Source of the DNA: Tubulanus polymorphus
Taxonomy: Eukaryota > Animalia > Nemertea
DNA: 64,000 nucleotides
Assembly (NCBI RefSeq): GCF_964204645.1
Contig: NC_134026.1
Location: forward strand, 17,022,150-17,086,149
Direction: 5' to 3'
Shown here: positions 1 through 64,000 of the stretch, piece by piece
Layout: each line of letters opens with the position of its first letter
How positions within the stretch are numbered: position 1 is the stretch's first letter
The notes under the pieces: model-generated
Seen by the model: only the letters and a program-made list of their open reading frames with translations
What the model was told of the DNA's origin: nothing
Databases searched by the model: none
Translations under genes and position numbers: made by a program

Positions 1-252
1 CAGACGAGAGAATTTGCGGGCGATCCGATCGCCGGAGCAAATAATCGGGCGAAAATATCTAACATGTAGAGTAGAATGGAATAGAACTTCATTGAAGCTA
101 AGGTCCCACGATGTAATATGTTACGAGCGATACGTAAGAGCAATTTTTTGGGCGATTCATAAATTCGCCGCGAATTTATGAATAATACGCTCCCTACCTT
201 AAGGCGCGTTCAGCATGTGTGTTTATGAAACGACAAGTGTTTAATATCATAT

Positions 253-480
253 CAGTGGAACCTCCATACAACGAACTTCATCGGACCAGACATTATGTTC
301 GTTATAACCGATGGTTCGTTGTATCCTGAAATTAATCGTCTTACTTTGGTCGAAATTCCAAGTTTGTTATATCCGATGAATCGTTGTATCAGAGTACGAA
401 GGAGGTTCGTGGTATGTACCATAATTGTGTGTCCTAGCTTACGATGCTTTCCGTTGATGCGCCCCGATGTTTGCCATGAG
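253..480. mobile_element. Tc1/mariner-pogo-type MITE end fragment
   Basis: Starts CAGTGGAACCTC...ACAACGAAC...TTCGTTATAACCGA, a typical pogo/Tigger-like MITE terminus; no matching other end found. Confidence 0.35.
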
Positions 481-788
481 GCGCATTTGTTTGAAATCGG
501 TTTGTACTGGTTTAGACCACACAATGAAATACCCGAGTTTCTCATCAGATTTTTTTCTGAAAAGTGACGAGGGCGGGCGAATTTTATTTTGATTGCTTTT
601 TTAAATAAAAAAACTTGGAATAAAAAGCTCAACCTTAGACTTATAGAACAGAAGTTTTTAGAACTTATAGAACAGGGAAGTTTTTTAACCAATGCCAAAC
701 AAATATCAGTAGCTAGTAGCCGTGTTAACCTGGTTTAAAATAAGTAACGAGACGAGTAGTACTATGTAGGTTAACTATTTATTTGACG

Positions 789-829
789 CACGAGCTTTCG
801 CTTCTAATGTATAGAAGCTTCATCAGGTG
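789..829 (-). ncRNA. Minimal type I hammerhead ribozyme in the Penelope pseudo-LTR
   Basis: Minus strand reads CAC-CTGATGA-A-GCTTCTA-tacat-TAGAAGC-GAAA-GCTC-GTG: core CUGAUGA/GAAA, 7-bp stem II, palindromic AGCU stem III, 3-bp stem I; AATAAA follows. Confidence 0.85.
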
Positions 830-1121
830 AATGAGTATAGTCAATAGAAAAACAACAGTATTGATAGGTGGACTGACACTAATTACAGAGAACTGAGTGA
901 GAAGAGTAATTACAAATGAATGATGAGTGACATGATAATTAATAACTAAGTGAGTCCGTAGATAATTGATTAATAAGAGAACAACAAACTAAAACAAATC
1001 AAAGAGAAATAAATCAAAATGAAACTATATCAAAGTGAAATAAACAGATAGTATCTAGATCAACGAATAACCAGAAATGGAAGTCCGAGATAAGTCCAGA
1101 TACAATGAATAACAAACGAAA

Positions 1122-1478
1122 TTACGTTCTGTGGTGGGACATGAATCCTAGATCGCGATTGAGGCCAAGATTAACAGTATCACCGCGTTGAATAAGTTTT
1201 TGTTCCATGATTTCGCGCGAATGCTTATTAGAAGTGTTCATTTTATGTAACGCGGTCACTTTTCGGTTACTGATGGTGTGGTTCGGAAGATTGAAATGTT
1301 CCCCGATAGGTTTATCCATTTTCTTGTGTCCGATATCAAATTTGTGACCGTTCAAGCGTTGACGTAATGTTTGTCCAGTTTCTCCGATGTAGATGGTTCC
1401 AGGGCAGATATCGCACGTGATGGCATAAACAACGTTGGTGGAGTCGCATGTGTAGGGTCCAGTGACTTCAAGTTGTTT
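1122..1478 (-). pseudogene. Penelope GIY-YIG endonuclease C-terminal fragment, copy 1
   Basis: TCDSTNVVYAITCDICPGTIYIGETGQTLRQRLNGH...HF...GLN motif set of PLE GIY-YIG domains. Confidence 0.9.
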
Positions 1479-1806
1479 GGTCGACCAGAAACAGAAACCA
1501 CCACAGTACACTAGCTGATACCGAAAACACGCCTCACACACAGATCATCAGTTCAGGCACCACAGACACCACACCAAGTGACAATAGCAGACTACATGTA
1601 CCCGCACTCAAGACTCAACCCACTCAATAACTAAGTAAGTCCGTAGATAATTGATTCATAAGAGAACAAGAAACTAAAACAAATCAAAGAGAAATAAATC
1701 AAAATGAAACTATATCGAAGTAAAATAAACAGATGTATCTAAGAGCAACGAATAACAAGAAATGGAAGTCCGAGATAAGTCCAGATACAATGAATAACAA
1801 ACGAAA

Positions 1807-2170
1807 TTACGTTCTGTAGTGGGACATGAATCCTAGATCGCGATTGAGGCCAAGATTAACAGTATCACCGCGTTGAATAAGTTTTTGTTCCATGATTTCG
1901 CGCGAGTGCTTATTAGAAGTGTTCATTTTATGTAACGCGGTCACTTTTCGGTTACTGGTGGTGTGGTTCGGAATATTGAAATGTTCGCTGATAGGTTTAT
2001 CCATTTTCTTGTGTCTGATATCAAATTTGTGACCGTTCAAGCGTTGACGTAATGTTTGTCCAGTTTCTCCGATGTAGATGGTTCCAGGGCAGATATCGCA
2101 TGTGATGGCATAAACAACGTTGGTGGAGTCGCATGTGTAGGGTCCAGTGACTTTGAGTTGTTGGGTGTTG
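1807..2170 (-). pseudogene. Penelope GIY-YIG endonuclease C-terminal fragment, copy 2
   Basis: Near-identical to copy 1. Confidence 0.9.
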
Positions 2171-2760
2171 GTCGACCAGAAACAGAAACCACCACAGTAC
2201 TCTAGCTGATACCGAAAAAACGCCTCACACACAGATCACCAGTTCAGGCACCACAGTCACCACACCAAGTGATAATAGCAGACTACCTGTACCCGCACTC
2301 AAGACTCAACCCAGTTCCCCCCCCCCCCCCGAAGGTCGCAACACCAAGCTCGATCTTTACATCACCAGCTTCAGAAACGGAGTCAGATCAGAAGTCATCA
2401 AATCAGACCTAAAACTCAATACAATCTCACTACAGCAGAACGAGAAGCCAGAACCTTACCTAACAACGAAAACTCACAGACCATCATCGATCTCACCAAG
2501 TTCATACTTAAACACAACTACTTCAAATTCAACGGATCGCTCTACATCCAGACCAAGGGTACAGCTATGGGCACCCGAATGGCCCCCCAATACGCCAACA
2601 TATTCATGTCTGTCCTTGAAGAAGACTTCCTGGGAACACAGCAGCACTCACCACTTTTATACAATCGCTTCATCGACGACGTCTTCATCATTTGAACGCA
2701 TGGGCTTGAAAATCTACTTGAATTCCACAGAAACTTCACCAACTTTCATGCAGCTAATGA
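2171..2760 (+). pseudogene. Penelope ORF/RT fragment (inverted, internally deleted)
   Basis: PPEGRNTKLDLYITSFR; NYFKFNGSLYIQTKGTAMGTRMAPQYANIFM; RFIDDVF catalytic motif; in-frame stop follows. Confidence 0.9.
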
Positions 2761-2784
2761 ACTCAGCCCGGAGGTTAAAAAAGT

Positions 2785-3330
2785 CAATTGCACACCCTAT
2801 CTGCGATTAACCGTTTGGGCTCTACGGGCTCGAAAATTGGCCCCCACATTTTTTAATGAGATTTTTGCTCCTAACTCCTTAACCGTTGGAGATAGAATCG
2901 TGGTTGAACGAGTGATCTGTAGCCCTTGACAAGACGCTTGTATTGATGTATGGTATAACTATGTAACTCATATGGTTCTCCAGGAGCGCCACCTATATGA
3001 CGCTGGAAAACGCATTTTCATCTAGGCCTATATCGACTAAGGGTATTATCGGATTTATATAAAAATTAACACACATGTACCTGGTTACTAAATGCAACGA
3101 ACCCCTCACATTATTAGTTCCTATTTTAACATTAGGGGGCGTAAATTTTGAAAAATCGATTTTAGCATACATCTTTCGCATGTAATGCGGTCTGTTTAAT
3201 ATGAAAATCACAAAACTTGGTATAAGTACAAAGGCATGCGTGTAAAATGCCAACCTGCATGATTAGTTTATACAACTGCAACCAGGGGACTGTGAAAATT
3301 ACGATTTTTGCTTCTAGCTCCTTAACTGTT
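2785..3330. repeat. Dispersed repeat with ~440-bp internal periodicity
   Basis: GATTTTTGCT(C/T)CTA(A/G)CTCCTTAAC at ~2862 and ~3303; circularly permuted relative at ~49290-49680. Confidence 0.65.
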
Positions 3331-3357
3331 AGGTAATGATGTGAAGTGAGGTATTGT

Positions 3358-3483
3358 ATTGTAAAAGTATTGAAAACAAAAACTCTTAAAGGAAAAAAGT
3401 ATTCTTTAGTGAAATATAAAGGCTATGATGATAAATTTAATGAATGGATTTTATCTAGTAAAATTAAAAGAATAACTGAATAA
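3358..3483 (+). pseudogene. C-terminal chromodomain of a Polinton retroviral-like integrase (fragment)
   Basis: IVKVLKTKTLKGKKYSLVKYKGYDDKFNEWI..* matches the chromodomain pattern xLVKWxGYxxxxNxW; directly upstream of the ATPase. Confidence 0.75.
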
Positions 3484-3499
3484 AGATTTATTTATATTT

Positions 3500-4087
3500 G
3501 AACCACATAATATGTTAGTTACTGGAGTAACCAACTGTGGTAAAACACATTTCATATTAGATTTGTTAGAAACTATTTATAAAAATCATTTTGATAATAT
3601 AATATTATTCTGCCCTACTTATGAAATGAATAAAACGTATAATAGGGATATAGCTAAGATAAAAAAGTTTATTATATTAAATCCTAAAACAGTAAAAGCA
3701 AATTTAGATAATTGTATAAAAATAGCAATTGATATTTATAAAGGATCAAATACATTATTCATTGTAGATGATTGTGCTAATTTAAAAGTTAGATTCAAAA
3801 GTTAGAGAAATTGAGTTATCTGGCTTTCTCTGGGAGACATTTTGGGATAACAACTTGGGTTTAAAATCAAAAACATAATTCAATTGTTAAAGATTTTAGA
3901 GAAAACATTAGATTTTTTAGTCTTATTCTACAATAAAGATAGAAAATCTTTGCAACAATCTCTGGAAGAAAATCAAATTATACCTACTGAATTACATGAT
4001 GAATATATGAATAAATTAAAAACTAATAAAGGTTCAAAATTATTACTGAGGCTTCAATTTCCATATGAATATAAATTTAGAAAATAA
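3500..4087 (+). pseudogene. A32/FtsK-like virion packaging ATPase, frameshifted
   Basis: Walker A GVTNCGKT, Walker B LFIVDD, then (other frame) AFSGRHFGITTWV*NQK with the GRH and Q motifs. Confidence 0.9.
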
Positions 4088-4104
4088 AATTTAAAAATAT
4101 TATA

Positions 4105-4757
4105 GAAACTATTTATATATCTATGTACTAGACGTACGAGTAAGAATCCAAGATTCTTGCTAAGAAAGTAAGAAAGTAAGAATTCTTTGATTCTTGCTCA
4201 TACGTCTAGTATAAGGATATATAAATTAGTTTTTATAAAAATTATAAATATAAATTATTAAATGAAATATATAATAATGAATAAATTATATATTAAAACT
4301 ATGTTTATAATTCATGTTTACACAGGGGTACAAATATATATATATATAATTTATATTTAGAATAATTATTCTGAAACTATTTATATCTATGTACTAGACG
4401 TACGTAAGAATTCTTACCAAGATTCTTACCAAGATGCTTACATACGTCTAGTACATGGATATATAAATAGTTTATAATAATTACAAATTTAAATTATTAA
4501 ATGATATATATAGAAATGAATAAATTATATGTTTTCTCCTAATAAAGATAAAAATAGATAATATTATAACTATTTCTATACTAAGATTAATAATTTATAT
4601 TTATAATTCTTATAAAAACTAATTTATATATCTATGTACTAGACGTATGAGTAAGAAAGTAAGAATTCTTACTTTCTTGAATTCTTGGATTTTTACCAAG
4701 ATTCTTACTACATGTAGTACGTCTAGTACATATAAATAGATATATAAATAGTTTTAT
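4105..4757. repeat. Array of three imperfect palindromes
   Basis: Arms AAACTATTTATATATCTATGTACTAGACGTA / TACGTCTAGTACAT..ATATATAAATAGTTT at ~4105-4234, ~4374-4473 and ~4613-4757; loops built of AAGA(A)TTCTT units. Confidence 0.85.
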
Positions 4758-5646
4758 AATAATTATTCTAATTTTGTTTCTAATAAATTTACAAAAATCA
4801 TCTTTGTTTATATCTAATTCACCGTAATTCTTAGGTAGATTTATTAACTTTAGTTGAGCCATCATTATGCGATAATTATGATTATCTATCTTAACTTCTT
4901 TTCTTAATTTTTCAAAGTATTCATCAAAATCATAAGAATCAAAATCAAAATGATATGCAAAATTATTTATCAGATAACTTAAATCTATATTTCTAAAATA
5001 TAATAATTTATATATTTGTTTAGGATTATTTTCTGCAAAAGCTAATAATTTATCAAATAACAACTTACTGAATATATAATATTGCTTAGTTTTAGGATTA
5101 AAATATTTGATATATTTCTTTGGGTTATTTAACATTGGTATCATACTCACCTTTTTAGAAACATTGATTAGATGTAATTTTGATTTATAATGAGTATTTT
5201 CATCAACAGTTTCAATTTTCTTATTACAATATTGACACGTTTTATTTCTTTCTATTTCTTCTAATTTCTTTTCATGTTCTTCTAACTTCCTTTCATTTTC
5301 TATATGCGCCTGAGATTTTTTATGTTTAGAAAAATTACTTTTAGAAATATCTAAATTACAAATATTACAATGTTTTTTAGAATTATCAATTATTTCATTA
5401 TCTGTTATATCATTATCATTAGTTTCAATTGGGTTAACATTATTTATTACATTATCCGTTATATTATCTATGGTATCATTAGTTCCATTTGTATTAACAA
5501 TATTTATTAAATTATCTATTATATTACTATCTGATATATTATTATCATTATTATTCTTTTCTTTTTCTACATGTCCCTTTGATTTCTTATGTGATGCCCA
5601 ATTTGTATATGATATATATTTCTTACATACGTCACAATATTTTCAT
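4632..5646 (-). pseudogene. Viral multi-zinc-finger protein (U1/matrin-type C2H2)
   Basis: YCDVCKKYISYTNWASHKKSKGH, HCNICNLDISKSNFSKHKKSQAH, CQYCNKK..THYKSKLH; 1-nt frameshift just after the ATG at 5646. Confidence 0.7.
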
Positions 5647-5841
5647 TTGTCTTTTTGGTTTTGATAACAGGTTTAATCTTTGTATAATAATTATCATTAT
5701 TCGATACAAGTAAAATCCCACAATAAAAGAATTAGATGATAAAATGTTTATTAAAACATATAAGAAATATTTCGGGTGGTTACTACCACCCTTCTTCGGT
5801 CTAAAATGACTTGCCAAATACTGCCAAGTATTTGGCAAGTC

Positions 5842-7069
5842 TAATTGAGAATTTACAATATTTAATTGCGCGTCAGATATAATATAAATATGCATTTTGA
5901 AATTAAAACCTCCTTTTTTCTTTTTCATGAATAATTGTATCCCATCATTAGTGTTCTGTAGCTTTTTACCAGAACCATGTAATAAATTATCTTCAGTTGT
6001 TCTAAAATCTAACCATAATGCATATCAATTACCAGTATATTAATCAATTTGATTAATATTACAATTTTCAGATGATTTAATTTTTCATTCATAAAATGTT
6101 TTCTAATTTCTGGCAATTGATCGATCATTCTCATTCCTTGGCAAAATGATTTATTTGCTATACCTTCGATAGTTATTTCTACTTTTGATATTTCAGGATT
6201 ATAATAATTATCAACATTTATTGCGCCATTAGTATATGTTGCAATGGTAAAAATATTAATATACCTTTAATAGATCTTCTTGGGAAGTTAATACTCTCAT
6301 TAATTATTTCATCATTTGCATTAATCGTTACAGCTTTAAATTTATCAATATAATCATATAATAATGAAGATCCTTGATTGTCTTGAGTTTGAATTATACT
6401 TGAAATATTTTCATCAGCTACTGTATCATATTCTAAACATATATTCGACAATTTATAACCCATATCTTTATTAACGCTAGATAATACAATTTCATTAACT
6501 AGAGCAAAAGTTATCTCAAATATAATATCTTCTTGAATTGCATATTTATATAAAGGTGCATTATTATTTATCAATTCAAAGTCTAATGGAATTTTATATT
6601 TACAACTATAAACCTTTTCTATTAATTTATCTGCTTCATTAGTTAATATTGCGCTATTAGCTTCTGATCTTAATTGATTTTGGTTTTCTGATTGGATGCC
6701 TTGAAATATCATATTATTTCTATTTTCTTTTGTTAACCATAAATCTTTATAATGCGTGAATAAATTATAATCATCTAATGAGAAAACTGTTTTTGGAACA
6801 ATCTTTATAGTTAATTTTTTAATCAAATATCTTCCAACATTATCAACAACATAATTATTATTATTACCAGTTACTTTTATATCAGCTGATAAATGAATAC
6901 TATTTGGAACATAAAAAGTATTTTGTGTTAATCGAGGAATTCTAAGATATAAAGTTTCAACAGGATTAATATTAGATGGATTATGAGTAATTATATGATG
7001 AGATCTTTCTGCTTTAATAGCATTAGATATTCTAGAATTCTTAGAAGGATTTATGTAACTCCAACTCAT
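5842..7069 (-). pseudogene. Major capsid protein (double jelly-roll/hexon-like) of the Polinton, frameshifted
   Basis: N-term INPSKNSR...ITHNPSNINP.ETLYLRIPRL; C-term ALWLDFRTTEDNLLHGSGKKLQN...HIYIISDAQLNI; resembles invertebrate Maverick MCPs; ~400 codons. Confidence 0.75.
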
Positions 7070-7122
7070 TTATTTAACAAAAAAAAATATTTATTTTTGA
7101 TCATGTTTATTTTTTATTATGT

Positions 7123-8813
7123 TTACTTGATATTTTTTATCATATTCACTAATCCAAAAATAATTGCACTTACAACTGTAATTAAAAATAAAATAATATG
7201 TTCTGCAGCAAAGTTAATAATATTTCCAGCAGATTTTAAAACAAAACCAACAATTGACGCTATAACTCCGGGTAAAGCTGCAACAGATTTTTTAGATAGT
7301 TCCCATAGACGTTTTGCTAATTTTTTCAAACCAACCTTAACTTTATCTTGTATAGAATTATTACTCGGAGGTTTATCCGGTTTATTGGGTGTATGTGTAG
7401 ATTTTAATGAATTTGATATAGCTAAACCTATTGTTGTAACTATCATAGTTACAGCTGTTAGAATTGAAAGAATTGTTATACCTTCTAATTTAAATAATAA
7501 TTTTATTCTATCTTTCAATGATAATTCAGAATCTGGTTTTATCAACAAATCTTTAAAAATAACTTTTAATTTTTTAATATGATTAAAGATTCATTGATTA
7601 TGATTAATGATTTCAATAATATATCTCTTTCTTTTTCCTGTAATTCTTTGTTATATTTTAAATCATCAATTTCTTTTTCTAAAGCTAACTTTCTGCTTTC
7701 ATAATCAGCTTCCTCGATTAATTGAAGATTTTTATCAAATTTTAATTGTTCTAATTCTTCATTTGCATCAGTTAATTCTTTTTCTAACATGGTTATTTTA
7801 GAAAATCTCATCTTAATATTAGCAATTTCACCAGCTGATTCTTGCATACCTTTAATTTCTCTACGTGCTTGTTCAGGAAATATTTTTAATTCTTCTTCAT
7901 TTAAATCAAGTAATCCTTTTTCTAACAAAAGTTGTATTTGATTTGTTCCAGTTTCAGTACCAGGTGTATCTAAAATACTAATCATATCTTCTTCAAATGA
8001 ATTTATTGTATCCAGTAAGTTATTTAAATGTTTTACTGCTTGTAATTGACTTGAAACATTATCAATTGGTTGAGTGTCTCTTCTCGATGTTTCTGGTGTT
8101 GAAGATCTTAATTTATCTAATCTATCAGCAAAATCTTCAGTTTCTGGTTCAACATAAGTAGGTTTTAGATTTGGATTTTTAAATGGCGAATATTTGTTAA
8201 TATCAATATCCTTAATTGGGGTTTTTTATTTATTCTATCGAGTGCATTCCATATAATTCTGCTAAATTCTCTACCACATTTTACCCCTTCAATTGTAGAT
8301 CTTGCTCGCATTCCAGGTTCAAATATATTTTCTTGGCCAATTCTAGATAATTGTATTGATACAGTTTTGTTTTTTAATTCAACATCATAAAACCATGCAT
8401 CATTTTTAAATTCTAAATCATTCATGAAAAATGGGTCATCTTTTAAAATTTGCATTACAACACCTTCTGAATCAATTTCATCTATTGCATCTTTTGGTAA
8501 TAATTCGTTAAAAATTTAATCTATTACTCTAGTTTTCATTAAAATATAATTCTTTTTTCAAATAAGTATCAGTTGATTTTTACTAATTTATCCATTAAAT
8601 CTTTTCTAAATATTACGGGTTTAATTACATTCCTTTCGGGAGCTGTCATATATTCTATATATTTTTCACGCGTTTCGTAATCAATTTCACCAGCATCATC
8701 ATCTTCAGCTAAAATAGAATTAAATGGCCAATCATCATCTTCATCATTATTTGTTGTGGTTCATCACTTATACCGGGTTCATCAAAAGTATCCATTGGAA
8801 TATCTTCTTCCAT
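7123..8813 (-). pseudogene. Long acidic/coiled-coil protein with C-terminal hydrophobic helices (putative membrane-active virion protein), copy A
   Basis: ORF pieces 8165-8455, 7566-7985 and 7123-7548; tail IKLLFKLEGITILSILTA...AALPGVIASIVGFVL. Confidence 0.65.
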
Positions 8814-8829
8814 TTATATAATAAATGAA

Positions 8830-10127
8830 TTAAAATTTAAAATATAATATTCCTCCTATTACAATTCCTATACAAGTTAAAGCTAATTTAGCATTTTCAT
8901 GGGATTTATTATCATTATTAGTTTTAATTATATCATGTTGGATAATATCAGTTTTTATATTTTCTGTTGTATTGTAATCTTTTATTTTAGAATCATTATC
9001 CAATTTGATATTCTTAGTTTTAGTTTCTGTTGATTGAATATGTTTTTTATTTTTTCACCTTCAATTAATTTTGGAGCAGTAATAATTTTTTTATTTATAT
9101 CATTTAATCCAAAATTATTATTTATTGTTGCAGTTTTAATTAAATTATTATAACCAATTATATTTCCCATTTTTAGTATTAAATCGTCAGAAATAATTAA
9201 TAAATTAGGACCTATACAATAATTTAATCTTACATGTGATTTATCTAGATAATTTTGATATCTTACTATATTTTCTGGAATCGATCTATTTTTATCATTA
9301 TGAATGGAATCTTCAAATAAAACTTTAAATTGTTTTTGTGTATCAAATGATATATTTAAATTTCCAATTATCGGGGATCTTGTTTCAACTTGTGCACCTA
9401 GAATACATATCAAATAAGTTCTAATTGATTGATTTATTCTTTGTATACCTGATTTTGTAAAACCTTCACTATTTTCTAAAATAAAGTAAACCCAACCATT
9501 ATTATTTTCTTGTTTTAAATTATCATAGAATTTCGGTAATTTACTGAAATTTAATGTTTTAAATCTATATTTTCTATTTTACCATAACCTAATTTATTAT
9601 TATAGATATAATAAAAACTATTAGATGGTATGGGAAGTGTACAATATTCTGTTTTTATAAAACTTTGATAAATTAATATTATTATCTAATTTCTTAAAAT
9701 ATCTAGATCCTGGTAAAGGGGTCTCTAATTCATTTAATATTAATCTTACTTGAAAATAAGTATGGAATCTAAATAAAATTTGAATTAATTTATATTTAGA
9801 ATTATTCAAACGATCATTCCAACTAATTCCACATCTTGTTGTTGCACAATAAACTGCAAAATTTATTTGGTTCTGCCAATACTTCATATTAGATTTTAAT
9901 AACCATTGTTTTTCATCTTTCAATTTTTTAAAATTTATCTAATATATATGAAATATATTTTCCATCTTTGCATTAAAATTATTAGTTTCAGTAACATGAA
10001 TATCTAAATCAATTAATGAATTTAAAACTTCATTTCTATATGAAATATCTTTATTAAAATCTATTGCTGGAATATTATATTTAATTGATTTTTTATATTG
10101 AAAAGCTTTTGGAAAACTATCTACCAT
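8830..10127 (-). pseudogene. Conserved Polinton protein of unknown function with C-terminal TM segment, copy A
   Basis: YWQNQINFAVYCATT, YLICILGAQVETRSPIIG; frameshifts and an ~85-bp internal deletion relative to copy B. Confidence 0.65.
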
Positions 10128-10156
10128 TTATATAATAAGAAAATTAATAATTAATT

Positions 10157-10563
10157 ATTTCTTTTAATAATTATATTAATACTATTTAAACTTATTATAT
10201 AATATAATATATTTTTTAATTTATTTATTTCTTTTATATTAGATTTTATTTTTTCTTCATTACTTTTTATATTTAATTTTGAACTTATTCCGGTTAAAAC
10301 ACTTGAACCTAATCCTAGCACGCCAATTGATATAGCTAAAGGTGTTAATGAACTAAATATTGCTAGAAATGTTATTACAGAACTAATTGTAACTGAGCCA
10401 CTAATAATAAGATAATATAAAATTTTACTTTTTAAATATTTTTTCTTTTTTTAACTTTTAAATCATTTTCAAATTCTAATATTTGTTTTTCCAAATATAA
10501 TTTTAATTTAGTTTTATTTATATCATGAGGAATAATATTAACACCATCAACTTTATCATCCAT
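10157..10563 (-). pseudogene. Small two-TM membrane protein, copy A
   Basis: ILYYLIISGSVTISSVITFLA / LAISIGVLGLGSSVLTGISSK; paralog starts at 18405 (+). Confidence 0.6.
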
Positions 10564-10582
10564 TTATTTAGCAAAAAAATTA

Positions 10583-11005
10583 CTAATTAGTAAATTTATA
10601 AGCAACAAATATAACAATAACTGTTCCACCTAAAATCCAAATTATTTCATATTGTTGTTCTTCTTTACTTGGGGTATAATAATATGATAATTTAGGTTTA
10701 CATAGATGTAATTTTTCTTCATTTGTTACTGTGTTATATAAACTCATAGCTTCATCGACTGATTGAAAATCTCTGTGTGTAATTTTCTGATCATATAATT
10801 CTTTATTGATGTAATCCATGTAATTTTGTCTCTTTTCTCTATATTCTTCTGCTGCTTTATTATATTTCTATAATGCTAAGTTATGTCTTCTTTGTTCTCC
10901 TAATGAACTATTTTTGTCAATATGTTTAAATAAATATCCACCACCAGTAAATGCTAAAGCGTTTACAATTGCTGATCCTATAATAGTTATAATTGCAGAT
11001 GTCAT
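10583..11005 (-). pseudogene. Small coiled-coil protein with hydrophobic termini, copy A
   Basis: AIVNALAFTGGGYLF..EQRRHNLAL*; internal stop; paralog of 17963-18385. Confidence 0.65.
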
Positions 11006-11029
11006 TTATTTAGTAAAAACATTACGTAT

Positions 11030-11225
11030 TTATATAGGAGGAATATATTTTTGTTTTTCTAAATAATCAATTGTTAAATTAGATAAAGTTACTCCTAACG
11101 TTAATTTTAAAATATCATTGATATCAAATCTATCAACATTAACACTTCCCATTTTAAATACTTTTTTTAATACCATTGAATAACCAACAGTTCCAACTGA
11201 TAGAAATACTCCATTATATGAACCA
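11030..11225 (-). pseudogene. Small viral protein (5'-truncated), copy A
   Basis: Paralog of 17718-17939; start codon region deleted. Confidence 0.55.
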
Positions 11226-11552
11226 GTTAATATTTATAAAATATTTAGTTAACTTATTTATGATTATTTCAACATTTATTTCATTACTACTTTTATGATT
11301 ATCATATATTTTAGATAATATATTTTTAATATCATCGATAATTCCATCTTCATTTAATTCATAATATTCTAAAGATGTTTGAATTAAATCAATTACTTTT
11401 TCTAAATTATAATTTTCTTTATTAATCGTTGATGCATCTTTAAATGATTTACTTTTTATATCAGTAATTACATCATTTAGTTTAATCCTCATTTCTTTAC
11501 CATGTTTAAAATCAAACCAAAAACATATACTCGGCCCAACAGTTATATTCAT
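11214..11552 (-). CDS. Viral hypothetical protein, copy A
   Basis: MNITVGPSICF; paralog of 17362-17721. Confidence 0.6.
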   Translation of the reverse strand: MNITVGPSICFWFDFKHGKEMRIKLNDVITDIKSKSFKDASTINKENYNLEKVIDLIQTSLEYYELNEDGIIDDIKNILSKIYDNHKSSNEINVEIIINKLTKYFININWFI

Positions 11553-11568
11553 TTATATAGTGAAAAAA

Positions 11569-12330
11569 TTACTCTTTACATCTTATAACTAATTCATAAA
11601 TTACAGGAAAATTATTTAAATCGATTAAATATTCATCATGATGTCTTACTTCTAATTTGAAATTATTAAATCGTGAAATACAAGGCTTAAAATCACATTC
11701 TGTTTAATTAAAATTTAATTGCATTCCAAATTCTTTAACATTCTTCGATGGTAAAATATTTAATATACTAGAATTACAAGTTATATCTTTAGTTGCTTCG
11801 AATGTCTTTGTAGGATCAATTAAATTGCAATAAATATAAAAATGCGTGTAAGGTATTCAGTTTGGTGTAGCATCAATATTTGTAAAAGATCTATCTGGAG
11901 GAATTCCTAACAGTTTAGCTATAGGTTTTTTTTTCACCATTAATTTATGTTTTTCACTATTAGACAACCTTATCTTAATTATATCAGAACTCTCACTTTT
12001 TAAAAATCTAATACTGAACCCGGAATTACTACCTAACTTGTGCCAGGCTTTTCTATGAATTTCTTGCGATAATGTATCTATATTATATAACCCCAGTTTT
12101 AAATATATATAGGACCATTCATCTTTATTTTTATCAAACATTAAAAAGGCTCTATGTTCAATAGATTTACCCGATATATTATAAAAAGAATTACATTAAC
12201 TTACATTTACTAATTTTAAATCAACACAATTTTTAAATTCTCTATCTAATTGTACTAGTAAATTATGTGATTTATAATTTGTAAGTCTTCTTGAATCAAC
12301 ATATATTCTATATTCTTTTAATTCTACCAT
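11569..12330 (-). pseudogene. Minor capsid (penton-like) protein, copy A
   Basis: Paralog of the intact 16590-17345 ORF, with stops and frameshifts. Confidence 0.7.
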
Positions 12331-12344
12331 TTATTCTACATATT

Positions 12345-12694
12345 TTCTTATTCAAAATCTATATCATGGTGCCCCTTTTCATTCTTACCTTAATATATGA
12401 CATAGAAATCACCTGACCATAATTCTTCTAGATCTTCACTAGATAATCTATGAAATCTATCTGGTAAATATATTCTGAATTTATATGTATTTCCTTTTAA
12501 TCCTTCAAGGGAATAACTAATTTATCTCCATATGTGTTAGAAACTGTATCAATATTTGTAATTAAATATTTCTTATGAATTGTTAATTCATTTAACTTCT
12601 TAAATTTATAATCTACAGATTTAGCATTTGTGATATCTTTTATTCTATCTAGAAATGATTTGTTGTTCTCACTGTGTACTTGTTTACTCTCCAT
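12345..12694 (-). pseudogene. Small viral protein, possible OB-fold ssDNA-binding protein
   Basis: FKKLNELTIHKKYLITNIDTVSNTYGDKLVI...YLPDRF pattern seen in invertebrate Maverick accessory genes; fold is inferred. Confidence 0.4.
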
Positions 12695-12709
12695 TTATAA
12701 TACATATTT

Positions 12710-15240
12710 TTAGATATATTTGAAAAATTTAGAGATGTTAATTTGAATCATTTTAATGTTGATCCCTGTTATTGTTATTCAAGTCCTGGTTTAACTTGGC
12801 AATGTGGTTTAAAATATACAAATGTAGAATTAGATTTATTAAAAGAACCAGATATGGTTTTATTATTTGAAAAATCAATTAGAGGTGGAATTAGTGGTGT
12901 TATGGGAGATAGACATTTTAAAGCAAATGATGAATATAAATTTTTATATATTGACGCCAATAATTTATATGGTTGGGCAATGATGCAACCTCAACCGTAC
13001 AAAAATTTTATATTAACAGAAGTTGAAAATGATGATAAAACTAATTATGAAAGCGCAATTATGAGTTTAGAAGATGAAGCACCAATTGGTTATTTCTTTG
13101 TAGTTGATTTAGAATATCCTGATAACATTAAGTTTGAAACAAGAAACTTACCATATTGCCCAGAACATTTAGCCGTAGATGAAAGTTATTTAAGTGAATA
13201 CCAGAAGAAAATAAAACCGAAAGATCATGTTTTTACAGAAAAATTAATACTTACTCAAAATAATAAATACAATTATATTGTTCATTATAGAATGTTAAAA
13301 TTCTATCTAACACAAGGAATGAAATTAAAGAAAGTACATAGATATATTGAATTTAATCAATCGAAGTGGTTAGAAAAATATATAGATTTTAATACTCAAC
13401 AGAGAACTATATCAAAAACAGATTTTGAAAAAGATTTCAAATTAATGAATAATAGTTTTTATGGTAAAACCTGTGAAAATATTCGTAATAGAAACGTCAT
13501 TAAATTAGTAAATAATTCTGAACGACAGAGACATTTACAATCAAGTCCTAGACATTTAGGAAATAAAAGATTTGAAGATTATTTAACCGCGGTAAAATTA
13601 AAAAGAACGTCAATGAAATTTAATAAACCTATTTTCATTGGTTCAACTGTTTTAGAAATATCAAAATTATTAATGTATGATTGTTATTATTATGTTTTAC
13701 AACCTTTTTTTGGGAAAAGCATATTGAAATATTATATTTTGATTCTGTTACAGCTGATACCCCAATATTATTAGAATGCAATAACCAAATATTAATTAGA
13801 AGGATTTCAGAAATAATTCCAAAACAAAATGAACAGAATTAATATAAATAAATGGATTAATGGATGTTTGGACAATAAATGGATGGACAAAATTAAAGAA
13901 TATTATTAGGCATAAAACAAATAAGAAAATCTATGGAGTTAGAACTAAATTAGGGTTTGTAGATGTTAGAGAAGATCATAGTTTAATTAAACGAAATGGT
14001 AATGAAATAAAACCAACTGATATAAAAATTGGAGATGAATTATTACATTAAAGATTTTACCCAAGAATGAATCATATGTCATTTGATGAAATAATTGATA
14101 ATATTTATAATATAGAACCCAAAACATTGGCAGAAAAATAATATTTTATTAAAGGATTTTTTATGGGTGATGGTTCAGCAGGTGTGTATAAATCTGTTAG
14201 TGGAACTAAATATTGTTAGTATTTATGCAATCAAGATTTGAAATTATTAGAAAGAATAAAGAAATACTGTGAAGAAGTTTATTCGCACAAAGTTTTTAAA
14301 ATCATGGATGTTATGAAATCATCAGCAGTTTATAGAACACTTGTAAATAATTCTTAAGATTTTCCTATAAAATATAATGATGAATTCTATATTCATGCAA
14401 TAGTGAAAAGTAATACTTCAACCAAAGAAAAGATAGTGCCAGATTATGTATTAAATGCAGAATATAATCTTAGAAAATGGTTCTTCATTGGATTCTACAC
14501 AGCAGATGGTGCTAAAAATGTACGATTTCTCAAGTAATAAGATTTGCACAAAAAGGAAAAGTTGCAATAAGTGGTTTAAATGTGTTGTGTAATTCACTAG
14601 GTTTTAATATGCGTTTAGAATTTATGGAAGATAAACCAAATTGTTTTAAGTTAACACATGTAGAAAAAGAATTAACAGAAGAAGTTAGAGATTTATTTGA
14701 AATATATAACCCAACTGACTATGTTTATGATTTATCTACTGAAGATGGAACATTTAACTGTGGATTTCCATTAATTTGCTTCAAGACCGATAGTTACATA
14801 CTAAAAATCAAGACAAATGACATTACAAAAGACTTAAAAACATTAAAACATCATTTTGACTTTAGCAATTATCCAAAAGATTATGAATTATTTAGCAATG
14901 ATAGTAAAAAATTCCTGGTAAATTTAAAGATGAATTAGGGGGTGATGAAATGATTGAATTTGTTAGGATAAGAAGTAAAATGTATAGTTATAGAACAAAA
15001 GATCATGGAGCTAAAAAGTTAAAAGGGATCACAAAGCATGTGGTTGACAAACATATAGAATTACAAGATTATATTAAGTGTTTATACAACTTAATAGTTA
15101 TGAAACATAAAATGAATTGTTTAAGATCAGAAGATCACGAGATGTACATTAATGAAGTTAAAAAAACTAGTTTAAATCCATTCGACGATAAGAGATATAT
15201 TTTTGATGATGGAATAAAAACATTACCTTATGGCCATTAA
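12710..15240 (+). pseudogene. Protein-primed family B DNA polymerase (5'-truncated, frameshifted, intein-containing)
   Basis: DIFEKFR..DP..SSPGLTW, IRGGIS, motif A LYIDANNLYGWAM, motif B KLMNNSFYGKT, split motif C YFD|TDS, RSKMYS, KGI, DDKRY..TLPYGH*. Confidence 0.95.
13744..14785 (+). mobile_element. Intein with LAGLIDADG homing endonuclease inserted in PolB motif C (decayed)
   Basis: Block A SVTADTPILL directly after YFD; block B VDVREDHSLI; LAGLIDADG-1 FIKGFFMGDGS (14145-14177); LAGLIDADG-2 FFIGFYTADG (14481-14510); block F YVYDLSTEDGTF; ends PLICFK immediately before TDS. Confidence 0.93.
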
Positions 15241-15364
15241 AACATAAAATCAAGATCACCATACTCGAAATCACTACTGGTTTCTTCATTTTTATTTAAT
15301 TGTTTAGGTTATTCCATTTCATTTTTCTCATTTAAATAAAGTTCTATATTATTCCACATTTCAT

Positions 15365-16521
15365 CTAGCTCTCTTTCTTTTTGTTCGTTAATTCATCAAA
15401 TGGAATTATAATATCGATGTTTAAAAAATTTACAATCTTATTTAAACAGAATTCATAATTAATTGAATCTGTTATTTTATTATCCACATAGTATTTTAAT
15501 ATGTTTGAGAATGTTTCTTTTATATTTTCCATATCTTCTTTTGTTAATTTAGGTTTTTTATAATAATCGTTTAATAATAAATATAAATACATTTTCTTTT
15601 CTTTTGTGTTAAATGTTGGTGGAATAATTGTTTTTTATTATATCTTTCTTAGTTATTTCACCATTTTTATTTTCTATTATTTTCATTTTTTCAATCCATT
15701 GCTTATATTCTGGTGTATGATCTTCCATAGAAAATATCTTAAAAATTTCATCTAGATATTTTAATATTGGTTCAATAAGAATATCTCTAGTTTTTTCATC
15801 ACCCCATAAATTTCTTTGCCATCCACATTCATTACAAAATATCACAGAATTTTCTTGTCTTAAGTACTCATAAATACATTGTGGGAATTTTTTTCGATCA
15901 TATCTTGGTAATAGATCTTCATTAAGTTCTTAGTATTTACTTACGTTTTCTCTATGTTTTATTGTTCTATTATGTAGATTTGAATTACTTGTTGTAATAA
16001 TCAATTTACAATATTTACAATAATATGTTTTTCTTGCTAATTCATTATATTGTTTTTCCAACTTTTCAAGTGTTTCTTCATTATCTGGTAACGTATTCTC
16101 ATATTTCATTTTTTCTAATATTTTATTTTTTCTTTCATTGAAATCTGTTTCAAATTTATTAGAAATTTTATCTATATGTGCTTTACGAAATTGATGATTC
16201 TCTCAATCTTCTATATTTTCGGGGCTATATTTTATTCGACAATGCTCACAGAAATGATCATTTATATTATTCTTATCATAGAATAAGAAAGGTCTTTTCC
16301 AAATAATTTCAGGTTCAGTTTCAACAGAATTACTATTACTTTTTTTAATTTTACACTTCTCTGAATGTTTTTTAACATAATTTCTTGAGAATAATTTATT
16401 ACAATTTGGGCAGTTTATTTTAGGGGGTTTATAATTTTTATCATGTTTTTTCATATGTCGAACCATAATTCCTTTTTCTTTGAAGTTCACCACAAATTTC
16501 ACATGGTATCTTCTCTTCCAT
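15365..16521 (-). pseudogene. Viral zinc-finger protein(s), frameshifted
   Basis: CEICG..RHMKKH, CPNCNKLFSRNYVKKHSEKC, FCEHC, YYCKYC..LHNRTIKH, FCNECG. Confidence 0.6.
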
Positions 16522-16589
16522 TTATTAAGGAAAAATTTGTTTTAAATTAATTTTTAGTGATTCGAGGTAATTTTTTTGTGTTATAAATA

Positions 16590-17345
16590 ATGGGTGAATT
16601 AAAAGAATATAGAATATTTGTTGATTCTAGAAGACTTACAAATTATAAATCTCATAATTTACTAGTACAATTAGATAGAGAATTTAAAAATTGTGTAGAA
16701 TTAAAATTAGTAAATGTAAGTTTATGTAATTCTTTTCATAATATATCGAATAAAAGTCTTGATCATTTAGCTTTTAAAATTCATGTTAGAAAAATTGATA
16801 AATGGTTTCATCTTTATCTAAAACCAGGATTATATAATTTAGAAACATTAGCGCAAGAAATTAATAAAAGAGCTCGTTTAAAAATGGGCGCTGCTGCTCG
16901 ATTTGAAATTAAATTTATTAAAAGTGATAGTTCGAATAAAGTAAGAATAAAGTTAACTAATGAACAAAATAGATTTCTAGTGAGAAAACCTTTAGCTAAA
17001 CTGTTTGGAATTCTTCCAGATAGAGATTATTCAAGTATTGAAACTTATACAAATTTAATGACTTTTACACACTTTTATATTTATTGCAATTTTATTGATC
17101 CTACAAAAATATTTGAAGCAACTAAAGATACAATTTGTAATTCTAGTATATTAAATATTTTACCATTAAAAAATGTTAAACAATTTGGAACGCAAATAAA
17201 TTATAATTTAGCTGAATGTGATTTCAAACCTTGTTTTTCACGATTTAATAATTTCAAGTTAGAAGTTAGAAATCATAATGGATACTTAATTGATTTGAAT
17301 AACTTTCCTGTGATATATGAATTAGTTATAAGATGTAAAGAGTAA
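16590..17345 (+). CDS. Minor capsid (penton-like) protein, copy B, intact ORF
   Basis: IFVDSRR..LDREFKNCVELKLVNVSLCNSFHNIS..GLYN..YIYCNFID..LEVRNHNGYLIDLNNFPVIYELVI, a single jelly-roll penton pattern. Confidence 0.75.
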   Translation: MGELKEYRIFVDSRRLTNYKSHNLLVQLDREFKNCVELKLVNVSLCNSFHNISNKSLDHLAFKIHVRKIDKWFHLYLKPGLYNLETLAQEINKRARLKMGAAARFEIKFIKSDSSNKVRIKLTNEQNRFLVRKPLAKLFGILPDRDYSSIETYTNLMTFTHFYIYCNFIDPTKIFEATKDTICNSSILNILPLKNVKQFGTQINYNLAECDFKPCFSRFNNFKLEVRNHNGYLIDLNNFPVIYELVIRCKE

Positions 17346-17361
17346 TTTTATCACTATATAA

Positions 17362-17721
17362 ATGAACATAACTGTTGGTCCGAGTATATGTTTTGGATTT
17401 GATTTTAAACGTGAGAAAGAAATGAAATTTAACATTAATGATGTAATAACACATATCAAAAATATTGCATTTTCTAATGAAACAACATTTGAATATGAAA
17501 CAACAATAAATAAAGAAACTTTTAATGTAGAAAAGATTACTGATTTAATTAGAGAGTCTTTAACATTTTATGAATTAGATGAAGATTTCATTATTGATGA
17601 TATTAAACAAATAATAACTGAAATATATAAAAATGAAACTAATAATATTATCAATGTTGAAATAATTATAACTAAGTTAACTAAATATTTTGGAGATAGT
17701 AATTTTTTTATTAATAAATGA
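17362..17721 (+). CDS. Viral hypothetical protein, copy B
   Basis: Intact 119-aa ORF with a paralog in copy A. Confidence 0.65.
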   Translation: MNITVGPSICFGFDFKREKEMKFNINDVITHIKNIAFSNETTFEYETTINKETFNVEKITDLIRESLTFYELDEDFIIDDIKQIITEIYKNETNNIINVEIIITKLTKYFGDSNFFINK

Positions 17722-17939
17722 GTGATAATAAGTGGATGATAACTGGTTTATATAATGGAGAATTACTATCAGTTGGAACTGTTGGTTATCCAATGGTATT
17801 AAAAAAAGTATTTAAAATGGAAAGTGTTAATGTTGATAGATTTGATATAAATGATATTTTGAAATTAACATTAGCAGTAACTTTATCTAATTTAACTATT
17901 GATTATTTGGAAAAACAAAAATATATTCCTCCTATATAA
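17718..17939 (+). CDS. Small viral protein, copy B
   Basis: 73-aa ORF ending DYLEKQKYIPPI; overlaps the previous stop. Confidence 0.6.
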   Translation: MSDNKWMITGLYNGELLSVGTVGYPMVLKKVFKMESVNVDRFDINDILKLTLAVTLSNLTIDYLEKQKYIPPI

Positions 17940-17962
17940 ATGCGTAATTTTTTACTAAATAA

Positions 17963-18385
17963 ATGGCATTTGCAATTATAACTATTATAAGATCGGCAAT
18001 TGTTAACGCTTTGGCATTAACTGGTGGTGGATATTTATCTAAACATATTGATAAAAACAGTTCGTTAGGAGAACAAAAAAGACATAATTTAGCGTTAGAG
18101 AAATATAATAAAGCTGCAGAAGAATATAGAAAAAAGAGGCAAAACTATATGGATTACATCAATAAAGAATTATATAATCAGAAAATTACACATAGAGATT
18201 TTCAATCAGTCGATGAACCTTTGAGTTTATATAACGCAGTAACAAATCGTGAATAATTACATCTATATAAACCTAAATTATCAGATTATTATACACCAAG
18301 TAGTGAACAGAAGAAATATCAGATAATTTGGATTTTAGGTGGAACAGTTATTGTATTATTTGTTGCTTATAAATTTACTAATTAG
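17963..18385 (+). pseudogene. Small coiled-coil protein with hydrophobic termini, copy B
   Basis: Premature stop at 18256 relative to copy A. Confidence 0.65.
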
Positions 18386-18404
18386 TCACTTCTTTTCTAA
18401 ATAA

Positions 18405-18803
18405 ATGGTTGATAAAGTTGATAATATTGATATTATTCCTCATGATATAAATAAAACTACATTAAAATTATATTTGAAAAAACAAATATTAGAATTTGAA
18501 AATGATTTAAAAGTTAAAAATATTTAAAAGGTAAAATATTTAAAAGGTAAAACTATATACTATTTTATTATAAGTGGTTCAGTTACAATTAGTTCTGTAA
18601 TAACATTTCTAGCATTATTCTCACCATTAACGCCTTTAGCTATCTCAATTGGAGCTTTAGTTTTAAGTTCAAGTGTATTAACCGGCATAAGTTCAAAATT
18701 AAATATAAAAAGTTATAAAGAAAAAATAAAATCTAATATAAAAGAAATTCATAAATTATAAAATACACTAGATTATATACTAAGTTTAAATGGTAATATA
18801 ACA
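18405..18803 (+). pseudogene. Small two-TM membrane protein, copy B
   Basis: Paralog of 10157-10563; frameshifted; 3' end joined to the next gene by a deletion. Confidence 0.55.
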
Positions 18804-18804
18804 G

Positions 18805-19717
18805 TTGAAGTTTTGTACTGAATTTAATATAGACATAAATCATTCTGATTTTAGAACAAAAATTGGAACAATAAGATCACTTCCTTGCCCTAAAAAGATT
18901 GCAGAATATTGTACACTTCCCATACCATCTAATAGCTTTTATAATATCTATAATAATAAATTAGGTTATGGTAAAATAGAAACTAAGGATTTAGAAACAT
19001 TAAATTTCAATCCATTACCGAAATTTTATGATAATTTAAAACAAGAAAACAATAATGGTTGGGTTTATTCTATTTTAGAAAATAGTGAAGGATTTAGTAG
19101 AGCTGGTATACAGAGAATAAATCAATAAATTAGAACTTATTTGATATGTATTCTAGGTGCACAAGTTGAAACAAGATCCCCAATAATTGGAAATTTAAAT
19201 ACATCATTTGAAACACAAAAACAATTTAAAGTTTTATTTGAAGATTCCATTCATAATGATAAAAATAGATCGATTCCAGAAAATATAGTCAGGTACCAAA
19301 ATTATTTAGATAAATCTCATGTAAGACTAAATTATTGTATAGGTCCTAATTTATTAATTATTTCTGATGATTTAATATTAAAAATGGGAAATATAATTGG
19401 TAATAATAATTTGATTAAAACTGCAACAATAAATAATTCATTTGGATTAAATGACATAAATAAAAAGATTATTACTGCTCCAAAATTAATGGAAGGTGAA
19501 AAAATTAAAAAACATATTCAATCAACAGAAACAAAAACTAAGAATATTAAATTAAATAATGATTCTAAAATAAAAGATTACAATACATCGGAAAATATAA
19601 AAACTGATAATATTCCACACGAAATAATTAAAACTAATAATGAAAATAAATCCCACGAAAATAGCTATTACTTGTATAAGAATTGTAATAGGAGGAATAT
19701 TTTATTTTAAATTTTAA
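18805..19717 (+). pseudogene. Conserved Polinton protein, copy B (5' part deleted)
   Basis: Near-identical to the reverse complement of 8830-9650. Confidence 0.65.
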
Positions 19718-19734
19718 TTATTTTTATTATATAA

Positions 19735-20645
19735 ATGGATGTAGAAGGTGGAGAAGATTATGAAATGGGTACTTACGACGAACCCGGCATAACTAAAGAA
19801 CAACCACCTGATTTTAATGAAACAAATGAGCCAGAATATAATAATAATTTAGCAGATAGCGGTTTTAATGATAATATAATAACAACAGGCGATTTTGATT
19901 GAAGAGCTGGACGGAGAATAAATATTGAAAATGAAAATCCAGATTTAGTAAGACAGAATTTAGAATATAATGAATATATAAATAATTCTAAACCTATATT
20001 TGAAAAATCTGGATATAATAGAAATGATCGGGGTGCCAGATATTTAGTACAAGAATTAAAATCTTTAGATGGTGAATATTACTATCATTTGAAAGATGAT
20101 TATTATATTAATATCACTTATAAAAATCAAAATCAAATATTAGCAGAATCAACTTTGAGTAATTTAGAACCATCTACAATTACAAGAATAAGTAATAGTA
20201 ATGAAATAGAAAATGTTACACAAGAAGAAATAAATCAAAATAAAAGAGTATTTAAACAAAGAATTAATGACTTATTTGAAACAATCAATAATAATTTAGA
20301 AACAGAAACAACCTCTGAACAGAATATAACTTCAAAAACTAGTAAACTTAAATCAAATAAAGTTCCAATTGAAAAACTTTTACCGAATGGGTTACCAGAT
20401 GCAACAGATCAAGAATTTAAAGATTTAAATATATTTTCTGATAAAGCAATTAGAGAAATTATTAGTATAAGACTTGCATCTGATAAAATTGCCCATGATA
20501 AAAGTATAAGAGATTTTACAATTAGAACTTTAGAAAAAGAAATAACTGATAAAATTAAAGAAATAGAACAATTAAAATTAGATAGAGATAATAAAGTTAT
20601 TGAAGAAATTGAATTTAAAAAAAGAAATGCATATTTAGAAAAGGT
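19735..20645 (+). pseudogene. Long acidic/coiled-coil protein, copy B (3'-truncated)
   Basis: Syntenic with 7123-8813; shares EDYEMGTYDEPGI / EDIPMDTFDEPGI and IFSDKAIREI..LEKEITD..EQLKLD. Confidence 0.6.
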
Positions 20646-21170
20646 TTTATTTTCTCAGGTTACCTCTCACTCAGTATTTACTTGACTTCACAATGATCGT
20701 TTGATTTCTGTTCTGGCCAAAAAGCACACATATCACACTAGTACCGATCTGACCCCTAGCTACCAACTGCTTTGTTACAACCTTCGAATTATCAAGTGTG
20801 TTTCTCCCTTGATGTCATCCTCCCTCTGGCAGGAATTCGATCCTGATGGCGTCGCAACACTCAGCCACGGCACAAACCCCTGCCACACCACACCGGGTGC
20901 GCAGATACATGCGCAGATTAGATGAAGTCATTATTTGCCATAAGGATTTCTAACCGTGCAATCTCGATGACATCAGTTTCGAATCCCTGCCGGGGAGGAT
21001 GCCTGGATGTACGCACTTATTCAAGGAGTCTATGGTGAATCTGATTATTAAATCCCAACCGGCAAGTGAATACGTAGACCTACCCAATAGACAGCTAATC
21101 TTCGTCTTGAACAGAAACTGATACCAAACCATCCCTATCTACAGAGCAATATATGGAATTTGACGAACGG
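20646..21170. mobile_element. Two related tRNA-derived SINE-like copies, head-to-head
   Basis: Minus copy CATCAGGATCGAATTCCTGCCAGAGGGAGGATG (~20815-20850) and plus copy CATCAGTTTCGAATCCCTGCCGGGGAGGATG (~20971-21001); B-box-like core. Confidence 0.45.
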
Positions 21171-22104
21171 GGCAACAACATAGCGGTTCATTTAGCGGCC
21201 AAAATTATCGGTTTTAACACCGGAATCTTCAAGATTCAGTCATAATATCGTCATATAATTGATGCATGAATTCTATTGGACATATTTCTTTCTGTTTAAT
21301 ATAACCAATGTACGACAAGAATTTCACTTTTCCATGAAGTAGCGGTGATATTTGAATGTTTCCTTTCTATTGACCAGATCAAAGAGGGACATTTTTGTTT
21401 AGCTTTGACCTTCAGAGGTCCGTAAGTTGATCCTCTGCCGTTATCATGTCGAGAGTGAAACTGTGTCCAAACCAGAATTAAGACTCATGCGCGCGCGCTC
21501 ACCCAACTGATATAACACTAAAACAGATAATAAACACAATATCACTTTAAACGTTATTTTTACTTCACCTGATACAAGTGTACAGTTGGTTTTGGCTTAT
21601 AAAGAATTTAACATGTAATTAATACATTTACATACATGCATATATCGTCACTGAAATATATATATTTAAACATATATTCATAGTTTTTGTATATTTAATA
21701 AAATTTTGTGATGAAAAAAATATATGATTGATATAGTTTACTGTTATTTCCAAGGTGCAATCACATTCACAAACTGAACGAGCAAAACTGCATTATTACA
21801 ATTTTACAAAAAGCAGTCGCGTTTATTTGTAGACGTGCATTATGGGACTTACAAAAGCACGGAACAAAGAAAGTTGTACTTCTTCGCGTGGAGGGTATTT
21901 TTTGTTAATCCTTACCCAACGGACTTCTATATCTTACGTTATCTTTTAGGCTGAATCCAGAAGCATTGTGATTTCATTTCTAAAGCGGGTGCTGCCCAAA
22001 ATATCTAATATTTGCTTATCGAGTATTTAAAAATCGTTACCCCACATACCTCAATAACTTTGCTACGATTATTTGCATAGGGTCAACCGTTAACGATGCG
22101 ATAA

Positions 22105-22259
22105 CAGGGCCGTATATAGCGTTGGGTCAGTTGCCCCCTCCCCAGAAGTTATGGAAAAGTGCCCTTTTTGCAAACATTAATGTTACATCCCATAGAACTG
22201 CCCTTATTGGGTTTCTCTGAACTACACCCCAAACAATTGGAGTGCTTAGTCCGGCCCTG
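22105..22259. mobile_element. Short MITE (CAGGGCCG...CGGCCCTG)
   Basis: Short terminal inverted repeats. Confidence 0.45.
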
Positions 22260-22275
22260 GACAAATGCGTCTTAA

Positions 22276-23025
22276 GGCTGGCTTATGTCGACAAGCAACG
22301 CGAAACCTACCGACGCAACTGAGAGCAACAGCGTCCGTGTCGACTGCGCTCCGATTCGCAGCAACTGAGGCCGACTAACGGGATACGAGATCCTCCCAGT
22401 TGCTTCCTGGCTTATGTCGGTTACGATTGCTGGCAACTGCAACGGCTCAGATGGTCACATCATAAGCATTACGAGAATAGATTCGAATTTTTTGAATTAT
22501 TGGGAAATATATTTCAATTAGAAGAGCTATTTCTTTGAGATCTTTATCTTGCTGATTCTGTTATGAATACAATGTGCTATATATAATATCATATAAAGGT
22601 GTCCGCTCACACCATAATTCTACCAATTTCGTTTCTTGATCTTTGCCCCAGTCATCTGCCGTGCTGAAGGTTTGGTTTACGATTTGACCTACTTGAATTT
22701 GAAAGTTTATGATTAATTACGAATGACGCTAACTATCGGTCATAATTTGTACTATGTATATGCGGTCTCCTATTGGCTGGAACCCCTGCGTTCAGTTCTG
22801 AGTCGCGTCGCAGATGGGCTTATGTCGGTTGCGATCAAAAGCAACTGTCCGCCTACAGTAGGCCGGAGTAGAATATGGGAAACTAGCCGGATACGGCTTG
22901 CGACGCAAGCCGGCTTATGTCGAACCGATAGAGCAGCAACTGGCGGCCTCTCGTAGTTGCCGCTAATCGGCGATAAACCCAGTTGCGTCGGTAGGCGTCG
23001 CGTTGCTTGTCGACGTAAGCCAGCC
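22276..23025. mobile_element. PIF/Harbinger-like MITE
   Basis: ~45-bp TIRs GGCTGGCTTATGTCGACAAGCAACGCG..CCTACCGACGCAACT; internal GGCTTATGTCG subrepeats; TAA on the left flank only. Confidence 0.75.
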
Positions 23026-23427
23026 AGTATCGCACTTTGTATTACAGATAGATGTCCATACTATGGATGGTACAATTTCTACGTGAAAACGGCACCCCCT
23101 TTAAAATACAGTTCACACGTCCGAAAATACATGTAGTAAAAGTTACACGCCTCATTAAAAACGAAAAATTACGGGGAAAACATCATTATAATGATTACCG
23201 GTATATCAACATAGCACTACAATTTCTATGACGTCTTCATTTTCAGTTCTTCGATACACATAGCTAGGTAGCAATTACTATCTGTGTATGGCATAATATA
23301 AGTCAGACACGGATCTGTGTGTGTCCACTACGTAGGGCAATTTACTACATGTAATCGCTATCTGGAAATTTTGGAAATTTTTCAAATTCGGTCACATTTG
23401 GGCTATTGATATGCTACTCAGATTAAC

Positions 23428-25552
23428 TCAAATATCTGGGACAAGTTCTTCTTCTGGTAAGCAAATAATCGGTATCTCGTGTATTGTCACCGTGTGTGAC
23501 GTGCTACCGTCGATGTCGATTGCTGGTCGAGTATTTCCCCAAACACGATGAGGTTCATTAGGTACGAACTCCTCTTCTATACTGTCTTGGGGTGAAAGTC
23601 TGCGAGAGCTGGCACAACTACTGTCACTACCTAAACTTGTGCTTCGCATTTCAGGTGCCAATTTATCTCGTTTAAATCGATATATTTCACCAGGTTCTGT
23701 ATGTTTGCGATGTAACCGTGGTCTAGAGCGGGGAGATCGAGAACGTATTTCAAGTTTATTTTCTTTGTTCCCTTTCAATTCGGGTTCGACTCGACTAAAT
23801 TCGTTAAATAAGGCGTCACTTTTTGAATCTATACTGTAATCACGGGGTAAAGTTCGGGGTTTTAGTTCACGAGTAAGAGAATGCGACTTGAAAAATCGAC
23901 TGAACACTGAAAATTTGCTGGGAGCTGAATTTTCTTCGAAACTGTCACCTGATGGAGGTTCTGATTTGGAATCAGTTTCGGGTTCGTTAATACTTTCATA
24001 TACATGTATTATTTGCCGCTCGGCTCGATACTCTCTACGTTTTTTGGACGCAGTTTTTCCATTTCGTCGATCGAAATGCGACCCTGGCTTTACAGATTTT
24101 GAACGTTTCGATGCGATTGCCAAAGTTGGCAATGCAGCCGCATCGGGGGATTTATCTACTGAACTTTGTACATCGTATTCTTCCTCCTCTTGTTCGTAAC
24201 TACCTGTATCGAGAGCGAAGTGTATTTGTTTTTTCGAAAGTTTTGGTGGCTTATTTGTTTCCAACGACTTGTAGCCACTATCTGCTTTCATCTGCTGTAA
24301 TTTATGAGTTTGACTGTCACCGGTACTATCTGTGTTGTCAGTAGTGGACTCAAACGAAGTTGTAGTATCAACAGGTCGACTGGTATCGGACACTTCACCA
24401 TCTGTGTCCATAGTTTCAACGCTATCAAAGCTGTTTTCTGTGCTTGTTTTTACCTCGAACTTCTTCAGTCGTTTCGACAAAATACTCGTATAAGTTTGCC
24501 TGCGAGCTTCGTAATTCGGATGAAGTAAATTATATTTAGAGAATTCACCGGGCGAATCAGCCTGCTGATCGCTCATCACATGATCACTTTCCTCTTGGAA
24601 TGTCATCGGTTCAGTGTTTGATTCGAATGAGGTTGTATACGACGTTGTTGCTATCTCTCTATCCGGTGATTGATCCGGTGATGCTGTATCCTCCATTTGA
24701 ATAGTGTCGCTTATATCTTCTTCTTCTTCGAATGTCGTCCTGAGATTCCACAATTCCCGATATTTCTGAGATCCATTTAATGTTTCTGTGTCGTCACTAC
24801 CAGTGAGACTCATCGCCTCAATAACTATTTCGTCCAGCATTTCAACCGCCGCATCGCTGTTGACATCTTCTTTGCTACCGGTATCGTTATAGCGAACTTT
24901 ACTACGACTCAAACAAGGTGAACCCCCACCTTCAGAAACAACGTCGTAGTCAGCATTATAAAAGGGTCCTTTATTTAACTTGTTATCGAATTCATATGCG
25001 CACAAACCTCCGTCGTAACTTTTTACACGTCGTTTTCTGGCAGAATCCCTCGGATATATATCATTTGAATCCACTGGACTCACAGTTTCCATACTCACTG
25101 AGTGTCTATTGGCTGGTGTTGATCGTACTACCATATGGTTTTCTATTGGAAAAACGCCGTTTTCGTTTTGTTGCCTAGTGGGTTTCATCTTACTTGATTG
25201 ACTGGCGTTACTCGTTTTACTACGTATACTGCCAAGGCTACTATTACTGTTCGAAATACAATGTACGTCAGCGCGGACTTCGGTTTTCGTACCTTTAGGA
25301 ACAGGCGACAGAGCTTCCTGTTGTACATTTGGTAGCATAGGGGTAGATGGATCAATGTGGACGTCACAATAACTATCGTTGAACATGCTGGGGTCATCTG
25401 TCATTGAGCGAGTGTAGCGATCACCGATGTGACGATCTTGGTAAATCGTTGCTGGTACGCCAACTGAGCATTGTCGTACAAGTTGTGATAAACTTGGTCC
25501 CTTCTCAATTCTCATTTTCTTCAAGTGATGATAATCTCCGTCCGTGTAACGA
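23428..25552 (-). CDS. CBARP: CBARP-like terminal coding exon
   Basis: Acceptor ttttttccag|T CGT TAC; 708 codons including the stop. Confidence 0.9.
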
Positions 25553-28500
25553 CTGGAAAAAAAATAATATTCGAATTGATATTTATACACTTTTCGAATA
25601 AATAATTCTCCTACCTTGCGTCACTAATTTACCATGAATACAAATACACACCTCGGTTTGTAACGAGATACGACATTCAAGTTGAATTTCTAAGGTTCAA
25701 ACATACAATCACGATAGGTTTGTATGACTGATTACTCTCACAACTGGAATGAGCATTTTACCCCCCCCCCCCCTATTATCATGTTTGGCTTAATCATTGC
25801 GACAGCTTCATTCCGCACCAACCTGTTAGTGCATCCACAGATTATTTCAAATGCATCGGGTGATCGCTTACCTAGGAACATTTTCCGTAGGGTAAGGGAA
25901 CATATTTCTGAAAATAACTTCATTGAAACGTTCTTGATGATACAAGATGATGATACCAAAAAGTAACAGAACAACTGCAGTACCTTTGAATTAACAACAA
26001 ATGTATATACTGCCATTGAATACAGTGAACAATAAATTCATGGTGACAGGAACCGAAGATATTTAGCATCACGTGGACTGGAAGTATATTCAAAGCACGC
26101 ATCTATACAAAAACTTACATTGATTTCTTTTTCTTTTTTCCGATTTCAAATGACGTATCGAAGCTAATGTATAAAGAACAGGTCATGTTTATCTCAGAAA
26201 GGGCACACTGTTAAACAAGCGATAGAAGCATTTACAGTGAGTTGCCTCATACGGACGCGTCTTAGGTTCACGAGGAAGGAACTACTGATAGCGGCTTCAC
26301 TAAAACGCTCATCCTCACCACCTTTCATGCATTCCCAGAGGTAAGACCCATTCGACAATTTGTATTGTAAGCTGTTCGATGTCAGCCGACGCATCCGCTG
26401 TCTACTACGTCGACACATATAACTAGATTTACTAGGTACCATAAGAGTAAAATCTGTCCATTTTAACAAACATTGATTTCAAAGCATGGACGAGCACTAT
26501 TGTCTTTGGTTACTCCTCTATATGGTCATATTTTGGCAGAATGTATCGACTCTTCGTTATCATTCATCTATGAATCGTACATGTCAAGGCAATAGTTGAT
26601 ATGCATGGTATGTATGTTTCGTGTGTGAACATGCTGTAGTTGTTAGACTTAGGCATTCGAACAACTCTTATAGATAGTGCTTTGGCCAACAATAAAGTTT
26701 ACATTACTGACTGTACGCACACGAATAAATAGCATTAAGAAAATATCAAACGGCGTATGGGATACGTGTGGGACCAAAATCATTTTTCAAAGAACCAATG
26801 AGCTTAATTTAATCGTATTCATTATGAAACCAGTATATGTTTTCCATACATGCACATGCAAATGAGGTATAGTTAGGGCAACATCAGATAAGGAATAATG
26901 TCAATAACAGTGGGAGAAAGGGTGTAACACATTCAAACTGCAACTCTAGTACTACAAACAGCACGTTTTTGGATGGGGCAGTGTGGGTTTTGTCGAATTC
27001 ATTCATGAAATTCACGTCACGCAGAAAGGTGAGAAAACTATCATCATTGAAATAAAAAGCCTCAATACGCCGTAGCGATACCCGATACGGAAAAACCTTA
27101 TCAAATCCTTTGATATTGAACTAAAGTAATTAATAACCACGACATTCGTGGTTGATAACGACAACAATATTTTGTCCGGTACAGAAACCATCATTTTTCA
27201 TTATCTTAACCACATGAATTACAGAGAAATAGTACCCAGACTATACCATAAAGTCATATGATATTAAGAAAAGGAACAATAGTTATGATGATGATAAGGG
27301 GCCGACCATGAAAAGACATCCACGCTGTAGGAGGATTGGGTCTTTGTGGACAAGGGGGAGGGGATTCCTCTGATATGGATGTTCATCTTTAAAGTGGGGG
27401 TCACTAGTTTATGGGCAAAAGTAAAAGTAAATTTAACATTGCAACATTTTGAAATATAACTCATTCAAGGATTTTCTACGTTTATATTGAATTAATCAAT
27501 GTTAACCTATATGCTGCATCAAATTTTTATCAATTGTGAAACTTAAGGTCCACTGACCGTCGGAAAAGGAAAGGGGGTCAAGCTGATATGGATTTTATGT
27601 GGACATTTGCCATATTTTGTGTGGACATCTGTTATGGACAGCCCCTAATCATGGCCAGAAGGAAATTACCCGAATGAACTTTTTAAAGCCGTGGCCAAAA
27701 CCAAGTCTACCCGAAGCAAATGTGCAACCATATTTACGTGGGTACGCGCATCAAGACCAGGCTTCGCACCATTATAAAAAACATGGCCTTAACCTTCTTG
27801 TTCGAAAACTAGTATATAAGTATTGGTTCCGACGTCCACATAAATGTCTCGGATATTCAGCAATAATAATAGTTTAGACTGTGTCATTTTAACGAACATA
27901 CTGAAACAGAGGGGTGTGAGATAAGGGAACGATGAAAAAAGAAACACGAAAAAAGAAAAGAGATTGAGCAAATCTTTCAAATGATCTAATAATTGAAATA
28001 GTAAACTGCAGTTTGAACGAACCTACAACCCTTCCTGAACTGTGATGGCATCATTTCAGCGGTGAGTTGGAAGGATACTCGCCTTCCTTGACTGGATTTG
28101 TCATCATCAACGCATACGACAGTAGTTCTAGAGTCTCGCCTGCTGCTGCTTGTATACTGGCTACTGTCGCGGCGACTATCCATATCCAGTTGACTCAACG
28201 ATACATCAGATATTTGCGATATCTGAGATTGATTTTCAGCTATAAAAGTAATGTGTTAATGAATTATTTAATCATTGTATGACGATTAAAATATACGTCT
28301 TCTATGCTCACCTTTGAGCGATTCTTGGTATCGGGCAACTGCAATATCAATATTTTCATCATCATCTTGACCCGCCATTCCCTCTTCGAGTCTGTTAAAA
28401 AAGTATAAATGTCATCCATCAGAGGTCGATTTTCTGCTTTGGTAGTCCGGAATCATTCCCGACCATAAAAATGGTCAAAATCGTTTATTTGAAAACAATT

Positions 28501-31500
28501 TTGGTATTATTGCTTTGTTTACTTGTCGAACCGGTAAAAACTCCTTGCAAAATCCTGGTACATGTATAGTTTTTGGCCCGATCTATACATGCTTTTTGAC
28601 TCTTCTGAAGGAAAATCTGAACGTGTCACATTTTCTTGATATCAATTCCCATTCTCCAAAATTTGATAGCGCATAGATGTCGCCAGAATTTCGCATGCCC
28701 ATTCAAATATTAAAATTCAATATTCAAAATTCGGACCTATCAGAACATTTCATTCGAATTTACATGTACGATGTTAAACCATGTGGTCAACGGGGTGGTC
28801 AATCCATGTTTGTGGGCACATTTGCTACTGAGCTTAGATAAAATGCGATACTATTGTAAGAAATCACTCTATTTATGTCTCCGCGGTGGAGGGAAGGTAT
28901 GTTCTTTTGCTCAAAGTGTGCTCTCGAGGCCGCTGCAATCCTTGATGGATGTTTTCTATCAAACCAAGTATGCCGACAGAAAACCATGCTCAAAGCAGAG
29001 TGAATAGAGACCGCTTTGTATAATACCCGGAAGTTCACTGTTCATCAGCAACTGTATCGGTATATGTAGCAAGCACTAACCTAGCCTTGTGGTAAATTGC
29101 AAGACTGCTAGATGCATATGGTTAGGGTATCGATTCTTGAATTTACTGTATATTCCGCACTCGTATTATCTCGCCGAGTTTTAATGAAAGATCTACATTT
29201 ACAACATAGATTTTAATTTGGGATACCAAAACATTTTGGATAGCATTTATGTCCGACAGTGCCAGTCATCATTGGGTTAGACTTGCATTGATATAGAATT
29301 AAGTTTCCACTCTAACAAATTAGAAATATCCGTTTTGGGTTTAAATCGGATGCATGCCAATTCGAGTCAACTTTATTTGGATAGTCTCATATTGCTCTTC
29401 ATATCGAAAAAATTTTAATGGATAGTCACATAGTGCCTTTTCATATCGAAAGTAATTTTAGGGCCTTATCGTGAACCATTCATGTCAGACCCGGAACCCG
29501 ACGATAAAATTGTGATTTCTTTATGTAATTCATAAAAGGTTTGCAAATCAATAAAGCTGCTATTCAGAAATCCCGTATCGCTGCTATATTTCTGAATCGA
29601 TTTCCAGGAAACATGGTGTGAGTATTGGGGCAGGAGAGATGTCCATCCCTTTTAAATGTAGAGATCATGCACCAACAAATATGACTACCTGGGCATATTA
29701 TGCATCTTGAATTTCTTGTTAGCACGATACAGCCTACAATTCTTTAAGGATTACCACGAAACATTATGTAAAGATTGGGGCAGGTAGAATGTCCACCCCT
29801 CTCGAAAAAAGAGGTCATCGCCAATTAGATATGGTGACACGGGCAGCCATCTTGGAGTCTTATTGCATGATGAAAATATATGTTTGATGATATCATTTCA
29901 GCCATATTTGATGGATTTCCAAGTATCTTGATTTGAGGAAGAATTAGGTTTATCTAATTCAGACTTGAACGAATGATTCTTACAGCGTCAATGAATATAA
30001 TTAAGTTAATTCTGTTGTTTTCTATAAAGTATGCAATAAATATGTTACGTGCCATCGTTTGCCTACCCCGAAGAGACTTAAGTGGCGGCGCCAGATTCTA
30101 GTTATTCAAGATGTAGTTCCGATTTTGTTATGATATCATTGTGGGACACCCGAAACAGAAAGAGCTTCAGGGGCGGATACAGGATTTTATAAAGGGTTTA
30201 ATATTGTACGAGCGGGGGATGGGCCCCCGCTAGTAAATTTTTTTTTGAAAAATGAAGTGCTCAGAGGCTCTCAGAAGCATTCTAAAACTCCAACTAAGTA
30301 TAACCGTCGACTCGATTGTGACAATTGGGAATTTTGAGGTGTGGGTGTGTGTCTAGGCTACTGTCTGGGTTCCAGACCAGAGAATTTTCGAAAATAATTT
30401 GAACAGAGACGCGTTCAGGGCCATTCTCACGCATGAATCAAGAAAATATAGGTGTTTAAAATTTTTTTTTTTTTTTTTTTGGGGGGGGGGGGTGACTAGC
30501 CACCTCGTGCACCCCCCTGTATCCGCCCCTGCAGCTTCAATATTTTTCGGTAGGATTTACAATCTCTAGTAACGGATTCAAAAGTTTAGATTTGGGAAGG
30601 GACGAAACTTCCTAGGTGAAGCCTTATAGCGAGGTTCAAGATTTGTCCATTCATGGATATGTTTAAAGAAATGATAAGTTTCTGGGTTTCTAGAGTGATT
30701 CTAAAACAAAATGACCAGTAATAGTGTAATCGAAGTAAAATATTGACCTCGGACCATGTCCCCTTAATCCGCCCCAGATCTTAATTTCAACTTACGATCT
30801 TCCCATCGTACCATGCATGAATTCAAAGCATTTTTTAGAAATCACTTACAGCTCATCGTGTGATGTTTTATCATTGTCAATGTATAGAACTTGTGATTCA
30901 GAAATCGAATCGATGCTGTCGAATTTCGGCAGAGGAATGAACGTTCTCTCAGGAGAGTTTTTAGAAAATACGGCTGGCTGCCTGAAATGAAAATTATAAT
31001 AAGCGCAGATGATTACGAGTTGCTTTTCCCGCTTGATTCGTTGTGAATAATTCACTGTATTTTTGGTACAACGTCAAGTAAAATGCCACACCTTGGCATA
31101 AAATCATAACGACGTATTCTACATCACACCTGTTAAGGGAGACGAAACGATAGTATTCGTCCAACAGGCAATTTTCCAGTTCGTGATGTACCGGTATACT
31201 AAAGGAAGGAGCAAATCGCCAAACCAGACTATATCCAAAACGAAAATGGATACACGCTTCTTAACACGATTTATGTCGACGGCCGATTAGATTATATCCG
31301 GTTGAGAAGGGATGAACAAAATGAAAAACGTTTTGGGGGACACGTCCGTCCTTCATGTTTTCATGTTTATCAAGAAAACCTGCAATTAGTAATGAACGAA
31401 TCAACAATTGATATAGTTGATTATTATATACCCTAGCCGAAGTCACGGGGGATATTTTGGTTTTGGCTGGGCTATGCCCCTGTGAAGTTTGCACCGGTAT

Positions 31501-34500
31501 TGTTTTCACAAAATTTGGGTGCGGACGCGGGCTTGCGGGCAGGGACGGTCGTGGGCGAAAGAATCGATCTGTTCCTTTACGGTGTTTCCACGATGCAGCT
31601 GTGAGGCGGATGAATTGCACGGACGCGTTTTTTACGTATCGCAATGGATATCCTCGTCAATAATGCATGTGGCATTAGAACAGGCCCCACTCTAGCGAAG
31701 ACCCAAACTCTAGCGATAATTGCCGGGTCTGCGGCTAGTTTCGTGGAAACCTAACTCACGCAACCGCGCCATCTGTCCACCACTATGTCCGTACTTGTCC
31801 TGTGGAAAACCAGCAACATCGCGAAAATTAAAAGATTCTGTTAGGTGAACATTATATAGGTCATAAAGTATCCAAGATTGCCGACTGGCAGCAATCTTTG
31901 AATCGAAAAGTGTACATGTTCGCCTATGATTGATTTATTTCATATAGAGCAATGATATCAACCCGTTCAATATTTTACATGTCTTCTGCAGTTGGATCTG
32001 TTCATACATACCTTTTAAGCACCTTTTTCTTTTTGAAACAATATTTACAAAACAGTATCACAGAAATAACGAGCACGAGACCTCCAACAACCCCGGCTAT
32101 TAATACAACTATTGTTATCAATGGCTGCAAAGAAGATTGATGAACTGGACCCTGAAATGAGAGAATGTGAGAACAGAGAATGATTTTCGAGTCCATTAGC
32201 CTTGATTCTATATATCATCGCTTGCATTGAATCCAATAAGGGAACAATACGTAACACGATTTTTGAAATTTGACATTTCACCTCGTAAAGCATAAGGGCG
32301 ATTGCGTAACTAATGGTCGATTGGAATAAACTTATTTTCCTGAATTGTATTCTAATATCAATATGAATAGCAAACCTAAGGAGACAGCTTATTGAAGATT
32401 ATTGGTTGCGTATTGAACGATGTATCTTTTCAAAGAAACAGGAGGCCCTTTAAAAGTTAAGCATGCCAAAGGGAAAAAATTAGATGAATTAGTAGATAAT
32501 ATTGAGATTGTGCGTCCTAACATTTTGTGATTTTCTAGGTACCATAGTTCGACGTTTTAAACTCGAAAAACCTTAAATGTTAGTGCCTTGAATATCCCAG
32601 CTTTAGAAGTCATCAAAAAATCTGGTAAATCACTCATCAGAATGTAAAATGGCTACACGTTTTTGAATGATACGCAAACGACTTCGAGCCGATTGAATTA
32701 TCAGATAATCATAATTCCTACAATTCCTACCGAATAACATACGGTTATATGAATATCATAAGATTTACATAACCATAGACTCTGAAACCTCAATCATTTA
32801 AAGTCCCTGATATAACGAAAATCTTCGCATAACGCAGAAGTAAATATTCGAATCTGATTCATCTGTTTGGATTTGATTCTAATAAAATGGAAACAAACGC
32901 ATGAGCACTTCTCATTGGTTCAATCATTATCATACAATATGTTTCATCTGTTGACTGTTGACATTATGTCAATTTCTACATGAATATACGTAATGATACT
33001 CTTGTCTAAATAAAAGATGCACGTAAGTCGAATCCCCGCCATTCTTCTCTATATATTCGTTATTCGAACTCACGATAAAACCAGAGCCAAACCATGGACT
33101 CAAAAACGAAGGATCCGTTGTCAAACATACAATTCTAATTTCCTCTTTAATTTACTCTTTACTAATCTACTCTTAAGGTCAATTAATTCGTATAATTGAT
33201 ACCGTACATATATCCAATTTATTATTGTGGAACATCATAAGGATATCATGAGTATACAAACTATAGTATATACTTGAATTAAAACATACTACAAATTACC
33301 AGCCCATTAATACTAAATTAGTACTAAAAGTTATCACACAGCTTAATGAAAGGGTTCATCGAACTAATATATTACACTACTAGCTTGAATCTAAAACATC
33401 TAGAATCAAAAGTCCATTTTCGCTTATAATTCATGGCATTGCACTGCTCAAATATACCACAAGTCAACAAACACAGTACAAAAATATTCCAGTTCAATTT
33501 TTTTAAGATATTACAATTATTCAATATATTCATTATTCTTATTAATTCTAACAATTTATTTTATTGTAAGAGAATTTAAAGAATTTATCCCAACGAAAGA
33601 TTCCATTGCAACAAATTTCAGTCTCATTGCAAATGAACAAATTTGGAGAAACATTTTGCTTAGAAATGTTCTTGAAAATCACCAAGTGGGGATTTGTACC
33701 TACTTTGAATATTTGGGGATTTTTACCTCGGGGATTTTTTACCTACAACCAACTAGAATATATTCCCCATCAAATACGATGACTTAGAATGAGAAATACA
33801 AATATGGTTCAATATATGAGATTATGAAAATGTAGATCATAGCAGTAGACAGTTAGTTGAGATTCATTTGTTTTGTGTTTTATCAATCAATGTATTTCAT
33901 TTAATTTTAGTACAAACTAAACGCTTGAATTGCTTGTGACACGACCAGGTATGAATTAGAATTGATCGGCTCAACATTTCGAATGCAAATTTGGCTTTTG
34001 AGCAATGGGAAATTAGAAGTGCTTGTGAAACAGCTTTCACAATACGCCCATTACCTCGAATTGCGATAAGTTCATTGGCACATGTGACCGTTGTTTTGTT
34101 ACATTCGATAGCGAGTCGAATAAGCTATGAAACGACAGCAGAATCGCAAAAACAACAGAAGTTCATTTTATCCTACATGATGATGCTAAATTCAGTGAAA
34201 TCGATTGTGTTCTGAAATATATTAACTATTTTTCCTGGATACCTTTTGTTTATTGTAGCGATTCTATGCGGTTTAATGTATTAATCTGCATTAACTTATT
34301 GACCGTTTTCAAGAACCCGAAAATTACGATTTTCTGGAAATCTGCTTTCTTCAAAGACAATCCAAACCCAAACCCGAAATAGTGTACAGTTAGTTCGCAC
34401 CGTATACATTCTCGGATTCGAGAATATTGAAAAAAGTTTGGTCCAAACGTAAAATAAAACGTTCAGTGAAAGAAAATACGCTCAGCAGTGGCTAATCACT

Positions 34501-37500
34501 TCACGTGATTAATTGGTGACCAAATATATTGGAAAACTCCGCATTTGGTGTTAAACGAATTATTGTAAATCTCAGAATGTATGCTCTTCAAAAAGGTGGC
34601 CTAGTACGAAAATATGTACTGTCCTGATTTGTCCTAAAAGATGTTGCAACCATTATTTTGTAAGATGTTCAAATATTGGCAATAATTGGGTAAGTTGGTT
34701 GAATTCACATACGTAAAGATATTTCAGAAAGGACACCTAAATTTCACACCATTCAATATCATAAGGGAACACATTTCTTTGAAAAATGCATAATTGTTTC
34801 TGAACACACTTCTATATCCTGTTTAATCATGGACTTTAAAACGATTAAGACGTTAAGACATTAAACAATTTTAGAGTCCATGGTCAAATGTATTTTGGGG
34901 TATGCGGTAAATGTCCCGTAAAAATGTCCCTGGAAAATATGTCCCCGGAAAAATTTCCCAGGGAAAATATGTCCCAGTCAATCATTACTTGGTAATGTAG
35001 TTAATTTCACATCATAATAACACCAGAGAACAAACTTGGTAATACATTTCAATTACAATTTCAACAATTACTAAATTAGTAATGATAGACCGGAACATTT
35101 TTTTTTACTATATGGGACATTTTTTCCATCGGAAATTTTTTTCCGGGGACATATTTTCCGGGACTTTTTTTCCGGGGACATTATTTCCCGGGACATTTTT
35201 ACCTACATTCGTATTTTTGCTATAATTGATATAACTAACACTTATTTATTATAACTTATTTTTAGCAGGTTTTTAGCATTGTTTAAAATGTGAATGATTA
35301 GGGTTAGGGTTAGGATTAGAGTTAAGGGTTACTATGAGGCATCAATTCAGGAATTAGTGAACTATACCATTGGCTGTTGGGAGACTGTTTCTCTGTTAAG
35401 GCATGTGAATATATCATTTAATATAATAGACATGTGACGTTGCTGTATATGATGCGTATGTCTCCAAATCAACCAACCTGTCGAAGACGAGTTTCCTGCT
35501 AGTATATAACAAAATGATATGTAAATTTAATAACAAATGATTTTTGGGAATAATTAAGAAGGTGGAAGATGTCCTCGGAACAGAATACATGACGATCAGC
35601 ATACTCGTTCGCACGGAACCTAACTGGCGTGAGAGGCCTATCGTCAACCGTCCGGTACAGTTATCACCTTACTGACGGTGTCTGCCTGTTAACCGCCCTG
35701 TGCAGTCATAAACTAACTGTTGTGTAGGGTGTCATCTGTCAACCGTCCTGTGGCATCGTCACCTAACTGTTATTTAGGAAGTGTGTCATCTGTCAACCGT
35801 CCTGTGGAGTCATCACCTAACTCGCGTGTAGGGTGTTGTCCGTCAATCGTCCTCTGGAGTTATCACCTAACTGGTGTGTAGGGTGTCATATGTCAACCGT
35901 CCTGTAGTCACCACCCTAGTATGTAAGATGTCGCGTGTCATCAGCTGTAGAATATGGATCCCCAATCAAGGATCTATTTTCATGGAACTTCTTTTAGTTT
36001 CATGTTATTACGCTTTTGTGTTTCAGCTTGCGCAATAATTCCCCGATTTACTCCAAAATTATCTCTACATGTTGCACTATAATGTCGTATATCGGACTTG
36101 GGCCACTCATTTCAAAATTTATGATATTGTTTCATCAATATCTATTACTTTAAAGCAATTCACTTTAAGAACTTTGGTCAACAGTGAGTCTGGCCTGCAA
36201 ATCTAATCTTCGGGAGACCAAATAGTCTTTCCAAAAATCATATTGCTAATACATTCCTAATTTCATCCTTTCGCCATGAACCTACTGGATTTAGGGCCTT
36301 CGGGTATTTTAGATGGTTGTAGGTAAAGATCCCCTAGGTAAAGTCCTCACTTGGCGATTTTTCAAGAATATCGGAAAGCAAGATATTTATCCAATTATAT
36401 TCATCCACAATACAACTGAAATATGTGCATTTAACTCTTTGTTGCGATAAATCTTTAAATAAATAGATAGAATTAATGAAATTAATGAACTTTTTACGCA
36501 TAAAATGTTTTAATAATTCGAACTAGATAACTCTTTTTGATTTATGGTTTATTTCACTGTGCTATACGATATAATATTAGAAATAACGAACTTTTAATTT
36601 GGAATATCTTCAATTCGAGCTTGTAATATATTTTAATTGTGCGATGAACTCTTTTTAACTTGCGAGTTGCTTGCGAGCGATATGAACTGTGCGATAACTT
36701 TAAGCATTAATGAACTGTTAATTATTTTAGTCATATTTTTCAAACCTCATTTGTAAAATAATTAGTATGCTCATGATATTCTTTTGTTATACGGTACAGT
36801 AAAATATAGATAAATTGGATATACTAATATGAATTAATTGAACTGAAGATTGTATCTACTTGCATTTCAACTCAAGAGATGGGGGATTTTTACCTATTTT
36901 GAAGAGTAGGCATTTTTACCGAGTAGATTTTCACCTCTAACCATTTTGGATACATGTGAGGGCATTCTGAGCGTGCGATTTTTGGGTAGGGTTGTAGGTA
37001 AAATCCCCTAGGTACTAATCCCTTAGGTAAATATCCCCAATTATTCAAAGTATTATGACCTGGATTCGATTTACGTATAAATATTTTCGTGTAAATTTTG
37101 AACAACTTGGATTTCGCGATTTTAATACCTTGTTAATTTTAGATGACAGCAATACCTTCAGTTACATGTAAAATATGACAAATACGGACATAATCCCACA
37201 GACCAAAATCCCACATGCCATATTCCCATACCCAAAATACCATAAACCAATATCCCACATAATTCCGGACAAAATACCACATTCAAGTTTTAGGAATATA
37301 TAATCATAATGTATTTTAAAATATTCCTGTTCAAGTATTCTATTCTCAAAGAATATATCAAAAGTTATCAAATCTTCAAACGTAAATCAGTTTGTTGATA
37401 TTTGCATGGCCCTTTTGATCTACTGGGAATAATGAATAATAAGTACACATTAATTATTATTATGTCTAATGTGTTCATGCTAATTTCAGCTTAACACTGT

Positions 37501-40500
37501 TGAAAGATCAAAGTAAGACAATTTGCTGCTTCTATCATCCTTTGATCGGGAAAACAATGAAAATTAGTTATAACTTAGTTTGCATTGAGTGATTTCAGCT
37601 CACCTTCAGGTGTGCATGAATATGTTAAAATTATTGATTGATTGATTGATTTACTTTTATCGAGCTTATTATATACCCATCTTTTAAACCATAGTTTCTA
37701 ATTTCTAAATAATTTACATGATAAAAAGAAAAAAATATAAAATGCATTAGACTGATAATAGCGAGAACAATTTTAAGATATATGTCTAATCTAAAGCAAA
37801 TGGAAACGTCACCCGGACCGCTACATCCCCGATTATAGCTCCAATACAAAAACATCTTTTCATAAAACACTTGGAAAAAACATTAAATGAGCAATGTTCA
37901 ACTGTAAATCCAGTAAATACCGAGGCAAATGTGATTAATTGATTATGTGATTGATTCCCAATGATGATATAAACCAAATCATAGATTCTAGACTTTATTG
38001 CACTTCTATTGACTGAAGATGATAGTAATTCCCTCCATAGATGTACAATATGATGACCGAACGTTTGATAAGAAATAGTTAAATGTGGTTAGAGATATTT
38101 TTTATTCTTAGGCTACTGGCTAATTTACGAAGGTCACTATTTATTATGATTATATATTCCTAAAACCTGAATGTGGTATTTTGTCCGGAGTTATGTGGGA
38201 TATTGGTTTATGGTATCTTGGGTATGGGAATATGGCATGTGGGATTTTGGTCTGTGGGATTATGTCCGTACTTGTTTTCGGAACATGAGAAATTTTATTA
38301 ATTTTTTTCTGAAAATGTTAGTCAAATCAAATATCGGGAATATTTTACCGGGGGATTTTTACTTTGGGGATAATAACCTAAATTATTTCATATCATCGGT
38401 TTTCATTAAGGAAAAAAACCTATTAATCTTAACTACACTAATCTTCTTTTTGAAACATCAATTGATTCCTTCATTGAGTTTAATATGTTATTTCGTACAA
38501 ATAGTTCATCACAGTGCGTCATTCACGCTAAAATGTACAATACTTCATTATGGAGTTCAAAATATAAACCAACAATGCCTATCTCAAGCAATTAAAAATG
38601 GGTAAAAATCTCCTTGGTAGAAATCCGTACTAAATTAGTACTTAAAGTTATCACACAGCTAAATGAAAGTATTCATCGCACTTTTCAAATACATTTCACT
38701 AGCCTGGATCTAAAATGTCTAGAATTAAAAGTTCATTATCGCTTATAATTCATGGCATTGCACTGCTCATTAGACGTTCATTATTCTTATTAATTCTAAC
38801 AATTTATTTCATTCTAAGAGTTAAAGAATTTATCCCATTGAAAGATTCCATTGCGCAGTTCTAACACATTTCAGTCGCATTGCAAATGAACAATATTGAA
38901 GAAACATTTTGCTTTGAAATGTTCTTGAAAATCACCAAGTGAGGATTTTTACCTACTTTGAATATATGGGGATTTTTAGCTACTTTGAATATTTGGGGAT
39001 TTTACCGAGGGGATTTTTACCTACAACCATCTCAAGCATGTACTAGCGCTGACGCTATGGGATAAACCAAGTCTCAATTCATTGCTAAAATGGAGTGGGT
39101 ACATTCATTCAGATCAGGACTAAAATACGCTTATGATGGGGCTGTAGGTAAAACTGCCACCCGTAAAAATGCCCCCATATTTTGCAACATAGGAAAAAAT
39201 GCCAAAAATTATTTACATACATAGATTTAAGTTGACTGTAATAATCAGTCATCTTATCAATGATGTTTCTATTGAATTTCCAACTTACTATTGTATTTTT
39301 CTGTATTCTAGTACCCCTAAGTTTCCCCACTTTAGATTTCTTTAGTTTGTGGCTGGTTTTATGTTGTATATTACCCCTAGCGTTACTCACATAATTAGAT
39401 TTGATATATCCATTATCAATCTACAATCAGTTTGCTGTAATCAAGTTCCAATGCAATTTCGACCTTAACTCTAATCCTAACTCCTAACCCTAACTCTATT
39501 TAATTACTAACTCTACTTATTAATAACATAATAATAATAGTTTGGTAATTCATTAGGACGACTAACTAAGTGAGTGGCAGACTACTCAAGATTTGGATAC
39601 AAGGTCAAGATGGTCATTACATCACATTTGGGAAGGCGTTAATGATAGAGAACGTCTATTCACGACTAAAAGGCCACAATTATTTAAAAAATTGTTGAAA
39701 GATTCAACTTGATCTTCCCTAATTGGTACACTATTTATTACAGGATTATCAATCAGCTATTCGACCACGATGGGTGGCTTTCATCTATGCACCATTCCCT
39801 AATGTACCAGGTATACAGGTCAGAGAGAACAGTGCTACTGTCCAATTTCCGCTTCAGCTATGGGCATACTGTACTAAGTTATTTACCAAAAGTTATCAAT
39901 GTTAAAGCATCCGCATCTAGACACACGCTAAACAAAAGACATCAACGTAAAGGTGAATATCAACATCAGCTCTGCTCGATTGGTTTTTAAATCCAGCACT
40001 GTATAGGGAGTCATTAATGAATCACGAAAATCATCTGAGCCATTTTTGAGCGCAGAATTGCTTTCCGAAATTTAGTAGTTTAATTAACCCGTTGAACCAT
40101 GCCGCTATTTTACATGTGTAATATAAATTGCCGCAGAAATTTAAAAAACGATTTCATTATGTTCGGCGATATCACTAAAATCAATACTTGCACTCAATCA
40201 CTTAGTGTACATTGCATAACGTTTGTGAAGATTTAATATTTTCAATCATGTAACATTATCTCTTTATCATTGACTTACTAAGGAGAAATCGACAATGCAC
40301 ACGCGAAGCTTAAACAAAAGGTTGAATTGGCAATTTCTAGGAAGATGCTAATGGCGTACACAGGTTACCATGGGGACAGGTTACGGCGGTCGACGTCAGA
40401 AACGCGTCAAATTCCACCAGAAGATCTCTTCACACCTGTTACGAACCTATAAGGGATATGAATTTATCTCACATAATTGAAGTGATCATCACTAACAGAT

Positions 40501-40608
40501 GTAGCATACAGATTTCTCGGTATACATACTAATCTTATATCATGCTGTATCATTTGTACTGAAATATATACTTACGGGGATTCGGATCGTGCTTGTTGCA
40601 CTATCCAT
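23428..40608 (-). CDS. CBARP: CBARP/BARP-like (voltage-gated Ca channel beta-subunit-associated regulatory protein); coding exons 40608-40576, 32151-32012, 28391-28312, 28239-28023, 25552-23428; ~864 aa
   Basis: All introns GT-AG and phase-compatible (0,2,1,2); short N-terminus, one TM helix, long disordered tail with YRELWNLRTTFE, DSGYKSLE and RDYSIDSKSDALFNEF, resembling recalled vertebrate BARP motifs (YRDLWSLRASLE, DSGYASIE, RDYSIDEKTDALFHEF). Confidence 0.8.
28023..28391 (-). CDS. CBARP: CBARP-like coding exons 3 (28391-28312) and 4 (28239-28023), 72-bp intron
   Basis: Open frame through ttttaacag|, |gtgagc, ttttatag|, |gttcgt. Confidence 0.8.
30168..30531. mobile_element. MITE with CAGGGGCGGATACAGG TIRs
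   Basis: 16-bp perfect TIR; AGCTT on both flanks. Confidence 0.75.
32012..32151 (-). CDS. CBARP: CBARP-like coding exon 2 (transmembrane helix)
   Basis: tttcag|GGT...LITIVVLIAGVVGGLVLVISVILFC-KYCFKKKK...AG|gtatgt. Confidence 0.85.
33310..33752. mobile_element. Non-autonomous DNA transposon fragment (GGTTGTAGGTAAAAATCCCC-end family)
   Basis: Direct-repeat copy at ~38628-39030; inverted termini at ~36314 and ~36989. Confidence 0.7.
34899..35210. mobile_element. MITE with TIRs made of tandem AAAATGTCCC(C)GG subrepeats
   Basis: Left and right ends are reverse-complement arrays. Confidence 0.75.
35640..35910. repeat. Minisatellite, ~50-55-bp unit, ~5 copies
   Basis: GTCAACCGTCCTGTGGAGTCATCACCTAACT..GTGTAGGGTGTCATCT recurs. 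Confidence 0.8.
37185..38268. mobile_element. MITE with ~125-bp TIRs and TA target duplication
   Basis: TA|CGGACATAATCCCACAGACCAAAATCCC ... GGGATTATGTCCG|TA. Confidence 0.85.
38628..39030. mobile_element. Second copy of the 33.3-kb repeat family
   Basis: Colinear high similarity to 33310-33752. Confidence 0.7.
40576..40608 (-). CDS. CBARP: CBARP-like first coding exon (MDSATSTIRIP)
   Basis: Strong acceptor ttcttttttttcag ending at 40622, ATG, perfect donor gtaagt in phase 0 matching exon 2. Confidence 0.65.
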
Positions 40609-43600
40609 ATATGAGCTCGGCCTGAAAAAAAGAAATATGAACGTGTGAACTTTTTGTGATTATGATTTAGAAATGTTTATCATAGTCTCGGTCTGGAAAC
40701 CTCTTCATTATTCACCCAAAAAATCTATATGTTCCCAATGCAAGTTGGAATCTAGTGTAATCAGAATTGCAATAACATCCGGTGATTTCGTTTTCATGAC
40801 CAATTTAAAAGGCCATTGTACATATTTATTCGAGTGACTTGAATCCTTTGTTTGGAATAAAGGAATAGTCACTTATCTTAACATATTAATATTATCTCTA
40901 AACTGGTCTTATCACTAAGGTTACTTAACAATGGCTTGTTCTATGCTGGAATGAACAATTTGTTCTGTCTAATGAATGTTTGTCAAAATATTCATCAACA
41001 TTTTTGTCTGCCTGCTCACAATTAAAATCTTTCTAAATGCTTTTAATATTGCGTACCATCAAATTGAAAGTTAATAGTTTCCTATTTTAACCACAGGAAA
41101 TGAGGAAGAAACATTCACAGATTAACGAATCGTCTTCCTAATAGTGAGTTTATGACCACGTGTAGGCCTAGACAAGCTAGACTCGAAGCATGATTGACCT
41201 AGAACCATCTTACAAATAAGACCAATCCAACAATCTTGTCCGGTCACTTCAAGTTTGACCTTAACATTGGCGACACCGTTTAAGTATTTGACGATCGACA
41301 TTGATGTAAGATTTAAGTCCAACCAACAATTCAATTGGAGACCGCGCCCTAAGCTATGGCTAACCGTAAATGGCAGTTACGTTAATTTGGCATCACGCAT
41401 TAGTTCGTGACATCATTAACTGAACACAACGATGTTATTAGGGCTATGTATATATATATTTAAAGGTATATAATACATAAAGGTTTGAAAAAATCTTATT
41501 CGATAAAAACTCTTATTTGATAAAAATTAAGGTTGGGAGGATAGTAACCGGGGGATTTTTTTGCAATGGGATTTTCATTGGGATTTCCACTGGGTTTCCA
41601 ATAGGATTTTTACCTGTTACCTATGCTAACAGCTCCCGATCGAGTTTTAAGGAATTGTGTTATAATATGTCGAATACTTTTTCATCAAAATATAGAGTCT
41701 GCAAATATCAGTTAAAAATGAAACTTGTGTGATGAACAGTTCATAGTATCGTTTCAGACAGGATCATCTGAACTGCTGACTGCGTCATCGTCGTTCCATT
41801 TTTGTTAAGTAAATCCTGTTTCTATGGTAACAACGTGTTGCGATTCATAGCTCTAGGAACTCTAAAATAGCCATGCAAGTATTAACTGGATTATGGGATG
41901 ACATAGAGCATCGTCAATAAAGGTGCGTGTGTTTCATATGGAAACTAACGGTGCCGTTTCAAACTATTTGCATTGAATAAGTCGAGACTGGATGTGGTGT
42001 ATCTGATGTAACCCCTTATTCCAGAGAGTCCCAGTTTCATGTGTTCGTGTATACTGGCTTCTGGATGAATTTCATGTCTTCATGTACATAGGCTTTTAGT
42101 TTTCTCGTCAGTGTCTAAGTTATACTCTGCGTGTCCTCTGTGAAATCCACGAAGATATGCGGTTTGCATTCAATCTTTTGATTCCGTGGGGAAATCACTA
42201 GTAACGACCCAGATGCACGCATGTAGACCTTATACTTAGTTACCGCCAGCTGTATGTTAAGGAATGATACGTCATATATGACACGAATCGGAAATTATTG
42301 TTTCACTGTATATTTACATTGCAGTGCATGGTGAGATCTTAGGCACCCACCTTCAATCATGAATACAAAGTGTGCAGGATATTTCGATAGTTTTTGAAAA
42401 TAGATCGCGGTCCGTCGCACGATGGTTTTTCTACATGATCTTTCGCGTTTGAGAAAAATATAAAGGAACTAGTAACGTCTCGCTACAGGAGACATTTTGT
42501 CTGGTTCTGAGGTGAACTGTTGTTTGGGCATCGGTTATGAATATGCCTGTGCTAGAGATACCTTCCCAAAAACTGACAAAAACCGACTGGATTTGTGTGG
42601 GCAATAAAAGGTATCATACGAACTAACTATGCTCGGGAGAAATAATTGTCGGAATATTTCCCTATTAAGCAGTATTCTACCAATTGGAAAATGAATGTAC
42701 ATTTTTGTCGCCGTTATCCGTATTGAATTTTCCATATTTCATGTCCAGATTGAGCTTTGCGTAAAAGCTTAGTCGATTTCATTCTACGGGATGTTGTAAT
42801 GGTTAACGGCGGGCTACTTTCTGCAACTAGTTACACAGAACATTAAGCACTGTGTTCTAACTTCGATGTTTTTTTCCCTTTCGAAGAGCGATTTTGGAGA
42901 TTATACACGGATATCTGTGGCGTTTTGGTGCTATTAAATTGATAGCATTTCAGTTTGTGCATTTTGTTTATTTCAAAATTCGACTGCAAGTTATACAAAA
43001 AATATTGATGCCTACTCTCAAGGTCTCCTGACAAAACAAATCAATTCTCATCAAAGCATCATGGCAAGAAGGATATTGGATTATAGTGAATATTCTCGAA
43101 CTGTTTTATCGTAAAATTAACCATACAGTAAAACATTATACATGCTTTTTATTTGGTATTTTACCTATTGATCCTAGATGATGGTTATCTATCGATTCAT
43201 TCGTGAACTATTCAGTAAGTATTTTTTATTATAAATGCAGCCTTTAATTTAATTACTTTCTAGAAAGTATTCGAAGATTCGTTATAGTACGGCGCAATTA
43301 AGAGAATAAATCTGACCCATACGTAAATAACCCATATTAAAATAACCATATTTAACAAAATTTAAATAACGCAGACGGTCACAACAACGGTGAAAAACAT
43401 TGTACAGATAATACCTAAGTAGAAATCCTAAATCCAGATGATCGGCGTCAGCTACGTGAAAATAGCCGGCATATTACCACGTTCATCGTTCTTTCCCTAA
43501 CGTTTTATTCTGAGTTACACGGAGGAGGCAGTGTTGTAACTGTTCTTCTTCGAGGTAAATTCTCCTGTGGCATAAATACAGTTGTCAATGGCTACGACAA

Positions 43601-44017
43601 TATGTTAATGGATACACTACACGCTGCTGCAGCCTGTCAATATATCTAGCAGCTTTGTACCGTGAGAATGTACTAAAGTAGCGTCTCCGGTAAAGCTGGT
43701 GAAACGTCAAACGAATGTAGAATACATATTATACGATCTTTGGAGAGCAATATTTTGTTAACTGGGTATTGGCATGGTTGTCGTCCGAATTCGTCCAATT
43801 AAACTCGCTTCATCTTGAAGATTTCAAATATTCTGAGCCAACATAAACATTATCCGACAGAAAGGCAGAAGGATTTATGAATTATGGACATGATGTTTTA
43901 AAACATTTTTCAAACTGTATTTAAGAGTTTTAATAATGCTGAAGGTACCAGAGATGACAATGCAGGCGCAGATGACGCGAATCTCATGCTGGGAAGTAAA
44001 TTACATGCAAAGCATTT

Positions 44018-44075
44018 TGACGTCACTGAATGGAACTCTGACGTCATTGCGTAGGTGATGTCACGATTTACGTCA
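44018..44075. promoter_or_regulatory. Cluster of four CRE/ATF sites
   Basis: TGACGTCA 44018 and 44039, TGATGTCA 44056, TTACGTCA 44068; upstream of the CBARP-like gene. Confidence 0.45.
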
Positions 44076-44593
44076 CAATACATTAAAAGCTTAACCTATT
44101 CTTCTTCAAGAAATTTCTTAAGTATAAAACCACACCAGTCCCGATAAAGGTGTCGAATTATGTAAAATTAGTATATATTGAAGGCAGTGAGTTAATTAAA
44201 GTTCCCAATTTAGACGATTACGCTTGCAAGGTAAGGGCATATAGCGAAAATTCGTTCAGATTCAGATTTAGATTTAACTTATTGCTCCAGAAATTATACA
44301 ATTTTTTCGAGCACTGAATACAAAAAAATAAACAATTTTACAGTTATACAAATACAGTTACTCCAGTTACATTTACAATACACAGTAACAGTTTTTTCTT
44401 CAAAACGTATCATTATCATACTCGCAAATAAGACGTGTGTGATGGCTAGATGAGGCTATGTGCCTTTTCTATAAATGCTGCTAGCTTCCTCCACAGGGGT
44501 TTGGCGAAGGGCTTGGATTTTATTTCCGGGTTGTTGATAATCTCGCGAGAATGGCGCTAAATAAGAACTGCGAATAAATTCAAAATATCACAG

Positions 44594-45113
44594 AAATACC
44601 TTGTGTTTATATTGTTTATTTATCCGCTATAAAGTTCCGATAAACAATTGGTCGTTAAGAATCATTATCAGACGGTCGTCACGCTTTACTATATAAAATC
44701 ACAAGGGATGAAACACCCTTCAAGTAGTGCCAGCCAGAAAGTTTGGACAGTCACGTGACTTAACGCTTCTTATTTGACTGAACGCGAACCTGAAGCATCT
44801 AAGATGGAAACTATGATACGAAAAATATTTGAGAATAACTTACATTCATATGCATTTTTTGATATCGGTCTGTGAATATGTTAACTTTTCATGTTTTTCA
44901 TGGTGAAGTTTTAAATGCGATGACGTCATCAGAATGTAACGTGACTGTCCCAACTTTCTGGCTAAAAATTTAAGTACAGCGGAGGCCTGGCGTTTCATCC
45001 CTTGTGATTTTATATAGTAAAGCGTGACGACCGTCTGATAATGATTCTTAACGACCAATTGTTTATCGAAACTTTATAGCGGATAAATAAACAATATAAA
45101 CTGAAGGTATTTG
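44594..45113. mobile_element. MITE with ~160-bp TIRs
   Basis: 44594-44760 is the reverse complement of ~44935-45113. Confidence 0.85.
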
Positions 45114-45119
45114 TGCAAA

Positions 45120-46811
45120 AGCACTTTTTAATTCAATTATGTTATTAACATAATTCTTTTACTACATCTTCGCATCTGAAAGAAATATATTGACTTTTAT
45201 ATAAATCGGGATAGTCTGATTTTATATAAATACCATACGCAGCAGCTCTTTGATGAAAATTTTAGATTGTATTTATAATTGGTGGGTCTTGTATTGTGTC
45301 TTCATTCAATTCATTTCCTTTATCCATTGATTTTAATAATTATTTTTGATTATATATTTCTTTTCTATCTTGGTCGATAATTCTTTAATTCTTTTTTCAA
45401 CGATTCAAAATCTCCATATATTACAGAATGAACAAGATTTTTAAATTTATGATTAGTAAATTTCAATTTATAATCTTTTTCTGTTGGCATTATTAATTTA
45501 CAAAACATCTTTATTATCACATAACTCTTAATGTTTAGTAATGCATTTTCAGTTCTAAATTTTGACAAACATCTTCTATATAAATTCTTTTTATGTTAAA
45601 ATCACTTTCTGTTCTAAAGAATAAATCTATTTGTTTTAACCACATATAATGTTCCTTTTTATAGTATAATGAATCTAAAACATTTTCATCATCATAATGT
45701 TTTGTTAGATATGAGGCTTCTTATGTATAATCTTTAATATTTTCACCTTTTGTCTCTGGTAGTTGCATTAATTCGAATATATTCATTTCTAAATTATTTA
45801 CTTTTTCCATATTAGGTATCATTTGTATAGTAACTGGGTATTGGTTAATTTTATATAATGATTCATATTTCCGATAATATGTTACTCTACAAACATTTTT
45901 CACAGTTGGGTGTAACCAACTTATAGTCGATCATAGAAAACATTTATTATCATCATTTTGAACATTTATTACTGCTTTTGTTGTAAATGGTAGTTTAATA
46001 TTAGATTATGCTTCAATATCCTTTTCTGTTGTATGTAAGGTTTGAATCATTTGTTAACATTTTATTACTTTTTGATGTTTTATTTCCTTTTGTGTTATAA
46101 ATATTTGAATCTAAAAATATAATTTCAGTCAATGATAAACCAGAACGTTCAAAATATCTTTCTTCAATATGGCGTTTCAATTCATTAAATATTTTTTCTA
46201 ACTTCTCTTTTATTTTGGTTTTTGAAATAATTTCTTCAGTGTGTGTTTGAATGTTGTACTCCATTTTTTCGTTTGACTTTATAAAACTTACTTTTCCATA
46301 GATACTAATTTTTGGATATTCAACATTTGTTACAAAGTCCATAATTTTTTCCATTACTTCAATATATTTACTGTAATCTTCTATTGTGGTGCCTTAAAAA
46401 ATCTAAATATGATAGCTGCAGGACCAATCTTACTATGTACTGTTTCTAAAATTTCAATCGTATCTTTTATTTCTAGTCAATATAATTCTTTACATTTTCC
46501 ATATAAGATTTATTTAAAATAGATTTAGTTTTTTCAATAGATTTTTATAGTTGTTGAGGTTTATCATCAAAATATTCTGTTCCTAAAATATTATATATAT
46601 TAAACCTTGTTGATGTTTTTGTGTCTCAAGATGTCTATCATAATTCCTTTTACTTATAAATTCATTACAAACATTACATTTAATTTATGATTTGTAGTTT
46701 TTTCCACGCCGAGATTTATTAGATTTATCAATATATTTTTTACAATATGTACAATAATATTCATTTTTATTAAAATCAAATTTTGTTTGTTTGGTGTTCA
46801 CTCTCTCCCAT
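45120..46811 (-). pseudogene. Polinton pPolB N-terminal fragment (zinc fingers, terminal-protein region, Exo I)
   Basis: YYCTYCKKYIDKSNKS; FERSGLSL; LPFTTKAVINVQNDDNKCFL; NNLEMNIF; HYMWLK; RRCLSKF; VIYGDFES; many stops and frameshifts; TAAATG start. Confidence 0.85.
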
Positions 46812-47094
46812 TTATATAAAAAAGAAATTATGAGTGGTGATGAGTGATGTGTCGTCCTCTCGTCCTCTGATCTGAAAACGCCATATTCCAATTACTATTA
46901 TATTGATGAATGAGGAATTATTGAGTACATACTGATCAAATCTTCCACAGAAAATTTATACTCTTGCCCTATAGATAGGGGTGTGACATTTTCAGTTCGG
47001 TCATTGTAGGTTATATCGGGCAAGAACACCACTACACACCCCTAGTACATGGCTCATATATGAAAATTACTTTTTTATTCAAGTACTTACAGAA

Positions 47095-47550
47095 TCCCTA
47101 AAAGCGAAGATGAAAAGGGATCGATCAACTCTCGTAGATGTAACAGAAAATGATGATGTTCGTAAGAAATTTGGTAGCAAGTGCAGGTGTGATGCATCAA
47201 CTGATAACGAAGAATCTGATTCAACAAACAACAAAAGGCGAAAACCATTATTACCACTAACGGTATGTCATTTTTTTAAGAAAGCTAATCATACACCAAA
47301 TTTCGCTTATACCAATATAAAAAAGACATGATTGTGTCTTCAGGATAATAACATGGAAATGGAAGACCTGGCTAGTATCGAGCAGCATCTGAAATATCTA
47401 TCGGACGAAGCTTTAAAATCGCGTCCCGATGTAGATGTCGTAAAGAAGAAAGCGCGGAAAACGGAAAGGCATCGTCTCGAACTTAGCGGCCAGTTAACGA
47501 CGGAAGAAACGGTGGAAAATATTCCCTGGTTAGGAAATCCTAGAATAGTA
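47095..47550 (+). pseudogene. Spliced gene fragment, possibly a DNA-transposon accessory gene
   Basis: Two exon-like blocks (|gtatgt ~47263, cag| ~47343, |gtaagt ~47548) encoding ...KTERHRLELSGQLTTEETVENIPWL. Confidence 0.3.
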
Positions 47551-48012
47551 AGTTGAAATAGATGGTGTGTAACGAATCATATCTAATATATTCATCATTA
47601 TACCAGCATAGGGTGTATATTGTGTCAGGTTGTCCGTCCGTCTGTCTGCCCCCTACAATTTGAAGAAATTAAATATCATGTCATTATTTCTGCAGCAGCA
47701 GCCGCAGTTCTAATCGCAGAACTGAAATTCATTGTTAATAAGCATTCGGTGCATTCTAGGATAACTTCTTTGATAATTTGTTGTCATTGAAATAATTGTG
47801 ACTCCAATTCTGAAATTTACCTTCAGCTGAAAAAAAGGATAGAATTCTTGTATGGGACTTGGTCACATGCAATCTTCTCTTTATACTCATCAGCTATAAA
47901 TCCTGCTAGTGTGAAACATTGTTGTAGCAGATATTATTTCTGAAATAATTCACTGTTAGCCCAATCTTAATTAAAGGTGTTAGCCGATATGGAGGCACGA
48001 TTTAACGTCAAT

Positions 48013-48067
48013 ATACATACATACATACGTACATACGTACAAACGCACATACGCACGCACGCACATA

Positions 48068-48111
<44 letters not shown>

Positions 48112-48132
48112 CATACATACATACATACATAC
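48013..48132. repeat. Compound microsatellite (ATAC)n/(GCAC)n/(AC)n
   Basis: Direct inspection. Confidence 0.95.
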
Positions 48133-49289
48133 GAGCTTTGAGGAACAACCTTCAGAAAACTGCACTCCATTTTCAAGAAGACCCGTTTTTGACATGTAAT
48201 GCGGTCGGTTTATCCCTTTAGTACTTTTATCCTTTCATTGAAAAATCTCCCTTGTACTTGATTTTTTGTCCCAAAATTTTACGACCTTCTCTTTCCCAAT
48301 AAAAGGCTCAGAAAAATCTAACCACTAGGCTTAGGCTTATGAAGTTAATTTTTTCTATCAGCTTACACCATAGGCTAACAAAATTAACAACTATCTGTCT
48401 TCTATAATGCATTCTAGCAAGGATGCTGTTGCCATGGAAATGGACCGTTTTTCAAGAAAATTTGGAAAAAAAGCATAAACCATTTCAATTTTCAAAGTTT
48501 TCAATAATACGTTATTCATTTCAGTGCATATATCTCAGTTTTGTCTGCCCATAATGTCTTGAGTAACTATAACAAAAAACTATAACACAATAGATCAATG
48601 TTATCATCTCGAATGAATGACCAAAGAAAAATATAATTTTGATTTTTTTTCGTAAAATGGCAAATTATGGACATTTTTAGATATTTTTTCAAGGAACAAG
48701 TCCAAACAAAGCTCTCAAGCTCTCTGTTATGAATAAAGTTCTAAAAATTATAGCATATCTGCAAATAGATGTAATATACAGATCTACTTTATTTCTGTTT
48801 ATTTTTTCCTAGTAGGGGCGCCCTTTGTTTTTTAGGGTTATTGAAAGCAAATTTGGGCATGTATGGGTAGCGAGCAAAACCTAGGTCAGGACATTATCAT
48901 TAGAAATTTTATGTACTAGGAAAAGGTGTAGAATGTTTATTTTGACTACTAGACAGCCATTTCCATCAATAAAATGCATACTTTCATCATTATCACTGTC
49001 TAAATTACTATTGTCTGAGTCGAAGAATGGTAGGGTCACTTATTGTCGCATGAGATAGTTCTGCTATATGATATTATCCTTCAAAATCCTATAGAACTTA
49101 AAAAATTATTGATAAAAATGTTTTCCTGATGCTTTGCATCGATCTTGAATCTCCAGAGTTTGAATAATGTTGTTACTACCAGAGCAAAATACTCATTTGC
49201 CACAGTACACATTTATATGTATCAAAAGTTTTAACGCAATTTGAATATGATACATATAAATATGTATCAAAGTTTTAAATGGTTATTAT

Positions 49290-49680
49290 GCAAATCACAA
49301 AACTTGGTATAGATAAGTACATAGATATGTGCGTAATATGCCAACCTGCATGATTAGTTCATACAATTGCCACCAGAGGACTGTCAAAACAACGATTTTT
49401 GCTTCTAGCTCCGGAACCGTTGGCGATAGAATAGTGGTTGCAATGTGTGGTCACTAGCCCTTTACAAGACACTTGTATTGATGTATGGTTTAAGTTGGTA
49501 ACTCATATGGTTCTCCAGTTGCGCCACCTACAAGTTGCTGGAAATGAATTTTCACTGATATCTACTAAGCGGATAAAGAGATTTCTATGAAAAATGTACC
49601 TGAATATGCGATACAACGAACCCCTCACATGATTAGTTCCTATTCTAACCACCAGGGGGCGATAATTTGGAAAACTCATT
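49290..49680. repeat. Relative of the 2785-3330 repeat, circularly permuted
   Basis: Shares AAATCACAAAACTTGGTATA, GCCAACCTGCATGATTAGTT and CAACGAACCCCTCACAT. Confidence 0.7.
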
Positions 49681-49731
49681 CTAGCAACCATTTTTTCGCG
49701 TGCAATTCTGCCATTTTATCATAGATATCAC

Positions 49732-49733
49732 TA

Positions 49734-49795
<62 letters not shown>

Positions 49796-49825
49796 ATTAT
49801 TATAATTATAATTATTATTATTATA

Positions 49826-49892
<67 letters not shown>

Positions 49893-49927
49893 GTGTTATT
49901 AGTGTTATTAGTTATTAGTATTATTAT
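49732..49927. repeat. (TAT)n/(TATCAT)n microsatellite
   Basis: Direct inspection. Confidence 0.95.
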
Positions 49928-50270
49928 CTTCATAATGTAATTATCACTTAGTTTATTGATTCCTTCTTTCCCAGAGCAATTCCCCTATCATGCTCAGCCC
50001 CTAGGGCTCGGGGTTTTCCTTCTTATATATGTACCTATTCATCTATGAAATTATATCCAAAGAAATCATGTTCATAATCTTATACATAAGTAAATAAATA
50101 ATTCATTCAATAGAAGTAATAGCAATTGCGACGGCGAGAGCAAAACAAAACCCTAATAATCTGCAGAAAGTTTGATGCATTTGACTGTCCAATTTGCTGC
50201 TTAAACATATATTTACTTTGAGAAGTAACGTATTGGTGCAATGTAGTGTAATTAGATGGCATATTAGAGA

Positions 50271-50747
50271 TCAATGTCCAATTGGTGTATCATTACGAGG
50301 CGGTATACCAGTTCCCCTGTCTCTGTAGAAACCCTTCATCACTCGTTCAATCCGAACATGCTTTCTTAGCGTTTCAGTGTCGATAAATGGTTTGTCGGCT
50401 ACTCGTCTTCCGTATGCAGATGAGGACAAAACCGGCGCCGTGCGATTCAATTCCTCGGCATGGACATTGAGGCCGACGGTATGCTGACGATCGTCACGAT
50501 GTACTTTGCTGTTATACCCGTGTTTAATATGGAACATGTGGTCATAAGTTGAAAGGTTTTCGTATGTTTTACCCTCGGTGAAGTACGGAATCCTAGATCT
50601 TTTCTCACACTCGCCAACAGTAGTTTTGTGATTCTTGTGGATTAGTGCTTCCTTGTGTACCAAGTCTTTCCACTGGCCAGCCACTTCACACGGACTCAAC
50701 TCAACTAACCCATAATTGGCCATATGTTTTTCGTCTTCAAAGCCCAT
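50271..50747 (-). CDS. CFAP90: CFAP90/C5orf49-like ciliary protein, single coding exon
   Basis: STYDHMF..YNSKVHRDDRQH..GLNVHAEE..PVLSSSAYGRR..HVRI...FYR matches the recalled C5orf49 family pattern; first ATG at 50747. Confidence 0.8.
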   Translation of the reverse strand: MGFEDEKHMANYGLVELSPCEVAGQWKDLVHKEALIHKNHKTTVGECEKRSRIPYFTEGKTYENLSTYDHMFHIKHGYNSKVHRDDRQHTVGLNVHAEELNRTAPVLSSSAYGRRVADKPFIDTETLRKHVRIERVMKGFYRDRGTGIPPRNDTPIGH

Positions 50748-50819
50748 CTTGCACTTATCTATCCTGTATTGCAAACGCAGTTGCTAACCACAAATTGGTC
50801 ATCTGTGACAACGGTAATG

Positions 50820-50832
50820 GTTGCATGGATAC
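50820..50832. promoter_or_regulatory. RFX X-box-like site upstream of the CFAP90-like gene
   Basis: GTATCCATGCAAC on minus, ~75 bp before the ATG; a further GTTGCTA half-site at 50780. Confidence 0.5.
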
Positions 50833-53624
50833 GTCAGAAATAACATCCTCTCCTAGAAACTATCCCTCGCGATAAATAAAGCGCATAAACTATTCGGCGA
50901 TGAGCCGTGTTCAATTGGTGTAGCGTTAAAACAAAGACACATTACTTTGTATCTGTTTAAGATACAAAGTTAGTAAAACTCGCTTAATCCGGATCGGCTT
51001 TACCCCGATTTTGGTTTAATCCAGACAATATTTGCAGTCCATTTTTCAATTTAGGCCTACACGAAAATGACTTTTAATCTGGACGTATCGGCCCCATTCC
51101 ACGCGGTTGCGCCACCGCGCGGTATTTACGTGAAGCAGCAGAACACAAACATGGCCACTCTCTCAATTTTCAATGATTGAAATCGTGTGTGCATTTCAAT
51201 TATTTCGGCTCTTAGGGTTTTAAGGCACAATATAAGTTGATGATGTGATATGGCGATGTTAATTAATGATAATTCCGCAGTGAAGCTAGTCACGAACGGT
51301 GCCGATTGAGTGTACAGCTGCCAAAAACACTGAAATGTGCGTAGTTGCGTAACTATTTGCAGTGAATTGCAGACGAAACACGAAGCCTTAACGGCCGTTT
51401 AAAAATAAAATTATACCAATCGCAATTGTAAAATAAAAATGAGATAGAACCTAAGTTAAAATTCTGGCCATTTCTAAAATGTTATTACTAATTTTTAGTC
51501 AGTGCGGAACGTTTAGTTTTCCAACAATAATGAGGGGTGGTAGGTAGTCATGCAATTCAAGTCATCATTTATTACACGTTACTTCCGTGTTGTTGAAAAT
51601 CTCGCGAGCCCTGGACCAAACCCCAATGAACAATGTGATCTGTGTGCTGGCCACAAATGCACACAGATCACACTACACTACCCATTACACACTCCAGTAC
51701 CCACAGCTTTCATATATCCATCCAAATATTTAGTGTCTTTCTTCCTGGATTTCCCGTAAACCGGCAGAATTTTGTTGACACCAAACGATCCGAATTAAGC
51801 GCATACAGAAACATAGATATCTGTTCAAAAAACGTCGTCTTCCCTCCAAGAGAACGGCCAAAAGTTTGAGTTTAATAATTTTGTCTCTAAATATCGCGTG
51901 TCGGACGATCATTTTGTTACACGCGGAGTGCGTTGCTGCATTGGTGCCACGCGTGATTTTCGGGATTCGACTCTGCCCTATCATCTTGTAATCCTTCTTT
52001 CGCGTACGTTTTTAAACTTTAAACTGTCGCCGCCTAGAAGTTTCTACAATAGTACGCCTCTTGTCTCTTCAAATAAAATCTAAATTCGTAACTCTTGTGA
52101 AATTTAATTAATTTGAGCGCTGCTGCCCGACATTTTTTTGGAATGATGCGTCGAAGCAGAAGCTGACGAAACAAGAAACATTTAAAAGGTCTATAGAACA
52201 AACCTTTGTAGAAACAGCAATATGAAAATCTATATATAGACTGTACAAAAATAAATCACCAGATTTTTACTTTTGGAAGTGCTTCGATAACAGGATCTGA
52301 AAAAGACAATATATGTATTTCAAACTGAATGTGAATGTGCGAGGTGAAAACTTGTACGCAATCGTCTAGCCATTGTAACGTAACATTATATTTCCGACTT
52401 ATGGTTATATTTGAACTAGCGTGTAATACTAACTTTCGTTTTTTTCAAGTTTCGGTCAATTTTGTAGCCCGGGCTAGGTTTTCTGCCGCGATGTTTCGGT
52501 ATCTTTTCGGCTGTCAGAATTCTAAGTCAGACGATATTAACGATTTATTGGCACCTGTCCTTGTCATCCTTTCCAACACCAGCTTTTTAGCTTATGGTTC
52601 GCTTCTTATGCCAACGGTCTAGTTGGCCTTGTGCAGATATTGCTAGAAAGTGATTTTGACAAGCCACATTTTGAAACGGTGAGAGATCCAGTAGTTTTTC
52701 TTTTTGCAGATGATCCAAAATAGCCTAACACTCGCTATTGTGCGAATTTTGTTGCGATGTGACCGATCTAAACCGTAAAATTCTAGAAAATTGGAAAATT
52801 TCCTAAACTTTAGTATAACTTGACTTGACCAGAAATCATGAATACTCATTAGGGTATGTGCATGCGCTTAACACTGTGTAAAATGACAGGTGAATCCTCG
52901 CTTGAAAAGATCCGGAATTATAATGCCATTTTGTAAAATATCAAGCTTTGTATTGGCAATTACCGTTAAGAAAACAAAAGCACGTTATATTTTTATATTT
53001 TGTCACTGACTCGCGAAATAAAAGTACCGTCGGCGTCAAGGTACACGGAGAAACCGTAGCATATGAACTTCCACCAGTCGCCGGGTATGATACATGTACG
53101 TGGGAGGGAGGTAAGTCGCCAGTTTCTCCTGATGAATAAACGAATTATATCCAATAAAAAGACCTGCTGAATTGGAATAGAAATTCTTTTCAACTATTTC
53201 GTTTGCAGCTACTTAAGTTATTTAGAAGTAAAATATGATCTGCCACCCCTCCACTTTTTACTACGTGGATTGCTGGCCTCTCGATTGCGCAATACCGATA
53301 AATGATGGCAGCGCCAGCTTACCAATTGAGAGCATTCCACATTTTAGGCTGTCTCTGAAGCTATTTTAATAGCGAATGTGAAAGTACTGAATTATTTCCG
53401 AATAAACAAAAATGAAACAAAAATTAAAGAACTGACTCCGCGATATGAACGGTGGGTCTGAACTGCTCTGTCTTCTCATCCGTCGCTACAACACGTGTTA
53501 GTGAATTAAAATAGTAGTTTCAATAATTTTGACGGAACGTTGCACAGGCGTTTAAAACATTTCTTGAGGGTGGCCAGGCTCCACATTTCGAAATGATAAT
53601 TCGAACCGAATATGTTTGCGTAAT

Positions 53625-54700
53625 CTAGCTTACTTTACTTTATTTGACAAACTCTTGGTCTTAATACAAATACAATTCGAGTGATACGGGATACATGAAA
53701 ATAAATACATTATATAGGACGTACAGTAGATAGATACATAATTAAATATTGATTTGCATGTGAGCTATCAAGTGAAAAATTTCATGTTTCTACCAACAAA
53801 AATACACAGTTTACGAAGTTCGGCTCTATCTTAAGTTTGCATTAATAATTTGTATTGAAAAAGGTTGGGGTTCGTTTAAAATCTCCTGTCTAGATATAAT
53901 TCCCTACAATCATTTAAATATGTACGGTTGAAAAGATAATGAAATTCGTCCCCAATCCCATTATTACACAATTGACATGTTCTTTCAGCACGCTCTACAT
54001 TATTCCATCTGCCAGTTTCTATTGGGAGCTTATGATTTGCAATACGGAATTTAGTTGAATTAATCATGAGGGTATCTATAAGATCAGAGACTAGATGGTT
54101 TTCCACGAGTAGATCGGTTTTGAATAACATGTAGTGAGAACCTTTAGTAGAATCGCGTATGGAGCTAGTCCATGATTGCTTACATTGACCTAGTAACCGT
54201 TGTTTGGATGTTGCTTTGAGCCAAATAACCTTTGGGAATGATTGTGAATCCCATATATTATTCAGTCCGACGGAGTATAGGATATCTTTTATATTCTGGA
54301 ACCATTTAATATTAAGAGCATCCCCATTTCCTAGAAATAAATTCAATTGCAGACCTATATAAAATATGCAACAATTTACCGAAAGGGGATGATACTGTTT
54401 GTGCCCAAAAAGTTAACATTCTCACTTTAATCTTGATCAAAAGAGGGTGTCTACCAGTTTCGGCATACAACATATAAGATGGAGTACTATTTCTGAGATG
54501 TAATACGTGACTCATAAAGGAAATATGGACATTTTCTAGGCACTGTAGGTTGGAGAACCCCCAGACCACATAGCCAAATGTTAGAATAGGAACAATAGAC
54601 TGATCGAAAAGTTTATAAGCTGGCAGTCCGGTGGTAGGTTTATAGTATGTATACGCGTGTACAAAAATGGAGAGCTGTTTTTGTTTGACTAATTAGATAC
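53625..54700 (-). mobile_element. Non-LTR retrotransposon 3' fragment (RTE-X-like)
   Basis: LFDQSIVPILTFG..VWG, YAETGRHPL, KFRIANHKLPIETGRW...RTCQLCN..GDEFHYLF zinc knuckle; frameshifts. Confidence 0.85.
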
Positions 54701-55778
54701 TTCTTTGTTGCTAGGAAACTTCTGTTTTGTTGTAGGGGGATACCAAGATTCTTGTTTGTACTAACAATTTCGATGTTTTTAGCCACTATCTCCTAAAACG
54801 ATGCCATCATATTCTGGATGTCTGAAAAAAATCAGCCATCCCTAGATTAAGTTGTATGAGTTATTTATGGTGAATGGTACTAAGCTTCAATAAGAAAAGA
54901 TTCTAAAGTATCTAATGATTGATAGCAATTCTCAGTCCAATGGACTTTTTTCTTAGATTTTTGCTCATGGGAAAATTATTTTCCTTTTTGTTTTTTCAAT
55001 AAACTAGATTACTTGAATAACACTTAAGAATATACAAGAATTGATTTCTGTGAAAAGGTTATTTTTATGGTTCATAAATTATAGAAGCAAAGGAGAGCGG
55101 AGGTAAGATTCACACAGTTCAAGGGAGACGGAGACATTCATACCTGCTGATTGGAGATGATCGGAATATATGACCACATGAGTCGATCCAGGCCATTTTG
55201 TAATGATGTTAGTAAATCTTGCTAGAAAACAGTGTGCTCAATAGACCTATAGACCTATAGACGTTTGATACATATAACACCTCACCTGACGATCTTAATC
55301 CATGTGCAAATCGGCCGTAAAGTGAGAGTAAATTTTAGTCGATTCGACGGCAGCCATATTGAAAACTTGTGCAGGGAGCTGGCATATGTGGACTGAGGCC
55401 ACGACAACAACACAAACTAAAGAAACGAAACGACAAAATTGAAAAAAATCGGAAATCAACACTTATTCACATTTTTCTTCAACTAGAATTTATTTTTCTA
55501 ATTATCTATTATAGAAAACACGAAGATTTGAAATATATGTTGGAAAACTATCAAAAATAAAAATTGTCGTTTCGTTTTAGAAGTTATATACATCCTTGTA
55601 GGTCTCCTTGTCTATCGTGGTACATGTGTTAGTTTTTGAATCAAGCCATTAATTGTAGACTGAAGTCAATAGAAAGTATATTTTTGAAGTGTTACTTTTT
55701 CAACTGTGTTTCGGCCCATTGGTATGAGCCCACCCGATTACAAAAAGCTTAACACCAAACGATTAGTTGGGTAACTAA

Positions 55779-56422
55779 CTATCCGAAACTATCACCAACC
55801 ACTTCCAAGAATGAACCGGAGGCGAGAAATCGGAGTCCTATCAGAATCTGGTTTGAAACACTAATTGAATGATTACGGTGAGTTGTCCTGTTCATTTCGT
55901 CTCCGACAAGGTTCGTGATGAATTCCAGACCATGCCGACCAAATCTGAATCTCTGCCGCAATTGATCATCAGTGAATTCCTCATATTGTTCGAAATCATG
56001 TCTAAAATGTCTTTCATTTTGAAAATTTGGAACAAAGCAACCTATGTTTTGTAATGTAATGTAATGTAATTTTTTTCGTCACCAATTATAATTACAAATA
56101 AAATGTATAACAAATAAGTAGATTGATGATGAGGGACCTGAACAGAGCCTTAGAGGCTGTACAATCACTAGGACGTTCAGGCCCCCTAGAGAAAAAAAAG
56201 AAGATTGATGGTTTCGTTTTCGGCCATTTTTGTTGATTTAACGAGTCGTAAGGTGAGATAAACAACCTACCTTGGACTGTTTAACAAGAACGGTCGTTTA
56301 AGTGATTTAACCGACCACTAAATCTTTGAGCAACCGGAAACAACGACTGTATAATTTTTAACGACTCGTTTAGCAATTTAACGACTGTTTAAGACTTAAA
56401 CAACCTTTGAGCAACCGGCCCC
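55779..56422 (-). mobile_element. Harbinger transposon fragment (one terminus plus transposase N-terminal exon)
   Basis: RQRFRFGR...RNHSISVSNQILIGLRFLASGSF...GD, HARBI1-like; terminus GGGGCCGGTTGCTCAAA at 56422. Confidence 0.8.
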
Positions 56423-58937
56423 AGATGTTCAAATTCCATTTCTTACGACAACTTTGAACCGTATACTACTGTTAATACCACCTATCCTCAGACGAGAGTT
56501 TATTACGAAATAAAGGCGATTATCCCATTATTTGCCACTGCGCGCACACACGTGAGTTGCGCTTTCTTTAATTATTTATCTACAGGACCACGACCAAACG
56601 GATTGGTGTATGAGAGCACACGAGTGAAAACGGTGCCGGCGGTGTATGCGATACCTTCACCAAGAACCTTATAGTGTCTGATGTACCATTGAGTACACTA
56701 GGATCGTAAAGCGACGGAGACTGGTGGAGACAACCACTGCCAGGGCTGGGTGAAGCGATACCAAAAGCGTGATACGAAAAAACAAATATCAAAACCGCCA
56801 AATGATTAGCAAAATAATGACGACGAACTCCCGACGCTGATTTATTTTATATCTTTTTTGTTACGATAAGCGAAATTTTGGATAGAGTAATTTCGAACCT
56901 CATCTATAGATGGCAGCACCAACAGAGCGCTCTACGATTTATCGATTTAGTGTAAATAAAATGAAACGTACAAGTATTGTCATGTACGGATGTTCAATAT
57001 TTCCACGTCAAAAATAAAGTTCTAAATTGAATGTAATCATGAAACGCACGGTTGACTCTGACAAAACAAAAAACCAATGGTTTTTTCATTGCTAATCCTC
57101 AGTTGCCACAGTTAGTGTAGATCTTCAAGATAATTATTTTATTGCTTTTCTAAATAGAAAAAAATTCTGTGAACATATGCAAACACTTTATTCAAAATCT
57201 AGAAGCTTCAAACCTATAAGATCAAACTATATTGTCACACTTGATTGAAACTGAGACAATAATTTTCGCTATTTTCACGGTTCCTCGAAATGAGGTAGAT
57301 GAAACGAACCGTGCCGCTGTTGTTATAATTATAAAACGTGGATTACCAGTACGTAGAAGACGAGAGCAAATAAACGCCCGCAGAAAATAAACCAATGCCG
57401 TACTTTATAAACAAAGACGATTAATGCTTTGCCGATGCGGGCGAGCGCATTTAGCTTTTTAATTTTCATTAGCGTCTTTTTCATGACGCGGGCGTGACTT
57501 GAGAAACCAGGGTATTTCTTTTGTGTTGCCTATTAGAAAATTTTAAAATAAGAAGATTGAGTTCTTGCATTGCGACACAATAAATCCATAAAATGAACAA
57601 AACTAAAGTTTTTGGGATCTAAAATATTAGTTCACATGGCAAAGTTCAAAGAGAATTCTTTTGAAAGTTGACAGTCAACCAAGTTACACTTAGCCTTAGA
57701 TCGATGGAGTTAAAAAGGATAAAGGATGTGCACCAAGAGCATCAATAATCCGATAGGTGGTGGACGGTTGGCTGCCTTTACAACTTACGTGTTCTTCACA
57801 GAGCGAGTACAAATCTGGGCCATAAATACCTCCAACCAAAGATCCCAGTCAGAATACCCTCATATGTGCACATTACAAAATACCCACAAAGTTCGTCAGG
57901 GTTCGTACATTTCAGGGCAACTGGAATTCCAGGAATTTTCCGGCAGAAAGATAAACAATTCTATACTTACATTATTATAGTTATACACTTACATAGAATA
58001 ATTCACGCAAAATGATTACACAAAGAAAATTCACGAGCTTTGATTGTATTTTGGACACATATGAGAGCATTCTGGGTGAAGGGAACCAGTTTGGGATACT
58101 TTGGTGGAGGTAATGGGCATATCCCATACGTTCCAGATTTGGTTTGTACAGCTTGATTTGAAATTGTGAATTTCAAATTTTGCCTGATTTTCCATTGTTC
58201 GAAATATCTTGCCTGGAAATAAAAATCCAGTAGGCCGATTAATTCTTCTAACCCGAGACAACAAAACGAAGGTGCCTGTTTGAACCACTATCGAATCTAA
58301 TAATATTTTTATTTTTGCAATTATTTTGTGGTATTTCAATATGTCAAAAATTGATTCACTATCTAGGAAAGATGTTCAAGGTAAAATGTCCCAATGGGAA
58401 ATGGGTGTGTCACAAAACAAGACAAATCCATAAAAGGAAATATGTACCAGCTATCAGTACCCAGCTATCAACCGGCTGTCTGTTCGAACCCCATTACTTT
58501 TTAAAATAAAACAGTTGAAATAAAAGGCTCTACCTGAGACGATTGATGCTTTGCCGATGCAGGCGAGCGCATCTGACTAATCAATTTTTATTAGGGACAT
58601 TTTTTTATGATGCGGGCGTTCTTGAGAAACTACACTATTTCTTTGTGTGGGCTGATGTTAAAAGTTTATCAACATTCAAATTTTCGGTTTTCCACCAAAA
58701 CCATCATCAGGAATGACTTGTGATACAGCATCTCAGCGTTTAAACTGCCATACAAAATATTTTCCCAATACATATTCATCCAGGTGTTGCCACTCCCTGT
58801 GGTAATACGCCTGACATTTAGGGTGTTATGTCTGAACCATCAATTCATAGACTGAGTTCTATGATCAATTTTAGACAGATATCCCCATTTGTGAAACAAT
58901 TTATCAGTCTCGACTTCGCCTTGCAAACATACCCCTG

Positions 58938-59135
58938 TGAAGCTGGCTCCCGGTTCCCGGTTCCTTATTCGGCTCCCGATTCAAAATGCTGTTGAATCGG
59001 GAGCCGAATCGGGAACTGGGAACCGGGAGCCGGCTACTGGTTCAGCTCCCGATTCAAAATGCTTTTGAACCGGGAGCCGAATCGGGAACCGGGAACCGGG
59101 AGCCGGCTACTGGTTCAGCTCCCGATTCAAAATGT
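58938..59135. repeat. GC-rich 73-bp tandem repeat with inverted partial unit
   Basis: GAA(T/C)CGGGAGCCGAATCGGGAAC..GCTCCCGATTCAAAATG twice; related segments at ~59895 and ~60648. Confidence 0.8.
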
Positions 59136-61816
59136 GAAGCTGGCTACTTATTCGCCAGGTGGCGCTGGTATACACTATGCCTTAGTCCAGACATTTTACG
59201 TAACTATGTCTACTCTGCTGATAAACAAACTCGACCTCGACCTTGACAACAAATCGCCAGGTGATGGCGCGAGCCAATCCAGACGTCTAAACACGATTGC
59301 GTATGCGACCGCGAGAGCGGTCAGCTGTATGTAGCTATACGTCAGTAAGCTGCGTCTATTAATAACACAACTTGGTTTAAGAACGTGTGTATTGCTCGGT
59401 CGTTTTTCTCGTCACCGAATCGACTTCTTCATATGTTATTCGCCTCTTTAATCATTTAATCAATAAACCATCGATTGTTCCCGAGCTATAGGGTATTGAT
59501 TAGTCAGCACTGAAAGGGTTAACAAGAGAGAAAGTTTCTAACGAAAGTTATGGAATCCCCAAGAAAACAATATCTGCAAGCCCATGAAATTGTAAGATAT
59601 AAGATAAACAGACGCTTTCTGCCCGCCGTATAAATCACCCTTCATGCAGGGTAAATCCATTGTCAAAGATGAAAAAACAATCACTTCAATATTCTATTAA
59701 ACTTAATATTTTCCTATCTATCAAATTCCATAGAAAACATAAAAGAACATTTTTCTCATCCCTAAACCGAAAATAGCTGGAAATGAGAGCGCACACAAAA
59801 TTCTAATCCAATAGTTACCACGGTTGCATGGTAAAACAGTGAGACCACTAACATTGGCGCAGAGATAAGATGGTTGAATAGACGTCTCAATTGCAAAATG
59901 TGAAGCTGGCTACTTATTCGATTCGACTCTATTGCGGACAGCAGGTAAACATAATTAAGTAAGTATGTCTGCTGAAATGAGTGCAACCTGACCTCGGCCA
60001 CCAGGCTAATCGAGACGTCTGAATTAACAACACGCGTGTGACTTCAATATACACAGTTACTATGCAACTTTATTCTATACTATAAGCGGCTAAGCCATAG
60101 CGTATTAACTTTGTAGCGCGTAATCTCCGTTCGTGTGGCTTCGATTACGCGTTGAGTGGTATGGATTGAAAGAGGATGGTCTGATCTGTGTTTACGAATA
60201 GATTTCGTGCCGATACGATAAAGTTTAGGTAGACTTTTCTACCATTAAGTTTGGACTTTCCGCGTGACGTCACTGCGCGCGATGATGAAAACAAACATTT
60301 GCGCGATGTGAGCGTCAGCTGTTGCTCGTTGACTACAGAGACGCCGGTGACCTAATTTCATTTTGTCTGCCTACAGAGACGCGGATGGCGTCAATTCTGG
60401 GGAATGTAATAGTGGAGAATACTGCGATGTGAGCATCATCGGTCTGATACGAGAAAGATGTACTGCATGATTTGTTATATGTTGCTAGTTCTTCTGCCCT
60501 GGGCCCGGTTTAGGTGATAATTCTAATGGAAAATGTTTAATTCGGGTTAATTCGGGTTAGTTAATTGGTTTACCTTTGTCAGCGATATGAAGTTGGCTAT
60601 TGAAATGTGTATTGAAATATTGTCAACATATTTGAAAATCATTTTCAATCGGGAGCCGAATCGGGAGCCGGCTCCCGGTTCCCGGCTCCCAATTCAAAAT
60701 GTGAAGCTGGCTACTTATTCGATTCGACTCTATTGCGGACAGATAAATGTTATGATTGCGTAACTATGGTGTCTGCTCTCAAGTGCTAGCCGCAACCTTG
60801 ACTACCAGTCGAGACGAGGCCAATCGAGACGTCTAAATACATCGCGCAACCAGGTGTGCTGACCGCGAGCGTTGCCCGGAGCGTTGACCTGCACTTTGAC
60901 TCAGCAACTCATAATATCTTCTTTTATTCATTGAAGGTTTTGTGAAATAAGCGAAATCCTCGGAAATTTCTTTCCTTTTAAAAACTGCCAGCTGCTGCTA
61001 CTACGTCATCATTCCGATATGAGTGTATGAAGCTACGAGATAGATTGTACGCGTGACTTGTGATATGTAGTTTTTCCCACAGCCAAATGGGTTAATGCCC
61101 TGGGCCCGGTTTAGGTGATAATTCGAATTGAAAGTGCTTTATTCTAGTTAGTGAATTCGATGATTAAATCTCTTTCACAAACGCTAATTAGGGAAAAGTG
61201 AATTAATTGTAATTATCTTCGAAGTTAATTCCAAATTAATTATTGCATTATTCCTATACGATGAAAAAACTATCATTAATAAAATGACCAGCCCCGTCGC
61301 TAATTATGCACACCGGAATTAGGGGGAGCTTAAATTCCCGTTCGTGAAACCCGAAACCCGACCCTGGTGAAAATGCGATCAACAAGATCAAAATTGTGAC
61401 ATCGTCAAATAAACAGGCGTTCGAACGAGACGTCCGCCCACCGTCTGAATCACCTACGTATACATACCTATAGTCGCCTTTTTTGTTGAGTATTATATTT
61501 TCCGTAAATATTATAACACACTAGAAAACGAAAACATGTGGATAATTTGGAAGAAAGGGTTGTAGTGTAGGTAAATATATTCATATGTATTCTAATCCAA
61601 TGGTTACTGTGGTTGCATAGCAACTGCGAAACTACTGAAATCTGCACACGCAGACGTCTCGATTAGCCTAGTGACCGAGGTCAGGTTAGCTATCGCTTAT
61701 CTCAGGCGAGACATGGTTACGTAAATACGTCTGGACTGAGGAATATCGTATACTCGCGCCATGTGAGAATAGAAAACCTGGAACGAATGAAATGTCCGGC
61801 TGTCAAAAGGTAATAG

Positions 61817-62106
61817 CAGAGCCGTCGGAAGGAATTTTTAAGTGGCGAGGCTTATTTCTGAAGGGGGTTTAGGGGCCCTCCCCTAGAAAAATTTTGAAAA
61901 TTCAATCGCCGGAGATGCGTTTTGGGGCCATTTCACGGTCTCATTCACAGAAGCATGAGAAGCCGTGAGCCAACCACCTAGTTAACGACGAGCTGCTAAA
62001 CGACGAGCTGCTATACGCGGTACAGCGTGCTTTTGAAAAATATTTTGTTAAGCAAAAAAGTGGGGCGGCTTTGGCCGCCCCTGCCGCCCCTGTTCCGACG
62101 GCCATG
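61817..62106. mobile_element. Short MITE (CAGAGCCGTCGGAA...TTCCGACGGCCATG)
   Basis: Imperfect TIR; internal GGGGCCCCTCCC..AAAATTTTGAAA motif typical of this MITE type. Confidence 0.55.
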
Positions 62107-63039
62107 AATAGAGATGTTACGAGAGGTCATCGGTTGGTTTTTCGATGTATTTGATGATGCGCTGTAACTTAAACCATAGCGCCGAATCGATTTAGGGTGT
62201 TTTAGTAAAAAAATTCGAATCGGAACAGTTTTCCAACTTATTACTACCAACGGAATTCCTTTGTAAAAGTACATAATTTCAAAATTTTTGATATATCTCG
62301 AATATCGTTGATGAGTCATATATAATGAAGGTCGAAGGTTTAGAGGGTCGATTCATTGGAATTTTAAAGGCATAGATATATAATTTCTGGAATGAAAAAA
62401 AATCAAAGTTTGGAACTTAATGATAGTGAAGTTTCAGCATGTCTCCTTTACAATGAAGGATTCAATCCGCGATGTTGATTCTACTTGCTTAAAGGGCACA
62501 TGTACAATTAATAGAATATCATGTCATACTTTTTCTATGAAGTAATATGTTCACAAGTTATAATATGCTACTGATTATCATTTCAGTCATTTCCTGAAAT
62601 ACACTTATAAATCGGCAGTTTGAGCAGGTGCTCACTGTATCTAGATGTGTGCAGGTACGTGTTCCTGACGTCATCTCTGTTGAAAGCTTACTGTTAACTC
62701 AGTTTCTACTCATTTAAAAGGGGTATTTAAGATTTTTTTAATTAATGATTTCTAAAGTATTGTTGGTGCCATCGTATATGATATGATAAACATATATGTT
62801 AGTGGGTGCATCATATAGCCGTGATATATAAGAGGGAACAAATTATGACTATCAATTGTATACGTATATGGGCTAGAGAGCGCATACGTGCTTAGGTTTA
62901 TCACCGACATACCGTGAAAAAAGCAACAGTGAGTTTGGTGAACTGTGTAAACAAAGTGAAGAATAAATGAACGACGCATTTATAAGTAATCATTCCTTTG
63001 CGAAATAAGCATTGCGTTTATCAATCACGAAAAGTACAA

Positions 63040-63340
63040 TTCATTGGCCATGTGGCCAAAAGTAAAAACGTTTGAGACGCTGAAGCAAGAGTTTCGGTGG
63101 GCTGCAATCAAACCCAGGCAAGTATGGCGCCAGAGAGGCGATCCGATGTTTATTGGACAGTGTCTGTCATCGAGAGGATTTCCGAGGTTGCGCCAGACGT
63201 GATGACACAATCAACTGGGACTATCGTAGCTACGTCACCAAGCAATGATGCTGACCTACTATTTTGATATCGGAAAAGCTGACCGTGCGAAGAAGAAATT
63301 GATATCTGTTATCACTCATCACCGCCCAATGAGATACAGG
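63040..63340 (+). pseudogene. Possible highly degenerate Gypsy integrase fragment
   Basis: GH..KVKTFETLKQEFRW and ISVITHHRPM resemble the zf-H2C2/integrase junction. Confidence 0.25.
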
Positions 63341-64000
63341 TGAGAATCCCACCTGTTGCTGACGCACTGTTGCTGGGGCACCGCTCCAGGGGAAATTAGT
63401 ACGTATGATCACAAATGTGAAAATGCAGTGTTAAGTATTATATTTTAAAGTCTATCCCAGTGGTTATGATCGCGGTGCATCAAACAGTTCATATCATCGC
63501 AGATCTGGAACCCTGTGGTTTCTATGTGCTCAACCCTGCAAGTAACTGAGGTCAGGCAACTACTACATTCAAGAGTGAATAATACTAAAGTTTTCACATC
63601 CTGGTCATTCACTTCTCTTTATTCCTCTAGATTTGGTTTTTCTTGTATATTCTCAAAGAACACCGATTACTTAAAATGTATTTAAGCATGGAATTTCGAG
63701 GATTAATTTCTTATTTTGTGCACTTAACAAAGCTAGACATGCGCAAATATGTTAACTAATGACTATTTGTGGATTTGATTATCATCTCATGAGATCGTAC
63801 GTTCTGTGTTGCTATTTTGCTTAAACACCGTCCAAATATAATGTTTCAACTTGAAAATTAGTTCTGACACTTTCTAATGTAAACATTGACTTTGGTATCC
63901 TCGGAAAATATTCACTCTTGAATGCAACAAGACTTCAAACTAATTTTTCCTTGCTAATTTCTTCATTTTCTTAGTGTAAACTTCGAAAGTTTTGCTCTTT

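Follow-up and report, generated by a model that had tools for sequence, protein, structure and literature searches.

The described inteins closest to the one reported here lie in the DNA polymerases of giant viruses. The Mimivirus PolB intein is of the allele class pol-c (Ogata et al. 2005, PMC549080), and endogenous giant viruses found on nuclear scaffolds of algae and labyrinthulids have likewise been described as carrying inteins in their DNA polymerases (Gallot-Lavallee et al. 2023, PMC10710043). A eukaryote-wide survey of 2018 recorded nuclear inteins in fungi, algae, amoebozoans and a few protists, along with inteins of large DNA viruses; animals and Polintons are absent from its lists (PMC5784728). 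For the protein-primed polymerases (pPolBs) of Polintons, HNH and VSR nuclease insertions have been reported in pPolB2 (Jeong et al. 2023, bioRxiv 10.1101/2023.08.22.554363; Krupovic et al. 2024, PMC11071308), and Krupovic et al. suggest that pPolB nuclease insertions stem from 'intein invasions' (PMC11071308). The main text of Jeong et al. 2023 (bioRxiv 10.1101/2023.08.22.554363) mentions neither intein, nor LAGLIDADG, nor homing, and an intein is likewise unmentioned in the main text and one supplement of Starrett et al. 2021 (PMC8502044). In the literature that we searched, with Repbase, InBase, most subscription journals and several supplements lying outside the search, we found no description of an intein in a pPolB or in an animal genome.

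Here we describe such an insert in a 64,000-nucleotide stretch of DNA (the window, meaning the whole stretch that was analysed). Our preferred reading, which we consider probable, is that it is a dead intein in a Polinton pPolB, likely going back to one gain from a giant-virus-type polymerase intein that has persisted by splicing and homing.

A decayed intein in the polymerase of a Polinton-like element

The first-pass annotation had claimed that a 1042-bp insert splits motif C of a pPolB as IEILYFD|TDSYILKIK. Six-frame translation confirmed both ends: the polymerase reading ...KHIEILYFD stops at 13743 and TDSYILKIK picks up at 14786, and the 1042 nt between them, starting as SVTADTPILL at 13744, have nearly the same GC content (26%) as the exteins (25-26%). 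The layout claimed along with it, that is an N-terminal Ser, block B, two LAGLIDADG motifs, block F and a +1 Thr, was recovered block by block at the expected places (Table 1), with Ser at 13744 as the N-terminal nucleophile and Thr at 14786 as the residue that follows the intein. The block-F Asp and the block-B His are retained in the window intein, the block-B Thr is not, and the C-terminal end is Phe-Lys, not Asn. Two frame breaks (near 13833-13860 and 14525-14537) and four stops (at 14049, 14139, 14217 and 14355) leave an intein ORF that is not continuous with the exteins.

Table 1. Features of the polymerase, the intein, the surrounding element and the flanking DNA (positions are those of the window)
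Feature	Position	Strand	Evidence
Rearranged AT-rich (GC about 19-28%) Polinton-like element holding the pPolB, approximate extent	3340..20660	.	Composition, ORFs, self-BLAST; ends by eye
Chromodomain stub, likely C-terminal end of a truncated integrase	3358..3474	+	Chromo in Pfam, E 9e-5 (under cut-off)
A32-type packaging ATPase, first open part	3476..3802	+	Pfam Pox_A32 E 1.8e-6, 28.1 bits, cut-off 22.8
Likely double-jelly-roll major capsid protein, partial	6221..7069	-	ESM Atlas feature matches 0.96-0.98 to viral/capsid clusters, a lead (recognition 2022)
N-extein: polymerase part of Polinton pPolB (motifs A, B, first half of C), 5'-truncated	12704..13743	+	57% to P0001 over 346 aa; 83% to P0135
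Decayed intein with double LAGLIDADG homing-endonuclease domain, 1042 nt	13744..14785	+	Translation, Pfam, P0001 identity
Intein block A, first residue Ser	13744..13833	+	Translation; 13/18 identical to P0001 across junction
Intein block B VDVREDH; His retained, Thr position altered in window copy	13959..13979	+	Translation, relatives
LAGLIDADG motif 1 and acidic catalytic residue	14145..14174	+	Translation, Pfam
LAGLIDADG motif 2 and acidic catalytic residue	14481..14510	+	Translation
Intein blocks F and G, FNxGFPLI signature (block F 14720-14755); without terminal Asn	14720..14785	+	Translation, P0001 alignment
C-extein: TDS (+1 Thr) through pPolB end	14786..15240	+	P0001 alignment
CBARP-like host exon, 2.8 kb from element	23431-25620	-	Atlas 0.92, low recognition 1366
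CFAP90 host exon	50271-50780	-	E 9e-26

Comparison with Hint and LAGLIDADG profiles, proposed in the first-pass annotation as a check, held in part: both Pfam families matched, but with the stops read as X the middle segment reached 22.3 bits (E 1.6e-4) against the LAGLIDADG_3 cut-off of 22.5, and its Intein_splicing match (E 1.8e-3) was below the cut-off. A phmmer search of the broken middle segment against the PDB gave no match below E 0.2. The same segment is 63% identical to the intein of the database protein P0001 (E 4e-84), and an X read-through of the whole window intein is 59% identical to it over 353 columns. As for the expectation that the polymerase would be colinear across the insert, the closest polymerase relative, P0135 (81-83% identical), is intein-free and reads KHIEIMYFD-TDSYILKLK, matching the window at the site and on both flanks. 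On its sequence features, the insert is thus confirmed as a decayed intein with a Hint domain and a double LAGLIDADG endonuclease, inserted at D|TDS in a Polinton pPolB.

The host polymerase carries lesions of its own, with frame breaks near 13714-13725 in the N-extein and near 14905-14914 in the C-extein, and it lacks roughly the first 830 residues, its match to P0136 beginning at residue 835. Because of the frame breaks and stops of the intein, its altered block-B Thr and Phe-Lys end, the frame breaks of the exteins and the loss of the N-terminal ~830 residues, the window copy is dead and unable to make a working protein. Four further pieces in the window align colinearly with P0001 at 57-72% identity. 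The extein pieces of the window had no Pfam match, and in window-type polymerases the PF03175 score is weak or nil (0-62 bits). PF03175 is present in the intein hosts P0001, P0168 and P0025 (111 bits in the P0025 polymerase), the host protein being a pPolB and not an RNA-primed PolB of the PF00136 type. We infer that the window-type polymerase probably belongs to the Beta adintovirus PolB class and the P0025 polymerase probably to the Alpha class. An Endonuclease_7 (HNH-like) domain was also found in relatives of the window polymerase. A second decayed piece of the same pPolB family, limited to the N-terminal part, lies at 45148-46800 on the minus strand and is 50-62% identical to P0136 in most of its pieces.

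Two hallmarks of Polinton/Maverick elements (adintoviruses), a pPolB and a packaging ATPase, are both present in the AT-rich element. The candidate capsid ORF had no Pfam match. Among the element ORFs scanned, in which broken frames were covered non-exhaustively, no rve integrase or cysteine protease domain was matched, and no terminal repeat pair was found at the apparent ends, both of which look truncated, the interior being rearranged. The chromodomain stub we take to be linked to an integrase. Because terminal repeats, an rve domain and a protease were not found in these searches, the assignment of the element to the Polintons rests on the polymerase, the ATPase and the capsid lead. Self-BLAST revealed an inverted duplication (7675-12331 against 16589-20642, 72-90% identity) that encloses the pPolB; its arms hold facing, diverged copies of structural and accessory genes, and the left arm removes the 5' part of the polymerase. 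Three related hairpin-like repeats, about 68% alike and with a conserved TATCTATGTACTAGACGTA arm, occupy 4068-4765 between the ATPase and a zinc-finger ORF and might possibly be an origin or mark the place where element ends meet. The motif TATAAATG occurs upstream of several element ORFs (8811-19737), and 9 of its 15 matches in the window fall within the element; across the window it is not enriched (15 found against 10.1 expected), the element being AT-rich and partly duplicated. Remnants of a tandem Penelope-like retroelement with a 685-nt period (GIY-YIG and reverse-transcriptase matches) were seen at 941-2810.

Intact and empty alleles and the proposed persistence of the intein by homing

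The top match to the insert was P0001, an open-frame protein of 1693 aa with PF03175, Intein_splicing and LAGLIDADG_3; the remaining 11 matches of that search were PF00136-type PolBs, 30-39% identical where the match was near full length. Inteins at the same site of a pPolB were also found in P0025, P0026/P0269, P0027 and the P0168 cluster, as well as in the partial pPolBs P0151, P0221, P0235, P0244 and P0402, the locus L057 having the protein end of P0151. The intein is open-frame in P0001, P0025, P0026, P0027 and P0168 together with its cluster members. All 12 full-length pPolB inteins examined, which amount to five independent sequences plus near-copies (seven of the 12 being near-copies from one cluster and two from another), keep Ser1, TEDH, the block-F Asp, the terminal Asn, the +1 Thr and both LAGLIDADG acids. 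The penultimate His is missing in 2 of these 12, as it is in P0081 of the Mimivirus cluster. P0168 lies above the cut-offs of Intein_splicing, Hom_end, LAGLIDADG_3 and TIGR01445. The AlphaFold model of the P0001 intein (pLDDT 94.4) has as its top Foldseek matches the endonuclease-bearing inteins TliVMA, PI-PkoII, PI-PfuI and PI-SceI (E 7e-18 to 4e-11), and the predicted structure is that of a Hint fold with a nested LAGLIDADG domain; the intein alignment profile also matches PI-PkoII (E 1e-16).

Intein-plus and intein-minus pPolB alleles, for which the first-pass annotation had proposed a search, both exist among database relatives (P0001 and P0168 against P0135). Among the 120 pPolB matches listed for the N-extein, 6 have the intein, 109 are empty and 5 are unclear. 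Scans of viral contigs with the window segment and with P0001 returned no loci; a scan with the intein alignment returned 56 viral and at least 80 metagenome loci, and in only one of the 136 that were listed (L057) is the host a pPolB, so that pPolB inteins look rare beside those of giant viruses. Several giant-virus-type PolBs (P0017-P0022, P0024, P0028, P0029, P0031 and P0032) carry two or more related inteins, some of them in motif B at N|S junctions. Two other identities considered for the insert, a Hedgehog-type Hint domain and a free-standing nuclease gene, were ruled out, given that both splice junctions lie at the catalytic site and that empty alleles exist; a chance match was rejected as well.

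In intact elements, Ser1, the block-B His, the block-F Asp, the terminal Asn and the +1 Thr would excise the intein by class-1 splicing, and excision would rebuild the DTDS of motif C and so give a working polymerase. The freed nuclease could then cut the empty site of a sister Polinton in the same cell, repair would copy the intein and some flanking DNA into the cut copy, and empty alleles would diversify at the site. The intein-bearing element would have been amplified to tens to hundreds of copies in its host, the window copy decaying after its insertion. Co-conversion and escape from cleavage are each expected to yield a peak of divergence at the homing site. The P0168 cluster has 136 members, of which the 15 listed lie on contigs of 57 kb to 1.0 Mb, and it includes intact occupied and empty alleles whose exteins are 97-98.7% identical. 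When seven occupied alleles were compared with seven empty ones over the last ~620 residues, the mismatch was 30.7% up to a distance of 15 aa from the site and 3.1% over the rest, and the top-ranked mismatch windows were centred at most 10 residues from the site; the empty alleles among themselves differ by 16.2% near the site against 3.3% elsewhere. These alleles are close kin and non-independent, and we give the figures as a pattern without a p-value, one such as homing, or escape from it, would produce. Over the 109 listed empty alleles, mean entropy is 0.69 in motif C against 0.30 in motif A and 0.23 in motif B.

Two sequence details at the site deserve separate mention. In 36 of the 109 empty pPolB alleles the Thr of motif C is replaced by Cys (YMDCDSF), and others read YIDTDAF (among P0153-P0267); such variation is unusual for a catalytic motif and might possibly represent escape from the intein nuclease. 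Residues 1179-1183 of P0001, just before the intein, read IIYGD, as in giant-virus hosts, against LLY[MQL]D in its empty relatives, and may possibly be a remnant of the donor flank.

The separate intein and extein trees proposed in the first-pass annotation were both built, and they gave a single clade of pPolB inteins whose carriers are scattered over the extein tree. For the latter, 32 of 151 pPolB rows were left out as undetermined and the remainder was reduced to 34 rows; intein presence required seven changes on this tree against a shuffled mean of 7.3, the carriers being dispersed among empty alleles, and most of them have empty sisters. Within the window-type class the two trees are broadly congruent (P0026/27 together, P0151/P0168/P0244 as a group, and the window and P0001 within a larger clade), which suggests a long-resident intein that close relatives have lost and regained. 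The same congruence fits long co-descent with loss as much as it fits homing, and it is an argument for regarding the intein as a real but non-homing passenger, gained once long ago, inherited with the polymerase and made patchy by precise loss and by exchange of polymerase segments; Polintons are indeed known to exchange polymerases (bioRxiv 10.1101/2023.08.22.554363). We consider this unlikely, in view of the two nuclease motifs kept in every full-length intein, of the divergence peak at the site of alleles that are otherwise 97-98% identical, and of the presence of the same intein clade in the P0025 polymerase, which has no significant similarity to the window-type P0136 (best E 0.4) even though its intein is 44% identical to that of the window.

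For homing, the protein must be expressed and spliced, and the cell must also contain a sister copy that is empty; the intein is therefore an indirect reporter of element activity and of encounters between elements. With occupied and empty alleles coexisting at 97-98% identity, both homing and escape are open to direct test; the intact members are candidate new meganucleases and splicing tools.

Ancestry of the intein and its genomic setting

The finished intein tree (57 rows, 366 columns, mixture model) was built from 54 of 172 de-duplicated candidates and three locus rows, the giant-virus rows having been collected with pPolB-intein queries and their sampling being biased accordingly. All nine pPolB inteins in it form a single clade (support 100/99), on which two quick trees agree, and this clade lies within the giant-virus-type PolB inteins that occupy the same site, 'giant-virus-type' meaning that the best extein match among three baits was the Mimivirus PolB. 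The sister group of the pPolB clade (support 93/81, unstarred) likewise ends in FN[TS]GFPLI, and some of its members are loci from giant-virus MAGs; the intein of the Mimivirus cluster is more distant from the pPolB clade than this sister group. Over its full length, the P0001 intein is 39% identical to that of P0081, whose cluster is named Acanthamoeba castellanii mimivirus PolB. That the D|TDS site is shared with Mimivirus-type PolBs, as the first-pass annotation had stated, is correct: it is the pol-c site, as in Mimivirus (PMC549080).

The P0025 intein adjoins the window and P0001 in the tree (99/90). When an AU test was run under a simpler model, a tree constrained to keep it apart from the other pPolB inteins was not rejected (p 0.665) and scored 11.5 lnL better than the quick tree. 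Whichever placement holds, the intein would have had to cross between polymerase classes or be gained a second time, from a related donor. A single gain of the pPolB intein from a giant virus appears likely, and the direction, from giant virus to Polinton, is the one indicated by nesting with moderate support in a tree without archaeal pol-c inteins. The first-pass annotation had proposed that an intein moved from an NCLDV-like polymerase into the pPolB of an animal-infecting Polinton; the giant-virus-type kinship is upheld by the nesting, but the event was not a one-off, as the inteins form an established clade in several lineages and in two polymerase classes.

Another source or direction is conceivable, in which a third party supplied both Polinton and giant-virus inteins, or in which the giant-virus subgroup ending in FN-GFPLI derives from Polintons. 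The tree leaves some room for it, as its root was not inferred, the outgroup did not fall on one side of a branch, the sister group has a support of 93/81 and archaeal pol-c inteins were left out. We nevertheless consider it decidedly unlikely, since several supported giant-virus-type branches fall outside the pPolB clade and giant-virus-type hosts dominate the intein family: among 283 proteins with an intein domain, 225 have a Mimivirus-type extein, 17 a pPolB and 41 are unclassed. A gain by Polintons from a giant-virus-type polymerase, which we prefer, would document the passage of genetic material from giant viruses into small integrating viruses.

The DNA flanking the element bears on its host. 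The CBARP-like exon matches Atlas clusters that are all eukaryotic, most commonly from Arthropoda or Chordata, and the window also contains the CFAP90 exon and host-type repeats; CFAP90 is not restricted to animals. DNA reads from four runs, belonging to two studies under one species label, cover the whole stretch. In the raw-read run X5 (1934 Mb read), 9145 reads were placed, 62 of them at 99% identity or more, 1287 at 95-99%, 3719 at 90-95% and 4077 below 90%. Depth in X5 was 68-277 in intein bins, for the most part from reads of 80-95% identity, and 281-704 in extein bins. A single-copy sequence would have a depth of about 1-4 at an assumed genome size of 0.5-2 Gb. Taken as an uncalibrated guide, the X5 depth suggests that the intein-bearing copies in the species likely number in the tens to hundreds. 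Extein-to-extein joins without the intein occur in 26 X5 reads, against 237 reads over position 13749 just within the intein, and a contig of run X1 has a similar direct join, so that the species also has empty alleles. At the last intein codon and at every one of the four stops, 94-100% of the X5 coverage differs from the window, and these lesions are therefore private to the window copy or to few copies. The element thus likely belongs to a multi-copy genomic family with occupied and empty alleles in the species.

Integration in the germline is suggested by the host-like exons in the window and by the many diverged copies among the reads, and the host is likely an animal. That the element instead lies outside an animal germline, as a free virus, symbiont DNA, a mis-join or part of a non-animal eukaryote, is highly improbable: the low recognition of the CBARP call (1366), the wider distribution of CFAP90 and the mere 62 of 9145 reads at 99% identity or more would allow it, but besides the element the window holds both exons, host-type repeats and another decayed piece of pPolB, stops and frame breaks in a gene are incompatible with a replicating virus, and diverged copies occur in four runs from two studies of one species label.

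A wider reading is that giant-virus-derived inteins colonised both major Polinton pPolB classes and still home between Polinton copies in animal nuclear genomes, where they drive escape variation of the catalytic motif of the polymerase. This reading we hold tentatively, falling just short of favouring it. If it were true, inteins would be splicing and homing in animal cells, and giant viruses and animal Polintons would have shared cells or hosts.

Comparison with described inteins and nuclease insertions

At this locus an intein of a known allele class occupies a host protein of a new class and, probably, the nuclear genome of an animal. The intein family of Polinton polymerases extends inteins to this host-protein class and to a new genomic setting, and it offers a concrete case for the suggested intein invasion of Polinton pPolBs (PMC11071308). 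The Alpha and Beta adintovirus PolB classes (Starrett et al. 2021, PMC8502044) resemble the present element in combining a pPolB with an A32/FtsK-type ATPase and a capsid-like gene, the latter a candidate here. The HNH and VSR insertions are similar in that nuclease domains lie within Polinton pPolBs, as they do here; however, no splicing domain is described for them in the text of those reports, whereas here a complete Hint and LAGLIDADG intein interrupts the catalytic motif.

The inteins of endogenous giant viruses (Gallot-Lavallee et al. 2023, PMC10710043) show the same principle, a viral DNA polymerase gene that carries its intein into a eukaryotic nuclear genome. Their hosts are algae and a protist, and the main text of that study contains none of the terms animal, metazoa, polinton or maverick (PMC10710043), in contrast to the multi-copy Polinton in a likely animal described here. 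With the PolB inteins of Mimivirus and other giant viruses the likeness is closest, and comprises the D|TDS site in motif C, the Ser start, the +1 Thr, the double LAGLIDADG and homology over the full length. The residues preceding the site vary (YFD, YMD, YLD, SSD, YGD) and the pPolB inteins form a clade of their own; the host differs as well: in place of an RNA-primed PF00136 polymerase it is here a protein-primed PolB of the PF03175 type, encoded by a small integrating element.
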